64,000 bases of DNA from Poseidonia sp. Its GTDB lineage: Archaea > Thermoplasmatota > Poseidoniia > Poseidoniales > Poseidoniaceae. Below the pieces are notes generated by a model, which was not told where the DNA came from, searched no databases, and saw only the letters and a list, made by a program, of their open reading frames with translations. Where the stretch lies: the NCBI GenBank assembly GCA_038148515.1, contig JAYQVP010000002.1, positions 25,635-89,634 of the forward strand, given 5' to 3'. A program made the translations under genes and the position numbers. Below, piece by piece: positions 1 through 64,000 of this stretch. The stretch's first letter is position 1; the number at the start of each line of letters is the position of its first letter.

Positions 1-249
1 GCTCGGACCGGGGGGGCCACCGCTGGGGGAACCACCGGGTCCGCCTTTGGGAGGACCGCCGGACTTGCTCGGACCGGGAGGACCGCCGGACTTACTCGGA
101 CCGGGAGGACCGCCGGATTTGCTCGGACCAGGAGGACCTCCACTCTTGCTCGGACCAGGAGGACCGCCGGATTTGCTCGGACCAGGAGGACCACCGGACT
201 TGCTCGGACCAGGAGGACCTCCGGACTTGCTCGGACCGGGAGGACCGCC
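1..249. repeat. Tandem 27-nt repeat, about 7 clean plus 2 degenerate units (plus-strand unit gctcggaccgggaggaccgccggactt); coding, = (PSKSGGPPG)n of the minus-strand gene
   Basis: Units start at 67, 94, 121, 148, 175, 202, 229 with a 27-nt period; 1-66 is degenerate. Unit-to-unit differences (ggactt/ggattt/cactctt, ccggga/ccagga, gaccgcc/gacctcc/gaccacc) are synonymous in the minus-strand frame (Ser TCC/AGT, Lys AAG/AAA, Pro/Gly third positions). The array may continue left of the window. Confidence 0.9.
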
Positions 250-1449
250 TCTTGCAGGTGGTGCTTGATCAGCCGTTTCCTCGTCGTCTTCCTCAAACAC
301 AGCACCACAGTGCGGGCAGGTGGAGTCGCTTTCCTTGACCAAGCCATCGCACATTTCGCATGCAAACATGTCTTCTTCGGGTTCTTCATCACCGATTTTC
401 TCCGTTTTGCCATCCTTTGAACGGAACATGGTGATGTTGCAAGTGATGTCGTACCCTTTGAGCGCCATCTCGGTTTGAATGGCTTGTTCAAAGGCTTGGG
501 TCAGGACATCGGGGGTATCGAGCACACGTCCGTCATCGACATAGGTGACATTCACCGTGAACACATCGCCTTCGAGCTTGGTTTGCGGTGCTTCTACAGC
601 CACCCCGCGCTTTCGGGCGACTCGACGTAACGCCACTTCAGACACTCGGCGCAAGAGAGCCTCGTTCGGAGCTTCTTGATTGGAGGCCCCGGTGGTTCCA
701 GCCAAAATGTCAGCAGCCGGATTGGTGACGCCAGCAGCACCTCGCAAGTGAGCGGGTAAGTCGCCTCCACCGATATTGGCCAATACCGATGAGGCGGGGC
801 TCTGATTCATGGAAAGCCATTGACTGCGCCGATCTTCTTTGACCGCTCGTTCCGCTTCTGCCAGACGATTGACCATGGCATCTGTGGGTGAATTGGCAGG
901 GTTGTGGGCAATCGTCGTACCACCTGCGCCCAATGGAGACACATTGGATGCTCCACTTGGCATGGCGCCGCTTGCGATAGAAGGACCACGTTGAATGTTG
1001 GGCATATCGTTGAGAGGGCCCGTTGGCGTGGAAGGAACGACGTTGCCGCCCATGGGTTGCTGGGGAGGGAAGCCCTGGTTGACATGGGGTGGGTAACCCT
1101 GGTTTGCTTGCGAGGGAAAGCCACCCATCGGTTGTTGGGGGTACGTTCCAGGAGGTAGATTGGGTTGTTGCTGAATTCCCTGCGCCATGCCTTGAAGCAT
1201 GTCTTGGTTGATGTTTCCCATTTGGTTCATGTTGGCTTCCTGAGCCATACGCTGGTCCTGTCCGGAAACGGGGTCAAAGGACCGTTGCTGTTGGGGGAAG
1301 GCAGGGATGTTGGTTGACGGTTGTTGAGGAGGAAAGCCCGAGGAAGCCGAGACATTTTGACGAGCACCGCATTCTGGACAGAACATACTGTCAACTGGTA
1401 TCATCTCGCCACACGAACCACAGTTCACTGTCCTACCCCCCGATACCAT
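1..1449 (-). CDS. Zinc-ribbon protein with Q/N/M/P-rich low-complexity core and C-terminal (PSKSGGPPG)n tail; partial (3' end lies beyond window start)
   Basis: Not in the ORF track because it has no in-window stop. My minus-strand translation from ATG 1449-1447 stays open to position 1. It reads MVSGGRTVNCGSCGEMIPVDSMFCPECGARQ (CxxC-x10-CxxC), then a QQP/MGG/NQ-rich stretch, a small mixed domain, a second ribbon FACEMCDGLVKESDSTCPHCGAVF (~370-300) and the 9-aa repeats. Frame re-checked at ATG codons 1248 and 468 and at repeat codon 69 (all 0 mod 3). Confidence 0.75.
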   Translation of the reverse strand, partial: MVSGGRTVNCGSCGEMIPVDSMFCPECGARQNVSASSGFPPQQPSTNIPAFPQQQRSFDPVSGQDQRMAQEANMNQMGNINQDMLQGMAQGIQQQPNLPPGTYPQQPMGGFPSQANQGYPPHVNQGFPPQQPMGGNVVPSTPTGPLNDMPNIQRGPSIASGAMPSGASNVSPLGAGGTTIAHNPANSPTDAMVNRLAEAERAVKEDRRSQWLSMNQSPASSVLANIGGGDLPAHLRGAAGVTNPAADILAGTTGASNQEAPNEALLRRVSEVALRRVARKRGVAVEAPQTKLEGDVFTVNVTYVDDGRVLDTPDVLTQAFEQAIQTEMALKGYDITCNITMFRSKDGKTEKIGDEEPEEDMFACEMCDGLVKESDSTCPHCGAVFEEDDEETADQAPPARGGPPGPSKSGGPPGPSKSGGPPGPSKSGGPPGPSKSGGPPGPSKSGGPPGPSKSGGPPGPSKSGGPPKGGPGGSPSGGPPGPS

Positions 1450-1595
1450 TGGTTAGGCTACCCTCCCTAAAGGCTTGCGTCCATCGTTCGTCCAGCGTCT
1501 CATTCGCAGCCACCCATTGACTTCTCGGAACTTACCCATCCGACGAATACCTTCATTCCCCTTTTTTGTTTGGCAGAAGGTGAGGGGGCATTGCT

Positions 1596-2627
1596 TTGAG
1601 CGTCTTGGTCAACGAGAAGATCGACAAACTTCTCGAAACAACCTCTCGATCTTTTTACCCGACGTTGAAGTACTTACCCAAGAAAACTCGTGGCCAAATT
1701 GGACTGCTGTACTTGCTCGCACGAGTGGCCGACACCATCGCCGACTCCAAAACCGGTGAAACGACATTGTTGGTTGAACTGCTCCAACGATACCGAGTGG
1801 CTGTGAACGACCGCACAGAGCCGCTGCCTGACTTCCACGACTTGGCGAGCATTCAGAGCGATCCTCACGAGGCGACTCTGTTGCGAAACGTTGGCGACGC
1901 CGTTGACGCGCTAAGCATGTATTCGGAAGAGGACCAAGCAAGGATGTTGGCTTGCCTCGACACCATCATCGAAGGCCAATTGCTCGACCTGGAACGTTTT
2001 GGGCCGGCCAAGGAGGGCGGCGACATCTCGTCATTACGCAACGACGAGGAACTCGACGACTATACCTTCCGAGTCGCCGGTTGTGTCGGTGTATTTTGGA
2101 CGAACATGTCGCTGGCACACTTGATGTCGCTCCCCGAGAACGAAGAACAACGATTTCTTGAACTTGGCATCCGGTTTGGAAAGGCCTTGCAGATGATCAA
2201 TATCCTGCGAGACATCCCTGAAGATTTGCGGTTTGGGCGTTGCTACATCCCCGAAGACGCTCTCGCCACCGTTGGACTAACACCCAAAGATTTGCTGGAC
2301 GACCGGAACCTCGAGGCCTTTCGGCCGCTCTACGACCAGTACCTCGATCTGACCAACGAACACCTTGAGGCCGCCACCGAGTACATCCGCATGATACCAG
2401 AAGGACAGTTTCGCCTGAAAGCATCATGCATGTTGCCAGTGTTGGTCGGTCAACGAACGGTTACTCTTCTTCGTACAGGCAACATCCTCAATTCGGACGA
2501 GCGTATCAAAGTGACACGGGACGAAATGAAGACGTACGCACGTAAATTGCTTCGAGCCTTGGTCATTCCAGGCGGCGTTCGGCGACTCTTGGAGAAAAAC
2601 AAAGATAGACCTGATTCTATAGAATGA
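1596..2627 (+). CDS. Squalene/phytoene synthase family enzyme, squalene-synthase-like
   Basis: 343-aa ORF (TTG start in track). SRSFYPTLKYLP...LLARVADTIADS (first Asp-rich block) and INILRDIPEDLRFGRCYIP (second DxxED block) are the two signature blocks of head-to-head trans-isoprenyl diphosphate synthases. The first block resembles the SRSF...LRALDT block of eukaryote-type squalene synthase. Confidence 0.8.
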   Translation: MSVLVNEKIDKLLETTSRSFYPTLKYLPKKTRGQIGLLYLLARVADTIADSKTGETTLLVELLQRYRVAVNDRTEPLPDFHDLASIQSDPHEATLLRNVGDAVDALSMYSEEDQARMLACLDTIIEGQLLDLERFGPAKEGGDISSLRNDEELDDYTFRVAGCVGVFWTNMSLAHLMSLPENEEQRFLELGIRFGKALQMINILRDIPEDLRFGRCYIPEDALATVGLTPKDLLDDRNLEAFRPLYDQYLDLTNEHLEAATEYIRMIPEGQFRLKASCMLPVLVGQRTVTLLRTGNILNSDERIKVTRDEMKTYARKLLRALVIPGGVRRLLEKNKDRPDSIE

Positions 2628-4030
2628 AAACCGTTTGTGAGTCGATACTTACTCAAAAGAAATTCTCGCTTTCAACGAAACCCCCAAGAGGAGGACTCTT
2701 AAACAAGCGGTGCAAGCCATCACCGGTTAGGATGCTCGAACGCCGAAAACCTCTCGACCTGCTCTTCCCTTTGAAAGGGAACGCATCGTCAAGAACCGGC
2801 GAAGAAGAAACCGGCAACCCAACGACCCTCGACCTGCTTCGGGCCGGCGTGACCTTGGCCAAAGATGCTGTGAAGGCCGTCAGCGTCACCGCCATGGAGG
2901 CGCTTCGAGAAGGTGCTTCGTTCATCGGTATCGTTGGCGAGCGAAACGAACTTGTTGATCCCTTCTCACACCTCGACGCTCCGATTTGGTCAGAACGCCC
3001 GCCGGCTGAACTGTTGAAATTGGCGTACCGCTATTGCGAGGAATTGACGCAGCGGGAAGCAGGAAACTTCTATCACTCCTTCAAATACCTCCCAGACGAA
3101 CAGCGATTGGCGATGTGCGCCATATACGCGTTCTGTCGGCGAGCGGACGACATCGCAGACGGAGACTGGGCGGACCGATTCCCCGGCAGCAAAGGAGAGA
3201 TGGATGCAGAAGCAATGGCGTACAGAATCCAACTTGAAACCCTGCAAAACCAGGGCACTATTCTCGATGAGGGCGCCTATCTCAACAAGATCACGCAACT
3301 TTTCTTCTTCCGCAAGAAACTCTCCACGTGCTACAGCGATGTTCACTCCACTGACCCGGTCTTCCTCGCACTCAAAGATACGGTCAAGCGCTACAACATC
3401 CCTCGTGAGGTGTTTGATGATCTCATCTCGGGTATGGAAGACGACCTCTACAACAACCGTTACCGCACCTTTGATGAGTTGTATGTTTACTGTTACCGCG
3501 TGGCTTCCGTGGTCGGCCTCATGTGCATTGAGGTCTACGGCTACGAGGACCCCTTGGCCAAAAAATACGCTGAATCATGGGGGATTTTCATGCAACTTAC
3601 GAATGTCTTGAGGGACGTCGGCGAAGACATTCAGCGAGACCGAGTCTACCTCCCGCTCAATGAACTGGAGCGAAACGGCATGACTGAAGGCGAACTCAAC
3701 GGGAAAATCGTTCTCAACAAACACTGGGAGCCATATTGTCGCAACTACGCCGCTCGGGCAAGAACCTACCTCGAAGAAGCTCGAGCCTTGTTGCCGCTTC
3801 TGCCACGTCGCACTCGGTATTCACCAGCGGCGATGATTGCCTTTTACGACAAGATTCTCAAACAAATCGAGAAGCAACAAGGCGATGTCTTTACCCAACG
3901 AGTCCGCTTGAACAAGGTCCAGAAAATTTCGCTGGCCGCCGCAGTTTACCTACGCCATCGGTTCCTTCCTGCCTTTTTGGACCCAGTATGGGCCGGATTG
4001 GCACGAGTCGGACTGCTTCCCTCGGTTTGA
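2624..4030 (+). CDS. crtB: Phytoene synthase / HpnD-like squalene-phytoene synthase family enzyme
   Basis: 468-aa ORF whose ATG overlaps the upstream stop (ATGA at 2624-2627). YCEELTQREAGNFYHSFKYLPDEQRLAMCAIYAFCRRADDIADG and QLTNVLRDVGEDIQRDRVYLP match CrtB-type enzymes. The ~130-aa N-terminal extension is unrecognisable, so the true start could be M37 (2732) or M91 (2894). The gene symbol is tentative. Confidence 0.8.
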   Translation: MKTVCESILTQKKFSLSTKPPRGGLLNKRCKPSPVRMLERRKPLDLLFPLKGNASSRTGEEETGNPTTLDLLRAGVTLAKDAVKAVSVTAMEALREGASFIGIVGERNELVDPFSHLDAPIWSERPPAELLKLAYRYCEELTQREAGNFYHSFKYLPDEQRLAMCAIYAFCRRADDIADGDWADRFPGSKGEMDAEAMAYRIQLETLQNQGTILDEGAYLNKITQLFFFRKKLSTCYSDVHSTDPVFLALKDTVKRYNIPREVFDDLISGMEDDLYNNRYRTFDELYVYCYRVASVVGLMCIEVYGYEDPLAKKYAESWGIFMQLTNVLRDVGEDIQRDRVYLPLNELERNGMTEGELNGKIVLNKHWEPYCRNYAARARTYLEEARALLPLLPRRTRYSPAAMIAFYDKILKQIEKQQGDVFTQRVRLNKVQKISLAAAVYLRHRFLPAFLDPVWAGLARVGLLPSV

Positions 4031-4067
4031 AACAATCTTTTAGTCACCTCTGCACCCGTGGAGCATC

Positions 4068-4577
4068 ATGCGAATTACATGCGTCGTCGCGCTTGCTATT
4101 TGCTTGCTTCCGATTGTAGCCGCTCACGGGGGCGATGATACCCTCGAGGAAGAAACAATCTCTCTGTCCAATGCCCAGATTGGAATCATCGGTGTTTTGG
4201 TCGCCATCACTGCGGGGATGCTCAACAGCAACGGTCTGTTGCTCAGTGACGATTTTTTGCCCGTATGGGCAACGACATTTGCCGTTTACACCGGCATAGT
4301 TCACGTCTTGCTCGGCATCAACGAACCGCTTCTACTGGTGGGGGGCATTGGTGTCATGGGCGTGGTTATCACCTCATTTTGGCGACGCAAAGACCCTGGC
4401 TTGAATCGATGGCGATGGCTGGTCCTTTCGGCAACCTCACTGGCCATGTTCGTTGGATATTTTCTTTCGAACCACGACCTCCACGCCATGACGGAAGACG
4501 GGCTTGGCATTACGAGCAAAATCGCTGAACTCGGCGTAATTGTGGGGTCAATACGACAACTTCGGGAGCAGCCTTGA
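4068..4577 (+). CDS. Hypothetical integral membrane protein
   Basis: 169 aa. Signal-like N-terminus (VVALAICLLPIVAA) plus about four hydrophobic helices; no recognisable family. Lies 37 nt after the crtB-like gene and 9 nt before the next ORF on the same strand. Confidence 0.5.
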   Translation: MRITCVVALAICLLPIVAAHGGDDTLEEETISLSNAQIGIIGVLVAITAGMLNSNGLLLSDDFLPVWATTFAVYTGIVHVLLGINEPLLLVGGIGVMGVVITSFWRRKDPGLNRWRWLVLSATSLAMFVGYFLSNHDLHAMTEDGLGITSKIAELGVIVGSIRQLREQP

Positions 4578-4586
4578 GGTGAGAAC

Positions 4587-5192
4587 ATGTACGACCGACG
4601 ACCTGTCATCCTTCTTGCCATCATCCTCTCGTTGAACGCCTCACTGCTTCCGGTGGACGGGTCCTCGCATGGGATGGAAGGCCTTTCGCAGGAAGGTTGC
4701 ACCTGCCACGGTGAAACACCGGGTGCGACCACGCAAGTCAACATTCAGGGGATTCCGGAAAATTTCACGCACGGCGAAACCTACCAACTCATCATCTCGG
4801 TGAGCGGCGGTCCGGCAGAAGCCGAACAAGGGCACCGTGGCGGGTTCAACCTCAAAGCCTCTGAGGGGGAGTTCTCACCCGTTGATGCGAGCACTCATGT
4901 TCTGACCAAAGGTGAGATCACACACGAGCACGCCGGAGCAAACCAACGAAGTTGGGTTGTGGAGTGGACTGCCCCATACAGCGATCAGGATGTGATGTTT
5001 ACTGTGGCTGGAAACGTTGTGGATGGGGACCACCAGCCAAGCGACGGCGATGATTGGGCCTTAGCGAGTTACACATCACTTGGCAGTGCCGTGACCTTGA
5101 GCGACCGCGTTGAACAACTGAAGGCTCCGGTATTGCTGGCCTTGTTGTTTGCGATACCCGCATTGATGCTGTATCGCACCAACAAGAAGTAA
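4587..5192 (+). CDS. Hypothetical secreted, C-terminally membrane-anchored beta-rich protein with CxCH motif
   Basis: 201 aa. Hydrophobic N-terminal signal (VILLAIILSLNASLLPV), C-terminal TM plus basic tail (LLALLFAIPALMLYRTNKK), and GCTCHGE near the mature N-terminus. The overall pattern is vaguely Reeler/DOMON-like (low confidence). Confidence 0.55.
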   Translation: MYDRRPVILLAIILSLNASLLPVDGSSHGMEGLSQEGCTCHGETPGATTQVNIQGIPENFTHGETYQLIISVSGGPAEAEQGHRGGFNLKASEGEFSPVDASTHVLTKGEITHEHAGANQRSWVVEWTAPYSDQDVMFTVAGNVVDGDHQPSDGDDWALASYTSLGSAVTLSDRVEQLKAPVLLALLFAIPALMLYRTNKK

Positions 5193-5203
5193 GCTCGACG
5201 ATA

Positions 5204-5225
5204 TTGAATTTGAATTCAAATTCAA
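5204..5225. repeat. Perfect 22-nt palindrome TTGAATTTGAATTCAAATTCAA in a convergent intergenic region (possible terminator or binding site)
   Basis: Checked base by base: the sequence equals its own reverse complement, is centred on GAATTC, and starts 12 nt after the TAA stop at 5190-5192. A second small hairpin GATGTG-tgtat-CACATC follows at 5230-5246. Confidence 0.6.
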
Positions 5226-5339
5226 ACCTGATGTGTGTATCACATCTCTTTGAGCCATCCTCAAGGACCAAACAGTGCGAACGTCGCTGAGCGTTGAGGG
5301 CAAAGTGGTGTTGATTGTTAAAAGCCAAACCGTCGACCT

Positions 5340-6515
5340 TCAAACATTTCGAGTGAATGCCTGAATACCGGTGATGTAACGGCCAAGAATGAGATTGTGG
5401 ATGTCGTGGGTGCCTTCGTAAGTTTTTACCGACTCGAGGTTGGCCATGTGGCGCATGACCGGGTATTCGTCAAGAACACCGTTTGCCCCGTGAATATCTC
5501 GAGCCACACGGGCAATCTCCAATGCAATATCCACGTTGTTCATCTTGGCGAGCGAAATTTGCTCTGGGAACCAGGTTCCATCGTCTTTCTTCTTGCCCAG
5601 ATGATAGGCGAGCAACTGGCCCTTGGTGATTTCACGCAACATCCATGACAACTTGTTCTGAACCAACTGGTATGAGGCGATGGGGTGGTCAAATTGTATG
5701 CGAGAGAGCGCGTAGGTTTTGGCGCTGTGGAAACAGGCCATAGCGGAGCCGAGTGCACCCCAAGAGATACCGTAACGAGCGTTGTTGAGGCAGGAAAAAG
5801 GACCGCGAAGGCCTTTCACACCGGGCAGAATTCGGTCTTTGGGAATCTTGCAGTCCTGGAACACCAATTCGCTCGTGACGCTGGCTTTGAGGGAGTGCTT
5901 GCCTTTCATTTCTGGGGCTGAAAACCCTTCATCGCCTTTCTCAACAATGAAGCCGCGAATGACGCCATCAAGTTTGGCCCAAACGACGGCGATGTTGGCA
6001 ATGGTGCCGTTGGTGATCCACATTTTTGCCCCATTCAGAAGATAATGGTCGCCCTTGTCTTCGGCTTTTGTGACCATGTCGCCGGGGTTGGACCCATAAT
6101 CGGGCTCGGTGAGTCCAAAACAGCCGACCCATTCACCGGAGGCCATTTTGGGGAGGTAATGCTCCTTTTGCTCTTCGCTTCCAAAGTCCCAAATGGGGTA
6201 CATAGCCAACGACCCTTGTACGGAAGCAAAGGAACGAAGCCCACTGTCGCCTCGCTCAAGTTCTTGACAGATCAGCCCGTATGCAACGTAGGACAAACCA
6301 GGGCAGCCGTACCCCTTCAACGGGGCGCCGAGGACACCCATTTCACCGAGGGCGACCCGCCATTCATCGAGGAACACACCTTCTTCGCAAGCCTGCTCAA
6401 TCTTAGGAATCACCGCTTCGTCGACCCATTCACGAACCATGTCGCGAATCATGATCTCTTCTTCGGTGAGCATACTTTCGATATTGTAGAAATCAAGACC
6501 TTCGAACGGCTCCAT
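5340..6515 (-). CDS. gcdH: Acyl-CoA dehydrogenase, glutaryl-CoA dehydrogenase-like
   Basis: 391 aa. GCFGLTEPDYGSNPGDM, KMWITNG, FSCLNNARYGISWGALGSAM and the N-terminal LDFYNIESMLTEEEIMIRDMVREW are colinear by eye with the glutaryl-CoA dehydrogenase subgroup of the ACAD family. ETF alpha/beta genes are 4 kb away. Confidence 0.85.
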   Translation of the reverse strand: MEPFEGLDFYNIESMLTEEEIMIRDMVREWVDEAVIPKIEQACEEGVFLDEWRVALGEMGVLGAPLKGYGCPGLSYVAYGLICQELERGDSGLRSFASVQGSLAMYPIWDFGSEEQKEHYLPKMASGEWVGCFGLTEPDYGSNPGDMVTKAEDKGDHYLLNGAKMWITNGTIANIAVVWAKLDGVIRGFIVEKGDEGFSAPEMKGKHSLKASVTSELVFQDCKIPKDRILPGVKGLRGPFSCLNNARYGISWGALGSAMACFHSAKTYALSRIQFDHPIASYQLVQNKLSWMLREITKGQLLAYHLGKKKDDGTWFPEQISLAKMNNVDIALEIARVARDIHGANGVLDEYPVMRHMANLESVKTYEGTHDIHNLILGRYITGIQAFTRNV

Positions 6516-6587
6516 GGCGACCCCTCAATAACAAGGCCACGCGGGTGATTCTTCAACATAACCCTCGGGCCGTACGCACGACATCGG

Positions 6588-7778
6588 TCAACGCTTTTTG
6601 AATCGCCATTGATTGTACTTCTTTTGCAACCATGGGCTGTTCATGTAGGTAAGCCCGAGAAGAACACCGGGGACCGAAACGGCGACGGCGCCGAGGATGA
6701 GGACCGTCATAATGTTCGTGTCGACCTCGACTACGGCTGGTTCAAAGGCGATGACATTGCCAAAGTTGGTGATGAAAAAGCCACGGTGAAACCCATTTTC
6801 CCATACCATCGCAAGGGTCCGACCTGCCACGACGGCATCAAACTCAGCGGCATCCTCAGGCATCAAAACGGTGAACGTCTCGTTGCTCAGCGGTTCATGT
6901 CGCAACATCCCTAATGGAGCCGTGGCGACCAGAGTGCTGGAGTCGTGACCTTTTGCAATGCCAATTTGTTCGCCCGAAGGAAGCGAAAATTGGCTGACGG
7001 ACATGGCGAATGATTGACGGGCATCGATGGTGTTGATGCGAATGGCTCCGCTCTTCAACCCGCTAGCAAAACCAAAGCATTCGTTGAGCGTTGGGTCAGC
7101 ACAATCCAGTCCAATCCACGTATGCGATGCGGTCTTGGGCAGCCAAGTCACAACGTGATCTTTGTCCACAATGGCGATGCCATCATCCATGGATGCGATG
7201 AAACAGATGTTGTATTGGGGATTACGATGGCATGCAAGGTCGGTTACTGGACTATTACCGGTGTTGTCAAGGGGTTCAAACCCAGTGTGTTCAGCGAACT
7301 TCCAGACCGTGCCGTCGGCAGCACCAACGTAGGCGAAATCTCCTGAAGGTCGCCAAACCACCTTGGTCAGTTGATGACCCAACACCGTGAAGGAGCCGTT
7401 AACGTTGGTAATCCCGTGTGTGGACCGCTCGTAACGCATCGCCATGCCGTCTTCACCAACCAGTAACGCCGTATTGCCGCGTGGATGCCAGGCAACATCG
7501 AGGACGGTTGATGAACGCCCGGTGACCAGTTCGACGTCCATATTGCGGTCATCGGCCTGTTCAGCAGAAATGAGGCGAGCAAATCCATCCATGCCGGCGA
7601 CAAGAACATCCTTCCCGTCAGGCGATACCGCACCTGAACGAATACCAAGGTCCCCCTCTGCGAGGACGCCGACATCCCGAAGGGAAACGCGGGAAACGAA
7701 TTCGTGGGAATCAGCCACGACCATCGGGGCAAGCAACACGAGGACAAGGAAGATGGCCCCCCAACTCCCTCTTCGCAT
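6588..7778 (-). CDS. Hypothetical surface protein, beta-propeller-like ectodomain with N-terminal signal and C-terminal TM anchor
   Basis: 396 aa. AIFLVLVLLAPMVVA signal and a C-terminal TM (IMTVLILGAVAVSVPGVLLGL) plus a basic tail. Has repeated blade-like segments (DGKDVLVAGMDGFARL, GNTALLVGEDGMAMRY, DFAYVGAADGTVWKF). Confidence 0.55.
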   Translation of the reverse strand: MRRGSWGAIFLVLVLLAPMVVADSHEFVSRVSLRDVGVLAEGDLGIRSGAVSPDGKDVLVAGMDGFARLISAEQADDRNMDVELVTGRSSTVLDVAWHPRGNTALLVGEDGMAMRYERSTHGITNVNGSFTVLGHQLTKVVWRPSGDFAYVGAADGTVWKFAEHTGFEPLDNTGNSPVTDLACHRNPQYNICFIASMDDGIAIVDKDHVVTWLPKTASHTWIGLDCADPTLNECFGFASGLKSGAIRINTIDARQSFAMSVSQFSLPSGEQIGIAKGHDSSTLVATAPLGMLRHEPLSNETFTVLMPEDAAEFDAVVAGRTLAMVWENGFHRGFFITNFGNVIAFEPAVVEVDTNIMTVLILGAVAVSVPGVLLGLTYMNSPWLQKKYNQWRFKKR

Positions 7779-7855
7779 GAACTTCCCACACTCCTCCGTT
7801 TCTAAACTCCTCCCCTCGGAAGACTTCGCTTGAGAGAACGAGAACAGCGACGCTT

Positions 7856-8407
7856 ATGAGTCGGCGACACCCCCCGAGGTATATGGAGCGCTTTGTTGTC
7901 AAAAGGGGACTCGTGAAAAGCATGGGTGGAAATGCTGGACTCGCCAAATTGGCGACGGAGTACTTTGAGAACATCAACGTGAATGCAGATGGTGAATTCA
8001 CCGGCAATTTTGGATTGATGGTCGAAGTTCGGGGCGCCTACGACGACGAGGGAAAATTAGCCGTGGAGGTTCAACAGCTCAAAGGAGACGAGTTGGCTGC
8101 GTTTTTGGACGGTGCTGGTGGCCGAGAGCAAGCCATGGAATCGCGTCGCCGCTGGTCGGCGTTTTTGGACGAGGCCACGGGTTACAACGCCAAGCAACGA
8201 GGCGACAAAGCCAAGGAAGAAGCAAAGAAATTCTCCAAAGCCAAATCCGCCATCAAAATGGCACACAAATCCATGGAGATGATGCAGGACCTTGACCCTG
8301 CTGTCATCGAGACAGCCAACATGATGATCGCTGACATCGAAGCGACCATTGACAGCGGAAAAGCACCAACAGATACTCAAGTCAAGAAACTCAACGATCT
8401 CTTTTGA
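7856..8407 (+). CDS. Hypothetical protein (small alpha/beta domain plus K/E-rich helical tail)
   Basis: 183-aa ORF with no recognisable motif. The true start may be MERF (7883). Its stop overlaps the over-extended TTG start of the tyrS ORF. Confidence 0.5.
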   Translation: MSRRHPPRYMERFVVKRGLVKSMGGNAGLAKLATEYFENINVNADGEFTGNFGLMVEVRGAYDDEGKLAVEVQQLKGDELAAFLDGAGGREQAMESRRRWSAFLDEATGYNAKQRGDKAKEEAKKFSKAKSAIKMAHKSMEMMQDLDPAVIETANMMIADIEATIDSGKAPTDTQVKKLNDLF

Positions 8408-8418
8408 GGGCGACCACC

Positions 8419-9564
8419 ATGGGTACAACGCAAGACATTGGTGCGTTGTTAAGCGATCATCCCGACATCTCCGCTCTTCCCGAGGAAGACCAGGCTCGCA
8501 TCCACCTGATGGTGGGTGGCGTTGAGGAAGTCGTGGGCCTCGACCACCTCGTGCAAGCCCTTGCCGGCGGTCAATCCCACGGCGGTGATGAGACGCTTCG
8601 ATGCTATGTTGGTTTTGAGCCCAGCGGAAAGGCACACATTGGATGGAAAGTGTTGGCGCTGCAACTTCGCCGAATGTTGGACGCACGCACCAATGTGATG
8701 GTCTTTCTCGCCGATTGGCACGCTTGGGTCAACGACAAATTCAACGGCGACATGGACGCCATTCAAACCACTGCTCGTTACATGGAAGAGACCTTCAGAA
8801 GTTTGCTTGACCATCCCCCTGAGGGCGATGGCCCAGGTGAACTTCGGTTTGTATGGGCCTCACAGGTGATGGAATCAAGCGAGTACTGGGCTCGCGTGCT
8901 CAAATGCTCCAAAGGCGCGACCCTCGCCATGGTTCGCAAAACCTTCACGATCATGGGCAGGGACGAGGCTTCGTCGGACCATGACCTTTCGAAGTTTTAC
9001 TACCCCGCCATGCAGGCGGCTGATATCTTTGAGATGAAAATCGATGTCGCCATCGGTGGCATGGACCAGCGCAAAGCCCACATGTTTATGCGAGATGTTG
9101 CAACAAAATACGGATGGCCAAAAGCCACATGCCTTCACACCCCAATCATCTCTTCTCTCAAGGCCTCGGGTAGCCGAATGGAATCGTTCGACCACAAGAT
9201 GTCAAAGTCCAATCCCTCGGGCGCACTCTTGCTTCACGATACGCCGGAGCAACTCCGTAAGAAGATGCGAAAGGCCTACCTTGACCCCGAGGACCCCAAC
9301 TCGCCGGTGTATGAATTGGCCGAACACATCGTCCTGCCTGAATGCGGAGAAATCGTCGTTACGCCCGACCCTCGATTTGGCGAGCCAAGCGTTTGGACTT
9401 CACTGGATGACTTTCGACAAGCCGTCACCGAGGGAACCCTGCACCCTCTTGACGCCAAGTTCGGGGTCGCCGATGGATTGGCCAAAGGCTTGGAAAATCT
9501 TCGCCTACACTTTGAAAACAATCCTGAAACCTTGGAGCGTGTGACAGCGCTCACTCAGTCATGA
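8419..9564 (+). CDS. tyrS: Tyrosine--tRNA ligase (archaeal type)
   Basis: Class I HIGH-type block FEPSGKAHIGW and KMSKS block HKMSKSNP. Whole-length colinearity by eye with archaeal TyrRS (GGMDQRKAHMFMRD, C-terminal LHPLDAKFGVADGL). ATG 8419 is preceded by GAGGG; the track start at 8404 is a TTG. Confidence 0.85.
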   Translation: MGTTQDIGALLSDHPDISALPEEDQARIHLMVGGVEEVVGLDHLVQALAGGQSHGGDETLRCYVGFEPSGKAHIGWKVLALQLRRMLDARTNVMVFLADWHAWVNDKFNGDMDAIQTTARYMEETFRSLLDHPPEGDGPGELRFVWASQVMESSEYWARVLKCSKGATLAMVRKTFTIMGRDEASSDHDLSKFYYPAMQAADIFEMKIDVAIGGMDQRKAHMFMRDVATKYGWPKATCLHTPIISSLKASGSRMESFDHKMSKSNPSGALLLHDTPEQLRKKMRKAYLDPEDPNSPVYELAEHIVLPECGEIVVTPDPRFGEPSVWTSLDDFRQAVTEGTLHPLDAKFGVADGLAKGLENLRLHFENNPETLERVTALTQS

Positions 9565-10422
9565 TCACCCTTCGGAAACGGATAAGGGCTCCACACTCAG
9601 CACATCCAAGGAGAGAAGGCGCCGAGTGTCTTTCGCGAATGTTCGGTCGGGAATGGGTTGCACACGCACAATGCCGTTGACACGGATGTAGGTGGATGCC
9701 TCAATCTCACCGACCAAATCATCGGCAACGGTTCCCACGATTTGGTTGCTTGGGGAGCAATGCAACACATGATGCTGGTCGTTGGTGGTGATTTGACTCA
9801 GGCTCAAATCTTGGATGTCCTCGTAACGACATTCCTCGAGAACCATGGAAAAATCCGTCATGTCACGAAACAGACGCCGAGGAAGGGGGTCATCCTTGTC
9901 TCGGCCCTCCATGGCTTCCTCAAAACACGGAAAGCAGAAGTTGGGCGAGACACGTTCTCGCGCCCTTCGTTGCGGAAGGTCGACGCGGCCACCGCAGTCG
10001 TCGCATTGGTAGACCGCTGTTTTGAGCCAACCGTATGGATGGGAGACGTCGTTGACCTTGACATCGAGGCACACCACCGTATTCCGGTCCCGCATCCGCA
10101 ATTCATCCACCCGCCGAATAAAATGACGCGGAAACCGAACGATTCTGAGAACCGGGCGCATTCGCACATTGTGGTGCTGAAACTGTTCGAGCATCACGCG
10201 CGTCCCGAATTCCAGCACTCGGAGGGGTGTCTCGTGGAAGGCCATGCGAAGGGCTTCTTTCGTCTGCAGGAGGTCGTATTCGATTTCAAAACCGCAGACG
10301 GGGTCGCTAAGCGGGCTGAGACGCTCGATGTCTGACGCGTAATGCTCAACGATCAGTTCTCGCCATTCTCGAAGGATGTTCTGGGCATCAGGGTCAAGGT
10401 CTACTTCTTGTTCACGGGTCAT
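9565..10422 (-). CDS. MCM N-terminal-domain-only protein (helical + Zn-ribbon + OB subdomains, no AAA+ module)
   Basis: Translation from MTREQEV (ATG 10422) shows CDDCGGRVDLPQRRARERVSPNFCFPCF (CX2C-X19-CX2C) followed by OB-like ...DDLVGEIEASTYIRVNGIVRVQP. This arrangement is colinear by eye with archaeal MCM N-terminal domains. No Walker A/B is present. The track ORF (to 10797) would overlap etfB, so I trimmed it; start uncertain (10515 also possible). Confidence 0.65.
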   Translation of the reverse strand: MTREQEVDLDPDAQNILREWRELIVEHYASDIERLSPLSDPVCGFEIEYDLLQTKEALRMAFHETPLRVLEFGTRVMLEQFQHHNVRMRPVLRIVRFPRHFIRRVDELRMRDRNTVVCLDVKVNDVSHPYGWLKTAVYQCDDCGGRVDLPQRRARERVSPNFCFPCFEEAMEGRDKDDPLPRRLFRDMTDFSMVLEECRYEDIQDLSLSQITTNDQHHVLHCSPSNQIVGTVADDLVGEIEASTYIRVNGIVRVQPIPDRTFAKDTRRLLSLDVLSVEPLSVSEG

Positions 10423-10557
10423 GGAACCCGTCCCGTAGCGTGGAGGTTCATAATGATAACCACACGGCGAAGGAACCCCCCACCAAACCCGATACGGCCA
10501 AGTGGCAAGGTTCATCAACAGACCGCGGGTCCAAATGGCCATCAAGGATGCATCATC

Positions 10558-11295
10558 ATGCCTAACATCATCGTTCTCGTCAAGCAAGTCCCCGACACCA
10601 ATGCGAAAATCACGGTGGTTGGCGACCGTGTTGACCTCTCCTCTGTGAAGATGGTGATGAGCCCTTACGACGAATTTGCAGTGGAGACAGCACTCCTGCA
10701 CAAGGAGGCCGCTGGCGGCGAGGTGACAGCCCTCACCGTTGGGGACGCTGGTGCTGAAAAAATTCTCAAAGACGCCAAAGCCATTGGTGTCGACCACATC
10801 GTTCGCATTGAGAGCAACGGCGAGATGGACTCAAACGCCCTCCAAACCGTCCTGGCACAAGCTGTCAACGACCTCGGTGCCGAAGTGGTGTACTGCGGAA
10901 AATCCGCCGCCGACACCGGGGCAGGGTCCACCGGACCCGGCCTCGCAGAACGTTTGAACTGGGCATCCGCTTCCAATGTCATCGGGGCTTCATTTGACGG
11001 CGGCGTGGTGGTCACCGCACCGAGCGGCTCCGGCCATGCATCGCTGTCCGTCCCTCTCCCGGCTGTGATTTCGTGCGACAAAGGCGATGCAAAAGTCCGC
11101 AAGCCCAACGTCAAGGGCATCATGCAAGCCAAAAAAGCATCAGTCGATGTCCGCTCTATAGAGGCGCCTCCTTCCACAGTCACCGTGACCCATCAGCACA
11201 TGCCTCCTGCAAAACCAGCCGGGAAATCCTTCCAAGGCGGGGCGTCTGCTGCTGAAGTCGCCCGACTCCTCCGAGACGAGGCCAACCTCCTGTGA
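10558..11295 (+). CDS. etfB: Electron transfer flavoprotein, beta subunit
   Basis: MPNIIVLVKQVPDTNAKI... is the typical ETF-beta N-terminus. At 245 aa from ATG 10558 the length fits the family. The track start at 10342 lies antisense inside the MCM-N gene. Confidence 0.88.
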   Translation: MPNIIVLVKQVPDTNAKITVVGDRVDLSSVKMVMSPYDEFAVETALLHKEAAGGEVTALTVGDAGAEKILKDAKAIGVDHIVRIESNGEMDSNALQTVLAQAVNDLGAEVVYCGKSAADTGAGSTGPGLAERLNWASASNVIGASFDGGVVVTAPSGSGHASLSVPLPAVISCDKGDAKVRKPNVKGIMQAKKASVDVRSIEAPPSTVTVTHQHMPPAKPAGKSFQGGASAAEVARLLRDEANLL

Positions 11296-11304
11296 AGTGA
11301 TACC

Positions 11305-12231
11305 ATGACCCAAACGATTGTGATTGCAGAAATGTCCAACAACACCGTCCACCCGTGCACAGCCGAGCTGATTTGTGCTGCTCAGACCTACGGTGATCCG
11401 CCAACCCTCATCGTGCCCTGCACGTCTGCCGAGCAGGCCAACGCAGCCATCGGCATGGGTGCAGGCAGCATCATCGCTGCCAAGTCCGACACCTTCGCCC
11501 ACTACGACGCCCAAGGTTGGGCTGAGGCCCTTGACCGCGTTACTCCCCAAGGGACGATCATCACCTCGGCCAGCCCTCAATCCAAGGACCTTGCCGCTCG
11601 CATGGCGGCACGAAGGAACCTTGCGGTCGTGCAAGATGCCATCGCTATTGAAGGAAATGCCGTGACATCGGCGGTGTACTCAGGCAAAGCACTTCAAACA
11701 GTGTCCGTGACAGGTCCTGCCTTCATTTCGGTTCGCTCCAACATCTTCCCGCCCGCCCAAGGTGGTGCTGGCGAGGTCAGCGTGGTTGACACCACCGGCA
11801 ACATTGCCACATCTGTCCGTGAATTCATGGCGCGTGCCTCAGAACGTCTTGATGTCGCTGAAGCAAACATCATCATATCCGGCGGTCGAGGCATGGGTTC
11901 ACCCGATAATTTCGCTCACCTCGAGGCTGTTGCCGACACCATTGGTGCCGCCGTGGGTGCATCAAGAGCTGCGGTCGATACGTGGGAGGCCATCCCTCAC
12001 TCCATGCAGGTTGGGCAAACGGGCAAAACCGTGAATCCGAACCTCTACATTGCCGTCGGTATTTCCGGAGCCATTCAACACTTGGCCGGTATGCGTTCAT
12101 CAAAATACATCGTTGCCATCAACAAAGACGCTGACGCCCCCATTTTCCAACATGCTGATTACGGCATCGTAGCCACGTGGGAAGAGGCGTTGCCAGTGCT
12201 CCACGAGACGCTCAAGAGCATGATGAGTTGA
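11305..12231 (+). CDS. etfA: Electron transfer flavoprotein, alpha subunit
   Basis: 308 aa. C-terminal FAD-binding signature PNLYIAVGISGAIQHLAGM. Starts 9 nt downstream of etfB. Confidence 0.9.
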   Translation: MTQTIVIAEMSNNTVHPCTAELICAAQTYGDPPTLIVPCTSAEQANAAIGMGAGSIIAAKSDTFAHYDAQGWAEALDRVTPQGTIITSASPQSKDLAARMAARRNLAVVQDAIAIEGNAVTSAVYSGKALQTVSVTGPAFISVRSNIFPPAQGGAGEVSVVDTTGNIATSVREFMARASERLDVAEANIIISGGRGMGSPDNFAHLEAVADTIGAAVGASRAAVDTWEAIPHSMQVGQTGKTVNPNLYIAVGISGAIQHLAGMRSSKYIVAINKDADAPIFQHADYGIVATWEEALPVLHETLKSMMS

Positions 12232-13002
12232 TCAGGCGTACTTGCCAAATCCAAAGGTGCCACCTGTACCGGCAGCATCCCCAACAAAGGGATTGGTCGC
12301 ACGCTCATGCCCAATCGTGGTCAACGGACCGTGACCTGGATGGACAACAGTTTCGGAGTCCAATGGCCACAACTGTGTATGAATGGACCGTGCGAGCAAG
12401 CCAAAATCGCCACCTGAATGCTCAATATCGGTGCGCCCCACCGACCCGGCAAACAACGTATCACCGACAAACACATGGTCCGCATCACCCTCGACGGGCA
12501 ATAACAAGCAACACCCTCCGAGGGTGTGACCAGGCGTATGCAACACCTTCAGGTCAATGCTCCCGAAACGGTGAACAACCCCCGCTTGGAGAGAGCGGTC
12601 GGCAACAGCGGGTTCTGGCAACGACAATCCGTATCGACGCCCAGACTTCTGCGCCAGGGTCTGAAGGAAGGTATCGTCATCGTGCAGGTACCAATCAACA
12701 CCGAAATGGGCTTTCAAGTGAGGAATGAAGCCACTGTGATCGAAATGTGCATGGGTGTTCACCAATGCCACCACCTGCCGGGTCGCGATGCCGTGCGCCT
12801 TGGCTTCATCGCTGGTCCTGGGTCCAGTGGACCAATCAGGACCCGGGCCATCAAAGCCGTCCACCCATGCGATGATTCGCTCGGGTTCATCGCCTCCATC
12901 GATAATGATGGTGTCTCCCGTCGCCTTATCGGTCACAACGGAACATCGTTGCTGGAGAGGACCAACAAAGAAGTGTTCAATCCACGGTTCCACCAGGGCC
13001 AT
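12232..13002 (-). CDS. Metallo-beta-lactamase fold hydrolase (glyoxalase II-like)
   Basis: HTHAHFDHSG (HxHxDH), HTPGHT and GDTLFAGSVGRTD motifs. Start trimmed to MALVEPW (ATG 13002; in-frame GTG at 13008 also possible) because the track start overlaps the upstream gene. AGGAG follows that gene's stop. Confidence 0.8.
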   Translation of the reverse strand: MALVEPWIEHFFVGPLQQRCSVVTDKATGDTIIIDGGDEPERIIAWVDGFDGPGPDWSTGPRTSDEAKAHGIATRQVVALVNTHAHFDHSGFIPHLKAHFGVDWYLHDDDTFLQTLAQKSGRRYGLSLPEPAVADRSLQAGVVHRFGSIDLKVLHTPGHTLGGCCLLLPVEGDADHVFVGDTLFAGSVGRTDIEHSGGDFGLLARSIHTQLWPLDSETVVHPGHGPLTTIGHERATNPFVGDAAGTGGTFGFGKYA

Positions 13003-13024
13003 GAACACCGCAAAAGTGGCTCCT

Positions 13025-14731
13025 TCATGAGGTTGAGCCTTCAAGAACTTCAACAAAAACACGATCTGTGGTCCATCGCCCGTCGCGATCCAACACGCGC
13101 AGCTCAAACACATGCTTTCCAACGGGCAAGCGGACCTTGACTTGGTTCGTGGTGCCAATCTCCTGCCCCCGACCATCGATCCACGACCAGCCGCTCACCT
13201 GACCCAGCGGATCGTGTGTACCTCGGCCGTCGAGAATCGTGGTTGCACTACCATCTGCGTCAGCCGTCAAGACTCGGTCGTCCCCTGCCTCGGCTTGCGG
13301 AGGATGGGTTGAGGTGTGGGGGGCGACGAGAGCGGCCATCAAATCGTCATCGTCAACTGCACTTGCAACAAACGTCGTGTCGGCAAGGGTTGACAGAAGG
13401 TCGTCTTCCTCGGAAGTGTTTCGGGTCGGCTTCTCTTCGTACGATGTCGGTTCGGTCATCGCTTTGAGCAGAGACGTGGATGGGATTCGCTCGCTGGAAT
13501 CTGAAGACATCATGACTCGTTCTTCGTCGGTCAAGTGTTCCATCACGTCATCGTTTCCTCGCTCGTACAGGTCCTCCGCCGTGGCCTCGGAGGCGTTGGG
13601 GTCCTCCTCAAACCAGAGGGTCAATTCCGAGGAGTCCACCTCGATGAGAGAGGCTCGAAGGTCAACTACCCCAATCGGTTCTGGAGCGGTGTAATCGTTT
13701 TGGTCGTCGCCTGCGAAGACGATGCGCTCTTGCTCAGCGTGGATGAGAACCGTGTGGGGCATGCCCTGATGTTCAACAGACCACATTGTATCTTCACCAA
13801 GGACATGAAGATGGAACCACGCACCCGCGACGATCATCGTGGGTGTGGCCGCCAACACTCTCACGGGATATTTGCAAGTCATCATCACCTCCAAGGTGCC
13901 GTCAGGACCGAGCTTGGCAACATCACCGTTGTCAAAGCCAAGAGCGGCGTCCTGACCGAAAGGACATGAAGTAAGCAACCGCCTATTCGCATCATTTCGC
14001 CACACTAGGATATCATTCGACCACACTTCAAATTCAACGGCTTCCTCCTCACCCCCCACCAAAGCGTGACCTTCGCGGGTGAGGAAAAGACGACCATCTC
14101 CTGCGAGACCAATGTTCGTAAGCCGCTCGCCGCGTGTACCTCGGGGTGGACGACGCCATGTTTCTCGGCCCTCTTCAAACGCCACGAGTTGACCACCGTG
14201 AGTGGCAACATACAGACGACCAGCGCCTGCAACCATGAAGGCACATTCCTCCAGACCAGCACCCGCCGAAAGTGGGCGAGTCCGATCTCCGTCGATGATG
14301 ACCACATCACCCATCCCTGTCAGAACCGCTAAGTCCATTCCCCATGCAACAGCATGCTGAACGCCCCCGTCAACCGGTACGTTACGTTCAAGCAGACCCT
14401 GTGAAGTGAAGACGGTGAAACCCTCGAGGTCGTCGCCAACCCACCAGTGGTTCTCAAAGAACTGAACATGCATCACCTCCACATTCAGTTCATGCGTCGC
14501 CAACAATTCTGCCTCGTCGGATTCAATGCTGGCAAAACAGACGGTTGAGCGACCCTCGCACCAACCCAGCAAGGCCCCGTCGGGGCTGCTCGCCATCATC
14601 CGGATTTTCCCCTCGGGCCGGAGCATCGGCCTGGTGGGTTTGGTCAACGCCATACCGCGTGCTTCTGTTCCAAGTTGAAAAGCACTCGTGTTTCGTGCAA
14701 ATTCAGAGTTCATCATCGTTGTGAAGATCAA
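13025..14731 (-). CDS. Hypothetical protein: PQQ/WD-like beta-propeller, acidic linker, C-terminal PKD-like Ig domain
   Basis: 568-aa ORF. Blade-like repeats ([29 protein letters not shown]), a D/E/S/T-rich linker, and a PKD-like end ([19 protein letters not shown]...WSWIDG...[17 protein letters not shown]). No obvious signal peptide. The start may be MALTKP (14653), which would remove the overlap with purF. Confidence 0.6.
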
Positions 14732-16244
14732 TCACAGCATCTTCACTATCGTCGGAGGATTTTGCAGCGTCGTTGCGTTGTGAATCCAGTTTGCTGAGGT
14801 AGTTCTCGTCGATGTCACCCGTGATGTAAACCCCGTCAAAACAACTTGAATCAAAGCCGTCCACCTTCGAAGTTGGCTGCAGCGTCACCTCTTGCAGGTC
14901 TTCGAGGGTTTGGTAAAACAAGCGGTCACTGCCAATCGTCTGATTAATTTCGTCAATGGTGCGTCCGTTGGCGATGAATTCGTTGACAGCCGGCATATCG
15001 ATGCCATAGACATTGGGAAAGCGCACGGGAGGAGCGGCTGATGCAAAGTACACCTTCGAAGCACCGACATCGCGCGCCATCTCGATGATTTGGGCACTGG
15101 TCGTCCCACGCACGATGGAATCGTCCACCAACAAGACATTCTTTCCACGGAATTCGTGTTCGATGGCGTTCAGTTTGCGCCGTACGGATTTTTTCCGAAG
15201 CGCTTGGCCCGGCATGATGAAGGTACGGCCAACATAGCGGTTCTTGACGAAACCCTCTCGATAGGCTACATTCAGCGTTTTCGCCATTTGCAACGCAGCG
15301 ATTCGACCAGAGTCGGGGATGGGAATCACGACGTCGATGTCGTGATCGGGCCAAGATTCAAGCAGGCGCTCAGCCAAACGTTGACCTTGATTCAAACGGG
15401 CTTGATACACCGACATGCCGTCAATAACAGAGTCTGGCCGAGCAAAATAAACGTGCTCAAAAATGCACGGCGTGTAGGCTTTCACAGAGGAGGGTGGCCG
15501 AGTGAAGAGATGGCCCGAGGTGCTGATAAAAATCGCTTCCCCGGGCTGGACATCCCGAATCACTTCAAATCCGAGGGCCGTGATTGCGACGGATTCACTC
15601 GCAACAATGTATTCGTCAGCGCCTTCCACGCTTCGTTTGCCAAATATCAGCGGACGAATGCCGTGAGGGTCTCGAAAAGCCAACAGCCCGTATCCCGAAA
15701 TCACGGACACACAGGCATAGCCACCTCGAACACGTTGATTCAAGCCATCAACGGCGCCAAAAACGGTTTCGATGTTCATGTGTGGGTCGCCTTGAATCCG
15801 AAGCCCGTTGGATCGTTTGCTCAACTCCACTGCCAAAACATTGAGCAACAATTCCGAATCGCTGGTGGTGTTGATATGACGCATGCACTCGTTCTGGATG
15901 TAGTCGGCGAGTTCCTCGGCGTTGGTGAGGTTGCCGTTGTGGCCCAAGGCAATGCCGTAGGGCGAATTGACATAGAAGGGCTGAGCCTCTGCACGAGAAG
16001 AGGAACCCGCGGTGGGGTATCGGACATGTCCGATACCAACATTACCTTGGAGACGAAGCATGTGGCGTTTGTAAAAAATGTCGCTCACCAAACCGTTGGA
16101 TTTGCGCAGTCGGAAATGACCATCAAGATCCGTGAGGATCCCCGCTGCATCCTGACCCCGATGCTGTAGAACGGTCAATCCGTCATAGAGCAACTGGTTG
16201 ACATGGACGCCTTGTCGGCCCACGATTCCGAGGATGCCACACAT
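14703..16244 (-). CDS. purF: Amidophosphoribosyltransferase
   Basis: [10 protein letters not shown]-terminal nucleophile Cys directly after the ATG at 16244 (GAGGCGA 5 nt upstream). Also GHVRYPTAG, the PRPP-binding [13 protein letters not shown], and an acidic C-terminal tail. Confidence 0.92.
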
Positions 16245-16299
16245 GGTTTCGCCTCGATTCAAGCAGTCCTTGCCTGCTTGTTATGGTTCCGATGATGAT

Positions 16300-16458
16300 T
16301 CAAGCCTTGGGACGATGCGTCTTTTTGGACCAGTTGAAGCGACGTAGTTTGGCGGTTTCGCCGTAACCACAGGAAGCACAGACCGACTTTTGTTTGTGGT
16401 AGGCGTTTCGACCGCAACGGCGGCAGCGAATGTGCGTGGTCTTTTGCCGTCGACCCAT
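16300..16458 (-). CDS. rpl37e: 50S ribosomal protein L37e (eL37)
   Basis: Below the ORF-track size cut-off. My translation is MGRRQKTTHIRCRRCGRNAYHKQKSVCASCGYGETAKLRRFNWSKKTHRPKA* (52 aa) with the CxxC-x14-CxxC zinc ribbon typical of L37e. The track ORF 16281..16487 is a different frame of the same region. Confidence 0.88.
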   Translation of the reverse strand: MGRRQKTTHIRCRRCGRNAYHKQKSVCASCGYGETAKLRRFNWSKKTHRPKA

Positions 16459-16552
16459 GGATGGAGTACCCTTTGACATACGCTCACCTGAACGGTTCGG
16501 CCACCGACCTCCCCCTTATGAAATCAACGGCAGATGATTGGAGCGGTCAAGA

Positions 16553-16999
16553 TCACTCCTCCTCGAGGCGGATAGGAGGGGTGAGGGTGTTCAACACCGT
16601 GGCTAGCACGGCACCAACGACAACAACCAAACCGAAGGTGACAGCCAGGAATGTGGTCCCCATTCGCACCACGTTGGAGAGAGCTTGGGCACGCACTGAA
16701 CCGTTGTCCTCCATCAACAGTTCCCCTTGTGACAGGAAGAACAGGGTCAGTCCAGCCGCTATGGCCAAGCTCAGGACCATGCCCAAGAAGGGCGCGATGG
16801 GACGTTTGCGTTCATCGCCGTACACCACCAACACAAGGAGCAAGAGAAAACAGACGAGCGTAAACGACGTCAACAGCGCATTCGCGAACCGAACGAGCGT
16901 CCCTTCACCGGAAACTCCCAGCACTCCCCAAGCGATGGCGGCGAGGGCCAAGGGCGGGAGGAGGAAGGCCATGAGCAATCGAGCCGCTTGTTGCCCCAT
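16553..16999 (-). CDS. Hypothetical integral membrane protein
   Basis: About four hydrophobic helices (LLMAFLLPPLALAAIAWGVLGV, LTSFTLVCFLLLLVLVVYG, etc.). Start trimmed to MGQQAARL (16999) to avoid overlapping the upstream gene's 3' end. Confidence 0.5.
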   Translation of the reverse strand: MGQQAARLLMAFLLPPLALAAIAWGVLGVSGEGTLVRFANALLTSFTLVCFLLLLVLVVYGDERKRPIAPFLGMVLSLAIAAGLTLFFLSQGELLMEDNGSVRAQALSNVVRMGTTFLAVTFGLVVVVGAVLATVLNTLTPPIRLEEE

Positions 17000-17006
17000 C
17001 GGCACG

Positions 17007-17807
17007 TCATTCTTCACTGGTTTCACCCCCGGTAACATTTGCAGCGATCACCTTGCTGGCGTGGTTCAATTGGTCGGGCGTTGGAGGCGCCAGTACAGCT
17101 GGAGGCACTTGCTGCGATTCATACACGTAGAGGATCATGGCGAAGGTCAACACGGCCAACGCTGCCCCCACCACCAAGCCAAACAGATCTGCACCGGCAA
17201 GGATCAGTTGCCGGCCGAAGGTGGCCTTGGAAACGTTTGACCCGTCAAACGACAAGGAGAGGCCCAAAAGAAGCAAAATAAAAACAGCCAACAAGAGGGA
17301 AAAAGCCCGCTCTTGGCGACGTCCCTGACCAACGATTCCAATCAATACATAGGCCGTGCTTGCAAAACTGAGCGTAAACAGCAGGAAGGTTGGCCAGAAG
17401 ATCAGCCAATATTTGTTGACGTTCTCGGGGTACGTCGGTGTAAATGTCCACCAATGCATGCCTTCAAGCCATATGACAGCGACGATGACCATCGTCGCCC
17501 CCAAATATCGGTCCGTTCGAGACAAACGACCGACCGGTACGGGGCCCGAGAAGGCGATGAGGTAGAACCCAACAGCGAGTAGAACACCCGGCCCAAGCAG
17601 GCTGCCGAGAAGGTGCCCAAAGGCGCTCGACGATGAAAATGAAAGTGTCCAAGGTGTGGCAAGAAGGGACACGAGGCCGATGCTTGCACCCCAAGCACCG
17701 CTCCGTCGCCAGCGAGGGTCCTTCGACAGCAGCGCTAACATGCTCCCTGTCACCAACAAGAAGCCCGCCAGCCAGAAAAAGGCGAAGGCTTGAATGGCTT
17801 CTTCCAT
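17007..17807 (-). CDS. Hypothetical polytopic membrane protein
   Basis: Only the C-terminal 266 aa of track ORF 17007..18488 look real: MEEAIQAFAFFWLAGFLLVTG... with about 8 hydrophobic helices. The N-terminal 227 aa of the track ORF are antisense to rpl44e/rps27e. Alternative start MSGILYK at 17849. Confidence 0.55.
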   Translation of the reverse strand: MEEAIQAFAFFWLAGFLLVTGSMLALLSKDPRWRRSGAWGASIGLVSLLATPWTLSFSSSSAFGHLLGSLLGPGVLLAVGFYLIAFSGPVPVGRLSRTDRYLGATMVIVAVIWLEGMHWWTFTPTYPENVNKYWLIFWPTFLLFTLSFASTAYVLIGIVGQGRRQERAFSLLLAVFILLLLGLSLSFDGSNVSKATFGRQLILAGADLFGLVVGAALAVLTFAMILYVYESQQVPPAVLAPPTPDQLNHASKVIAANVTGGETSEE

Positions 17808-17893
17808 GACACATCGTGGTCGCAGAACCTTATAGAGAATCCCACTCATCACGCCGCAGTGGGCCGATTGGTGGCAATGCGCGTGTCGGAGGG

Positions 17894-17901
17894 CATAAAT
17901 A
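17894..17901 (+). promoter_or_regulatory. TATA-like box (CATAAATA) upstream of the rpl44e-rps27e-aIF2alpha-nop10 cluster
   Basis: A/T-rich octamer in an otherwise GC-rich divergent intergenic region, 36-43 nt upstream of the GTG at 17937. A GAGGTG Shine-Dalgarno-like motif sits at 17926-17931. Positional argument only. Confidence 0.3.
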
Positions 17902-17936
17902 CCCGACCTCTGTGGGCTGAACGCTGAGGTGTTCCC

Positions 17937-18221
17937 GTGGTGAAGCGTCCCCGTCAAGTCAAGCGATACAGCCCCTCGGCTGGCAAGCACACCCTCCACA
18001 CCGTTGAACGAGTGAAGAAGCGACGAGCCTCTGAACTTCGTTGGGGTCAGCGCCGCTTCCGTCGGGTCATGGCTGGGTACCGTGGTTTCCCACGTCCCAA
18101 ACCCGATGGCCGTGAAAAACCAACCAAGCGCGTCAATGTTCTCTACCGGTGCACCGAGACCGGCAAGGCCCACTACGCTCCATGCCAACGCGCCAAGAAA
18201 TTCGAACTGATCGACCGATGA
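17937..18221 (+). CDS. rpl44e: 50S ribosomal protein L44e (eL42), variant lacking most zinc-ligand cysteines
   Basis: 94 aa. ...GQRRFRRVMAGYRGFPRPKPDGREKPTKRVNVLYRCTETGKAHY..RAKKFELI matches L44e. GTG start preceded by GAGGTG. Confidence 0.88.
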   Translation: MVKRPRQVKRYSPSAGKHTLHTVERVKKRRASELRWGQRRFRRVMAGYRGFPRPKPDGREKPTKRVNVLYRCTETGKAHYAPCQRAKKFELIDR

Positions 18222-18230
18222 GGTGATACC

Positions 18231-18401
18231 ATGGCCAACAAATTTCTCAAAGTGAGTTGCCGAGATTGTGGCAATGAATCCACCATCTTTTCCCGCGCTA
18301 CCACCTCCATCGCCTGCGATGTGTGCAGCGCCACCTTGACCAAACCCTCGGGTGGAAAAGCCCAGTTGATTGGATGCACCGTGGTTGAATCCCTGGATTG
18401 A
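18231..18401 (+). CDS. rps27e: 30S ribosomal protein S27e (eS27)
   Basis: Below the ORF-track cut-off. My translation is MANKFLKVSCRDCGNESTIFSRATTSIACDVCSATLTKPSGGKAQLIGCTVVESLD* (56 aa, CxxC-x14-CxxC). GAGGTGAT lies 3 nt upstream of the ATG. Confidence 0.88.
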   Translation: MANKFLKVSCRDCGNESTIFSRATTSIACDVCSATLTKPSGGKAQLIGCTVVESLD

Positions 18402-18416
18402 GGAGGCTGAGCCTCC

Positions 18417-19205
18417 ATGTCCACCACAACCACCGCCCCCCCGGAAGAAGGGGAGTTGGTGGTCGCCACCATCACCAATGTCAAACAAAACGGCGCTTAC
18501 GCCGACCTTGACGAATTTGAGGGGATTGAGGGCTTCATTTTCATCGGCGAAATCGCCTCGGGCTGGGTCAAAAACATCCGTGGATTTGTCCGCGAAGGTC
18601 AGCGGGTCATCTGCAAGGTCTTGCGAACTCGAAATGACGGCACTTCACTTGAATTGTCGTTGAAATCAGTTTCAGAAGAACGCAGAAGAGACCGCCTCCA
18701 GGAATGGAAAAACGAACAGCGGGCGAATCAACTGTTCAAGGTCCTCGGCGAAAAACTCGAATGGCCCGAAACCACTCTTCACGAGCGAAACGCTGAGCTG
18801 GTGGATGCCTTTGGCACACTCTACACGGCATTCGAGGAGGCAGCCATGCAAGAATCTGCGTTGGAAAACGCTGGCTTTGAAGGCGATTGGCTCGCTCCTT
18901 TCATCGAAATCGCCGTTGAGAATATCATTCCCCCGTTTGTTGAACTCAGAGGCACGTTGACCCTGAGCATCAATGCCGTGAACGGTGTGTCCGTGATCCA
19001 AGAAGCCCTTCTTGCTGCCGAAGCCCTCTCGGACCCCGAGGAGGAAATTGAAGTCAAGTGCTTTTACGACGGTGCCCCCCAATACCGACTGGAACTTCGC
19101 GCTCCCGACTTCAAAGTGGCTGAAGCCCATTGGGACAAGGCCATCGCAGCGGTGCTGAACCACATGAAGGCCGCAGGTGGCGAGGCCCAAGCCAAGCGAG
19201 AGTGA
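18417..19205 (+). CDS. eif2a: Translation initiation factor aIF2, alpha subunit
   Basis: 262 aa. N-terminal S1/OB domain (GELVVATITNVKQNGAYADLDEFEGIEGFIFIGEIASGWVKNIRGFVREGQRVICKVL) followed by helical and alpha/beta domains. Canonical position after S27e. Confidence 0.9.
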   Translation: MSTTTTAPPEEGELVVATITNVKQNGAYADLDEFEGIEGFIFIGEIASGWVKNIRGFVREGQRVICKVLRTRNDGTSLELSLKSVSEERRRDRLQEWKNEQRANQLFKVLGEKLEWPETTLHERNAELVDAFGTLYTAFEEAAMQESALENAGFEGDWLAPFIEIAVENIIPPFVELRGTLTLSINAVNGVSVIQEALLAAEALSDPEEEIEVKCFYDGAPQYRLELRAPDFKVAEAHWDKAIAAVLNHMKAAGGEAQAKRE

Positions 19206-19210
19206 AAGCC

Positions 19211-19447
19211 ATGGCTCGTCAGCGACTCCAACAGTGCCTTTCATGTGGAGCCTTTGGATTGAGCACGACGTGCACCTCTTGCGGCGAAACGGCACAGGCT
19301 GCTGCACCACTCAAGTGGTCGCCAGAAGACCATCGCGCCGCTCTTCGACGAAAAATGAAAGGGGTTGAAACCCCAGAATGGCCCTCCACGTTACCCACAC
19401 TTCCCTCCGTTGAAGCGATGCGAGCCGATGTGACGGAAGAAGAGTGA
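19211..19447 (+). CDS. nop10: H/ACA RNP protein Nop10 (with C-terminal extension)
   Basis: MARQRLQQCLSCGAFGLSTTCTSCGETAQAAAPLKWSPEDHRAALRRKMK is the Nop10 zinc ribbon plus the ..PxxFSPED-like linker. The track start at 19130 overlaps aIF2alpha, so I trimmed to ATG 19211. At 78 aa it is longer than I would expect for the family. Confidence 0.8.
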   Translation: MARQRLQQCLSCGAFGLSTTCTSCGETAQAAAPLKWSPEDHRAALRRKMKGVETPEWPSTLPTLPSVEAMRADVTEEE

Positions 19448-19490
19448 TGACGCTTCATCACAGGTCGTCGAACGCATCGCTCATGGAAGG

Positions 19491-20291
19491 ATGAGCATCA
19501 AACATTATAACGCGTGTTTCACCGTTTTGTCGTTCATGACGATGATGGTTGAATGGCGTAATGGACACCATGAGTTGACCCCGGGGTCGACGTTGTTGGT
19601 GGCGTTCCCTGGTGTTGGGAACATTGGAAAAGTTGCGCTGGAATCGATTCGTTGCGAATCCTCAACCGTGGAGGTAGCCCGTCTTCACCCCGTTGGTTTG
19701 CCACCGTTGGCCGAACTCGATGAGGATGGGTTGCTTGCCCCTCCACACCTTTCGTTATGCCGAACCATCACGCGGTCAGGTTGCTCCGTCCTGACCTTGC
19801 GAGGTACGGCTCAGCCCAACGAACCAAGCACACAGTCGAGCATGGCAAGGGAGTTGATGGCCTTCTTTGAGCAACAGTCCATTGAGCAACTGCTGGTACT
19901 GACGGGGATGGTGGACCAGCCCGACCGTAAAGCCCTGTTCGCCGTCACCAGTTCAGCCTCTCACCGCATTGAATTGGAAGCAAGGGGCGTAGATGTTCGA
20001 CGTGATGAGCCTCGTTCTGGCGCCATCGGTGTCGCTGCGTTGCTTGCATCCATGGGCCCCCTGTACGGCATCCATTCTGCCTGCATCATCGCCTCGTCGG
20101 TTGGCTCGAGCGGAGATGTCCTGGCATCCCAACGAATGCTTGAACACCTCAACCGGTGGTTTGACTTCGGCTTCGACCTCCCATCAGACGGAAGTTTCTG
20201 GTTGAAGGAACGCCTTGAAGCCATGGCCCCTGCACATCGGGAGGACTTGGTCAAGGAGATGACCGCCTCTCATGATGCGTTCTATATGTGA
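19491..20291 (+). CDS. PAC2-family (proteasome assembly chaperone-like) protein
   Basis: LLVAFPGVGNIGKVALESI is the characteristic PAC2 N-terminal motif. The position after nop10 matches the conserved archaeal cluster. The start may be MMVEW (about 19542-19545). Confidence 0.7.
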   Translation: MSIKHYNACFTVLSFMTMMVEWRNGHHELTPGSTLLVAFPGVGNIGKVALESIRCESSTVEVARLHPVGLPPLAELDEDGLLAPPHLSLCRTITRSGCSVLTLRGTAQPNEPSTQSSMARELMAFFEQQSIEQLLVLTGMVDQPDRKALFAVTSSASHRIELEARGVDVRRDEPRSGAIGVAALLASMGPLYGIHSACIIASSVGSSGDVLASQRMLEHLNRWFDFGFDLPSDGSFWLKERLEAMAPAHREDLVKEMTASHDAFYM

Positions 20292-20343
20292 TTGAATAGG
20301 TGTCACGGGCGCCTTTGAATCGGCCGGAGACATCGATGAGGAG

Positions 20344-20426
20344 CGCCGAGAGAGGGATTCGAACCCCCGCGTCCAAGGGACAGTGGATTTCGAATCCACC
20401 GCAATACCGGGCTATGCGACCTCGGC
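20344..20426 (-). tRNA. tRNA-Ser (anticodon CGA), class II with long variable arm; CCA not encoded
   Basis: Folded by hand from GCCGAGGTCGCATAGCCCGGTATTGCGGTGGATTCGAAATCCACTGTCCCTTGGACGCGGGGGTTCGAATCCCTCTCTCGGCG. Acceptor GCCGAGG/TCTCGGC (one G-U), 3-bp D stem, anticodon stem GTGGA/TCCAC with loop TTCGAAA. Variable arm GTCC-ctt-GGAC, T arm GGGGG-TTCGAAT-CCCTC, discriminator G. Confidence 0.9.
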
Positions 20427-20460
20427 TCCAACAGCACGCTTCGGCGCGACGGTCATAAGC

Positions 20461-20682
20461 ATGATGTTCCGTGTCCGTCCCATGGAGGTCCAGTTTCGCT
20501 CGAGGGAAGGCGATGTGAAGGTCGAGGTCGCACCCGGCACCACTGTCCGAGCGGCACTTACGAAAGCGGGCTTGTTGCCATCCATGGTCATCGTCAGCCA
20601 CGATGGTACTGTCGTCCCTCACTCAACGACCCTTGAAAGCGACGTTGAATTACTGGTAACCACCATCTCTTCAGGCGGCTGA
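20461..20682 (+). CDS. ThiS/MoaD/SAMP-type ubiquitin-like beta-grasp protein ending in Gly-Gly
   Basis: ...MEVQFRSREGDVKVEVAPGTTVRAALTKAGLLPSMVIVSHDGTVVPHSTTLESDVELLVTTISSGG* shows the typical ThiS pattern and a C-terminal GG. The track start at 20383 lies inside the tRNA gene. ATG candidates are 20461 and 20482. Confidence 0.7.
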   Translation: MMFRVRPMEVQFRSREGDVKVEVAPGTTVRAALTKAGLLPSMVIVSHDGTVVPHSTTLESDVELLVTTISSGG

Positions 20683-22560
20683 AGACGAACCCCTACGGAC
20701 CACATGAAGCGAAGATTGTCGCGTATAATCAGCTCTGGTTTCCACGGCCCACGCATCCAACCCAACGTTGGCCACCACGACCGTGTCCCCGACCTCAGCG
20801 ATGTCGTATTGTGGCCCCCAATCATCAAACCAACCCTCAACTTTGGTGGCCCCCGTGTTGTCCATGATCATCATGCCTCGGCGTGACCATCGTTGCCCGT
20901 TTCGACCTACACCGCTTTTTTCGAATTTGTAGACGAGGAGACCCGTCAGATTATGTTTGGCTTGCATATCAAGGAGGTCCAATCCTTCTTCGCCCCCGTC
21001 GTTGGGCAAGACTCGCGCAAACGGGTCGATCTTGAGGACGATTTCCCCTTTCCAATTGACGGTAAAAACAGCGTTCTCCACCACTGCAGACATACCGCGC
21101 TCCAAGGGGAAGGGCACGGTCGAACCTCCGTCATGGTGTTCGTCGGTGGCGATCTGGACCTGGGCCATGTGTTGACCTTGCTTGAAACTCAAGCGATTTG
21201 AGCGCTGTTGAGAGGCACTGCCAACGTAAACCAATTCACCACAAAATGTGCCCCGCGGATCGAGGCTTCCGATGCTGGCCAGCGCTGTCCGAGCCGAAGC
21301 ACCGGGCAATTGAATGGGCGAGGCGGAGGGCGGTTCATCACCCTCACTGCCCGGACAGACTGCGCTCCAGTCGCACCGGTCACATCGACTGCCCTCAGGT
21401 GATTCAATGCTGACGCCTCCAGGGCCAAATCCGCGAAGGGGGGAGGGCTCTGCCGGGTACTCGTGGATAGAAGGTGTTCCTTGCTTCAAGAATTGCCAGA
21501 GTTGGAAGAGTTCCTGTTCACGTTCCAGGTGTTCAGCAACGCTCGGAACGTCAACGGACTTGATGCTGGGATGGCCAAGGTACCAAATCTCCAGACCACC
21601 GAGTTGGTCCTTTCTGCCATGGGTGATGTACCAAAGCATAGCATAGATCTTGAGTTGTTCAACGTAATCACCTGAACGATCGGACGCCCCCACACTGGCT
21701 TTCAAATCCACCACCTTTGAAGCGGCCTCCCATCGATAGACCAAATCATACTCACCCTGAAACCAATGATCAGGATGAACAGCATTCATACTAAACGAGG
21801 GGGCATCGGGGTCCACAAACCATGGTCGTGCCACCTCCCACGCTTCGGCCCATGTGATATTACCGCTACATGCAAGTGGGTGCTTACCGGTTGGAAATGA
21901 GAGTAAAGCATAGCCGTCAGGAGCCGGCCATTCTGGTCGGTGACCGGTACGCCAAGATTCGAACCAAGGGCCACCGCCTGCGTCAAAACATCGCTCGACC
22001 TCACCGAGATGGAATTCAAGGGCTCGCTCGGTCATCGACAAGCACACATCTTCGTCAACTTCGCTCCAGTCTCCTGCCTTGCGTTCGTCTGTTTCCCACT
22101 CCAGGCGCATGCGCTCCAACGCCGGGGGAAGATGGATGGCACAGCGTTGAAGCGCCCATTTGCGCAGGTCCTCCAACGATTGTGGACGCTCATCTTCAAA
22201 GAACGGTAACAAGGCTGCAGCCGGCCAAGTTGAGGCAGGCACCGATGAATCGTATCGTCCATCATCCCCGAAAGGCGACGGGGGCAAGGCTTCAGGCACA
22301 GCATGTGGCGAAATGATCGATGGGGACTCCCTCAACACCCGGCAAACCGCTTCCTCAACAGCACGTCCTACGAAAAGGACCGGTATTTGTGGCATCTTGA
22401 ATCGATAGACCTTTTCGTAAAACCAAAGACGAGCACAAGCCCGATAGGTGTTGGCTTGACTGGCCGATAACCGTTGGAATCGGCCAACTTTGTCCTCATC
22501 CCTCTCAACGATTTGCACAGGCATGAGGTTCCCTACCCTTGACGCTACTTGAAGCCTCAT
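20671..22560 (-). CDS. Cas4/RecB-like Fe-S PD-(D/E)xK nuclease fused to two C-terminal OB-like modules (paralogue A)
   Basis: 629 aa. N-terminal LSASQANTYRACARLW, then GEYDLVYRWEAASKVVDLKAS (motifs II/III), EQLKIYAMLW (QxxxY) and CDRCDWSAVC (CX2CX5C). OB-like C-terminus GLLVYKFEKSGVGRNGQRWSRRGMMIMDNTGATKVEGWFDDW..GDTVVVANVGLDAW. Alternative start MPVQ at 22524. Confidence 0.75.
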   Translation of the reverse strand: MRLQVASRVGNLMPVQIVERDEDKVGRFQRLSASQANTYRACARLWFYEKVYRFKMPQIPVLFVGRAVEEAVCRVLRESPSIISPHAVPEALPPSPFGDDGRYDSSVPASTWPAAALLPFFEDERPQSLEDLRKWALQRCAIHLPPALERMRLEWETDERKAGDWSEVDEDVCLSMTERALEFHLGEVERCFDAGGGPWFESWRTGHRPEWPAPDGYALLSFPTGKHPLACSGNITWAEAWEVARPWFVDPDAPSFSMNAVHPDHWFQGEYDLVYRWEAASKVVDLKASVGASDRSGDYVEQLKIYAMLWYITHGRKDQLGGLEIWYLGHPSIKSVDVPSVAEHLEREQELFQLWQFLKQGTPSIHEYPAEPSPLRGFGPGGVSIESPEGSRCDRCDWSAVCPGSEGDEPPSASPIQLPGASARTALASIGSLDPRGTFCGELVYVGSASQQRSNRLSFKQGQHMAQVQIATDEHHDGGSTVPFPLERGMSAVVENAVFTVNWKGEIVLKIDPFARVLPNDGGEEGLDLLDMQAKHNLTGLLVYKFEKSGVGRNGQRWSRRGMMIMDNTGATKVEGWFDDWGPQYDIAEVGDTVVVANVGLDAWAVETRADYTRQSSLHVVRRGSSSAA

Positions 22561-22581
22561 GTTCCGCAGGACTGGGCCGTT

Positions 22582-24312
22582 TCATGCGAATTCCAAGCGG
22601 GTCTTTCGGCTATCAATGCGCAACTGAAGGACGCCCGAGCGCCAACCCAACTCAGCGCCGATCAGACCCAACGCATCACCCGGGCGTAAGTCGAGCAAAC
22701 GCTGCTGGATGCTCCCTCCGAAGGCCACGACTTCGGCGATGTGAGTCCCGTCCCAAAGCATGAAGGAAACCATCGTCCACGGTTTGCCGTCCAAACGAAT
22801 GCCGTCTCGCCGTTGTATGGAGAGGACGTACCCCCTCACATTCCCTCTCGTTCGTAGCAAACCCAGTCGGGTGTGACCAACATCATCGGTGCTCGATTCG
22901 GAAAAGGATTCAATGGATGAACGCTCATCCACGTAAAGACGAGCTTGGTCTCGCCAAACCCCGGGAAGGGCTTCTTGGAGAGAAATCTCTTGCTCTGCCC
23001 AATCATGAAGGGTCGGAAAGACCCCTGGCTCGCTTTCCTCAACGGCGATGTGCTGCTGCCCAACCACGAGCATCGCACCGTGAACCAATTCACCAAAGTG
23101 ATTGGGGAAAGGGCCCCACAACCCGGTCAATCGCCCCTTCACCGCTACCCTTCCCATCAAGTCTCCCAAGGGCCCGTACGGAGCAGACGGGGTCAGTTTG
23201 GCGAGCGATTGCAGCCATGAAAATTGAGGAGGAGTGTGCCAAACTTCGTCATTCTCTGAGGACACAGCACACCAACCGCACCCAGCGGCGGTTCCCTCGC
23301 AAGCCTCAGTTGGAGATACGGGAAAGACATTCGCATCAGGAGCCATCGCCTGCATCGACCGATGAACATCCATGTAAAGGCGCGAAAGACCCTCGATGTC
23401 GTCCGATGACGGTGCATCAAAGGTCACCCGCTCTGCGCTCTCAAGGTACCAACCTTCCATTCCTGATGCCGTTTGCCCATCGTGCGTTTCGTGCCACAAC
23501 CAAGCGTAAAAGCGAAGTTGATGCTCAAGCGAAGCCGCAAAGACAGAAGAGGGTGAGCCTGATTTAATGTCAACAAGTCGAATTCGCCCGTCCCATCGCA
23601 GAACCATATCGAGTTCACCAGAAGCCCACCCCTCCGGATGATACAGACGTTGAGGTTGGTGGACCCGGGGGTCTTTGAACCAAGGACGGGCACACTCCCA
23701 AGCCTCGTTCCACTCGATGGGGCAACCCGCCGTCTGCCACGTCGGACGCTGCTCCACCTGCCATCGTCGCATCTGAACATCGGGAATTTTGTCAGGCAGT
23801 GGGAATTGAGGTGTGCTGGAGAGCGAGGGCTCACGAACGGAAAACGGGTTGTCGCCACGGCGGCGTGCCTCGAGGTGCGGTCCGCCGCCTTGCCGGTAGC
23901 AATCTTGAACCTCATGAAGAAACAAGGACAATGCGCCCTGCAAACGAGCCCAGACCGTGTCGGAGGTCACGCTTTCCCACGCATCATCATCACTCTTCCA
24001 AAGGACATCCTCCCATTGAGAACGACCCGTTTCAAGAACGTCGTCGACCAGAGGTCCGATTTGTTGCTCGGCCCAGGTTTCAAGTGATTCGAGGGAGCTG
24101 ACGCTGGGTGGGTGCATCATCAGTAGACGACAAACAGCGTCTTCAAGCAACACCCCAAGCAGTTGGGAGGGACGGGTTGGACCTTGGAGGCCACCTTGAT
24201 ACCCCATCAACCATTGACGCTGACAACGCAAAAACGTGGTGAGGGAACTGGCGGATAAACGACTGCGAGAGCGTCCCAACGGGCCACCCCGAGGAGGCAA
24301 ACCTACCGGCAC
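22582..24312 (-). CDS. Cas4/RecB-like Fe-S PD-(D/E)xK nuclease fused to two C-terminal OB-like modules (paralogue B)
   Basis: 576 aa. LSASSLTTFLRCQRQW, GELDMVLRWDGRIRLVDIKSG, HQLRFYAWLW and CEGTAAGCGWC (CX6CX2C). OB-like C-terminus GYVLSIQRRDGIRLDGKPWTMVSFMLWDGTHIAEVVAFGG..GDALGLIGAELGW. GTG start at 24312 with GAGGTGG 4-5 nt upstream. Confidence 0.75.
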   Translation of the reverse strand: MPVGLPPRGGPLGRSRSRLSASSLTTFLRCQRQWLMGYQGGLQGPTRPSQLLGVLLEDAVCRLLMMHPPSVSSLESLETWAEQQIGPLVDDVLETGRSQWEDVLWKSDDDAWESVTSDTVWARLQGALSLFLHEVQDCYRQGGGPHLEARRRGDNPFSVREPSLSSTPQFPLPDKIPDVQMRRWQVEQRPTWQTAGCPIEWNEAWECARPWFKDPRVHQPQRLYHPEGWASGELDMVLRWDGRIRLVDIKSGSPSSVFAASLEHQLRFYAWLWHETHDGQTASGMEGWYLESAERVTFDAPSSDDIEGLSRLYMDVHRSMQAMAPDANVFPVSPTEACEGTAAGCGWCAVSSENDEVWHTPPQFSWLQSLAKLTPSAPYGPLGDLMGRVAVKGRLTGLWGPFPNHFGELVHGAMLVVGQQHIAVEESEPGVFPTLHDWAEQEISLQEALPGVWRDQARLYVDERSSIESFSESSTDDVGHTRLGLLRTRGNVRGYVLSIQRRDGIRLDGKPWTMVSFMLWDGTHIAEVVAFGGSIQQRLLDLRPGDALGLIGAELGWRSGVLQLRIDSRKTRLEFA

Positions 24313-24348
24313 TCGCCCACCTCATAGCAGGTTGCAAGCACACTGAAA

Positions 24349-26127
24349 TTATGCATCGTAGGAATAATAGTCACCACTGCTGCGTTGTTCTCGGTCTTTT
24401 CGACTTTCGCCTTTGTTGATACGTGGTCGCCGTGAGTCATGATCTCGGCGGAAGGTGACATCGACTCCGGACAAAAAACGGTTCATCCCTTGTCGGAGGC
24501 TGAAAGGCCCAGTTGCGTTGCCTGCCACCCCGCCCTGCCCCTCAAAGACGAGCAGTGAGTCTGAAACGATGTCGATGAAGTAGACATCGTGGTCGATGAC
24601 GAAGGCTGACTTTTCATTGGCTTCCATCGTTCTTCGGATCGCCTTCGCTGCTTCCATTCGTGCGCTGGCGTCCAAGTGCGCTGACGGCTCGTCGAGCAAG
24701 TAGAGGTCGGCTTCACGACCCAAGCAAAGCGCAATGGCCACGGCTTGGCGCTCACCACCGGACAATTTCTTGACGCGCTTTGGGAGCAATTGGTCAATGC
24801 CCAAAGCCTTGATCACGTTGACATGGTATTCCCCGCTCCGCCAGCGTGGTCCCAATTCGCTGTCCAGCCATTGTTGAACCGACCCCTCCACATCAACGCC
24901 GATATGCTGCGGCTTGTAGGAGATTGACGCCTCTGCGGTCACCCACCCTTCGTCGTAGGTGTGCTCGCCTGCAAGGATTTTGATCATGGTGGATTTACCG
25001 GTACCGTTGGCACCGACCACGCCGACAACTTCACTTCGATGGACAGCCCCCTCACCGGAAGTAAGTTTAAACTCACCAAGTTGCTTGCTCAAGGCGCCCC
25101 ACTGAACAACGGGCGTCCCAATCTCGACTGAGCGGTCGCGGTGCCGAAGGAATTTGATCGGCTTATCCCGGATTCGGACATTCTCCTCGGGCAAGAAACC
25201 ATCCAGATAGGTGTTGATGGCTTGTCGAGTGGAACGAGCCGGCGTGAAAATCCCAAACGCTCCCTTCTTGCCGTACACGATGTGGACCAAATCAGCGAGC
25301 ACGTCGAGGACGGCCAGGTCGTGCTCGATGACGATGACTCGCTTCGTCTCTGCTAAGGCTTGTACAATTCGAACAATGCGCATGCGCTCGTGGATATCAA
25401 GATAGGACGACGGCTCGTCAAAGAAATACACGTCCGCATCTCTCAAGATGGTGGCGCAAATCGCCATGCGTTGCAATTCACCACCAGAGAGTTGCTGCAC
25501 CGTTCGGTCGAGCAGATGGTCAATTCCCAAAGCAACGGTCATCTCCTCAAGCAGATTGCGCTCGTTGACCTTCGTCAACAGTTCACGAACGGTCCCACTC
25601 ACGCGTTGAGGCAATCGGTCAACATTCTGAGGCTTCACTGCCACGTTGATGTCGCTTCGTTGAACCGCAATGAAAAAATCCCGCAGTTCCCCTTTGGGCA
25701 GAGCGTCGATGACATCATCCCAATGTGGTTCATCGTTCAGCCAGTCACCGAGGTTTGGAATCAAACGGCCGGACAGGGCGCTGATTGCGGTAGATTTGCC
25801 CATCCCATTGGGTCCAAGGATGCCAACCACGCTTTCCTTGGAGGGGGTGGGCAATCGGAAGAGACGGAAGCCGTTCATCGAATAACGATGAATCATATCG
25901 GTTTCCAATTCGCTTGGCAAATTCTCGATGATCAACGCATCGTGAGGGCACTTGTTCACGCATATGCCGCACCCGATGCAGAGGCTCTCGGAGATATGGG
26001 GTTTGCCGGTGTGACTGTCCATGATGATGCATTCCTGCCCGTTGCGTACCGGTGGACAGAAGTCGTGGCATTCATCGTTGCATTTCTTGGGTTGGCAATT
26101 GTCTTCTTTCAAGACCGCTACACGCAT
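24349..26127 (-). CDS. abcE1: ABCE1 / RNase L inhibitor-type ribosome recycling ATPase
   Basis: 592 aa. N-terminal Fe-S domain (CQPKKCNDECHDFCP; CIGCGICVNKCP), two ABC cassettes (Walker A GPNGMGKST and GANGTGKST; signatures LSGGELQR and LSGGERQ). Confidence 0.93.
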   Translation of the reverse strand: MRVAVLKEDNCQPKKCNDECHDFCPPVRNGQECIIMDSHTGKPHISESLCIGCGICVNKCPHDALIIENLPSELETDMIHRYSMNGFRLFRLPTPSKESVVGILGPNGMGKSTAISALSGRLIPNLGDWLNDEPHWDDVIDALPKGELRDFFIAVQRSDINVAVKPQNVDRLPQRVSGTVRELLTKVNERNLLEEMTVALGIDHLLDRTVQQLSGGELQRMAICATILRDADVYFFDEPSSYLDIHERMRIVRIVQALAETKRVIVIEHDLAVLDVLADLVHIVYGKKGAFGIFTPARSTRQAINTYLDGFLPEENVRIRDKPIKFLRHRDRSVEIGTPVVQWGALSKQLGEFKLTSGEGAVHRSEVVGVVGANGTGKSTMIKILAGEHTYDEGWVTAEASISYKPQHIGVDVEGSVQQWLDSELGPRWRSGEYHVNVIKALGIDQLLPKRVKKLSGGERQAVAIALCLGREADLYLLDEPSAHLDASARMEAAKAIRRTMEANEKSAFVIDHDVYFIDIVSDSLLVFEGQGGVAGNATGPFSLRQGMNRFLSGVDVTFRRDHDSRRPRINKGESRKDREQRSSGDYYSYDA

Positions 26128-26219
26128 TGCTTCACCCCCTTTGGCCTCATGCCGGACGTATATTGTTTCACCTGCGGTTCATCGGGTATCCCCGATGATT
26201 CCCCGAGCACCTGCTCGAT

Positions 26220-26759
26220 TCAAATCAGACCCTTGAGGTGCTCGTGTCCACGGATGAGACGAATCGTGCACGGGGTTGGGAACTTCATGCTCGCCTTGCG
26301 CAAGGCATCACGGGCAGTGAGGTAGTGTTGAGCGTTGACCTGAATAGACAAAATTCGTTGGCCACGCTTGATTCGGGCGGCGGTACCAACGTTCTTGCCG
26401 AAGGCGCAGCGCATGCCTTGTGAGACACGGTCGGCACCTGCACCGGTCGCCTGCTTGTTTTCTCGCAGAACATGGTGAGGGAAGGTGTGGACACGGAGGG
26501 CGTACCCTTGTGGGCCGGCTTGCTTACGAATCGTCGAGTTGGAGACGACACGAGCAGCCTCGAGAGCGGTGTGACGGATTTGAACATCATTATCGGCTCT
26601 CAGTTCAATGACGACATTGAACTGACCTGTTTCAGCAGCGCGACGGTTGCCGACGTGAAACTGATGAATTCGGTTGTTCGGGACACCGCCGATGTACTTA
26701 CGGCGGGTGTAAGCAGGCCCTTTCAAGCGTCGGTACATCACAGCGGGCTTTCGTGCCAT
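26220..26759 (-). CDS. rpl10e: 50S ribosomal protein L10e (uL16)
   Basis: MARKPAVMYRRLKGPAYTRRKYIGGVPNNRI... is the typical L10e N-terminus. 179 aa from ATG 26759; the track start at 26843 adds 28 unlikely residues. Confidence 0.9.
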   Translation of the reverse strand: MARKPAVMYRRLKGPAYTRRKYIGGVPNNRIHQFHVGNRRAAETGQFNVVIELRADNDVQIRHTALEAARVVSNSTIRKQAGPQGYALRVHTFPHHVLRENKQATGAGADRVSQGMRCAFGKNVGTAARIKRGQRILSIQVNAQHYLTARDALRKASMKFPTPCTIRLIRGHEHLKGLI

Positions 26760-26892
26760 AGGTACGCCTCCAAGCAGTCCTGCGACCCATGCTCCCTTTA
26801 TGATATCTCCGCCCGACGCTGGTGTGTCAATGCGGCAGCACATGTGGTGAGGGGAGCAAAGTCTTCATGCCGGGGAGAGGGGTGGTCCCCCT

Positions 26893-28104
26893 ATGGCCGA
26901 GGGCTGGCGCAAGTTCCTCGAGGAGGAATCCGAGCATCAGTGGCTTGCGATTGGTGTTTTTTTTGTGTTCGTGCTGATCGGCGCCTTTGCAGTTGACGCA
27001 ACCGAACACTTCGTCGGCGACCGGCTCGTGAGTCCGACGGAAGCCTATCAAGGGAAACTGGTGGTGGACATCGAATACGCTCCCGTCCAAAATGAATACA
27101 CAGCATTGGTGTACACGCCCGTATCAGGCTACGAATTGTTCACCGAGAACCTTGCCACGGGTTCCACGACCGTCGCCTTCTCGCCCGATACCTTGGACCT
27201 CGGAGATTCGGTAACCTTCATGCGCTGCATGCCCGATGGAGAAGTGGTCTTCTCAACAGCACCAAACACCCTGACTGGACTGAAGGACGGGCTGATGGTC
27301 ACCTACGAATACACCGATGAATTCGGTGAATTCGGCATCCTTGATGTGGCGGAGCACACCGTTGGCGCAAGCACGCATCGAATGTTACTGACCCAAGAGG
27401 GCGGGGCAACATCTCTTCGGGGCACGGTGAGCTTGATGCCAACTCCATCCATGTCCGTTTCCTCCGGCGTGCAATGGCAGCATGTCGAAGCCTTTGATGA
27501 CGGGATTTGGATTGTTCTAGGAACGCATATCAGCACGGCTGGAGCAGACGGTTCGAGCCCTGCCACCCCCCAAGCACGACCTGCTTTGGGTTGGGTGCTC
27601 TGGGACGGGTCCAACGCAACACCCACCCTACGAAACGTGCAGTTGTTCGGCGAGGGAAGCTTTCACAGCGTGGCCCGGCAAGGCTCCGAACTGGTGGTCG
27701 GCGGGACGGTCGAATCCCTGGTGATTCGAGCCGACGGCGATGTTGAATCGCTGAAGGTGGCCTCCGTCCATGCACTGACCGACAGAGATGGGACGGTTTG
27801 GCTGATCGGCGACATAGGCGCTACCACGGTCACCACGTACCGGGATGGGGTGCTTGAAACCCATCTTTTGGTTCATCCCGTGCCGGTTGAATTCCAATCC
27901 GCCGGAGCCCAAGGCGACTTTGTTCATGTTCACGGAATGAACGCAATCGGGCAGCCCGTCCAGTGGAGCATTGACATCACCGCCAACGGCTCTATAGAGA
28001 GTGGTCGGGGTTTCCTCAATTTGATGTTCCTGTGTGTTGGCGGAGTTGTGATGGCGATGATGCTTCGCTACGCTGTGCAACAACTCCTGCAATCGGAACA
28101 TTGA
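26893..28104 (+). CDS. Hypothetical membrane-anchored protein (N- and C-terminal TM segments, beta-rich ectodomain)
   Basis: 403 aa. N-terminal TM WLAIGVFFVFVLIGAFAV and C-terminal TM LNLMFLCVGGVVMAMMLRYAV. No recognisable motif between them. Confidence 0.5.
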   Translation: MAEGWRKFLEEESEHQWLAIGVFFVFVLIGAFAVDATEHFVGDRLVSPTEAYQGKLVVDIEYAPVQNEYTALVYTPVSGYELFTENLATGSTTVAFSPDTLDLGDSVTFMRCMPDGEVVFSTAPNTLTGLKDGLMVTYEYTDEFGEFGILDVAEHTVGASTHRMLLTQEGGATSLRGTVSLMPTPSMSVSSGVQWQHVEAFDDGIWIVLGTHISTAGADGSSPATPQARPALGWVLWDGSNATPTLRNVQLFGEGSFHSVARQGSELVVGGTVESLVIRADGDVESLKVASVHALTDRDGTVWLIGDIGATTVTTYRDGVLETHLLVHPVPVEFQSAGAQGDFVHVHGMNAIGQPVQWSIDITANGSIESGRGFLNLMFLCVGGVVMAMMLRYAVQQLLQSEH

Positions 28105-28195
28105 CCCGTTGCTCGGCAAGAACGAGGCGCTTCCTCTCAGTCGATTGAGAACCTTCATGTGCCCTCGTCGACTTCATCCAACTCCAGCGAAAGCC

Positions 28196-30847
28196 ATGGA
28201 GGTGAAACGATTGTCAAAACGGAGCATGATGGACCAGTTCTTTGAACTCAAGGACCAACATCCCGATACCGTTCTCTTCTTTCGCATGGGTGATTTCTAC
28301 GAATTGTTTCACGGCGACGCCGAAACGGCAGCGGACGTGCTGGGCCTGACCCTTACATCGAGGGACAAAAACGCAGAGGAGCCTATTCCGATGGCAGGAT
28401 TCCCCTGGCACGGTCTTGAGGATCACCTCCGAACAATGCTGAAAGCCGGTTACAAAGTCACGGTGGCCGAACAAGAAGACGAGCTTAGAGAAGGTGCAAA
28501 ATTGCTCGAACGGGTCGTCACTCGGGTGTACACCCCTGGTAGTTTGTTTGAGGAGGGGTTGTTGGACGGGGACGAGCCAGCCCTACTCGCCGCTGTGGTC
28601 ATCGGAAAAGGCGAGTTGGGCGTCTCCACCATCGACGCTTCCACGGGAAAAGCCTGGGCGGCAACGCATGAAGGCGAGGACCGATTTCTGCGGTTGTTGG
28701 ACGACCTTCAGCGATGGCAACCCAGCGAACTGGTCATGTCGCCAGGCGACACGGAGGATCCGGCGATGAGCAAGATCTTCCTCGCCCTCGACAATACCAT
28801 GGTGAGCCATCACTCCATCAGCGATTCCAAACGAAACGAACGCCTTCAATCGATGCTCAATGTTGCGGATTTGGGCCACCTCGACCTTGATCACGCCCCC
28901 TTAGCGATTTCCGCTACGGGCTTAGCGGCGGATTACCTCGCAACCGTTCACTTGCAATCCGATGTCCCGCTTCAGGACGTCGAAGTGGTTGAAGAACAGG
29001 GTCATTTGTTGTTGGACCAGACCACGCTTCGCAACCTTGAACTGACCCGAACCTTGGCAGGTGAACACGACGGCAGCCTTCTCTCAAGTTTGAACCGATG
29101 CCGGACGGCCATGGGGCGTCGTTTGCTTCGCACATGGTTGCTTCAACCCTTAGCTCATCTCGAGGCCATCGATGCTCGTCACCAGTCGGTGGGAGCGCTC
29201 TCACGGTCGGCCCTCCGTCTGGACGGCCTACGCACCACCTTGCGCGGGATTCGTGACATGGAGCGATTGGCCACGCAACTGGCCTACCAGAGGTGCAACG
29301 CCCGGGATCTGGTCGCAATGGCTCATGCCCTCGAGCAGATGCCTGCTGTCATGCAGTGGTGCAACGACAGCAACGACCCCTTGCTGATGCACCTCAGTCA
29401 GGGCTTGGACCGACTTGACGACGTTCGAAGGATGGTTCAAGCCACGCTGGTGGAAGCGCCACCGCTTGGTCTTCGCGACGGCGGCCTTCTCAACGACGGC
29501 GTTGATGAGGAGATCGATCGCCTGCGCGGCGTGACTCAAGAGGGGAAATCATGGTTCACAAAACTCGAAAAACGTCTCAAGGAAGATTTAGGAATCGCCT
29601 CCTTGAAGGTCAAAATGAACCGTCAGGTTGGGTGGTACATCGAAGTAACCCAAACGCACGAGGACAGTGTGCCTCAGACGTGGCGCAGAAAGCAACAATT
29701 GACCAACGGGTCACGCTATGTGACCGATGAATTGGTTGAGCGGGACGACCTACTCTTGAGGGCTGATTCGACCCTCAAGGAACTCGAGTATCGACGCTTC
29801 CTTGAATTGAGGACCTACTGTCACCAACACGCCTCGTCGTTGGCCGACATTGCTCGGAGGGTCGCCGCCGTTGATGTGTTGCAGTGCTTTGCAAGCGTGA
29901 GTCGTGAACGAGGATGGGTCAAGCCGGAGATGGTTGAGGGGACAACGTTGAAGCTTGAGGGGGCCCGACACCCCGTTCTTGAGACGATGCAGGGCTTTGT
30001 CCCTAACCCGGTGAACATGAACAAACGAAGGTCGTTTTTACTCATCACAGGGCCCAACATGGGAGGGAAGTCTACCTATCTGAGGACCGTGGCATTGGTG
30101 TCCGTCTTGGCGCAGGCTGGATGTTTCGTACCGGCGAAGAAAGCCAAACTTGGTTTGGTGGACCGCATCTTCACCCGTGTTGGCGCCAGCGACGACTTGA
30201 AGCGAGGGCGCTCCACATTCATGATGGAGATGATCGAAGTCGCCCACATTCTGAAACGTGCTACACCTCGCTCGCTGGTCTTATTGGACGAAATCGGTCG
30301 CGGTACCTCGACATTTGACGGCCTTTCCATCGCTTGGTCGGTCACCGAAGATATTTGCCAGCGCATCGGCGCACGAACACTCTTTGCAACGCATTACCAC
30401 CAACTGATTGGTTTGGAGGGCGAAATTGACGGATTGCATAATGTCCACGTGCAAGTCGCCCAAGACAACGGTGAATTGCGGTTTTTGCACACCGTTGCCG
30501 ATGGACCTTGCGATGAATCCTACGGTGTTCAAGTCGCTGCGCTCGCAGGCTTGCCTCGAAGCGTCGTGGAACGAGCCAGCGACCTGTTGTCGTTTCTTGA
30601 ACGCCAAGCAGGGGGTGCAAAGGCAGGTGAACACGGAGCACCCGAAGCAAGGGACCAGGGCCAAGCCAGCTTGATGGGGTATTTCGCCGCTGCCTCCCTT
30701 CAAACATCATCCGGACCCGACCCCTTGACCAATGGAGAAAAGGCCGTCCTTGCCCAACTCTCTTCGACAAATATCGATGAATTGTCGCCAAGAGAGGCAT
30801 TGGACCTGTTGTACAGCATGAAAAAGGACATGGAGGGTGAACGATGA
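28196..30847 (+). CDS. mutS: DNA mismatch repair protein MutS (bacterial MutS1 type)
   Basis: MMDQFFELKDQHPDTVLFFRMGDFYELF (mismatch-binding Phe-x-Glu block), Walker A GPNMGGKST and DEIGRGTSTFDG. Start trimmed to MEVKR (ATG 28196); the track start at 28109 is possible but adds 29 aa. Confidence 0.92.
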   Translation: MEVKRLSKRSMMDQFFELKDQHPDTVLFFRMGDFYELFHGDAETAADVLGLTLTSRDKNAEEPIPMAGFPWHGLEDHLRTMLKAGYKVTVAEQEDELREGAKLLERVVTRVYTPGSLFEEGLLDGDEPALLAAVVIGKGELGVSTIDASTGKAWAATHEGEDRFLRLLDDLQRWQPSELVMSPGDTEDPAMSKIFLALDNTMVSHHSISDSKRNERLQSMLNVADLGHLDLDHAPLAISATGLAADYLATVHLQSDVPLQDVEVVEEQGHLLLDQTTLRNLELTRTLAGEHDGSLLSSLNRCRTAMGRRLLRTWLLQPLAHLEAIDARHQSVGALSRSALRLDGLRTTLRGIRDMERLATQLAYQRCNARDLVAMAHALEQMPAVMQWCNDSNDPLLMHLSQGLDRLDDVRRMVQATLVEAPPLGLRDGGLLNDGVDEEIDRLRGVTQEGKSWFTKLEKRLKEDLGIASLKVKMNRQVGWYIEVTQTHEDSVPQTWRRKQQLTNGSRYVTDELVERDDLLLRADSTLKELEYRRFLELRTYCHQHASSLADIARRVAAVDVLQCFASVSRERGWVKPEMVEGTTLKLEGARHPVLETMQGFVPNPVNMNKRRSFLLITGPNMGGKSTYLRTVALVSVLAQAGCFVPAKKAKLGLVDRIFTRVGASDDLKRGRSTFMMEMIEVAHILKRATPRSLVLLDEIGRGTSTFDGLSIAWSVTEDICQRIGARTLFATHYHQLIGLEGEIDGLHNVHVQVAQDNGELRFLHTVADGPCDESYGVQVAALAGLPRSVVERASDLLSFLERQAGGAKAGEHGAPEARDQGQASLMGYFAAASLQTSSGPDPLTNGEKAVLAQLSSTNIDELSPREALDLLYSMKKDMEGER

Positions 30848-32853
30848 CGCCTCGGCGCATTCGTCAACTCGACGAAACCACCATCGGCCACATCGCCGCT
30901 GGTGAAGTGGTTGAACGACCGGCCCAAGTCGTAAAGGAACTCATCGAAAACAGCCTTGATGCTGGTGCAACCAGCATTACCGTGCACATTGAAGAGGGAG
31001 GATTTGAGCGCATGGTTGTTGAAGACAACGGCCATGGAATCGAGCGGGACGACCTGTCACTTGCCCTCGACCGACACGCCACATCCAAATTAAGCTCAAA
31101 GGAAGACCTCTCCAACATTGCGTCCTTGGGTTTCCGAGGTGAAGCCTTGGCCAGCATCGGGATGGTCTCACGCCTTGAGGTGGCGAGTAAGCCGCCCGGC
31201 GATGAAGGGGCCCTCATCGTGATGGAGGACGGTGTTAAATCCGAGGTGAAGGCCAAAGGCATGGCGCAGGGAACCGTCATCACGGTGGAGCACTTGTTTC
31301 GCAACACCCCCGCACGCCTCGCCTTCCAACGGCGACCTGAAACTGAAGCCGCACGTGTCGTCGACGTCGTGGTCGACCACGCCTTGGGGTCGCCGCATTG
31401 CAGTTTTCACCTCAAGAACGAACGGAGAACCTTGCTCAATATCCCCGCAACTGAGGACGCACTGGACCGATTGTACGACATCATGGGGGCCCAAGCCACG
31501 GAACTTGTCACCCTGCTATCTCCACCCGAGGATGAACAGGCACCCGGAGAAGAACGATGGGAAGGATGGATCAGCACTCCCGACATCACTCGCGGCAAAG
31601 GCGATGATATCCACGTCCTCATCAACGACCGGCCCGTAGCAGCAGGTCCGTTTCTTCAGGCGGTTCGACGCGGGTACAAAACGCGCCTGATGCATGGCCG
31701 CCACCCGCTGGCGGTGGTCAATTTGCGATGCCCCCCCAGCGAGGTGGATGTAAACGTCCACCCAACGAAACGAGAGGTTCGCCTCCGTCATTCTTGGCGG
31801 GTTCTTGAACGTCTGGAGCGCGCCATTGCCCACACACTTGAAGCGATACCAACCGAACCAGACAGCACCGGAGGCATCCCTGCTCTTCAAGGATTAAACA
31901 CCTCGAAAGATATTAAGTTGGTGGAAACTTACTTAGAGCCAGAACCATCTGAAATCCGTTCCTCACTGGCCCAAGCCTCGGGCATCTCAGCGCCATCCTC
32001 AATCCCCTCCGCCCCCGCCCCTTCACCACCAGCATGGGCGGTGGCTGCAGGACAACAACTCAACCTCATTGGGCAACAAGCGGTTGAGGCTGAATCCAAA
32101 TCCAAACCGCGACCTATGTCCTCCTCGCCCCTCGGACAAGCCCTTCTTCCAACCCTTCCCGACCAACCCATGGCTGATCGTCTCTCTCCCGCCGAGCGCG
32201 CCCTCCACCGATTGGAAGGAACGGCAGCAACGAGTTGGCCAAGCCGTGAAGCGCCCTTAGAAGGTGAATTGAACGATTTACCACCGATGGAACCGCTGGC
32301 GCAATTTGCTGATTCCTACATCTTGGTCCAAGCCGGAGAGGAATTGCTGCTCATCGACCAGCACGCCCTCCACGAGCGCGTCCGTTACGAGCGTCTTCGA
32401 CATGCAGGGCAGGCATGGGAACCTCAACAAAGGCTAACACCGCTTCGATTGGACTTGGATGCTCGCCGTGTTGCCGTGGTAGAAGCACACGAAGCGAAAC
32501 TTCGAGAATTGGGCTTTGTTTTGGAAGAGCACGAGGGTGAATGGCAGTTGATGGCCTCCCCTCGGTTGCTTCAGGGCGATGAATTGCGCCCGTTCTTGCT
32601 CGATCTCCTGCAAGACCTCGCCAACGACGGAGGGCCATTGGAAACCATTGAAGCAAAGAAGGACCACATCGCATTCATGAACGCCTGCCGAGGTGCGGTG
32701 AAAGCCAATGAACGTCTGTCACTTCCCGAAATGAGGCGCTTGCTGGATGACATGCGAAGAATCCCAAACCCTTGGGCCTGTGTCCACGGGCGCCCCACCT
32801 CACTGCGAATTCCGATCGACAGCCTCGACCATCACTTTGGGCGTCATGGATGA
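30844..32853 (+). CDS. mutL: DNA mismatch repair protein MutL (endonuclease-type)
   Basis: GHKL N-terminus IAAGEVVERPAQVVKELIENSLDAGA. C-terminal endonuclease motifs LIDQHALHERVRYE (DQHAxxExxxxE) and CVHGRP. The ATG overlaps the mutS stop (ATGA at 30844). Confidence 0.92.
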   Translation: MTPRRIRQLDETTIGHIAAGEVVERPAQVVKELIENSLDAGATSITVHIEEGGFERMVVEDNGHGIERDDLSLALDRHATSKLSSKEDLSNIASLGFRGEALASIGMVSRLEVASKPPGDEGALIVMEDGVKSEVKAKGMAQGTVITVEHLFRNTPARLAFQRRPETEAARVVDVVVDHALGSPHCSFHLKNERRTLLNIPATEDALDRLYDIMGAQATELVTLLSPPEDEQAPGEERWEGWISTPDITRGKGDDIHVLINDRPVAAGPFLQAVRRGYKTRLMHGRHPLAVVNLRCPPSEVDVNVHPTKREVRLRHSWRVLERLERAIAHTLEAIPTEPDSTGGIPALQGLNTSKDIKLVETYLEPEPSEIRSSLAQASGISAPSSIPSAPAPSPPAWAVAAGQQLNLIGQQAVEAESKSKPRPMSSSPLGQALLPTLPDQPMADRLSPAERALHRLEGTAATSWPSREAPLEGELNDLPPMEPLAQFADSYILVQAGEELLLIDQHALHERVRYERLRHAGQAWEPQQRLTPLRLDLDARRVAVVEAHEAKLRELGFVLEEHEGEWQLMASPRLLQGDELRPFLLDLLQDLANDGGPLETIEAKKDHIAFMNACRGAVKANERLSLPEMRRLLDDMRRIPNPWACVHGRPTSLRIPIDSLDHHFGRHG

Positions 32854-32854
32854 T

Positions 32855-34276
32855 TTATGACGAGTCAAGAAGTGTAGCAGATATCGAAACACCGACGCGT
32901 TGCCACCGGGCCACTGCATCTGGGTCCGCCACTTCGTGCAATCGGTCACCCACTACCGCCACCTCGTCATCGCAAGCCAGAGCTAAAACAAGAGCGGTCA
33001 TTTGCATACGATGGTCGCCCCATGTTTGCACCGGTGCCTTCGGAGTCGTGATGGTTTGATGGCCTGGAACACGAACCACTGCGTCTTTAACCGTGGCCAT
33101 AAGTCCGAATTGTTCCAACAAGTTCACTGTGCCCTGCAACCGATTGGATTCTTTGTGGGCTGCGTGCGCCACGCCATCAATCGTCCCTCCCCCACCCAGC
33201 GCCATCATGGCTGCCAGGGGGGTAATGAGGTCGTTGCCGTCACGAAGGTCCAACTCCAACGGGTTCAACTCACTCTTGCCACGAGTGAGGGTTGAGTCAT
33301 GAACGATGACGCCCAAATCTGCTGCACATTCCAGAAGGATGTCGTGACCCAAAGAATGAGAATGGGAGGGAAGTTGAGGCAGCGTAACGGTGGTGCCTGT
33401 AGCAATCACCGTCAACATGGGGAAGGCCAGCATGGAGGCGTCAACTGGGATATGTACGTCAGTTCCTGCGCGTGGAGTCCAAGGAATCAGCGTGAGCGAA
33501 TCGGTCGCCTCATCACAACCGAATTCTTGAGCCATTTTCCACGTCAATCGTCGGTGTTCTCGAGAGACCGCTTCGCCTGCTAACTCAATTCGGACCGGAT
33601 GGGGGAAGGCGGCTGATGCAATTTTCCAAGCCGACAAGGGTTGACTTGAGTGCGTAGCATCCATGGCCAATGTTTGCGGCACCTTCCACGGCCCTTTCAT
33701 CAACAGGGGAAGGCCCTCTTCCTCAACGCCGTACGAGAGGTCAAGCCCCATCTGTGCGAGGGAAGCAAACATCACGGGGTAAGCTCGTGAGCGCAACGTG
33801 GCATCACCGTCCAACATGACTGGACCTTGCAATCGAGCACACAACGCCATCAAGAATCGAAGGGCTGTACCGGAGTTTCCAGCGTGCAGCACGCTGGATG
33901 GTTGACGAAAACCGGAAACTCCAACGCCTTGAACCGACCAAGACATCGAACCGGGTGGAGGTTGATGGTCGGCATTGGAGTCGAGTGCCATGGGTTGACC
34001 AGAGGCGTCGAGGTCCGTGCATCTCACGCCGAGTTGGGCCAGGCAGCGCCGCATGGAAACGACATCCTGACCAGCGTGTTCCAAACCATGTATCACCGTA
34101 ACACCTTCGCATTGGGCCGCCAGCGCAAGGGCTCGAATCGCATGGCTTTTTGAAGGAGGCAGGTCCCAATCAATTCGTTCTATAGAGGTCTTCGGATGGA
34201 TGGTCAAGCACGGGACAAGGTTTCCACGGCCTGTCGGGGGCTTGGGAGACCATCGCTTCACCCACGCCCTTCCCAT
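32855..34276 (-). CDS. aroA: 3-phosphoshikimate 1-carboxyvinyltransferase (EPSP synthase)
   Basis: 473 aa. LPPSKSHAIRALALAA, AGNSGTALRFL and the overall two-domain repeat pattern of EPSP synthases. Confidence 0.85.
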   Translation of the reverse strand: MGRAWVKRWSPKPPTGRGNLVPCLTIHPKTSIERIDWDLPPSKSHAIRALALAAQCEGVTVIHGLEHAGQDVVSMRRCLAQLGVRCTDLDASGQPMALDSNADHQPPPGSMSWSVQGVGVSGFRQPSSVLHAGNSGTALRFLMALCARLQGPVMLDGDATLRSRAYPVMFASLAQMGLDLSYGVEEEGLPLLMKGPWKVPQTLAMDATHSSQPLSAWKIASAAFPHPVRIELAGEAVSREHRRLTWKMAQEFGCDEATDSLTLIPWTPRAGTDVHIPVDASMLAFPMLTVIATGTTVTLPQLPSHSHSLGHDILLECAADLGVIVHDSTLTRGKSELNPLELDLRDGNDLITPLAAMMALGGGGTIDGVAHAAHKESNRLQGTVNLLEQFGLMATVKDAVVRVPGHQTITTPKAPVQTWGDHRMQMTALVLALACDDEVAVVGDRLHEVADPDAVARWQRVGVSISATLLDSS

Positions 34277-34350
34277 GCCATGAGGTCATCCGCTTCTGTC
34301 AAGAACCCTTGCACTACACATTGAAGAACTGCTCGCATGCTCATCTTCAC

Positions 34351-35355
34351 ATGGACCTCGTGGACGCCTTCAATCGTCCACTGACTGACCTTCGTATCTC
34401 CGTAACCGATCGCTGCAACTTTCGTTGCAGGTACTGCATGCCCCGCGAACATTTTGGACCCGACCACCCGTTCCTTGAGCGCAGTGCCCTGCTTTCCTAT
34501 GAAGAAATTACCAACGTCGTCCAAGCGATGCTTCCACTTGGTTTGCGCAAGATTCGAATCACGGGTGGTGAACCGTTGCTCCGTCGAGATCTCACTCGCT
34601 TGGTGAGCATGATTCGCTCCATCGACCCTGCCTTGGACCTTGCATTGACCACCAACGGAGCGCTCCTTGGCGAGCACGCTCAACAACTGAAGGAGGCGGG
34701 CTTGAATCGCGTGACGGTGAGCCTTGACGCCATCGATTCAACGCTCTTTGCCAGAATGGCCGATACCAAGCACACCACACCCGAGGACGTGTTGGAAGGC
34801 ATTCGGGTAGCCCGGCAGGCGGGCCTTAGCGTCAAAGTCAACGCAGTTATTCAAAAATCGGTCAACGAAAGAGAGATCGAGCCGTTAGCAGAAGCCTGCC
34901 ATCGCCTCGGGGTACCGCTTCGATTTATCGAATTCATGGACGTCGGGAACACCAATTCCTGGAACCTCGAGGACGTGGTGACGGGTGCTGAAATTCGTTC
35001 GGTCCTCGAACAGCGATTTGGGAAACTACAACCGATTGAATCACAGTTCAAGAGTGATGTTGCTCGGGTGTATGAAACCCCTGCTGGCCATCGGTTTGGC
35101 TTCATCGAGTCGGTGTCCAACCCGTTTTGTGGCGACTGCACGCGTGCACGCCTCTCAGCCAACGGGAGTCTTTACACCTGTTTGTTTGCTTCAACTGGTC
35201 ACGACCTCAAATCCATGTTGCGCATGGACGCCACCAACGACGAGGTCCGCCAAGCCGTTCAAAGTATCTGGACGAAGCGCAACGACCGATATTCCCAGGA
35301 CCGAGCTACTTCCGAAATTCACGACAAGGTGGAAATGTCGTTCATCGGCGGTTAA
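34351..35355 (+). CDS. moaA: GTP 3',8-cyclase MoaA (radical SAM, molybdenum cofactor biosynthesis)
   Basis: LRISVTDRCNFRCRYCMP (CxxxCxxC), TGGEPLLR, and the C-terminal second cluster CGDCTRARLSANG. Start MDLVDAF (34351) preferred over the track start at 34309. Confidence 0.9.
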   Translation: MDLVDAFNRPLTDLRISVTDRCNFRCRYCMPREHFGPDHPFLERSALLSYEEITNVVQAMLPLGLRKIRITGGEPLLRRDLTRLVSMIRSIDPALDLALTTNGALLGEHAQQLKEAGLNRVTVSLDAIDSTLFARMADTKHTTPEDVLEGIRVARQAGLSVKVNAVIQKSVNEREIEPLAEACHRLGVPLRFIEFMDVGNTNSWNLEDVVTGAEIRSVLEQRFGKLQPIESQFKSDVARVYETPAGHRFGFIESVSNPFCGDCTRARLSANGSLYTCLFASTGHDLKSMLRMDATNDEVRQAVQSIWTKRNDRYSQDRATSEIHDKVEMSFIGG

Positions 35356-35846
35356 CCCGCCATCGCCGGGAGGGTGATGTCAATGAGCAACACGCCCGCT
35401 GATTCTTCGATGAGTCTGAATCGCCATGTCCCGTCGTCCGCACCAAGCGTCGTGGAGTCGATCACAAAGTAATCGCCTTGGGTCACAGAATAGCCTGCGT
35501 CACGGTCATGGAACGAGAAATTGGATCCGATGACACCGTACACGTCAGCGTCGTTCACGTGGCCGCGAACGGGAAGGCTTTCGGTGAGGTTGGAAGGGAG
35601 AAGGTCGTATTTCAGCCGTGCAGGGTCAATGGATTGGTCAAGGCTGGTGATGCGAACGACGTGGAATCCATTGTCGAGCGCCCGAACGCTCACCGTGGCT
35701 TGCGGAGGACTTTTTTCAACCGTCGTTAGCGCCCCTTGCATCAACACGAAGACCATGCTCGAGAGCATCACCGTGATGGCCAACAGCAGAACGGTGGCGA
35801 TGACAGGGCTGACCGCTGCGTCGTCACGTCGCAGCGTCCCTCCCAT
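35352..35846 (-). CDS. Archaeal type IV pilin-like protein (class III signal peptide)
   Basis: MGGTLRRDDAAVSPVIATVLLLAITVMLSSMVFVL is a short charged leader followed by the AVSPVI..hydrophobic helix typical of archaeal pilin/DUF1628-type N-termini, with a beta-rich remainder. The 3' end overlaps the moaA 3' end by 4 nt (convergent). Confidence 0.75.
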   Translation of the reverse strand: MGGTLRRDDAAVSPVIATVLLLAITVMLSSMVFVLMQGALTTVEKSPPQATVSVRALDNGFHVVRITSLDQSIDPARLKYDLLPSNLTESLPVRGHVNDADVYGVIGSNFSFHDRDAGYSVTQGDYFVIDSTTLGADDGTWRFRLIEESAGVLLIDITLPAMAG

Positions 35847-35917
35847 GAGTCAACCACACCGTCCAATGACTTGAACCAACCGATGGAGAAGGGCCGACAT
35901 ATCGATGTTCATCGCCT

Positions 35918-37063
35918 TTACAACACCCACAGAGGTCGGTCGCATTCCATCGCACGCTTGATCCCACCAATCGGCCCGAGACAGCGCAGGATGAGTTCCG
36001 TCATCATGTCACCTCGCATGAACGCATATCCCATGTTTTTGGTTCGTAACGAGTTCTTCAGAGCCCCACCCATGCTTGCTCGCACCCTTGTTTCGTAAAC
36101 GTTGAGGTCCGCCCCATTTCGAAAATAATCGATGATGCTTTCAGCAGCGAAGCACCCTGAAATGATGGCTTGACTGATCCCACCTCCATTGCTGGGCATC
36201 ACCAATCCTGCTGCATCGCCAACCGCCAGCGTCGTCCCGTCCACCATTCGTTTGACAGGCCCCCCCATGGGTATCCACCCACCACCGACGGACAAAATTT
36301 CAAAGCCCAAATCGTCGCAAAATCGTTGGAGATGGTCCTTCAAGGAACCCTTCAGCTTGCCGGCACGCACCCCGAGACCCACGTTGGCGAACCCCGGGCC
36401 TTTGGGAATGATCCAAGCGTAGCCTGAAGGAGCCACCGAACCGAGGAACACATCGAAGGTCTCGGGCACATCGCCCCGGACTTGTGCGTAAATGGTGGGA
36501 ACTTGATCCTCGGGTCGGACATCGGGATCTTGACCGTGACGTAAACGGCCAACATGGGCCAAACTTCCCGAAGCATCGATCAGCACATCGCATGAGAAAC
36601 GCCCGTTATTGGTCACGAGCAGGTCTCGATTGGCCTTTCGTTGGTGTTGGATTCGTTTCAGCACCGTCGACGTTCGGATTTCAGCACCGGCCCTCTCGGC
36701 TTTTTCGGCAAGATATCCGTCGAATTGGAGACGGTGCCCAGCGAACGCATCCAATTTGAAGTGGTAGGATTTTCCGGACGGCAAAAATACACGCATATTG
36801 TCCAGTCGATGAAGGCGTAAGCGTTCTGGAAAGTCGAAGTAGTCCTTGAGCCATGTGTGTTCGTCCAAGTGTTTGAACGTACCAACAACTTCTCCCCAAT
36901 TCGGGATGCATTCACCGCACTGAGCTGGGTTTCCCACCGTATGGCGACGTTCGAGGACCAACACATCAACCCCATCTTCTGCCAATCGTTGGGCTGCTGC
37001 ACATCCGGCTGGACCCGCCCCGATGACGATGACTTGCCGATGTTCGACCTGCTGAATGCTCAC
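35918..37063 (-). CDS. Geranylgeranyl reductase family flavoprotein (digeranylgeranylglycerophospholipid reductase-like)
   Basis: 381 aa. FAD-binding VIVIGAGPAGCAAAQRLAEDGVDVLVLER followed by the family-typical CGECIP. Adjacent to the GGPP synthase gene. Confidence 0.85.
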   Translation of the reverse strand: MSIQQVEHRQVIVIGAGPAGCAAAQRLAEDGVDVLVLERRHTVGNPAQCGECIPNWGEVVGTFKHLDEHTWLKDYFDFPERLRLHRLDNMRVFLPSGKSYHFKLDAFAGHRLQFDGYLAEKAERAGAEIRTSTVLKRIQHQRKANRDLLVTNNGRFSCDVLIDASGSLAHVGRLRHGQDPDVRPEDQVPTIYAQVRGDVPETFDVFLGSVAPSGYAWIIPKGPGFANVGLGVRAGKLKGSLKDHLQRFCDDLGFEILSVGGGWIPMGGPVKRMVDGTTLAVGDAAGLVMPSNGGGISQAIISGCFAAESIIDYFRNGADLNVYETRVRASMGGALKNSLRTKNMGYAFMRGDMMTELILRCLGPIGGIKRAMECDRPLWVL

Positions 37064-37072
37064 ACACTCACC

Positions 37073-38056
37073 TCAATCGTGTCGACTCATGACCAAGTCG
37101 GTGATGCTGAGCATGAGTGTTTTGGCTTCGCTGTCAGGGAATCTATCCAGCGCCTCTTGCGCCCGTTCGACGTGCGTTCGAACCAAGATATCGGCGTACT
37201 CGAGACTGCTGGAGCGCTCCAGGAGTGCCATCAATTCGTCAAAATCATCATCGCAGAAGGATTCAATGAGTTCGGAAAGACGGATTCGGTGTTGCCCGTG
37301 GGACAATGTGAGGGCGTGAATCAAGGGAAGCGTCATTTTTCCTTCGTAGACATCAGCCCCCCGTGGTTTGCCCATTCGTTCATCCCCCCGGAGGTCCAAC
37401 AGATCGTCCACGAGTTGAAAGGCGATTCCAAGTTCCATCCCAAAGCGCTCGAGCGCTCTGGCATCGTCTTCATGCAAGCCCGCCACCAAGCCGGCTGCAT
37501 AACAACCCGAGGCAAACGGCCCGGCTGTTTTCCCTTTGACGATGGACAGATAGTCTTCGGGCGAAGTGGCGAGGTTCAATACATGGTCGAGTTGATGAAA
37601 TTCGGACACGGCGATGTTGGCGCAACAACGAGCGATGACGGAGACAATTTGTTCGCTGTATCGCCCACCCAGACCAAAGCCGTGAACGAACAGCCAATCG
37701 CCGGCAATAACGGCTTTTGCCTGTCCCACGCTGGCATGGATGGTAGGAATACCACGGCGCTGGACGGCCTCGTCGTTGATGTCGTCATGGACGAGGGTCG
37801 CAGTGTGAATCAGTTCGAAGGCCAACGCAAGCGGCATGACCTGTTCACGTTCTTTTCCTCCGGCTAATTCGTAAGCCAACAGAAAAAGGAGTGGACGTAG
37901 TCGCTTTCCTCCTGCGTTGAGGACGCGCCCTGCTTCAATGGCAACTTCGCCTGCGCCACCGGCAATTTCATCCTCAATGAGTTGCTGAAGGGCTTGGTTG
38001 ACCTCTTCGCGCATCCGCTCAAGGGATGACTGCACATGGTGAACATCGCTGCGCAC
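37073..38056 (-). CDS. idsA: Polyprenyl (geranylgeranyl) diphosphate synthase
   Basis: 327 aa. First Asp-rich motif LVHDDINDE, second FQLVDDLLDL, and GKRLRP upstream. Confidence 0.88.
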   Translation of the reverse strand: MRSDVHHVQSSLERMREEVNQALQQLIEDEIAGGAGEVAIEAGRVLNAGGKRLRPLLFLLAYELAGGKEREQVMPLALAFELIHTATLVHDDINDEAVQRRGIPTIHASVGQAKAVIAGDWLFVHGFGLGGRYSEQIVSVIARCCANIAVSEFHQLDHVLNLATSPEDYLSIVKGKTAGPFASGCYAAGLVAGLHEDDARALERFGMELGIAFQLVDDLLDLRGDERMGKPRGADVYEGKMTLPLIHALTLSHGQHRIRLSELIESFCDDDFDELMALLERSSSLEYADILVRTHVERAQEALDRFPDSEAKTLMLSITDLVMSRHD

Positions 38057-38137
38057 AGCCGTGCTACAACGGTGGGCTTCTTAACCGGTCGTCCACGCCC
38101 ACAACCTGTGAGGGGCGACTCTCACCGAGGCGAAACC

Positions 38138-39241
38138 ATGGACGAAAGCGAACGGGTGGTGTTTTTGACCACGCCTTCCAAGGGTGACGGAGTTCGTTCC
38201 CACGTTGAAAAGGCCGTGGAAACCCATGGCAAGCGGCGCAATTTGTTGTTGAAACAACTCCCACACATGGAAACGGCCATCGAGACCCTGCGAAACGGGA
38301 ACGGCGATATTTTAGCGATGAGCGCCTTTGATTGGGAACAATTTGACACGAAGGGGCTGACCATTGTGGGCCATTTGACTCGAAAAGAGCCCACCTGGGT
38401 CTTGGTGGGTGAAGACAAGCCTGAATATCTTGAGCGAGACGCTCTCTTGGTATGCAATCACGAACTTGTTCGGCGCCAAATGCGGCGACTGCGGAACGAT
38501 GTGAACCTTGTTTCCCTCGACGAGGTCGTGAAGCGATTGAACCTTGAGCAGGCGTTCGCTGCGCTTGACCCTGACGAGGTGTGGCCTTGGGTGGAATCGT
38601 TGCGGACCGAAGGCCACATTGCAGGTTTCATTGTACCCCGCACCATTCACGCCGATCATCGGATGAAGAGTCGACGTCACACACTTGGGTTGCAACGAGA
38701 CCCCAGCGAAGACCATCGTGAACGGTTCATTCCTCCTCCACTCCACGGATTCACGCTCCTGGTCGCTCGTGACGGGTTTCCAAAAGCCAATCTCGCCGAC
38801 ATGACGGACCCGAGTGCCGAGTTAGCCTACCGCATGGAACACGCCATCATCAACGGCATCGATCCACACCTCCGGGATTTGGTCGGAGCGTATGTTGAAC
38901 AACGAAAAATTTCCACTTTTCTCAAAAACGCTTCAGACCAAGGTGATGAAACGATGCTCAACACGTTGGTTGACCCGAACAAAAAACGTGGCGCCTACCG
39001 TGGAGGACCACGGGTCGAGATGCTCATTGAAACCTTGAATTCATCAGGAACCGTCACCGCTGCTTGCGAACGAATCGTCCTCCCTGAAAACTGTCACATC
39101 GGGATGGTGAACTTGCTCAAGGAATTCATGGAATTGCTCACCATCATGACCCGTGAACACGAGACCTCGCTGCGTCGGATTCCCGGGATGCCAGAAGGCT
39201 ACCACGAGGCAAAACCAGGCCTGCTTGACCTTGATGAGTAA
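38138..39241 (+). CDS. Hypothetical protein, distantly porphobilinogen-deaminase (HemC)/type-2 periplasmic-binding-fold-like
   Basis: 367 aa from MDESERVVFL (ATG 38138). By-eye colinearity with HemC blocks: GDILAMSAFDW vs ADIAVHSMKDVP, GLTIVGHLTRKEPTWVLV vs GLGLVTICEREDPRDAFV, PPPLHGFTLLVARDG vs PAVGQGAVGIECR. Weak and untested. Confidence 0.45.
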   Translation: MDESERVVFLTTPSKGDGVRSHVEKAVETHGKRRNLLLKQLPHMETAIETLRNGNGDILAMSAFDWEQFDTKGLTIVGHLTRKEPTWVLVGEDKPEYLERDALLVCNHELVRRQMRRLRNDVNLVSLDEVVKRLNLEQAFAALDPDEVWPWVESLRTEGHIAGFIVPRTIHADHRMKSRRHTLGLQRDPSEDHRERFIPPPLHGFTLLVARDGFPKANLADMTDPSAELAYRMEHAIINGIDPHLRDLVGAYVEQRKISTFLKNASDQGDETMLNTLVDPNKKRGAYRGGPRVEMLIETLNSSGTVTAACERIVLPENCHIGMVNLLKEFMELLTIMTREHETSLRRIPGMPEGYHEAKPGLLDLDE

Positions 39242-39348
39242 GGGTGCTGGCAGGGTCCCTCGCGGCCTCGAATCGCTCGCTCGAGTCCTGAATTCCTGCG
39301 AAGACATATATGCTTTGAATGCTGCAAAACAATCGAGGTGCAGAACAA

Positions 39349-41091
39349 ATGGACACATCAGCGTTGCTCGGTGACCTTTACCAAGGTCGATTTGAGGACC
39401 TGAAAGAGATCGCCTCTGCGCACAACCTCCCCAAAACAGGACCTGTTGAAGTCCTACGTGCGAAGTTGATTCAGGCGTTGGTCCTCAGCGATTGGGATCT
39501 TTCTCCTCAGGGAGTCAAAGCCATTTCAAACGGTGACCTCGGCGAACTCCTTGGCGTCTTCGGGATAAAGAAATCAGGCTCCATCAAAGCCCGAAGGCAA
39601 CGCCTCCACCTCCATCTCCACCACGACCCCAAGACGCTGACCACCGATTCTCTTGACGAGATGACGAAGGACGACCTGCATGCCTTGTGTAAGGCGCTTG
39701 AACTCCCCTTGTCGGGAAGCAAAGCGAGTCTCTTGGCGCGCGTAGCAGGTGTATTGGCCTCACAGGAAAATGCTTGGGGCAAGGTGAAGAAAAGTCTGCG
39801 ACGACCGAAGGACAACGTCTCAATCCCTCAAGCACCCGAACCGGTCACGCCCCCCGAGCCCTCCACCACCGTGACGGAGCAAATCTCCACGTTCATCGAC
39901 GAGCACGATGATGGCTGGACGTTTGAAGAAGAAACGGCCTTACGTGCCTCCCTCGAAAACGCTGGCGCCAACGTGACGGATGCAACCGTGAGCGCGAATG
40001 TCGATGCTGGCTTGCGTAGGGTGACGATTGAAGAATCTCCACGAACACCTCCGATGATCCAACACACCGAACAGCAACCCCACAGTTTGGAAGTGGAGAC
40101 GGCCCTGATGGAACTTCACGACCGGCGGGCGGAGGTTGAAGCGTTGAGCCGTGATTTTTTGATGGTCAGTTCGACGACAAATCACGACGACATGGACCGA
40201 TTTATAGATTCACTGCGTCGGCAAGGCTTCGCCACCGATCTTCAACCTGTGCGCCAAGCCGTGGCCGACATGATCATGCAAATGGATTACACCATGCAAC
40301 ACGAAAGTGTTGCTGCCTCTGCCTTGCCCCAATCATGGACGGAGCGCGAGGCACTCCGCTTGTTCGAAGACGTTCGCGGCGAATTACGAGACCGTTTGGA
40401 AAACGTTCTTGCTCAACATCAAGGCGATGCGGTGAAGGCGCGCATGTCCTTTGAAAGCGAAGGTCGAGAATTGGGGTTGGATTTGCGAATTCCCTCGGTT
40501 TCCGGACGACTTCATGCGTTGTTTGATTTACACCTGGAGATCAACGAAGCACAGGCTCTCAACGACCCGGTTGTTCAGCGGCGGCAACGAATGATGCGCA
40601 TTTTGCACCGGGGTTCGGTCCACATGAACGAAAGCGAGCGGCGTACCATTGACCGACTTGAACGAAACATCGGTGCGTTTGAAGAACTGGTTCAAACCGT
40701 TCTCGAATCCAGCGAGGATGGCTTTTTGGAAGCACAGCAAGCCCTCGTCATCCGGTTTCTTGAATCGAAAGGCTACGAGGTCAACACCCCCGACCTGCGA
40801 CCTCGTGTGCTGGCGTGTGCGGGGATTCTCGGCGCTGAACTGGGCTATTTGTCGCCCGCCGAGATACCACGGATTGCCCCTGGCATCCTCGTAAGCGAAA
40901 CCGAGGTGGATAGCATCGTGGCGGAATTAAAGGCCCTCGCCTCAAGTTTCAAGCCGGTCTCGTCCGAAGTTGCTCCCGACGAGCCTGGGACGGAAATGTC
41001 AGAATCGGTTGCTGGGGCCTCCGACAACCTTGAACGCGTCCGCGGAAACATCGACCGTATTGATGCCTTGCTGAACCGATTGAACGGTTGA
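39349..41091 (+). CDS. Hypothetical protein with three N-terminal SAP/HeH-like motifs and a long helical C-terminal region
   Basis: LKEIASAHNLPKTGPVEVLRAKLIQAL, LGELLGVFGIKKSGSIKARRQRLHLHL and LHALCKALELPLSGSKASLLARVAGVL. ATG 39349 is preceded by GAGGTG (39335-39340) and an ATATAT stretch (39306-39311). The track start at 39319 would contain both. Confidence 0.6.
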   Translation: MDTSALLGDLYQGRFEDLKEIASAHNLPKTGPVEVLRAKLIQALVLSDWDLSPQGVKAISNGDLGELLGVFGIKKSGSIKARRQRLHLHLHHDPKTLTTDSLDEMTKDDLHALCKALELPLSGSKASLLARVAGVLASQENAWGKVKKSLRRPKDNVSIPQAPEPVTPPEPSTTVTEQISTFIDEHDDGWTFEEETALRASLENAGANVTDATVSANVDAGLRRVTIEESPRTPPMIQHTEQQPHSLEVETALMELHDRRAEVEALSRDFLMVSSTTNHDDMDRFIDSLRRQGFATDLQPVRQAVADMIMQMDYTMQHESVAASALPQSWTEREALRLFEDVRGELRDRLENVLAQHQGDAVKARMSFESEGRELGLDLRIPSVSGRLHALFDLHLEINEAQALNDPVVQRRQRMMRILHRGSVHMNESERRTIDRLERNIGAFEELVQTVLESSEDGFLEAQQALVIRFLESKGYEVNTPDLRPRVLACAGILGAELGYLSPAEIPRIAPGILVSETEVDSIVAELKALASSFKPVSSEVAPDEPGTEMSESVAGASDNLERVRGNIDRIDALLNRLNG

Positions 41092-42333
41092 TCAGTGCTG
41101 CTGAGCGTAGAAATTCTGTATGACGGATGTCACTGTTTGGATGTCTGAAATACCACGCTGACATAGGTCTTCGATGATGGCTTGGCGTTGGGCGACGTGA
41201 CGTTCGAAGACATCGGGCGTCACACCAGCAGCGTTACAGATGGTCTCCCGTAACTTCGAAGGAATGCCGGTTTCCTCAATCTGGTCCGTGGCTGCGTTGT
41301 ATTTCCAAATCGCATTGAGCCGCGGTTTGTCGCCTTCCATCCCCGCGACCTCAGCGACCTCTGTGATTTTACGAGCGGTCTTCCCGTTCACGTGGAGGCG
41401 AGCTTGGATGATGATAAGGTCAAGACCGCTGAGCATGATCGGTGGAACATTCATCGGTGGATTGATCATTCGCGTCACCGTTTCTTGAGCGGTGTTGGCG
41501 TGAAGGGAACCAAAGGAGCCATCGTGGCCGGTGTTCATGGCCGTCAGCAATGTGGCGCACTCAGGTCCACGAACTTCACCGACGATGATGCGATCGGGAC
41601 GCATACGCAGGCTTGACTTGAGACAATCGTTCATGTCGATTTCAGGTGTTCCATCGGGACGCTCTCGGCGGGTCTCCATGCGCAACCAGTGGTCGTGATA
41701 CACCTGCAATTCAGCCGTGTCTTCGACCGTCAATAGCCGACGATCCCACGGAATGTACATCCCCAGACAATTGAGTGTGGTGGTTTTACCCGAACCTGTC
41801 CCGCCAGCGATGACAAAGTTGGCCGGTCGGCTGTCCAACCCTTCGATCCACACCCACATCATGGCTGCCAATCTGGAATTCACGGTTCCAAAGTTCACCA
41901 AATCAATCATGGTCAACGGGTCTTCCTTGAATTTGCGAATCGTCAGCGTAGGCCCGTCGGGTGATACAGGAGGTATGGTGCCGTTGACACGGGAACCGTC
42001 GGGAAGGCGCCCGTCAAAGATGGGAACCAAACCGGGGCCATCGCCGAGGGGCACATTGGTGAACGAGGCGATGTTTTTGGCAATTTGCAAACCGGAATCA
42101 TCGTCGATCCAAATATTGGTCCGGCACATGCCGTGATTTCTGTGGGCGACTTTGACACATTGGGTGCCACCGTTGTACATGACTTCTTCAAGCGCATCAT
42201 CCTCAAACAAGGCCGCCAAGTCTCCGTACGGATTGGCTTGAATATCGCCCTCGACGTGATAAATCGGCGAGGGGTGGTTGGCCTCGGTGTAGATGGTCAC
42301 TCGACCGTATTGTTCCAAAATTTGCTCTGACAT
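41092..42333 (-). CDS. Type II/IV secretion family ATPase (TadA/CpaF/archaeal pilus ATPase-like)
   Basis: 413 aa. Walker A AGGTGSGKTTTLN, Asp box LLTVEDTAEL, Walker B RIIVGEVRG and His box GHDGSFGSLHAN. The N-terminal domain is short compared with archaellum FlaI. Confidence 0.88.
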   Translation of the reverse strand: MSEQILEQYGRVTIYTEANHPSPIYHVEGDIQANPYGDLAALFEDDALEEVMYNGGTQCVKVAHRNHGMCRTNIWIDDDSGLQIAKNIASFTNVPLGDGPGLVPIFDGRLPDGSRVNGTIPPVSPDGPTLTIRKFKEDPLTMIDLVNFGTVNSRLAAMMWVWIEGLDSRPANFVIAGGTGSGKTTTLNCLGMYIPWDRRLLTVEDTAELQVYHDHWLRMETRRERPDGTPEIDMNDCLKSSLRMRPDRIIVGEVRGPECATLLTAMNTGHDGSFGSLHANTAQETVTRMINPPMNVPPIMLSGLDLIIIQARLHVNGKTARKITEVAEVAGMEGDKPRLNAIWKYNAATDQIEETGIPSKLRETICNAAGVTPDVFERHVAQRQAIIEDLCQRGISDIQTVTSVIQNFYAQQH

Positions 42334-42337
42334 ATGT

Positions 42338-43069
42338 TCATCCCCCTACCAATTTGACTGCGCCCAAATACAGGCCCATGGAAACGGCCATCCACATCGG
42401 GAGCCACCACAAGGTGTCTTTGAAGCGACCCATCATCCGACCGGAAACTGCAACACCAACAGCCGAAGCCGCAGCGAAAAACAACCCAAAAGTCTGGTTA
42501 AACGAACTGATTTGGAAGCCTTTGCTTGCCGGGGCAAACAGACCGACAATGAAGGCAATCAGAACAGGTAAGCCAACGCTTACAAAAAGAATGATGAGGA
42601 TGCCTCGACCTTGCAATTCGCTTTCACGCTTGTTCATGAGGTCGTTGAGGCGTTCGTAATCTCGGCTCAAATCCGAGAGAATGTCTCGCAACGATGACCC
42701 TTGTGCCATAGCCGTTTCGATGAGCATCATCACGCGCTGAACTTGGCTGGAGCGTGTTTTGGCAGCGAACGCTGAGAGGCTGGCCTCAAAAGAAGAGGCA
42801 TGGCCTTCTTTCAGTGTTTCACGCAGCAACAGGGCGAGCGGGCTCTCGCTCGCTTCGGATTGTTCTTTCATGGCCTCCTGAAGGCCACGTCCAGCACCCA
42901 CCGAATCGGCCAGGGATTCGAGGAAGGAGGGCAATTCGTTCTCGATGCCACGGCGCCGACGGCGCTCGATCATAGGAGGTATGCCACCGCCCGCACAAGC
43001 GAGAGCAAAGACGGCGAGGTACAGCAGCAACGGAGTGTCGTTGAACGATTCCAGCACGCCAAAAATCAT
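42338..43069 (-). CDS. Pilus platform membrane protein with a single T2SSF domain (TadB/TadC-like)
   Basis: 243 aa. N-terminal TM, a cytoplasmic helical bundle (LPSFLESLADSVGAGRGLQEAMKE...VQRVMMLIETAMAQGSSLRDIL), then 3 C-terminal TM helices. Confidence 0.75.
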   Translation of the reverse strand: MIFGVLESFNDTPLLLYLAVFALACAGGGIPPMIERRRRRGIENELPSFLESLADSVGAGRGLQEAMKEQSEASESPLALLLRETLKEGHASSFEASLSAFAAKTRSSQVQRVMMLIETAMAQGSSLRDILSDLSRDYERLNDLMNKRESELQGRGILIILFVSVGLPVLIAFIVGLFAPASKGFQISSFNQTFGLFFAAASAVGVAVSGRMMGRFKDTLWWLPMWMAVSMGLYLGAVKLVGG

Positions 43070-43078
43070 TCAATCACC

Positions 43079-43660
43079 TCACAAACCAGGGTCCTTGGTG
43101 TGGGCTTTCAAGCCGATGAGGGCCATGCCCACCAAGGTTCCAATCAAGCCCATGTTCACGACACCGCTGATCACGGCGGGGTCGGGCAACGACATAAACG
43201 CCCCTAAATCACCCGACATCAGTTGTGGCACCAAGCCAACGATGGCCAGAATAATTGGGCCAATCATACCAATGGACAGAAGGGTTTCAGGAACACCGCC
43301 CAATTCTTCAATGTACTTTTCAACCTCTTCCGAGCGCTCTTCCTCCATGCGTGCGCCCTGTTTCTTGAGCGTCTCCACCAGATCGGTGTTTTGCGTGACG
43401 TTGGTGTACAGCGTGTTGAGCAACCGCTTGTAACCAGCGGATTCGGCGACCTTGCTCAGAGATTTGAGTTCCTTGTCAAGGCCTCCTGAATTTCCTTTTT
43501 GCAAACGCTTCATCATGGCTGAAAAATCTTGAGAAATGATGCCGTACCCGCCTTTTCCAATGGTGTGTAGGCCGGCTTCAAGACCAACACCGGATGACAT
43601 CAAGACATCGAGGGTACGTATCACATAGAGGAGTTCTCGCTTTTCCTCGAGTTTACGCAT
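43079..43660 (-). CDS. Pilus platform membrane protein with a single T2SSF domain (TadB/TadC-like)
   Basis: 193 aa. LLYVIRTLDVLMSSGVGLEAGLHTIGKG...YKRLLNTLYTNVTQNTDLVETL helical bundle followed by TM helices. 9 nt from each neighbour. Confidence 0.72.
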   Translation of the reverse strand: MRKLEEKRELLYVIRTLDVLMSSGVGLEAGLHTIGKGGYGIISQDFSAMMKRLQKGNSGGLDKELKSLSKVAESAGYKRLLNTLYTNVTQNTDLVETLKKQGARMEEERSEEVEKYIEELGGVPETLLSIGMIGPIILAIVGLVPQLMSGDLGAFMSLPDPAVISGVVNMGLIGTLVGMALIGLKAHTKDPGL

Positions 43661-43669
43661 ACAATCCCC

Positions 43670-44023
43670 TCAAATGACATCTTCTAACAGTTCAAAGTGG
43701 AAACTTTCCGAGGCGGAGTCAAATTCCATGACGGCAAAGATGACTTTCACATCTCGCTCCTCAAAGGGGTCGTGAATGTAGGGTTGCCCGGTGCGAAACA
43801 TCGCAACGATGCGCTTGTACTCGTCCAGCGTTAATTCTCCGCGAACGGTGTACATCGTGGACTCAGCGCCTTCATCGTGAAGGTCATCGCCTTCTTGCCC
43901 GCGAATCACGGTTCTCGTCAAGCGACGCGTCATGCGAACTTTGATGTCGGCGTTGGCGATACGAACCCAATCGGAACTTGATGTACCCGTCGCCGGGCGA
44001 ATGAAGAAGTCCATCCCTGCCAT
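43670..44023 (-). CDS. Hypothetical soluble 117-aa protein, first gene of the pilus-like module
   Basis: ORF with no TM segment or recognisable motif. AGGGG lies upstream of the ATG. 9 nt upstream of the T2SSF gene and 56 nt downstream of rpap. Confidence 0.5.
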   Translation of the reverse strand: MAGMDFFIRPATGTSSSDWVRIANADIKVRMTRRLTRTVIRGQEGDDLHDEGAESTMYTVRGELTLDEYKRIVAMFRTGQPYIHDPFEERDVKVIFAVMEFDSASESFHFELLEDVI

Positions 44024-44079
44024 GTCTGACCCCTGCTCTTACCACAGTGCGAGAAGACCTTCAATGTGTTGGAAGAGTT

Positions 44080-44997
44080 TCAATCGCTTGGGGCAACACT
44101 GAACCACCCAAACCGGGCCTCAACGATGCGTTCGGATTCGAGAAGAGTTTCGATACTGGCCTCGGCGGCCTCTCGGACATGGCCTTTGGCGATGGCGTTT
44201 TTGATGACCGTTTCAAAATCAACACCTTCGCCCTGATCGAGGTGGCCGATGGCTTGGAGGAGGTAGTCCGAGAGCGGCGTCGAAGTTCCGTCGTTGGCAA
44301 CGGCTGCATCGCCATCGGGCAGCGACATCATCGGCGGTGGCGTCGTGGCAGCCTCCATTCGCCCTTCTGCGATGTCGAGGGATTGCATCAAGTTCAGTTT
44401 GAAGGGTTCGAGGTCAATGTCACCGTAATGTTGGCGAGCCGACAATAAACTGACCGGCAGGTTCGCTCGCCGGTAGGCATCAACGGTTGGCTCAACCTCG
44501 AGTGAGGCCGTGTAGGCCATCATGCGCTCATGGGTGCTCACACATGCATCCAACAACCAGTTTGCATACACATCCCTGCTCACTACACATGCTTCTTCGG
44601 GCCTCAGTGAAGTGTACACAGCGCCTTCATCGGTTTGGTACCACCGTGTTTTGGCCGTCATCATCAACAAGAGTGGTTCACCATCATCGATGCGTTCAAG
44701 CCACTGGTGCGAGAGTTCCCTCAATGTCTCAGAGTTGTAATCACCCACGGAGAAATAGTGAAGCCCGGTAGGGTCACGTAATTGTCCTTGATACAGCGTG
44801 GAACCGTTGGTAGTTTCTCGCAATTCCAATCGCTCAAGCAATCCAGCGGCAACGACCCTGTTCACCTTCGCACCGAGTTTGGTGATCACGAATGAGGGGT
44901 CGTATTCTCCAGAGCCTTTTTCGTGCAGCGTGGCGCTTCCGAATTCCGAAGCTAGCAACAGGTGAGCAGGTTGTCGGCTGATTCGGGCACGCTCCAT
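44080..44997 (-). CDS. rpap: RPA-associated OB-fold protein (Rpap, COG3390-like)
   Basis: MERARISRQPAHLLLASEFGSATLHEKGSGEYDPSFVITKLGAKVNRVVAAGLLERLE...LRDPTGLHYFSVGDY. This resembles the haloarchaeal RPA-associated proteins as I recall them (..APNYVVTPTGARVNR..). The start codon shares one base with the rpa stop (TGATG at 44999-44995). Confidence 0.7.
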   Translation of the reverse strand: MERARISRQPAHLLLASEFGSATLHEKGSGEYDPSFVITKLGAKVNRVVAAGLLERLELRETTNGSTLYQGQLRDPTGLHYFSVGDYNSETLRELSHQWLERIDDGEPLLLMMTAKTRWYQTDEGAVYTSLRPEEACVVSRDVYANWLLDACVSTHERMMAYTASLEVEPTVDAYRRANLPVSLLSARQHYGDIDLEPFKLNLMQSLDIAEGRMEAATTPPPMMSLPDGDAAVANDGTSTPLSDYLLQAIGHLDQGEGVDFETVIKNAIAKGHVREAAEASIETLLESERIVEARFGWFSVAPSD

Positions 44998-46682
44998 CAA
45001 GCCCACCCCCACAAGGTTCGTAGTTCGCTGGCTTTCATTTGAGCATCTTCTACTCGCGTTTCGCAAGCATCAGCGAGGATCATGGCCCCTTGGTCGTCCA
45101 CGATACTACGGCCACTGACCACCACTCGCCGGCCCAGCAGCAAGCCTCGTACGTGTTGAACGAAGCCGAGGCCTCCGTGTTCTTCGACGATTCCTTTCAA
45201 ACCGGGCTCATCAAGGCCCAATACCCCCAAGGATGCCTCCTTGTTGACCAGCAAGGCAGCGGTCGCACCGCTTTGATCCATCACCAAACGTAGACGGATG
45301 TCTTCTTCGCCAGGATTCGCACCGTGGTCAAAACACGCACCCTCGCGCAACACCCGGCGGCATTCCGTGCATCGATGGATGATGCCAGAATCGTCGCGAA
45401 CACTGACAACAATGCCGTCGGTCTTCAACCCTACACGGCTTGCGCCTCCGACGACCTCTGGGAGTGGAACTTCAACAGAAAGTTCGCTCAAATCCATGCT
45501 TTCGTCCCAGGGAGGCGCCTCGAGCACGGTGAGTTGGTGGCCTTCGTCCACGGTGATGTCTGGGATGCCTTGCCAAGCCCGAACGCGAGCTCCGCGGATG
45601 GAGACCGTGACCGGAAGATCAGACTCCTTGAAGGGAAGGTCATCCCAAATGCTGATTCTGCATCGACCGGTAGGGTCGGCGATTTGTCCGGACCAAAGGA
45701 AGCCTTCCTCACCGTTTCGGTCAAAGGTCCGCTTCATGATGTCCGTGATTTGGACCGTCGCATCGACGTCACGCAAACCGTCGGTCAGCGCCGAGATGGT
45801 GAGGCTGGCCTCGTTGGAGAGTGTTTCGACATCGGCGAAACTGGCATCGTGGAACACTTCGATTCGAGTGGTTCGGCCGAAATTCAGTTCGGGTGTGTTT
45901 CGGAAACTGCGTACTTGCGCCCCGTCAATCTTCAACAACGCACCGACTTCGTGTTCAAACGGCTCCCACGACAAGAAGCCGATGCTGCCAGTTCCGTCAG
46001 CCAAGCGGCCGCGAACCACATCGATGGAACCCGAACCGTCCTTGCGATGAATCTGGTCAGGACGAGACGAGAGGACACGGCCCACCACGCAGATGTAGCC
46101 GTCGGCAGGAATGTCGGCAATGTCGAGCGGATCGTTCGACGAAGCGAGCGTGGCAACGCCTTCCTTGAGGACGACGATGCGGGTGGATTGGTTGATGTTG
46201 AGGGACATCTTCCCGTTGTATTCGTTCACACTGGCTCCTTCAATCCGAACGATACTACCGGAGGCGAGGTTTGCATGGGGGCCCCAGTCCTTGTAATCCC
46301 ACCGCGTCCTCTGACCGTTTTCTTCCCAGGGATTGTCCTCAAGCATCCCAAAGGCGATTTGTTTCTCTTCCCCCCGAATGGTTTGATCTCGAACATTGTG
46401 CGTGATGATGGCCACTTCGATTTCGATGTCCCGGTCCTCGCCGTTCAATTCGCTCAGGGAAGCCACTTTCTTTGTCACCCGCGCGGAGGTCGTACTGGAT
46501 GACTGCGGCGTAGGACCGGTTCCACTTTTGAATCGGCGAAGTACGGAACGCATCGCATCTTGCGGAGGAATGTAAAACTCTTCTTCGTACTTGGCAAAGG
46601 CCTCGGCCACCTCTTGGGCATCGGCCTCCGGGCATTCTTTCTGCACGGCTTTGACGTAGTCGGCGTATTTTTCATCAGCCAT
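44997..46682 (-). CDS. rpa: Replication protein A (multi-OB ssDNA-binding protein with zinc finger)
   Basis: 561 aa from MADEKY (ATG 46682, GGTGGAGGG 8 nt upstream). Repeated OB modules (e.g. IEVAIITHNVRDQTIRGEEKQIAFGMLEDN, ICVVGRVLSSR..., DATVQITDIMKRTFDRNGEEGFLWSGQIADPTGRCRISIWDD) and a C-terminal zinc motif CTECRRVLREGACFDHG. Confidence 0.85.
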   Translation of the reverse strand: MADEKYADYVKAVQKECPEADAQEVAEAFAKYEEEFYIPPQDAMRSVLRRFKSGTGPTPQSSSTTSARVTKKVASLSELNGEDRDIEIEVAIITHNVRDQTIRGEEKQIAFGMLEDNPWEENGQRTRWDYKDWGPHANLASGSIVRIEGASVNEYNGKMSLNINQSTRIVVLKEGVATLASSNDPLDIADIPADGYICVVGRVLSSRPDQIHRKDGSGSIDVVRGRLADGTGSIGFLSWEPFEHEVGALLKIDGAQVRSFRNTPELNFGRTTRIEVFHDASFADVETLSNEASLTISALTDGLRDVDATVQITDIMKRTFDRNGEEGFLWSGQIADPTGRCRISIWDDLPFKESDLPVTVSIRGARVRAWQGIPDITVDEGHQLTVLEAPPWDESMDLSELSVEVPLPEVVGGASRVGLKTDGIVVSVRDDSGIIHRCTECRRVLREGACFDHGANPGEEDIRLRLVMDQSGATAALLVNKEASLGVLGLDEPGLKGIVEEHGGLGFVQHVRGLLLGRRVVVSGRSIVDDQGAMILADACETRVEDAQMKASELRTLWGWA

Positions 46683-46844
46683 GCAGCGACCCTCCACCAG
46701 GCGTTGTTGATTCAAGCCTGTGTGGAGAACAGGCGGCGGGCTTACGTGCGGGTTGGTTGAGACTGAACACTCCCTTGACCTCCATGGGACTGATTACCAA
46801 CGACGACAGGACATAAAGAATCCCATCAAGGGAATTGATGACCT

Positions 46845-48248
46845 TCAAGCGGGATTGACCCGCAGTCCTTCGTTGAGCAACACATCGGGGAGGTGCATGC
46901 TACCTGAGGAGTATGAGCCTTGTCGACGAACTTCATCGCCAAGATGAAGTTCCCCCCGCATGGCTTTCGCAAGATTACCAGAAAGGCCTGCTTGTTTGAG
47001 CGCACCGACAATCTCGCCGCCTTCCACTTTCAAAATTGAACTCGTTGTTACGGAAAAGTCTCCGCTTGTTGGATTGGCCGTGTGCGCCCCCATGACGCTG
47101 TTCACGACGTAACCATCACCCATACGCTGGAGAAGTTCGTCAAAGGACTGTCCTGCGACGTTGGAAGTGAGGAACACTTCGGTGCAACCAGTGGATGGTG
47201 GTGATTGATGACCACCAGCGGTGGCAGAACCGGTGGATGATGCCTGGTCAATGCGCCCTTCGGCGACTTGTTGAGCGGCGTCGCGTGTTGACCACAACAT
47301 GTGCTCCAATCGACCGTCGTTGACCAGCACCTGCCGACGGCGAGGAACGCCTTCACCGTCCCTCGAACTGGAAGACATCCCGCCTTCCAACAGCCCATCA
47401 TCGGTGATGCTCAAAACCGGATTGAGGACGATTTCGCCCTGTTGACCCGACCAGAACGATTCTTGGCGAACCATTTTTTCACCCGAAAGGGCCGGAGGGA
47501 CCACCATGGAAAACAACGGTGAAAAACCCTCGCTGGTCATGAGCACGGGCGAATCAACCGGTTCGCTGTCAACTTCGATGAGATCACGGGTGATTTGAGC
47601 CCAGTGAACAGCTTGTGCAACGCATTCAGGAACGGCCTCCAAGCGTTGACGGCTCGAAGCCCCTTGATAGGAACTGGTCAGCGCATCGTTTTCATCAATC
47701 GTCACTTGCAAACCAAGGCCATGTGAGGTCGTAAGCCCGCTTGTAAGTATTCCTTCACTTGAAAGAAAACAGCCGGCTGTAGCGGACACTCCCAGCCCAC
47801 CGCCGGTCAGGACAGCACGCGAATCGAGAGAATGCACCGCTGAGAGAACTGCATCGGCCTGCTCAAGCAAATCCTCCGGTTGAACGTCCAAAATCGTGGC
47901 ATCGAACCGGCCACCGACGGGATTCGCCTCTTCGTTGGAAGGCAAGACAAATCCGTTGACGCTTGGAGATTGGTTGGCAATCGCCAGTGCTTGTGCTACC
48001 GCTCGTTCAGCCCCGGATACATCGACCAAATGTGCAAAGCCAAAACGACCTTCGTCCACTAAGCGCACACCGTATCCACCTTCTCCGCCACCGCTCGCCA
48101 TGGTGATGTTTCCTGCCTCAATATCCAGAGAATGACCGTAGGCTTGGAAGCCGACGACCTCCCACTGCTGAACGCCACTGGCCTGGCATACCTCGCCAAG
48201 TCGTTGCGCATTGGCCAAGAGGCGGTCTTCAGCACCTTCGGGAAGCAT
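46845..48248 (-). CDS. pmbA: PmbA/TldE-family protein (TldD partner)
   Basis: 467 aa from MLPEGAED (ATG 48248, 1 nt after the tldD stop). TldD/PmbA-family pattern incl. GGEGGYGVRLVDEGRFGFA and the C-terminal SVTTSSILKVEGGEI. Confidence 0.8.
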   Translation of the reverse strand: MLPEGAEDRLLANAQRLGEVCQASGVQQWEVVGFQAYGHSLDIEAGNITMASGGGEGGYGVRLVDEGRFGFAHLVDVSGAERAVAQALAIANQSPSVNGFVLPSNEEANPVGGRFDATILDVQPEDLLEQADAVLSAVHSLDSRAVLTGGGLGVSATAGCFLSSEGILTSGLTTSHGLGLQVTIDENDALTSSYQGASSRQRLEAVPECVAQAVHWAQITRDLIEVDSEPVDSPVLMTSEGFSPLFSMVVPPALSGEKMVRQESFWSGQQGEIVLNPVLSITDDGLLEGGMSSSSRDGEGVPRRRQVLVNDGRLEHMLWSTRDAAQQVAEGRIDQASSTGSATAGGHQSPPSTGCTEVFLTSNVAGQSFDELLQRMGDGYVVNSVMGAHTANPTSGDFSVTTSSILKVEGGEIVGALKQAGLSGNLAKAMRGELHLGDEVRRQGSYSSGSMHLPDVLLNEGLRVNPA

Positions 48249-48249
48249 C

Positions 48250-49698
48250 TCACCCCACCAACGCTTGGCTGATTCGCATGATGGGCCCGCCGTCGCCAAC
48301 AGGCACCGTTTGTCCTTTGCCGCAGAAGCCAGGGGAAGCCAACGAAGCATCGCGGGTTAGGCCATCGACATTGTTCAAAATTTCAAGGGTGAGTCCACTC
48401 ACGCTGACATCTTTGAGTGGACGAGTGAGTTCACCGTTTTCGATCAGCCAGGCCTCTTGAGCAGCGAATTGGAAGGACCCTCGCCCCGTGTCGACTTGCC
48501 CGCCACGAGTCCCGCAAGCATACACGCCGTACTCGACGTCTTCCATCAGCGCATCCAGGTCGTTGTGGCGGCCACCGTGAATCATCGTGTTGGACATGCG
48601 AACCATGGGATGGTGCAAGCCATCTTGAGCTCGGGCGCCGCCATTGGGCTCCACGCCGAAATGATGGGCAGTCTCCCGGTGATTGAGGTACTCGGTCAAC
48701 ACACCGTCTTTGATGAGCACTTTTGGACGTGTATTCACGCCTTCGTCGTCAACTGGATAGGCTCCGTACCCATCCATCATCGTGGGGTCGTCCACCACCG
48801 TGACCAGCTCGTTGCCGATTTGCTGACCTAATTTCCCGTCCAAACAGGAGTCACCGGCTGCGACCAGGTCGGCTTCGCAGGGGTGACCGAGCGCCTCGTG
48901 AATATAGACGCCGGTCAGGTCGGGGTCGGCGATCAGTGGCATTTTTCCAGAGGGGGCACGCTCGGCGTTCAACAGCCGAAGAGCCGCTTTCTGTGCTTGC
49001 TCACCAAGGTTGACCAAATCGCAAGCGTTGATGATTTCCAGACCACCACGGCCGCCGTGACGGGTCCTGTACGACACGACCTCTCCCCCCTGCCGAGCCG
49101 TCACCATACCGTGTATCAAGGACCGTTGGAAGGACCAAACGCGGTCCATGCCTTCGGTGGTCATCAGTTCGGTGTGAATGTGTTCGTCGCTCCAACCGGT
49201 TCGAACCGAGACGATGTCGTCGTGACCCGTAGCCCCGCGGTAAAGGTCGTTCATGAGCCCCATCTTGGTGTCCAAGTCGGTGTCACGAACATCGAGAACT
49301 GAGCGCCAATGCTGTTCGTCCTGTATGATGGGTACCTCGGCCAAACCAATCGGTCGTTCGGAGGCGGGTCGGCGTCGTGCGACGGCCTTTGCAAGACGAG
49401 TGGTGGATTCGATTTGGTCTGGAAGTGAAGCCACATCGGTCGTTGAATGCACACCCCATGCCCCATCGGCGAGCACACGGAGGGTGAAGCCCAATTCCTG
49501 TCCGGGAATGGCTCGCTCCAACACCCCGTCGCGCATGGCGACAGTGGATTCGGTTAACGATACCAACCGGACTTCAGCGTACGTAGCTCCGCAGGATTGA
49601 GCATGGTCAAGGGCGCGCTGGACCTTGCTTTGATCAAGGAATCGACCCGAAGATGGGCCGTGTGCCTCTCCTCGTTGTGCTGTGACCACCATGAACAT
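48250..49698 (-). CDS. tldD: TldD-family metalloprotease
   Basis: YIHEALGHPCEAD (HExxxH), GARAQDGLHHPMVRMSNT and GGQVDTGRGSFQFAAQEAWLIENGE. Start trimmed to MFMVV (49698). Confidence 0.85.
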   Translation of the reverse strand: MFMVVTAQRGEAHGPSSGRFLDQSKVQRALDHAQSCGATYAEVRLVSLTESTVAMRDGVLERAIPGQELGFTLRVLADGAWGVHSTTDVASLPDQIESTTRLAKAVARRRPASERPIGLAEVPIIQDEQHWRSVLDVRDTDLDTKMGLMNDLYRGATGHDDIVSVRTGWSDEHIHTELMTTEGMDRVWSFQRSLIHGMVTARQGGEVVSYRTRHGGRGGLEIINACDLVNLGEQAQKAALRLLNAERAPSGKMPLIADPDLTGVYIHEALGHPCEADLVAAGDSCLDGKLGQQIGNELVTVVDDPTMMDGYGAYPVDDEGVNTRPKVLIKDGVLTEYLNHRETAHHFGVEPNGGARAQDGLHHPMVRMSNTMIHGGRHNDLDALMEDVEYGVYACGTRGGQVDTGRGSFQFAAQEAWLIENGELTRPLKDVSVSGLTLEILNNVDGLTRDASLASPGFCGKGQTVPVGDGGPIMRISQALVG

Positions 49699-49730
49699 TG
49701 ACACGCGAGGGGAGCCTTTGAACCCTCCCC

Positions 49731-50300
49731 TCACCGGTAGGACGAACTTTGGTCGTCGGCCATCATGATGTGGGCGACCAGGGACTCTACTTCACGACCC
49801 TCGACCCAAGCATCCACATCGATGCCGAGTTGAATGGCACCCTCTATAGAAAAATGCATACTGGACTCTTGACTCCTCCAGTCGAGGGTTTGAGCCAGCG
49901 CTAAAAGCGTCGCATGGGACGAGGTTTGGTCGTGGTCCATTTCGGGCTGAAGGTGCCCTAATTCATTGGCTTGGCCTCGGGCGAGAGGCAGATAAACGAG
50001 CCACGCATGTCGTTGTTCGTTCTGAAGACCAGCCCGAGCAAATGCCTCGGAGACATGATGTGTCCCGGCAAGGTAGCGCAAAAACTCTGCATCCACGCTT
50101 CGCGCCACCATCGAACCCCGAAGCTCGTTTCGAGTTGTGTGAATCCACGCTGTGATGAGTTGCATGCGTGATTGGACGGCATGGCCACCCAGCATCACGC
50201 AGCGAACATCGGGACGGAGGTCAAGGAAGCGCTTGACGGCGTCCGATGACGAAATTCCATCCGGGAGGTCAACCAACACCGCAGGGAGGTCCGGGCCCAT
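49731..50300 (-). CDS. cgi121: KEOPS complex subunit Cgi121
   Basis: 189 aa from MGPDLPAV (ATG 50300). VQSRMQLITAWIHTTRNELRGSMVARSVDAEFLRYLAGTHHVSEAFARAGL matches the Cgi121 core pattern (..A...A......a+sl..E.L.y..G..qi..A....G). The track start at 50447 overlaps hel308. Confidence 0.65.
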   Translation of the reverse strand: MGPDLPAVLVDLPDGISSSDAVKRFLDLRPDVRCVMLGGHAVQSRMQLITAWIHTTRNELRGSMVARSVDAEFLRYLAGTHHVSEAFARAGLQNEQRHAWLVYLPLARGQANELGHLQPEMDHDQTSSHATLLALAQTLDWRSQESSMHFSIEGAIQLGIDVDAWVEGREVESLVAHIMMADDQSSSYR

Positions 50301-50325
50301 GCCTCCACCAACACCCTCATGAATT

Positions 50326-52923
50326 TCAACGCGACCCTTGCTGCTCACCGTCCAACGGTGTATCGTCGCTACGCGGCACGGCCTTAGACTCCTCGCCCCG
50401 TTCTTGGCGGCGGAGGACTCGCTGGATTTCACCCTGAATCTTGTCAAGGAGCAATGGCCCCCAACCGCGTTGACTTAACAAGGTCGAGCGTACCTTGGGC
50501 GGCATGTCCATCACTTCGTTGGGCGTTCGCAAGCCCAACGCTGCCAATTCCCGGGCACGCTGGCGACCGACGTGACGAATGTTGACGAGCGCCAACAAAT
50601 CAGGTTTGCACCCGTGGCGAACCCGTTGCTGAAGGACGCTCAAGCGTCGTACGAGATCAGAAACATCAGCCATGTGCTCCTCGGAGAACACGTCATCGGT
50701 GAGGAGTACATGTTGAGCCCCAGTGAGCAACCAACCCATCAAGTCCACGCGATGATGCACATCCCCCGGCAGAACGTCCAAGCGTGACTCAAGGTCACGC
50801 AAGGTAGTTTCATCCGTCCATTCCTCCACCATCCATGCGCTCTTGATGTCGCTCAACATGGCTTCGGCATACCCCGGTTCGATCAACAATTCGTCCTCGG
50901 ATGCATTGGCTTTGAGCCAGGTGGGCGAGTTGGGCTCCATGTCGGCGGTTTTCGCCCATAACGAAACGAAGTCGGGGGTGGCGACGGCCAAATGAAGGAA
51001 GCCAAACTCCGTCACTGGGCCGTCCTTTCGGACCGAACGACGAACAGCACGGCGCAGCCCTGTTCGTAAGATTGAGGCGGAGAGGGGGTCGAGGTACAAT
51101 TGTGTGACCCGTTCGCCCATGGCCGTTGCTTCGTACCGCATCTCAGCAGGGTCGTGATGGGCAGGCCGGTTCCATGCCCCGCCTCCACCCCGCAGGGTCG
51201 ATGCCGAGGTAAAACCGAGGGAGGGAGTGGTATGGGCACTGGGGCCTCGCACATGCACTTCATCGAGGCCACCGGGTTGCCAATGGACGCCCGTTGTTTG
51301 GCTCGCACCCGTTGCCCAGGCCGGAATCGCATCATCCCAAGCACCGTCATCCATCAAACTGGCAGAGGCAACCGGGACGGTGGCGTGTTCATCTACCCCG
51401 CATTTTCTCAAAAAACGCTCTTCGACCAACCAGTCCAACATGGTCGAAATGCGTTGATGAAGTTGAGTTTTCGGTAGTGTGGCACCCAAAAAAGTGGAGG
51501 CGAAAAAGTGCTCAATGGTGCCTTTGTGCACTAAGCCCCCGGTCGCCACACTGGCCAAGAGATGCATGCGCATCGCGGGCTCGGAGGCAAGTTTCGAGGA
51601 AATGTCCTCAACGGGCCCGAAGAAGTATCGGTCGGCCACGGCGTCAGCAACTTCCCAACCGTCCGTCCCCTTGCAATACACCCATGCTTCGCCCTGCGTG
51701 TCGTATTTTGGCCGACCTGCCCGACCGAGCATTTGGCGGACCTCCATCACGGGAAGCGGGCGACTCATGCCGTCGTCCCAACGTTTGAGATCGCGAACAA
51801 GGACCCGACGTGCAGGAAGGTTCACGCCCGCCGCTAGCGTTGGTGTGGCCGTTAGCGCCACCAACAAGCCGGACTTGAACGCCCCTTCGACGTCCCTCCT
51901 CTGGGCATTGGTCAAGCCTGCATGATGGAATCCAACGCCGCCCGCTAGACATTCTCCCAAAACATCTGCGAGGTTTGATTGGCCCCGTCCGGACAGCGAT
52001 ATAGCCAGTTCCTGAAGTCGGTCCAATCGTTCAGGGTCGTCCTTTACGAGGCGTTTTTTGACGCGTTTAGCGAGGTTTTTCGCCTCCGATTGGGCGCCAC
52101 GACGTGTGCCGACAAAAAGCAACACCTGTGCGTCATGCGTCATACCATCGTCGACCACGCTCCAAACAGGATGGCTCTTGATTCCGTCAAGGTCACGAGG
52201 AGGGCCAAGCTGGCCTTGCTTCTCCTCTGGCGATTGCAGTTTGCGAGGCTCAACGTGAAAATCGTGAAACGTAGCGTATTCCAACGCCACAGGACGCCAT
52301 TCCGACTCGATCAAGTCGGCATCCAACCAGCGAGCCAAGTCGGGGGCGTTTCCAACCGTCGCAGAGAGGGCAATGATTTGAGCATCCGGCCGTAAATGGC
52401 GTAATCGAGTGAGGTTGATCTCCAAGGTCGGCCCGCGTGTTGTGTCGTTCATGAGATGGAATTCGTCAGCCACCACACAACACACATCCGCCACCAGTTC
52501 AGAGCGATGGCGCAACAGCGAATCCAGTTTTTCCGACGTGCAGACCAAAATGTTGCATTCATCGATGTTTTTCGCTTCAGATGTCGCATCACCAATACCC
52601 AATCCGATCTTCAAATTCATGCACTTCGCTATGGCCGAAAGGTCCTCGTATTTCTCCATCGCTAAGGCCTTCAGTGGAACGATGTAGATCGCCTTCGACC
52701 GTTCATTACCTTCTGATAAGCGCTTCACTATGCCCATGTAAGCAAGAAGTGACTTTCCTGAAGCCGTTGGAATCGCCACCAAGGAATTGCGGCCTTCAAG
52801 AATGCTCGGCGCTGCCTGTGCTTGAGGGGGGTGAAGGCGCTCGATGGCCCATTCGTGTTGGAGGAAGTGGCGGAACCGTTCAGGGAGTGCGAGAAGGGAC
52901 ACGTCACGCATCTCCGCTTCCAT
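50326..52923 (-). CDS. hel308: Ski2-like DNA helicase Hel308
   Basis: Walker A AIPTASGKS, DEFH box VVADEFHLM, LSATVGN, motif VI GVGFHHAGLTNAQRRDVE, and C-terminal ratchet/HhH region (ELAALGLRTPNEV). ATG 52923 is preferred over the TTG at 52950. Confidence 0.88.
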   Translation of the reverse strand: MEAEMRDVSLLALPERFRHFLQHEWAIERLHPPQAQAAPSILEGRNSLVAIPTASGKSLLAYMGIVKRLSEGNERSKAIYIVPLKALAMEKYEDLSAIAKCMNLKIGLGIGDATSEAKNIDECNILVCTSEKLDSLLRHRSELVADVCCVVADEFHLMNDTTRGPTLEINLTRLRHLRPDAQIIALSATVGNAPDLARWLDADLIESEWRPVALEYATFHDFHVEPRKLQSPEEKQGQLGPPRDLDGIKSHPVWSVVDDGMTHDAQVLLFVGTRRGAQSEAKNLAKRVKKRLVKDDPERLDRLQELAISLSGRGQSNLADVLGECLAGGVGFHHAGLTNAQRRDVEGAFKSGLLVALTATPTLAAGVNLPARRVLVRDLKRWDDGMSRPLPVMEVRQMLGRAGRPKYDTQGEAWVYCKGTDGWEVADAVADRYFFGPVEDISSKLASEPAMRMHLLASVATGGLVHKGTIEHFFASTFLGATLPKTQLHQRISTMLDWLVEERFLRKCGVDEHATVPVASASLMDDGAWDDAIPAWATGASQTTGVHWQPGGLDEVHVRGPSAHTTPSLGFTSASTLRGGGGAWNRPAHHDPAEMRYEATAMGERVTQLYLDPLSASILRTGLRRAVRRSVRKDGPVTEFGFLHLAVATPDFVSLWAKTADMEPNSPTWLKANASEDELLIEPGYAEAMLSDIKSAWMVEEWTDETTLRDLESRLDVLPGDVHHRVDLMGWLLTGAQHVLLTDDVFSEEHMADVSDLVRRLSVLQQRVRHGCKPDLLALVNIRHVGRQRARELAALGLRTPNEVMDMPPKVRSTLLSQRGWGPLLLDKIQGEIQRVLRRQERGEESKAVPRSDDTPLDGEQQGSR

Positions 52924-53011
52924 ACTTTGAGCATAGGGCCAACGGTTCAAAAGGAAAACGGCTCGACTTTCAAGCCGACATACCTAAAATCCGATTCGGC
53001 GTGGTGGAACC

Positions 53012-53632
53012 ATGACCGAAGATGTTGATGCGATGGTCGAAGAACGCCTCTCGGTGTTTGACGATGAACCCGACCTCAACGACTGGGTCGAAGTCATGTG
53101 CGGTGCTGCAATGGCCGTTCTGGGTATCTTCCACCTCGTTGAACCCGGGAACCTTGTCGACCCGAACGTGATGCGATGGTTCGCCGCTGCGGTCGTCGCT
53201 GCCGGTGCCGTTTGGGCTGGTCATGGATTGAAGGACATGGCTGTTAAGGAGGTTCGCCGCTCAATCGCCGTCTTGGACATGGCCGATGAAAGCGGGGGCG
53301 TCGACACAGGCTTGATTCGAGATGTTCTCATGAACCAGGAAGCATATCGGGACTTCCTCGTTCATGCATATGAAGCAGCATGGGAAGACGGCGTCATCAC
53401 CGAAGCAGAACTGAAGGAATTGAAATCCTTCCAAACCGCCCTTGGCATCAGCGATGAGGAAGCGGCTGATTTGAATGTCAAAGCTGCCATCAAATCTGCG
53501 GCCTCCGACGGTGAGATTTCACCCGAGGAAGCTGCCTCGATCAGCACCGCCGCAAAGGCCGCCAACATGAGCGAAGAAGACGTCACGAAGGCCGTGGACG
53601 AAGAGTTGAGCAAGAAAGACAGCAAGGCTTGA
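53012..53632 (+). CDS. Hypothetical membrane protein with TerB-like cytoplasmic helical repeats
   Basis: 206 aa. Two hydrophobic helices (AAMAVLGIFHLV, FAAAVVAAGAVWAG), then two acidic repeats DGVITEAELKELKSFQTALGISDEEA / DGEISPEEAASISTAAKAANMSEED reminiscent of TerB/DjlA-N domains. Confidence 0.5.
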   Translation: MTEDVDAMVEERLSVFDDEPDLNDWVEVMCGAAMAVLGIFHLVEPGNLVDPNVMRWFAAAVVAAGAVWAGHGLKDMAVKEVRRSIAVLDMADESGGVDTGLIRDVLMNQEAYRDFLVHAYEAAWEDGVITEAELKELKSFQTALGISDEEAADLNVKAAIKSAASDGEISPEEAASISTAAKAANMSEEDVTKAVDEELSKKDSKA

Positions 53633-53657
53633 GCCGCCCTCATGCCACTTTGGAACG

Positions 53658-54143
53658 TCAGGCAGCGCCGGACGAACGCTCTTGCTTCACATCGCCCACT
53701 TGAGCCCCCGCAAGGTGAATCATCGCCTCGGGCGTGATGGGAAAGACCGTGTCGGCGCTCCCTGCCGCACCCCAAACCAAGGGGATGTCGAGCAGGGTTT
53801 CATCCATCAACACAGTGCAAGGGTGAAGATGCCCAAAGGGCGGGACCCCTCCCGGAGCATATCCGGTGGATGACAGAACATACTCGGGCGAACACATCGA
53901 GGGTTTGTAACCGAGCAGGCGTTTCAACTTCTTTTTCCGGTCCACGTGATGGGCACCGCTGGTGATGACCACCACGGCACCCTCGATGCCCTCGAAGACG
54001 ATCGATTTGGCGATATGCGCGACTTCGCATCCCAACTGTTGGGCGGCATCGGCACTGGTTCTCGTGCCTTCTTCGTACCGGCGCGGCGTCGGTTCAAACC
54101 CTATGGCGGCACATGCTTCAAGCCAGCGCTGGTGACCGTCCAT
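53658..54143 (-). CDS. ybaK: YbaK/ProX-type aminoacyl-tRNA deacylase domain protein
   Basis: 161 aa. HIAKSIVFEG...VVVITSGAHHVDRKKLKRLLG...TGYAPGGVPPFGH is the typical YbaK/prolyl-tRNA-synthetase-associated editing domain pattern. Confidence 0.75.
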   Translation of the reverse strand: MDGHQRWLEACAAIGFEPTPRRYEEGTRTSADAAQQLGCEVAHIAKSIVFEGIEGAVVVITSGAHHVDRKKKLKRLLGYKPSMCSPEYVLSSTGYAPGGVPPFGHLHPCTVLMDETLLDIPLVWGAAGSADTVFPITPEAMIHLAGAQVGDVKQERSSGAA

Positions 54144-54243
54144 GGCTCCCGTGTCCTATCCGTTGATTTGATGCTTCCGAACAACACTCGACGATGCCCA
54201 AGCCCACAACCGCCTCCGAGGAGATTGGATGCAGAGGCCGAAC

Positions 54244-56316
54244 TCATAACCAGCGATGATCGTTGGCGCCCTTCAGAGAACGAGCCAAATTCAACGCCCT
54301 GTAGGTCCTTCGAAGTTCAATGATGACCGCCACTGCGCCCATCAACAGCCCCAGCCAGAGCAGCAGCGAAGCGTAAGGAACAACACCTGATGCGTTGCGA
54401 ACGATGGTGGAACTTGGGAGGTCTTCAAGCCCAAAACCGGAGGATGCGAGGAAGGTCACGTCGAGCAGGTCGAGATCGCAATCGCAGAGGCTGATGGAGA
54501 TTCGTTCGGGAAACAGCGAACCTTGCAGCCGAACCCAGTCGGAGGTCGGTATGCTGTCAGGCCGAGTGGCCCACGCCGGGGCGGCAATGGTGCCTACCGC
54601 TGGAGTCGCAACCATCGTCGCCTCAAGGTGGAAAACGGGGGACTGCGGCGGTTGGTCAACCACCAACAAGGCTTCAAGCATCATCAGGTCCAAGAGGAGG
54701 GAACGCCCTGCGAGCAAGATGAAGCGAACAGTTTGGCTTTCCAACATCCCGGTGTCGGATTGTTGTGTTTGGCCTTTGGCCACCTGGCCAAAAATGGCTT
54801 GGTCCAGTCGAAGCGATTCAAGTTCTGGGACGACGAGTTGCCAACGCCCATCGTCCAAGGGAACAGCGGACTGAACGGATAAACGCAGTTTGAGGACCTC
54901 ACCATCCAACATACCCCAGGTTGCGCCAGTATGGGTCACGAGGGTTTGGTCCGGGACACCCTCTGCAGAGACATCCCAGAGTTGCTGCAGGCGCATATCG
55001 ATCAGTTCGTCGAGCTCCCATTCATCGTCCTGTTGCACCTCATCAACCATCACCACCAGCGGTTGAATCACCCCCCCCAGAAAAAGCAAGATTACACCAG
55101 GGACAAACAGTCCCATACGAAGCGGATAGGAGGTGGTGGGCCGCAAGGCAAACAGTAGGAAAACGCCCAAGACTGCCATGGACATCAAGAGCAACCCGAT
55201 GCCTCGACCACTGATGGAGGAGGCTTCGTCCATATCACCAACAAAAGCAGCGCCATGTGGGAAAAAACTGGCAGAACCGAATCCGCTGGGGTCGGTGGGC
55301 CCCAAACTCTCGTAACCGAAGGCCCCAGACCAAGTGTATCCTTGCAATTTGTCGGGCGAACCATGGAAACACAGGGTGTAGTCGCCAGTGGGTAACGCAC
55401 GCCATCGATAGGTGAATTGCACCGATGCACCATCGTCGCCCACCACCACTTCAGGAGGTGGAGATAGGCGCCCTGCTGCGGTGATCAGGTCGGGCACAGG
55501 ATGTGGTTGCTCGAGTTCAATGGGCACAGCGTCCCATTGCACGATCAAACGTAGCACCTCATGCGTCTCGACCTCAAACGACCAACAATCATGGTCGGCT
55601 CCGATTAAACCGCCTTGATGTACATCTTCAAACACGGTTGGTCGGGGTTGGGTCGTGGACGTCGGTTCGTCAAGGTCGACCGTTTCAGGGTCGATTGACC
55701 AGGGGACATCAAATTCGAAAAAGGAGGCCCCCCGCATGTTCAATTCCCAGGAGCCTGGCCTGTCCAAGGAAAACGTAAGGATGAGGCGAACAGGCTCATC
55801 GTTCCACAAGACTCGACCTTCTGACAAATCGAGTGGTTCCTTGTCCAATCTGTACGGCTCGTAACTCGTGGTTGGAAGGGTGGTGGCCTCAAACGTCCAG
55901 GTGTTCACATTGGCGCCGAGAACCAAACGAATGTCAAGGGCTGGGCGAAACAACGCTCCTGTTTCGGTTTGATGACGAAAGTCAATGCTCATGGACGTTA
56001 ATTCGTCGACCAGTAAAGCAACATGGTGTTGAGGCGGGTCCGCTTCAAATTCGAAACGAACTTGTTCGGTTTGGAAGAGATTGGCCGAGGACTGACCCGT
56101 CACGACCTCTTCGCCGATGGGCGTGGGCGTGAGCACGCAATCGTTGTCGGCTCTGCAGGAAAGGTACAGCGTCTCGCCGCTGTCGCCCTCTTGAAGGCCG
56201 GCCGAGGCGGGCAGCGTGGAAGCAAGGGATGTGAGGAAGAGGAGAAGGACAATACTACGTTGAAGCGCTCCGAATCGCCAGCCTTGGATGCGAACCGGTG
56301 TCACGAGAAATCCCAC
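54244..56316 (-). CDS. Hypothetical large membrane protein (signal peptide, two extracytoplasmic regions, 3-4 TM)
   Basis: 690 aa. N-terminal signal IVLLLFLTSLASTLPASA, central TM pair (GLLLMSMAVLGVFLLFAL; LFVPGVILLFLGGVIQPLVVM) and C-terminal TM (LLLWLGLLMGAVAVIIEL). No recognisable domain. Confidence 0.55.
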   Translation of the reverse strand: MGFLVTPVRIQGWRFGALQRSIVLLLFLTSLASTLPASAGLQEGDSGETLYLSCRADNDCVLTPTPIGEEVVTGQSSANLFQTEQVRFEFEADPPQHHVALLVDELTSMSIDFRHQTETGALFRPALDIRLVLGANVNTWTFEATTLPTTSYEPYRLDKEPLDLSEGRVLWNDEPVRLILTFSLDRPGSWELNMRGASFFEFDVPWSIDPETVDLDEPTSTTQPRPTVFEDVHQGGLIGADHDCWSFEVETHEVLRLIVQWDAVPIELEQPHPVPDLITAAGRLSPPPEVVVGDDGASVQFTYRWRALPTGDYTLCFHGSPDKLQGYTWSGAFGYESLGPTDPSGFGSASFFPHGAAFVGDMDEASSISGRGIGLLLMSMAVLGVFLLFALRPTTSYPLRMGLFVPGVILLFLGGVIQPLVVMVDEVQQDDEWELDELIDMRLQQLWDVSAEGVPDQTLVTHTGATWGMLDGEVLKLRLSVQSAVPLDDGRWQLVVPELESLRLDQAIFGQVAKGQTQQSDTGMLESQTVRFILLAGRSLLLDLMMLEALLVVDQPPQSPVFHLEATMVATPAVGTIAAPAWATRPDSIPTSDWVRLQGSLFPERISISLCDCDLDLLDVTFLASSGFGLEDLPSSTIVRNASGVVPYASLLLWLGLLMGAVAVIIELRRTYRALNLARSLKGANDHRWL

Positions 56317-56331
56317 ATCTTGCCCCCTATT

Positions 56332-56862
56332 TCATTGGGCGTGTTCGCGGCGAACATCGAGAAGGGGCACTCTGCAGGTTCGGCATTGATAGCGACGGTT
56401 GCCCCGAACCCGTCGTGGGAAGGTCGCTTCGCAGGAGGGGCATTGCCAGATCCACGATGCCCGTTGCAGACGCATGGCGTGCGTGAACCAACGACCTGAA
56501 GTACGAGCCGATGCGTTCGGCCACACGGCTTCAAGGGCTCGAAATTCTGCATTGTGGGCGCGAAAACCCAAGACATGTATGAATTCGTGAAACAGGACGA
56601 ACAATCCGTAGGGTTGCCATTCGTTTTCCAGGAGGGCAGGATGCAAATCGACGCAGTCCACCGTCAGTGTACCGTTTTCTCCACGCTTCCATCGGGTTAC
56701 GCCGTGGCGTTGGGTGGCGGAGGTCCGTAAGAATCCGAGAGGGGTGGTCGCTAACGGTTCGAGATTCATGTTGCGAAACGGGAGAAAGGTCGCCATCGTT
56801 GCAAGCACATCTCGCCGCATCGCTTCCAACGCCTCGCGTTGGGCGGCGGTTCCCTTCGCCAT
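56332..56862 (-). CDS. SprT-like zinc metalloprotease with C-terminal zinc ribbon
   Basis: 176 aa. LFVLFHEFIHVLGF (HExxH) followed by CPSCEATFPRRVRGNRRYQCRTCRVPL (CxxC-x15-CxxC). Confidence 0.75.
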   Translation of the reverse strand: MAKGTAAQREALEAMRRDVLATMATFLPFRNMNLEPLATTPLGFLRTSATQRHGVTRWKRGENGTLTVDCVDLHPALLENEWQPYGLFVLFHEFIHVLGFRAHNAEFRALEAVWPNASARTSGRWFTHAMRLQRASWIWQCPSCEATFPRRVRGNRRYQCRTCRVPLLDVRREHAQ

Positions 56863-56871
56863 TTCGCCACC

Positions 56872-57342
56872 TCAGTTCCACCGATGGAAGGCCGGATGGC
56901 CCTCTTTGACCGCCACGAACAGACCTTCACCCGTGGCACAGACCTTGCCCTCAGCGAGCAACTCCATGGTGATCGTGGCCCGGTCTTCAAGCAGGTTGAC
57001 CACCTTGGCGTTGACCGTGAGTTCGCTGTCAACGGGGGTTGGACGACGCAGTTTGATCTCGTACGAGGCGGTGACGGTGCACGGGGGTTCGCTGAGACCT
57101 TGTTCGGCCATGATGGCCATGGCTGCGGCCCAATTGCCGTGGCAGTCCATCAGCGTTCCAATGATGCCGCCGTTCACCATGCCTGGGAAGGCCTGGTGGT
57201 GCAGTTGAGGTTGGAAGCTCATGGTTAACCCACCGTCGGGTGTCAGATAGGAGTCGATTTGCAAGCCAGCCTCGTTGGCAGGGCCACAGCCGAAACAAAT
57301 TGAGTTGGGAGCGTGGGTGCGTTGGACGCCTTTGGATGCCAT
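56872..57342 (-). CDS. PaaI/4HBT-type hotdog-fold thioesterase
   Basis: 156 aa. CFGCGPANEAGLQI..., PGMVNGGIIGTLMDCHGNWA and TASYEIKLRRPTP are typical of the PaaI-family thioesterase layout. Confidence 0.75.
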   Translation of the reverse strand: MASKGVQRTHAPNSICFGCGPANEAGLQIDSYLTPDGGLTMSFQPQLHHQAFPGMVNGGIIGTLMDCHGNWAAAMAIMAEQGLSEPPCTVTASYEIKLRRPTPVDSELTVNAKVVNLLEDRATITMELLAEGKVCATGEGLFVAVKEGHPAFHRWN

Positions 57343-57428
57343 GGAGGAACGTGGGGCGGTCGCTTGATGGTTCTTACCACTGCCCGAGCCGACGGAGCGT
57401 TGATGACCACACCGTGCCTGCCACGCAC

Positions 57429-58739
57429 ATGGGCCAGCGCAAGGAGAAGTCCGTGCGCACCGTTCGAGTGGCGCACGAATTGCCCAAACGCCGTCGAATG
57501 GCGATTGAAGAGGCCATGAAAGCCCACCAAACCGAGGATCGCCCCGAATGGGACCGTTCCTCAGACTGGGGTGACGTTCGGTTTTACCGCAAGCGCATCA
57601 AACCCGGAACCTTGCGAACAGTTCACCTCCCGCTGCTCGACGTGAATCTTGGCGACCAGTGGCCCGTACCCGTCACCGTCATCCATGGTGCTCGCCCGGG
57701 GCCATGCATCACCGTTCTGGGCGCCATCCACGGCGATGAACTCACGGGCCCCTCCGCCTGCACCCACTTGCTTAGCAACGCCTTCACCGACGAGGGGCGC
57801 CCGCTGGATCCAAAATTGATGGCTGGCACCTTACGCATCGTTCCGGTGTTGAACCTGCCAGGCTACCGAGCAAAATCAAGGTACTTCCCCGATGGTCGAG
57901 ACCTCAATCGCCAATTCCCCGGTGACCCCGGTGGTTCGACCACCCGCCGAGTGGCTGACCAGATTTGGAAGCATTTGGTCGAGGACAGTGACGGCATCAT
58001 CGACCTTCACAGCGCAGCGAAAGGACGCAGCAACATGCCTCAAGTTCGGGTCGACTTGACACATACAAGTTCCTATTTACTTGCAAAATCCTTTGGCATT
58101 GAAATCCTCCTCGACTCCATCCCGCCCAAAGGAACCCTGCGACGAACCGCCAATGCAGCCGACATCCCCGTCATCACCTACGAGGGCGGTGGGGCGGATT
58201 TTCTGGGCGACCAATCGGTCAAGGTCGCCGTTCACGGCGTCATGAACGCGCTCCGTTCGTTGCGAATGATTCCAGGTAAACCACAGCGTCCTCGATTTCG
58301 TATTCTGGCCAGCGGCTCGACGTGGTTACGGGCTGGCGAAGGCGGTTTGTTGGACATGTTCGTCTCAGCGGGCAGCGTGATGCGCGAGGGCGAAGTGGTC
58401 GCAACAATTTCGGACCCAGCCACCCCAGGTATGACCGTTGACATCGTCGCTCCCGAGGATGGATTGATCATCGGGGCAGCCACCAATCCGTTCACGGCGG
58501 CTGGGATGCCCGTGGGTCATTTCTTGCCGATATCGAAGCATTTCGCTCTGCTTGAAGAGCAAATCGACGGCGACGGACGCTTCATCGTCAACGGTAGTCT
58601 CGAGGACAAAGTGTGGCGGGAAGAACACGAGACCAGCGAAATTTCGTTGTTGGGTGAATGGAGCGGAGGCGAAGTGGATTCCGAATGGGTCGGGGCCAAT
58701 TTGGCCAACGACGAGAGCGAAGCCGAGGAAGCGGCTTGA
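57429..58739 (+). CDS. Succinylglutamate desuccinylase/aspartoacylase-family zinc hydrolase
   Basis: AIHGDELTG, GRDLNRQFPG and IDLHSA motifs, plus a C-terminal beta-rich extension and acidic tail. Start trimmed to MGQRKEK (57429; MAIEE at 57498 also possible) because the track start overlaps the thioesterase gene. Confidence 0.8.
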   Translation: MGQRKEKSVRTVRVAHELPKRRRMAIEEAMKAHQTEDRPEWDRSSDWGDVRFYRKRIKPGTLRTVHLPLLDVNLGDQWPVPVTVIHGARPGPCITVLGAIHGDELTGPSACTHLLSNAFTDEGRPLDPKLMAGTLRIVPVLNLPGYRAKSRYFPDGRDLNRQFPGDPGGSTTRRVADQIWKHLVEDSDGIIDLHSAAKGRSNMPQVRVDLTHTSSYLLAKSFGIEILLDSIPPKGTLRRTANAADIPVITYEGGGADFLGDQSVKVAVHGVMNALRSLRMIPGKPQRPRFRILASGSTWLRAGEGGLLDMFVSAGSVMREGEVVATISDPATPGMTVDIVAPEDGLIIGAATNPFTAAGMPVGHFLPISKHFALLEEQIDGDGRFIVNGSLEDKVWREEHETSEISLLGEWSGGEVDSEWVGANLANDESEAEEAA

Positions 58740-58818
58740 TCAATCATCTTGGTTGGAACGCTAGCGTCTGTATCGACCAACTGAATCCCCTTCGTATCGG
58801 AAAATAAAATGCAAAGGG

Positions 58819-58851
58819 GTTTCGGATGACCCCTTACAACTTATCCGAAAC
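58819..58851 (+). terminator. Hairpin GTTTCGGAT-N15-ATCCGAAAC followed by T-rich GATTTGTTTAT in a convergent intergenic region
   Basis: The 9-bp perfect stem was checked base by base (58819-58827 pairs with 58843-58851). CCCCTT/AAGGGG alternatives lie at 58787-58792, 58814-58819 and 58830-58835. It sits 80 nt after the stop at 58739. Function is inferred from position only. Confidence 0.3.
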
Positions 58852-58865
58852 GATTTGTTTATGCA

Positions 58866-59180
58866 TTAATTTCTAAACATCAATTGAGGGGAGAATCCTT
58901 CCGATTTCATCTCAGACATTAGTAGATTCAAATCTTCTTCAGTACCATGTCCAGAATCATGACATACGATCCCAACTTTACGATTTCTTTCAATCTCAGT
59001 ATTATCAAGTAGACAACGGAAATCGCCCATCACATAATGTGGCCCTCTGTGTGATGGAATACATACTGCTTCATCAAGACCGGTTGAACCACCTTTGAAC
59101 CAAATAGGACTGGGATGGAATACAAGTTCGTAAATTTCAGTTGGGCCTTCTTCATTCTCAAATAACAGTGTGAAGTACAT
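58866..59180 (-). CDS. Orphan 104-aa protein encoded in a low-GC islet
   Basis: My translation from ATG 59180: MYFTLLFENEEGPTEIYELVFHPSPIWFKGGSTGLDEAVCIPSHRGPHYVMGDFRCLLDNTEIERNRKVGIVCHDSGHGTEEDLNLLMSEMKSEGFSPQLMFRN*. The upstream 90 aa of track ORF 58866..59450 overlap the 3' end of the IPMS-like gene and are rejected. A/T-rich codon usage differs from its neighbours. Confidence 0.5.
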   Translation of the reverse strand: MYFTLLFENEEGPTEIYELVFHPSPIWFKGGSTGLDEAVCIPSHRGPHYVMGDFRCLLDNTEIERNRKVGIVCHDSGHGTEEDLNLLMSEMKSEGFSPQLMFRN

Positions 59181-59286
59181 GTCAGGCCGGAGATGAATCC
59201 CTATTTCAGTAATTCGTACAAAGGGCCCCCTCTGTATTGACGGGTGTTGGATCGCTACCCTCAGAAGTATCGAGGATAACCCACCC

Positions 59287-60549
59287 TCACTGCGAAAATG
59301 CAGCGACAGCAGCGTGAATTTCGTCGTCGAGCATGTTTCGCTTCTGGTTCTTGGCGATCTCGAACAAATGTGCAACCAATTCGTCGGTCGGCTCAATGTT
59401 GTGTTGTTCAAGCCACCACACGATGTTGGAGCGTCCCGACATGTGGCCAATCCGAATCACCTGTTTGAGGCCGAAGTCCCCAGCAGGCACCCCTGAATAG
59501 ACACGGTCGGCAAGCCAGTGATCGCCTTTGCGCATTGCTTTGATCACAGCAGAGGCGTGCACGCCCGTGCCCGTTTCAAAGGCATCTTCACCGAAGACGG
59601 GGTAGTTACGAGGCAGAGGAACTTCGATGTACTCGTTTGCCTTTTGCATGTAGGTATCGAGCAGTGTCAAATCGTTGTCAATGACGCCCATGAGTTTGAG
59701 GTTCACAAGGGTCTGGTCCAACGGAGCGTTGCCGGCTCGTTCGCCCACACCCAGAGCCGTTCCGTGAATCACGTCGGCGCCGGCTTCAACAGCAGCGATG
59801 TTGTTGGCCACGCCCAATCCACGGTCTTGATGGCCGTGCCAATTGACTTCGATATCTCGGCGTTGGTAGCCAGCGTCCTTGATGACTTCTTCATCGATGA
59901 ACGAGAGGAGTTTCTTCACACCGTTGGGCGTGACGTGTCCGCAGGTGTCGCAAATGCAGAGGCGGCGAACGCCCAACTCCATGGCTCGCTGGTAGATCAT
60001 TTTCACATCTCCGGGATTGGAACGGGTTGTGTCTTCGGTCACAAACATCACAGGAACGTCGTTGCTCACAGCGTAGGAGACGGCTTCTTCCATCGTTTTC
60101 ATCAACTTCTCCATCGTCCAGCCTTCGGTGTACTGCCGAATTGGGCTCGTTCCCAAGAAGGCAGAGGCTTGAATCTCCATCTCGTGCTTGGCTTGCATCT
60201 CCACCAAGGGCTCAATGTCGCCCATCAAGGTTCGAACGGCGGCGCCAGGGCGGATGTTGAATTCATGCTCTCTGATATGAGACAGCATAGCGTCGATGTG
60301 GGAGCGGTGAAACGGGCCAGCTCCGGGAAGCCCGAGGTCAACTTTTTGCAGGCCGAGTTGCTCCATGTAGCCAAGAAGTTCGATTTTTTGCTCAATGGTT
60401 GGGTTGCGAGCGCTGGGGCTCTGCAATCCGTCGCGGAGGGTTTCGTCGTCAAACCAAACACCATGCGGGTGGTTTGCAGGATTGCGCTGAACATCGTAGT
60501 CAACCGTGTTCCAATCATAAATCAACGAATGTTCATCCATGCTGTTCAC
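59287..60549 (-). CDS. HMGL-like DRE-TIM aldolase of the 2-isopropylmalate/homocitrate synthase family (no LeuA regulatory domain)
   Basis: 420 aa. FDDETLRDGLQSP, NWHGHQDRGLGVANNIAAVEAGADVIHGTALGVGERAGNAPLDQ. At this length it lacks the C-terminal LeuA dimerisation/regulatory domain, so the substrate is not assignable. Confidence 0.8.
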   Translation of the reverse strand: MNSMDEHSLIYDWNTVDYDVQRNPANHPHGVWFDDETLRDGLQSPSARNPTIEQKIELLGYMEQLGLQKVDLGLPGAGPFHRSHIDAMLSHIREHEFNIRPGAAVRTLMGDIEPLVEMQAKHEMEIQASAFLGTSPIRQYTEGWTMEKLMKTMEEAVSYAVSNDVPVMFVTEDTTRSNPGDVKMIYQRAMELGVRRLCICDTCGHVTPNGVKKLLSFIDEEVIKDAGYQRRDIEVNWHGHQDRGLGVANNIAAVEAGADVIHGTALGVGERAGNAPLDQTLVNLKLMGVIDNDLTLLDTYMQKANEYIEVPLPRNYPVFGEDAFETGTGVHASAVIKAMRKGDHWLADRVYSGVPAGDFGLKQVIRIGHMSGRSNIVWWLEQHNIEPTDELVAHLFEIAKNQKRNMLDDEIHAAVAAFSQ

Positions 60550-60609
60550 CTCCGGTGCGAGCGCCCGGGCACTTGCCCACGAGGTGCCGTATCGTTTGAA
60601 TGCGTCGCT

Positions 60610-63321
60610 TCACTCTTCCTCGGAGGATTCAGCAGCAGGAAGACTGTCGCTCTCCTCGTCAGCGTCCATCAACGAAGCCGAGACCCGTGACGAAAAGACG
60701 ATTTCATCGGTGAAGCCGCCTTTGTCTTTATCGCGAAGTTCCATTACGCGAGTGCCACGGGTTGCTTTGCCTGTCGTCTCCTTCGTTTGGTCGATGCGAA
60801 TACGAATCATCATCCCTGATTTCGTCAAGAGGAACAAGTGGTCGTTGAGGTCGGGGATGATGCGAACGCTGATGATGGAATCGTTGTGTTCCTCGTCGAG
60901 TTTCATGGTGCGTACGCCCTTCGCTCCTGGTTTCGTGGAACGGTACCCGTCGGTGACCATCTTGATTTCACCGTCTTCGGTCCGTCGGACATTGCCTTCA
61001 GCGTCCCTGTCTTCGACACGCTCAGCGGTGCCCAGACGACTTCGTTTGGCCATTCCGTACTTGGATATGGTTAGGATGTATTCATCGGCGTGGAGCATCG
61101 CCACCATCCCTGCGACCACACCACCACCTGAACCTTTTCGGTCCGCGACCTTGATGCCGAAGACGCCACCTGAAACACGACCTGAGGCTCGGATGGCAGA
61201 GCAATTGAACCGCGAAGCATAGCCGGTGGTAGAGATCATCACCACATCGTGCTGATTGGTGGCGGTTCGGACATTCACCAACGAGTCGCCCTCAATCTTG
61301 AATCGTAAGGCGTATTTGCCGTTGCGATTGATGCGAACGTATTCGGAAAGTGCCGTTTTCTTGATCAGCCCCAAACGGGTCGCAAAGAGCAAAAAGTGGT
61401 CATCAGGGGTTTCAAGCAACTCCCTCGAAAGAGGAAGCAGGCTGACGATGTTTTCATCTTCACGTAGATTTTCAAGGAGGTTGCGGATGTGCGTTCCTCG
61501 AGATTGACGGCTACCAAGTGGTGTTTCCCATGCCTTCAGGCCGTAAACGCGACCTTGGTCGGTAAAAATCAACAAGCGGTCCTTGCTAAAACAGGTCGTG
61601 ATGAGTTGAGGCGTGTCCTCCGTCTTCGTCGCCACACCCTTCAGGCCTCGCCCTCCACGGTTCTGGGTGCGGAAGGTCTCCACTGGCATGTGCCGAATGT
61701 AGTTGTCTTCGCTGAGCGTGATCACGATGGCTCGTTCCTGAATGAGGTCTTCTCGGTCCATCGACAGCGGCATCTGGTTGATTTCAGATCGGCGTTCATC
61801 GCCGTGACGGTCGACCACTTCGGCCAATTCCTCCTTTAGGATGGAAAGGCGCCGAGGGCGTGAACCAAGAATATCTTCCAAATCTGCAATTCTCAGTTTG
61901 AGTTCGTCGTACTCCGACATCACATTGGCAACGTCGACTTGGCTGAGGTGGTACAGACGGCGCTCAGCGATGGCCTTGGCTTGCGCTTCGCTGAAGTCAA
62001 AAGCAGCGATGCCAGCCATCGTTTGGTCGCCTCGGAGAACCGATTCGAAATGTTCGCGGCTGGTGCTGGCTTTGCCGGCGGCTACGACATCGTCGATGCG
62101 GTCCTGGGCCTTGACGAGGCCTTCCAAAATGTGAGCGCGGGCCTGAGCCTTCTCCAGGTCAAACGCAGCACGGCGTTCAATCACGCCTTCTCGGTGCGTC
62201 ACGTAGGTGTGAATCATCGTCCCCAAGTTCAACAAGACCGGGCGGCCGTCGAGAATTCCCATCATGTTGGCCGAGTACGATTCTTGCAGGCGACTGGACT
62301 TGAACAGTTGATTAAGCACGGCGTGAGGGTCAGCGTTGTTCTTGACTTCGATAACCACGCGAATACCCTCTTTCGAGGATTCATCACGAATGTCTCGGAT
62401 GCCTACGACCTGCTCTTTGTTCACCAAATCTGCGATCTGGACGAGCATGTCGGCCTTCTTCACTTGGTACGGAATTTCATGCACGATGATTCGCTTTCCT
62501 TTGTCGTCGTCGAGGACTTCGCAATTGGCTCGAACGTGGAATCGCCCTTTGCCTGTAGCATACATATCGGCGATACCATCGATGCCGTGAACCGTGGCGC
62601 CCGTCGGGAAATCGGGCCCTTTGACAAATTCCATGTAATCTTCTATAGAGATATGTGGTTGCCCGGATTCGCCGGTTTCAAGGATCGTGTCAACGTGGAG
62701 ATTGACCGCACCCGCAACCTCTGTGAGGTTGTGAGGTGGGATTCGGGTCGCCATGCCCACGGCAATTCCGTCGCTGCCATTGAGCAACAAATTGGGCAAG
62801 CGGGCTGGAAGCACCGTGGGCTCCTGCTCGGAATCGTCGAAATTTGGTTGGAATTCAACGGTATTCTTGTTGATGTCCTCCAGCATGTGCTTGGCGATTC
62901 GGTCGAGGCGACTCTCAGTGTATCGCATCGCAGCGGGAGGGTCGCCATCGATGGAACCAAAGTTGCCTTGGCCGTCCACCAACGGATAACGGAGTGAAAA
63001 TTCCTGAGCCATACGCACCATGGTGTCGTAAATCGATTGGTCGCCGTGTGGGTGGTACTTTCCCATCACTTCACCAACGGAACGCGCTGATTTGCTGAAT
63101 TTTTTGTCTGAGGTATGGCCGCCCTCGTACATACCGTAGAGAACACGGCGATGAACAGGCTTCAGTCCGTCTCGTGCATCCGGCAGAGCTCGGCCGATGA
63201 TGACGGACATAGCGTAGTTGATGTAGGAATTTTTCATTTCGGTGTTGAGGGAATGGTTCAACACCGTTTCACCAGAGGCAGATGAATCGTCAACGGGGGT
63301 TGTTTCATCATCAGATGTCAA
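60610..63321 (-). CDS. gyrA: DNA gyrase subunit A
   Basis: 903 aa. [29 protein letters not shown], active-site block [11 protein letters not shown]-terminal beta-pinwheel repeats and an acidic tail. The 5' end overlaps the gyrB stop by 11 nt. Confidence 0.95.
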
Positions 63322-64000
63322 GGTTGGTCACCTCCTTGGCATAGCGTTCAATGAAAGCCCTGCGTTCGGGGACATCTTCTCCCATCAACGTCTCAAACAT
63401 ACGATTGGTTTCTTCCGCTTCACGCACCGTCACCTTCAACATTGTTCGTGTCTCTGGGTTCATGGTCGTCTCCCATAGTTGTTCAGGGTTCATTTCACCC
63501 AAACCCTTGTACCGTTGAATGCCCAATTTGGAAGCCGGGTTATCGCCCTTCATCTCCTCGATCAGCGCATCGCGCTCGTCATCGCTGAACGCATAACGGC
63601 TCACCTTTCCTTTGGTGATTTGATACAGCGGAGGCTGTGCGATGTAGACGTGTCCGCCAGTGATGGCGGGTTGCATGAAACGCCACAAGAAGGTGAGCAT
63701 GAGGGTGCGAATGTGGGCACCGTCAACATCGGCGTCGGTCATGATGATCAGTTTGTTGTAGCGAAGTTTGCTGGTATCAAAGGACCCTTCGTCTTCGCTG
63801 TTGTTGCCCACGCCTGCGCCGAAGGCACGAATCATCGTTTGAATCTCTTGGTTCTGGAACACTTTCGCAACGTTGTGCATTTGACGTTCAACGTTCAGAA
63901 TCTTTCCACGCAGAGGTAAGATGGCCTGCGTGCGCCGGTCGCGCCCCGTTTTCGCCGAGCCACCCGCAGAATCTCCTTCCACGAGGTAAATTTCACACTC
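63311..64000 (-). CDS. gyrB: DNA gyrase subunit B, C-terminal part (5' end beyond window end)
   Basis: Toprim and tail motifs: (L)[55 protein letters not shown]. The frame stays open through 64000 ([10 protein letters not shown]...). The track start at 63982 is an internal GTG. Confidence 0.95.

What the first reader, a model, noticed from the sequence alone, without database searches (positions are those of the whole stretch)
20671..24312. Tandem paralogous Cas4/RecB-type Fe-S nucleases fused to two OB-like modules, in a housekeeping operon context
Two co-directional minus-strand ORFs are obvious paralogues. B runs 24312->22582 (576 aa) with a GTG start 4-5 nt after GAGGTGG. A runs 22560->20671 (629 aa), or 617 aa from an MPV.. 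start at 22524 that mirrors B's MPV.. N-terminus. Shared blocks read directly from the translations: RLSAS..T(Y/F)..C.R.W / AVCR(V/L)L / GGGP / EAWE.ARPWF.DP / GE(Y/L)D(L/M)V.RW...VD(L/I)K / QL(K/R).YA.LW..TH / WYL. By established knowledge these are the diagnostic elements of RecB/Cas4-family PD-(D/E)xK nucleases: the motif II Asp, motif III D-x-K and the QxxxY motif. They also include a 1+3 cysteine set of the kind that ligates a 4Fe-4S cluster in Cas4, AddB, Dna2 and Exo5. The single N-terminal Cys is in RAC/LRC; the C-terminal triad is CDRCDWSAVC (CX2CX5C) in A and CEGTAAGCGWC (CX6CX2C) in B. The last ~200 aa of each protein carry two beta-rich modules that look like RPA-type OB folds (A: GLLVYKFEKSGVGRNGQRWSRRGMMIMDNTGATKVEGWFDDW..GDTVVVANVGLDAW; B: GYVLSIQRRDGIRLDGKPWTMVSFMLWDGTHIAEVVAFGG..GDALGLIGAELGW). 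No cas1/cas2, CRISPR array, helicase or ATPase is adjacent. Instead they follow rpl10e and ABCE1 on the same strand (36-nt and 21-nt spacers) and look compositionally like their surroundings. I cannot place a duplicated, heterodimer-like Fe-S nuclease + 2xOB architecture in a described family. The nearest analogies are Dna2 (OB + Fe-S nuclease + helicase) and the AddB nuclease. Inference: a lineage-specific ssDNA-end or flap-processing complex, or, less likely given the context, a defence nuclease.
Basis: partly seen in the sequence, partly recalled or inferred. Interest (0 to 1): 0.8.

Follow-up and report, generated by a model that had tools for sequence, protein, structure and literature searches.

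The report
Paired Fe-S nucleases with RPA-like OB folds
Two neighbouring, related genes in a Marine Group II archaeon each encode a Cas4/RecB-type nuclease with four iron-sulfur-type cysteines fused to two RPA-like single-strand-binding modules; the pair is conserved next to the ribosome-recycling gene ABCE1 across this abundant ocean order, has not been studied, and most likely trims single-stranded DNA.

Summary
ORF B (22582-24312, minus, 576 aa) and ORF A (20671-22524, minus, 617 aa from the conserved MPV start) are true paralogues (BLASTP E=3e-36).

- **Nuclease half.** Both pass Pfam PDDEXK_1. Motif II Asp, motif III D-x-K, QxxxY and four cysteines are invariant in orthologues.
- **OB half.** AlphaFold models (pLDDT 81 and 78) show an N-terminal Cas4/RecB-like nuclease and a C-terminal tandem OB. 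The tandem OB matches RPA70 DBD-A/B by fold. The distal OB matches archaeal RPA/SSB by sequence profile (E=1.8e-8).
- **Distribution.** The family is narrow: 528 hits among 1.84 billion representatives, and every named member is from Poseidoniales (Marine Group II).
- **Context.** The A/B duplication predates the order's radiation. The ABCE1-B-A gene string is conserved in every lineage examined.
- **Not defence.** There are no cas genes, no CRISPR array, no helicase fusion and no viral copies.
- **New points.** Poseidoniaceae B swapped one Fe-S cysteine ligand. One lineage has a B with no cluster cysteines. In one of its sub-clades, A's slot holds a DnaQ-type 3'-5' exonuclease. A is precisely deleted in at least one genome, so an obligate A/B heterodimer is unlikely.

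Best reading: ssDNA-directed housekeeping nucleases. This is a new domain architecture of a known superfamily. The activity and the biological role are inferred, not shown.

The parts
22582..24312 (-). Gene B: 576-aa Cas4/RecB-type nuclease with four Fe-S-type cysteines, fused to a tandem OB module. GTG start.
   Evidence: ORF. Pfam PDDEXK_1 64.8 bits. Orthologue alignment with invariant C30, E57, D235, D248, K250, Q265, Y269, C338, C345, C348. AF2 pLDDT 81, pTM 0.80.
23233..24270 (-). B nuclease domain (about aa 15-360): N-terminal CxRxW cysteine helix, GxxxE motif I, helical insert, PD-(D/E)XK core, cysteine triad.
23269..23301 (-). B cysteine triad C338-x6-C345-x2-C348. This is a derived arrangement: the ancestral third Cys was lost and a new upstream Cys was gained.
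   Evidence: Family alignment.
22897..23157 (-). B proximal OB fold (OB1, about aa 386-472).
   Evidence: AF2 secondary structure. Foldseek tandem-OB matches. Mean pairwise identity 0.64 among orthologues.
22585..22872 (-). B distal OB fold (OB2, about aa 481-576), RPA/SSB type.
   Evidence: Pfam tRNA_anti-codon OB, E=3.6e-4. Profile hit to P. abyssi Rpa1 OB-1 E=1.8e-8 and Saccharolobus SSB E=6e-4. Foldseek.
24317..24323 (-). GAGGTGG Shine-Dalgarno-like element 4 nt upstream of B's GTG start.
   Evidence: Sequence.
20671..22524 (-). Gene A: 617-aa paralogue of B with the same architecture. The true start is the ATG at 22524 (MPV...).
   Evidence: Pfam PDDEXK_1 48.8 bits. AF2 pLDDT 78, pTM 0.76. 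Invariant C30, E57, D260, D273, K275, Q290, Y294, C381, C384, C390.
21349..22482 (-). A nuclease domain (about aa 15-392) with the canonical C-x2-C-x5-C triad.
20989..21264 (-). A proximal OB fold (OB1, about aa 421-512). It has diverged from B's OB1 beyond profile detection.
20689..20973 (-). A distal OB fold (OB2, about aa 518-612), homologous to B's OB2.
   Evidence: hhalign probability 91%, E=1e-6. Foldseek RPA70 1jmc E=4.9e-9..
24349..26127 (-). ABCE1 (RLI) gene, directly upstream on the same strand. The ABCE1-B adjacency is conserved across Poseidoniales.
26220..26759 (-). rpl10e, upstream on the same strand.

Best explanation
A and B are chromosomal, vertically inherited housekeeping nucleases specific to Marine Group II archaea (Poseidoniales). 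Each is a metal-dependent PD-(D/E)XK nuclease of the Cas4/RecB/AddB kind. Its fold is probably braced by a four-cysteine iron-sulfur cluster. A rigidly attached RPA70-like pair of OB folds extends it at the C-terminus. Proposed mechanism (inferred): the tandem OB grips single-stranded DNA as RPA DBD-A/B does and presents the strand or its end to the nuclease active site. The enzyme would then trim ssDNA tails, flaps or gaps without a helicase of its own. The two paralogues arose by a duplication older than the order and have specialised: the nuclease and distal OB are conserved, while the proximal OB has diverged. B is the constant core component, always encoded directly after ABCE1 and probably co-transcribed with it. 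A is an accessory second nuclease that can be lost or, apparently, replaced by a DnaQ-type 3'-5' exonuclease. Shown here: domain architecture, residue conservation, distribution, synteny and the natural variants. Inferred: Fe-S binding, ssDNA specificity, nuclease activity, and the role in DNA end, flap or gap processing.
For: Paralogy; hhalign E=1.5e-47. Nuclease identity: Pfam PF12705 above the gathering score in both, and Foldseek matches to phage Cas4/RecB-family (COG2887) exonuclease models over 320-340 columns, with TM-score normalised to the target up to 0.56. Family-wide invariant residues, short forms included, in B numbering: C30, G53, D235, D248, K250, Q265, Y269, C345, C348. The four cysteines are kept by a compensatory ligand swap in Poseidoniaceae B. 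Tandem OB: RPA70 DBD-A/B, Teb1-AB and HIN-200 at E=5e-9 to 2e-8. The distal OB matches archaeal RPA OB-1 (E=1.8e-8) and Saccharolobus SSB (E=6e-4), and the family's conserved aromatic residue aligns with SSB Trp56. All domains are comparably conserved, and pTM of 0.76-0.80 indicates a fixed arrangement of the domains. Housekeeping character: 74 of 75 judgeable Poseidoniaceae loci have ABCE1-B-A. The same string occurs in MGIIb and in a divergent lineage represented by a 3-Mb contig, although the flanking genes have rearranged. G+C is the same as the surroundings. No viral copies. No cas genes, CRISPR or defence neighbours. DNA-exonuclease theme: in six GTDB species genomes plus one metagenome contig, the slot after B holds a DnaQ/epsilon-family DEDDh exonuclease instead of A. 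No A orthologue at the expected identity exists in the 5.8-billion-protein database.
Against: There is no biochemical evidence for activity, for Fe-S binding or for substrate. The closest solved nuclease could not be named: sequence profiles give only Cas4 4r5q at E=0.059, and the PDB Foldseek lists were filled with OB proteins. The only conserved neighbour is a translation factor (ABCE1), not a DNA-repair gene. The DEDDh family also contains RNases. Whether A and B interact was not tested. One lineage has a B with no cluster cysteines, so the cluster is not indispensable. Absence of A elsewhere in the DEDDh-clade genomes was not proven, because whole genomes could not be searched and the scan was limited by its exact patterns.
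Confidence: 0.6

Rival explanations
1. The nucleases act on RNA and are functionally coupled to ABCE1. B, together with A or the DEDDh exonuclease, would cleave and trim mRNA or rRNA at stalled or recycled ribosomes, as an archaeal no-go-decay or surveillance nuclease.
For: The ABCE1-B adjacency, with gaps of only 5-36 nt in most lineages, is the one invariant neighbourhood across the order while the flanks rearrange. The block sits among translation genes: rpl10e, aIF2alpha, S27e, L44e, Nop10. The replacement gene belongs to Pfam RNase_T, which includes RNases. OB folds can bind RNA.
Against: By established knowledge, all characterised Fe-S PD-(D/E)XK nucleases of this clade (Cas4, AddB, Dna2, Exo5) act on DNA. 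The distal OB is closest to RPA/SSB ssDNA binders, not to S1 or cold-shock RNA binders. The DEDDh protein's best NCBIfam matches are DNA polymerase III epsilon, DinG-associated and ExoX-type DNA exonucleases. Gene order in these genomes is generally very stable, so adjacency alone is weak evidence.
Confidence: 0.1
2. It is an anti-virus or anti-plasmid defence nuclease: a solo-Cas4-like or Druantia-like effector.
For: Weak PADLOC hits to DruK (B: 27 bits, E=5.7e-7) and to Cas4 models. A few database entries are named 'CRISPR/Cas system-associated exonuclease Cas4'.
Against: NCBIfam cas4 scores 14.5 and 12.7 bits against a cutoff of 65. No cas1, cas2, CRISPR array or Druantia partner genes in 64 kb. 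Synteny is fixed order-wide inside a housekeeping block, which is not island-like. Composition matches the host. No copies on 2.9 million viral contigs. Inheritance is vertical, with clades A and B each mirroring the lineages.
Confidence: 0.05
3. A and B form an obligate heterodimeric two-nuclease machine, like AddAB without the helicase motors, in which each subunit degrades one DNA strand polarity during end resection.
For: Tandem paralogues are retained together in 74 of 75 loci, both with intact catalytic residues. The duplication is ancient. Their proximal OB folds have diverged, which suggests a division of labour. A second nuclease of a different kind (DEDDh, 3'-5') occupies A's slot in one sub-clade.
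Against: A is precisely deleted in L072 relative to a relative that is 92% identical at the DNA level (L064), and A is also absent in L061. A appears to be lost in the DEDDh sub-clade. The short outgroup forms are single-copy. No interaction prediction could be run.
Confidence: 0.2
4. The nuclease domains are degenerate, and the proteins act as RPA-like ssDNA-binding or scaffold factors.
For: The OB modules are at least as conserved as the nuclease core. One lineage lost the cluster cysteines.
Against: Motif II, motif III and QxxxY are invariant across both clades, the deep lineages and the short forms, and are kept even in the cysteine-less B.
Confidence: 0.04

Closest known systems
Cas4 / RecB-family exonucleases of Pfam PF12705 (PDDEXK_1; COG2887), including solo-Cas4 and phage Cas4-like exonucleases
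   Same: The nuclease half passes the Pfam threshold. It has the CxRxW N-terminal cysteine, a C-terminal cysteine triad, motif II Asp, motif III D-x-K and QxxxY. Its fold matches phage Cas4/RecB exonuclease models.
   Different: About three times larger. It has a helical insert of about 150 residues between motif I and the core, and a C-terminal tandem OB module. It is not linked to cas1, cas2 or CRISPR. It fails the NCBIfam cas4 model. It is so divergent that a family profile finds only 528 proteins among 1.84 billion representatives. No such fusion is mentioned in the Cas4 phylogenomics survey PMC5704561.
Dna2 (eukaryotes; bacterial Bad)
   Same: It combines an Fe-S PD-(D/E)XK nuclease with OB-type ssDNA binding in one polypeptide. 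A plausible common logic is that ssDNA is held and fed to the nuclease (established knowledge of Dna2; PMC7430649 for Bad, listed).
   Different: No SF1B helicase domain and no hit to Dna2 Pfam models. By established knowledge, Dna2 has a single OB N-terminal to the nuclease; here a tandem OB sits C-terminal to it. There is no detectable specific sequence relationship.
AddAB / AdnAB / RecBCD helicase-nucleases
   Same: There are two paralogous nuclease-bearing subunits encoded side by side. By established knowledge, the AddB nuclease has the same 1+3 cysteine Fe-S 'staple'.
   Different: There are no helicase or ATPase domains at all. OB folds take the place of motor domains. A heterodimer has not been shown, and A is dispensable in some genomes.
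RPA70 DBD-A/B and archaeal RPA/SSB OB folds
   Same: The C-terminal roughly 200 residues fold as a tandem OB that matches RPA70 DBD-A/B. The distal OB is a sequence-level relative of P. abyssi Rpa1 OB-1, Saccharolobus SSB and Thermoplasma Ta0387.
   Different: It is fused to a nuclease. No zinc-ribbon, AROD or trimerisation-core elements were detected. The proximal OB has no detectable sequence relative.
HerA-NurA and Mre11-Rad50 (archaeal end resection)
   Same: Only the proposed biological role is shared: generating or trimming ssDNA at DNA ends.
   Different: The folds are unrelated. There is no ATPase partner in the operon. Whether Poseidoniales have or lack HerA-NurA could not be tested here.

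Membership tests
PD-(D/E)XK nuclease superfamily, RecB/Cas4 branch (Pfam PF12705 PDDEXK_1) | The profile HMM score is above the curated gathering threshold. | tested here: met
   A scores 48.8 bits and B 64.8 bits against a cutoff of 22.
PD-(D/E)XK nuclease superfamily, RecB/Cas4 branch (Pfam PF12705 PDDEXK_1) | The catalytic motifs are conserved: motif II Asp, motif III (D/E)-x-K and QxxxY. | tested here: met
   B has D235, D248-x-K250 and Q265...Y269. A has D260, D273-x-K275 and Q290...Y294. These are invariant in 17 orthologues of each and across 29 diverse family members.
PD-(D/E)XK nuclease superfamily, RecB/Cas4 branch (Pfam PF12705 PDDEXK_1) | There are four cysteines (one N-terminal, three C-terminal) positioned to ligate an Fe-S cluster. 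| tested here: met
   C30 plus C-x2-C-x5-C in A, in deep B lineages and in the short forms. Poseidoniaceae B has C-x4-6-C-x2-C after a ligand swap. One lineage lacks them entirely.
PD-(D/E)XK nuclease superfamily, RecB/Cas4 branch (Pfam PF12705 PDDEXK_1) | An Fe-S cluster is actually bound, and the protein has metal-dependent nuclease activity. | not testable with these tools
   This needs purified protein.
PD-(D/E)XK nuclease superfamily, RecB/Cas4 branch (Pfam PF12705 PDDEXK_1) | The fold is that of a RecB/Cas4-like nuclease. | tested here: met
   Foldseek against BFVD: HCTV-1 PD-(D/E)XK nuclease (TM-score normalised to target 0.56), a COG2887 RecB-family exonuclease (0.54) and a Streptomyces phage Cas4 exonuclease (0.47), each over 320-340 columns. 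No PDB nuclease neighbour was obtained.
CRISPR-associated Cas4 (TIGR00372) | The equivalog model score is above the cutoff. | tested here: not met
   14.5 and 12.7 bits against a cutoff of 65.
CRISPR-associated Cas4 (TIGR00372) | The gene is associated with cas1, cas2 or a CRISPR array. | tested here: not met
   No cas genes in the annotated 64-kb window, and no array. There are none in related loci either.
AddB/RecB/AdnAB helicase-nuclease | An SF1 helicase or helicase-like ATPase domain is fused to the nuclease. | tested here: not met
   No helicase or ATPase Pfam domain in A or B. The models show only the nuclease plus two OB folds.
Dna2 | The architecture is OB, then Fe-S nuclease, then SF1B helicase, with a match to Dna2 family models. 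| tested here: not met
   No Dna2 or helicase hit at E up to 10. The domain order differs.
RPA/SSB-type OB-fold ssDNA-binding domains | The fold is OB, arranged in tandem as in RPA70 DBD-A/B. | tested here: met
   Foldseek 1jmc_A E=4.9e-9 and 4gop_C E=1.9e-8, over about 230 columns. The secondary structure is beta1-3, helix, beta4-5, twice.
RPA/SSB-type OB-fold ssDNA-binding domains | There is a sequence-level relationship to RPA/SSB OB domains. | tested here: met
   For the distal OB only: P. abyssi Rpa1 OB-1 E=1.8e-8, 2k50 E=3.9e-4 and Saccharolobus SSB E=6.3e-4. The proximal OB has no detectable relative.
RPA/SSB-type OB-fold ssDNA-binding domains | The protein binds ssDNA. | not testable with these tools
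   Only indirect evidence: the conserved aromatic residue (F531 in B, W565 in A) aligns with SSB Trp56.
Known anti-phage defence systems (PADLOC) | There is a significant match to a defence protein model, and that system's partner genes are present. | tested here: not met
   Only weak hits at the nuclease-domain level (DruK 27 bits for B). No Druantia or other partner genes are nearby.

The most novel reading that the evidence does not exclude
B, with A or the DnaQ-type exonuclease as its partner, is physically and functionally coupled to the ribosome-recycling ATPase ABCE1. In that reading it is the missing archaeal nuclease of stalled-ribosome (no-go) RNA surveillance, built from a Cas4-like Fe-S nuclease and RPA-like OB folds. 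This would be the first RNA-directed member of the Fe-S Cas4/AddB/Dna2 clade. The evidence does not exclude it, because ABCE1-B is the only invariant adjacency across the order, with 5-36 nt gaps in most lineages.
Probability: 0.08. Interest if true: 0.85.

Novelty: new variant of a known kind. Interest (0 to 1): 0.55.

Why it matters
Marine Group II archaea are among the most abundant archaea in the surface ocean and have never been cultured, so their genome maintenance is known only from homology. This gene pair is one of the few large, order-wide conserved protein families in them with no assigned function.

The architecture joins two well-understood parts in a combination not described before: an Fe-S 'stapled' Cas4/RecB nuclease and an RPA-like tandem OB. 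It suggests a way to process ssDNA without a helicase.

The natural variants give ready-made comparisons for biochemistry:
- a cysteine ligand swap in Poseidoniaceae B;
- a lineage whose B has no cluster cysteines;
- replacement of one paralogue by a DnaQ-type exonuclease;
- a clean deletion of A.

If the role is end resection or flap removal, it would show how a major mesophilic archaeal lineage does this step. If the ABCE1 linkage is functional, the implications are larger.

Tried and rejected
- **PDB sequence searches.** Single-sequence and narrow-profile searches gave nothing real for the nuclease half. Only the diverse profile A5 gave significant hits, and those were to the distal OB.
- **Foldseek against PDB.** For both models the top 50 were all tandem-OB proteins, so no solved nuclease neighbour could be named. 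The viral library had to serve instead.
- **Short forms in GTDB.** The 444-477 aa single-module relatives gave no hits, and their three contigs gave uninformative context.
- **Viral contigs.** No relatives.
- **GTDB scan with the L093 A-type.** It recovered only itself. It is limited by exact 8-residue patterns, so it is inconclusive.
- **hhalign between OB modules.** OB1 against OB2, and the short-form C-terminal module against either OB, showed no detectable similarity. The origin of OB1 and the identity of the short-form module stay open.
- **Promoter and terminator scan.** The promoter model is the bacterial sigma-70 type and does not apply to archaea. Terminator-like sites (11 against 6.5 +/- 2.6 expected) are not meaningful.
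- **Reading the spacers by eye.** This only suggests there is no AT-rich TATA-like element between ABCE1, B and A.
- **Literature searches.** Searches for this architecture and for Marine Group II DNA repair found nothing relevant.
- **Extra conserved cysteines.** The idea that C61 and C138 of B form a second metal site was dropped, because they are not conserved in the wider family.
- **Mismatch-repair link.** A link to the nearby MutS-MutL genes was considered but not adopted, because that adjacency is absent in MGIIb and in the L081 lineage.

Full report
**1. What is in the sequence**

Two co-directional minus-strand ORFs occupy 20671-24312.

B runs 24312 to 22582 and is 576 aa. Its GTG start lies 4 nt after GAGGTGG and 36 nt after the ABCE1 stop codon.

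A is listed mechanically as 629 aa starting at 22560. The ATG at 22524 gives MPVQ.... The database protein has this 617-aa form, and M1-P2 is invariant in orthologues. I therefore take A as 20671-22524, with a 57-nt spacer after B.

G+C in the region (0.565-0.568) is the same as the surroundings.

**2. Paralogy and domain content**

A and B align over about 570 residues at 25% identity, E=3e-36. Profile-profile comparison of the nuclease halves gives probability 100%, E=1.5e-47.

Both pass the gathering threshold of Pfam PF12705 (PDDEXK_1): 48.8 and 64.8 bits against 22. They fail the NCBIfam Cas4 equivalog: 14.5 and 12.7 bits against 65. Hits to defence-system models are weak and reflect only the shared nuclease domain.

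In alignments of 17 orthologues each, the following are invariant:
- B: C30, E57 (motif I, GxxxE), D235, D248-x-K250, Q265...Y269, C338, C345, C348.
- A: C30, E57, D260, D273-x-K275, Q290...Y294, C381, C384, C390.

Across 29 diverse family members, the invariant positions in B numbering are C30, G53, W205, P210, G232, D235, W240, D248, K250, Q265, Y269, W288, C345 and C348.

**3. Structure**

AlphaFold2 models built from these alignments are confident: B has pLDDT 81 and pTM 0.80, and A has pLDDT 78 and pTM 0.76. Each shows a helix-rich N-terminal region, an alpha/beta core and two C-terminal five-stranded beta modules. The pTM values argue for a fixed arrangement of the domains.

Foldseek against the PDB aligns about 210-235 C-terminal residues of both models to tandem-OB proteins. 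These include RPA70 DBD-A/B (1jmc E=4.9e-9; 4gop_C E=1.9e-8), Teb1-AB and HIN-200 domains.

Against predicted viral structures, the nuclease half matches PD-(D/E)XK, Cas4 and RecB-family (COG2887) exonucleases over 320-340 columns, with TM-score normalised to the target up to 0.56. The OB half matches viral SSBs such as LEF-3.

A diverse family profile hits the OB-1 domain of Pyrococcus abyssi Rpa1 at E=1.8e-8. It also hits an RPA-related protein (2k50), Saccharolobus SSB (E=6e-4), Thermoplasma Ta0387 and RPA70. In the SSB alignment, the family's conserved aromatic residue (F531 in B, W565 in A) falls on Trp56. By established knowledge Trp56 is a base-stacking residue of that SSB.

The nuclease half has no significant sequence match to any solved structure. 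The best is Cas4 4r5q at E=0.059.

**4. Distribution and evolution**

Large-database searches return hundreds of close homologues of both proteins. They are named only 'PD-(D/E)XK nuclease family protein' or 'hypothetical', and come from Candidatus Poseidoniales, Poseidoniaceae, Thalassarchaeaceae or 'Euryarchaeota archaeon' MAGs.

An exhaustive HMM search of 1.84 billion representatives with a joint A+B profile finds only 528 proteins at E<=1e-3 and 75 at E<=1e-30. About 35 of them are full length. The family is therefore narrow and well separated from the rest of the superfamily.

A neighbour-joining tree splits the archaeal members into an A clade and a B clade. Each clade contains Poseidoniaceae, MGIIb-type and deep high-GC lineages, so the duplication predates the radiation of the order.

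Three rare short proteins (444-477 aa; nuclease plus one C-terminal beta module; single copy) lie outside both clades. One is on a contig with bacterial-type neighbours.

No relatives were found on 2.9 million viral contigs.

**5. Context**

Among 80 GTDB Poseidoniaceae loci, 74 of the 75 judgeable ones have A directly after B. The wider order is conserved as well: MutS(-), ORF403(-), rpl10e, ABCE1, B, A, SAMP-like, PAC2(-), aIF2alpha(-).

In MGIIb (L084, L085), in L086 and in a 3.0-Mb contig of a divergent lineage (L081), the upstream genes differ (SucCD, squalene/phytoene synthases). ABCE1-B-A followed by PAC2, Nop10, aIF2alpha, S27e and L44e is still kept. The ABCE1-B gap is 5-36 nt in most lineages.

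The rest of the window is ordinary chromosome: MutS/MutL, a Hel308-type helicase, GyrA, TldD/PmbA, ETF and carotenoid genes. There are no cas genes and no CRISPR array.

This is the signature of a vertically inherited housekeeping gene pair that is probably co-transcribed with ABCE1. It is not the signature of a defence island.

**6.

(a) Cysteine ligand swap. The ancestral triad is C-x2-C-x5-C. It is found in all of clade A, in deep B lineages and in the short forms. The Poseidoniaceae B subclade, which includes the window's B, lost the third Cys and gained one 4-6 residues upstream of the CxxC. The count stays at four. A compensatory change of this kind argues that the cluster matters.

(b) A B-type with no cluster cysteines. 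One Poseidoniales lineage (L087-L094, L096, L097) has a B-type with no N-terminal Cys (WERG or WERD) and no triad, but with intact catalytic motifs.

(c) A replaced by a different exonuclease. Within that lineage, one sub-clade (L093, L096, L097, L098) keeps A. In the other (L087-L092, L094; six GTDB species genomes plus one metagenome contig), the gene 17 nt after B is a 278-aa DnaQ/epsilon-family DEDDh 3'-5' exonuclease (Pfam RNase_T, 70 bits). A search of 5.8 billion protein clusters with the nearest A-type finds only the two A-keeping relatives (68-69% identity) and then drops to 39%. Both of those relatives sit in the canonical slot. This favours real loss of A in the DEDDh sub-clade. Whole genomes could not be checked, so it is not proven.

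(d) A deleted. A is precisely deleted (about 1.9 kb) in L072 relative to L064, which is 92% identical at the DNA level. A is also absent after B in L061.

(e) Uneven divergence of the OB folds. The distal OB folds of A and B are still recognisably homologous (hhalign 91%, E=1e-6). The proximal OB folds are not. A's OB1 is also less conserved among orthologues (0.45) than B's (0.64).

**7. Interpretation**

Shown: the architecture, the conservation, the distribution and the natural variants.

Inferred from established knowledge of Cas4, AddB, Dna2, Exo5 and RPA: each protein is a metal-dependent nuclease whose fold is stapled by an Fe-S cluster. The RPA-like tandem OB holds ssDNA and presents it to the active site. 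This would allow helicase-independent trimming of ssDNA ends, flaps or gaps.

B is the constant core. A is a specialised second nuclease that is usually kept but is dispensable or replaceable. This weakens the obligate-heterodimer idea while keeping a two-nuclease theme.

The replacement of A by a DnaQ-type exonuclease in the same operon slot is the best available functional hint. It points to exonucleolytic end processing. Its best family matches are DNA exonucleases.

**8. Rivals**

An RNA-directed role coupled to ABCE1 cannot be excluded, since ABCE1-B is the only invariant adjacency and the DEDDh family includes RNases. The RPA/SSB-type OB and the DNA specificity of every characterised relative argue against it.

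Defence is disfavoured on every count tested.

A purely DNA-binding role is disfavoured by the invariant catalytic residues.

**9. Comparison with known systems and novelty**

The nuclease half is a member of PF12705. The proteins are not Cas4 in the CRISPR sense, and they are not AddB, RecB or Dna2, because there is no helicase.

I found no description of a Cas4/RecB Fe-S nuclease fused to a tandem RPA-like OB. The sources checked include the Cas4 phylogenomics survey (PMC5704561) and the RPA evolution study (PMC10122647).

I rate it a new variant of a known kind: a new domain architecture and a lineage-specific paralogous pair within a known superfamily. Interest is moderate to good, because of the ecological weight of the host lineage and the set of natural variants. 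It is limited by the absence of any functional data.

Noticed in passing
window 23269-23301 (B residues C338-C348); family alignment: Compensatory Fe-S ligand swap. The ancestral triad C-x2-C-x5-C is replaced in the Poseidoniaceae B subclade by C-x4-6-C-x2-C: the third Cys is lost and a new upstream Cys is gained.
   Followed up: yes
L087 5001-7672; L088-L092 and L094 (B at about 6001-7820, DEDDh at about 7833-8672); L093, L096, L097: A Poseidoniales lineage has a B-type nuclease with no cluster cysteines but intact catalytic motifs. In one of its sub-clades, the A slot is occupied by a DnaQ/epsilon-family DEDDh 3'-5' exonuclease, and the PAC2/aIF2alpha block is no longer adjacent.
   Followed up: partly
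L072 6084-6092 compared with L064 6990-8872; L061 9756-10034: Gene A is precisely deleted (about 1.9 kb) in a single-cell genome relative to a relative that is 92% identical at the DNA level. A second genome also has B followed directly by the SAMP-like gene. B persists without an adjacent A.
   Followed up: partly
window 20343-20426 (-): tRNA-Ser(CGA), the only RNA gene in the window. It lies downstream of A on the same strand and under the spurious N-terminal extension of the mechanically listed ORF 20383-20682.
   Followed up: yes
window about 20482-20682 (+): A small (about 66 aa) ThiS/SAMP-like ubiquitin-fold protein ending in a diglycine (…SSGG). It converges on gene A and overlaps A's last 12 nt. 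In MGIIb loci, a 66-aa SAMP2-like gene sits at the same place but on the other strand.
   Followed up: partly
window 28109-32853 (+): A bacterial-type MutS-MutL pair with overlapping stop and start (30844-30847), divergently oriented about 4 kb from the nuclease pair. This adjacency holds in Poseidoniaceae but not in MGIIb or the L081 lineage.
   Followed up: partly
window 50-249: A 27-nt tandem repeat (7.4 copies, 89% matches) at the left edge of the window. Its period of nine codons suggests a Gly/Pro/Ser-rich repeat within a coding region.
   Followed up: no
window 23788-23829 (B residues about 162-175) and the equivalent loop in A (W199-G204): A conserved aromatic-P-x-P-D motif (FPLPDK in B, WPAPDG in A) lies in a loop that AlphaFold models with low confidence in both paralogues. 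It could be an interaction or DNA-contact element.
   Followed up: no
window 50326-52950 (-): A Hel308/Ski2-type archaeal helicase (DEAD, Helicase_C and archaeal helicase domain 4). It is the nearest DNA helicase, but it is 26 kb away and not linked to the nuclease pair.
   Followed up: no
L081 (ENA contig of 3,002,195 bp): A divergent high-GC lineage on a 3.0-Mb contig carries the same ABCE1, B-like, A-like, PAC2, aIF2alpha, S27e, L44e block. Its taxonomic position was not determined.
   Followed up: no
L010, L014, L015, L020, L037, L042 and other loci (ABCE1 match): ABCE1 identity to the window protein drops to 66-78% in some loci whose neighbouring genes are as similar as in loci with 82-91% ABCE1 identity. 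The cause is unexplained.
   Followed up: no
window 39319-41091 (+): A 590-aa protein whose only recognisable domain is a SAP DNA-binding motif, which is unusual in archaea.
   Followed up: no
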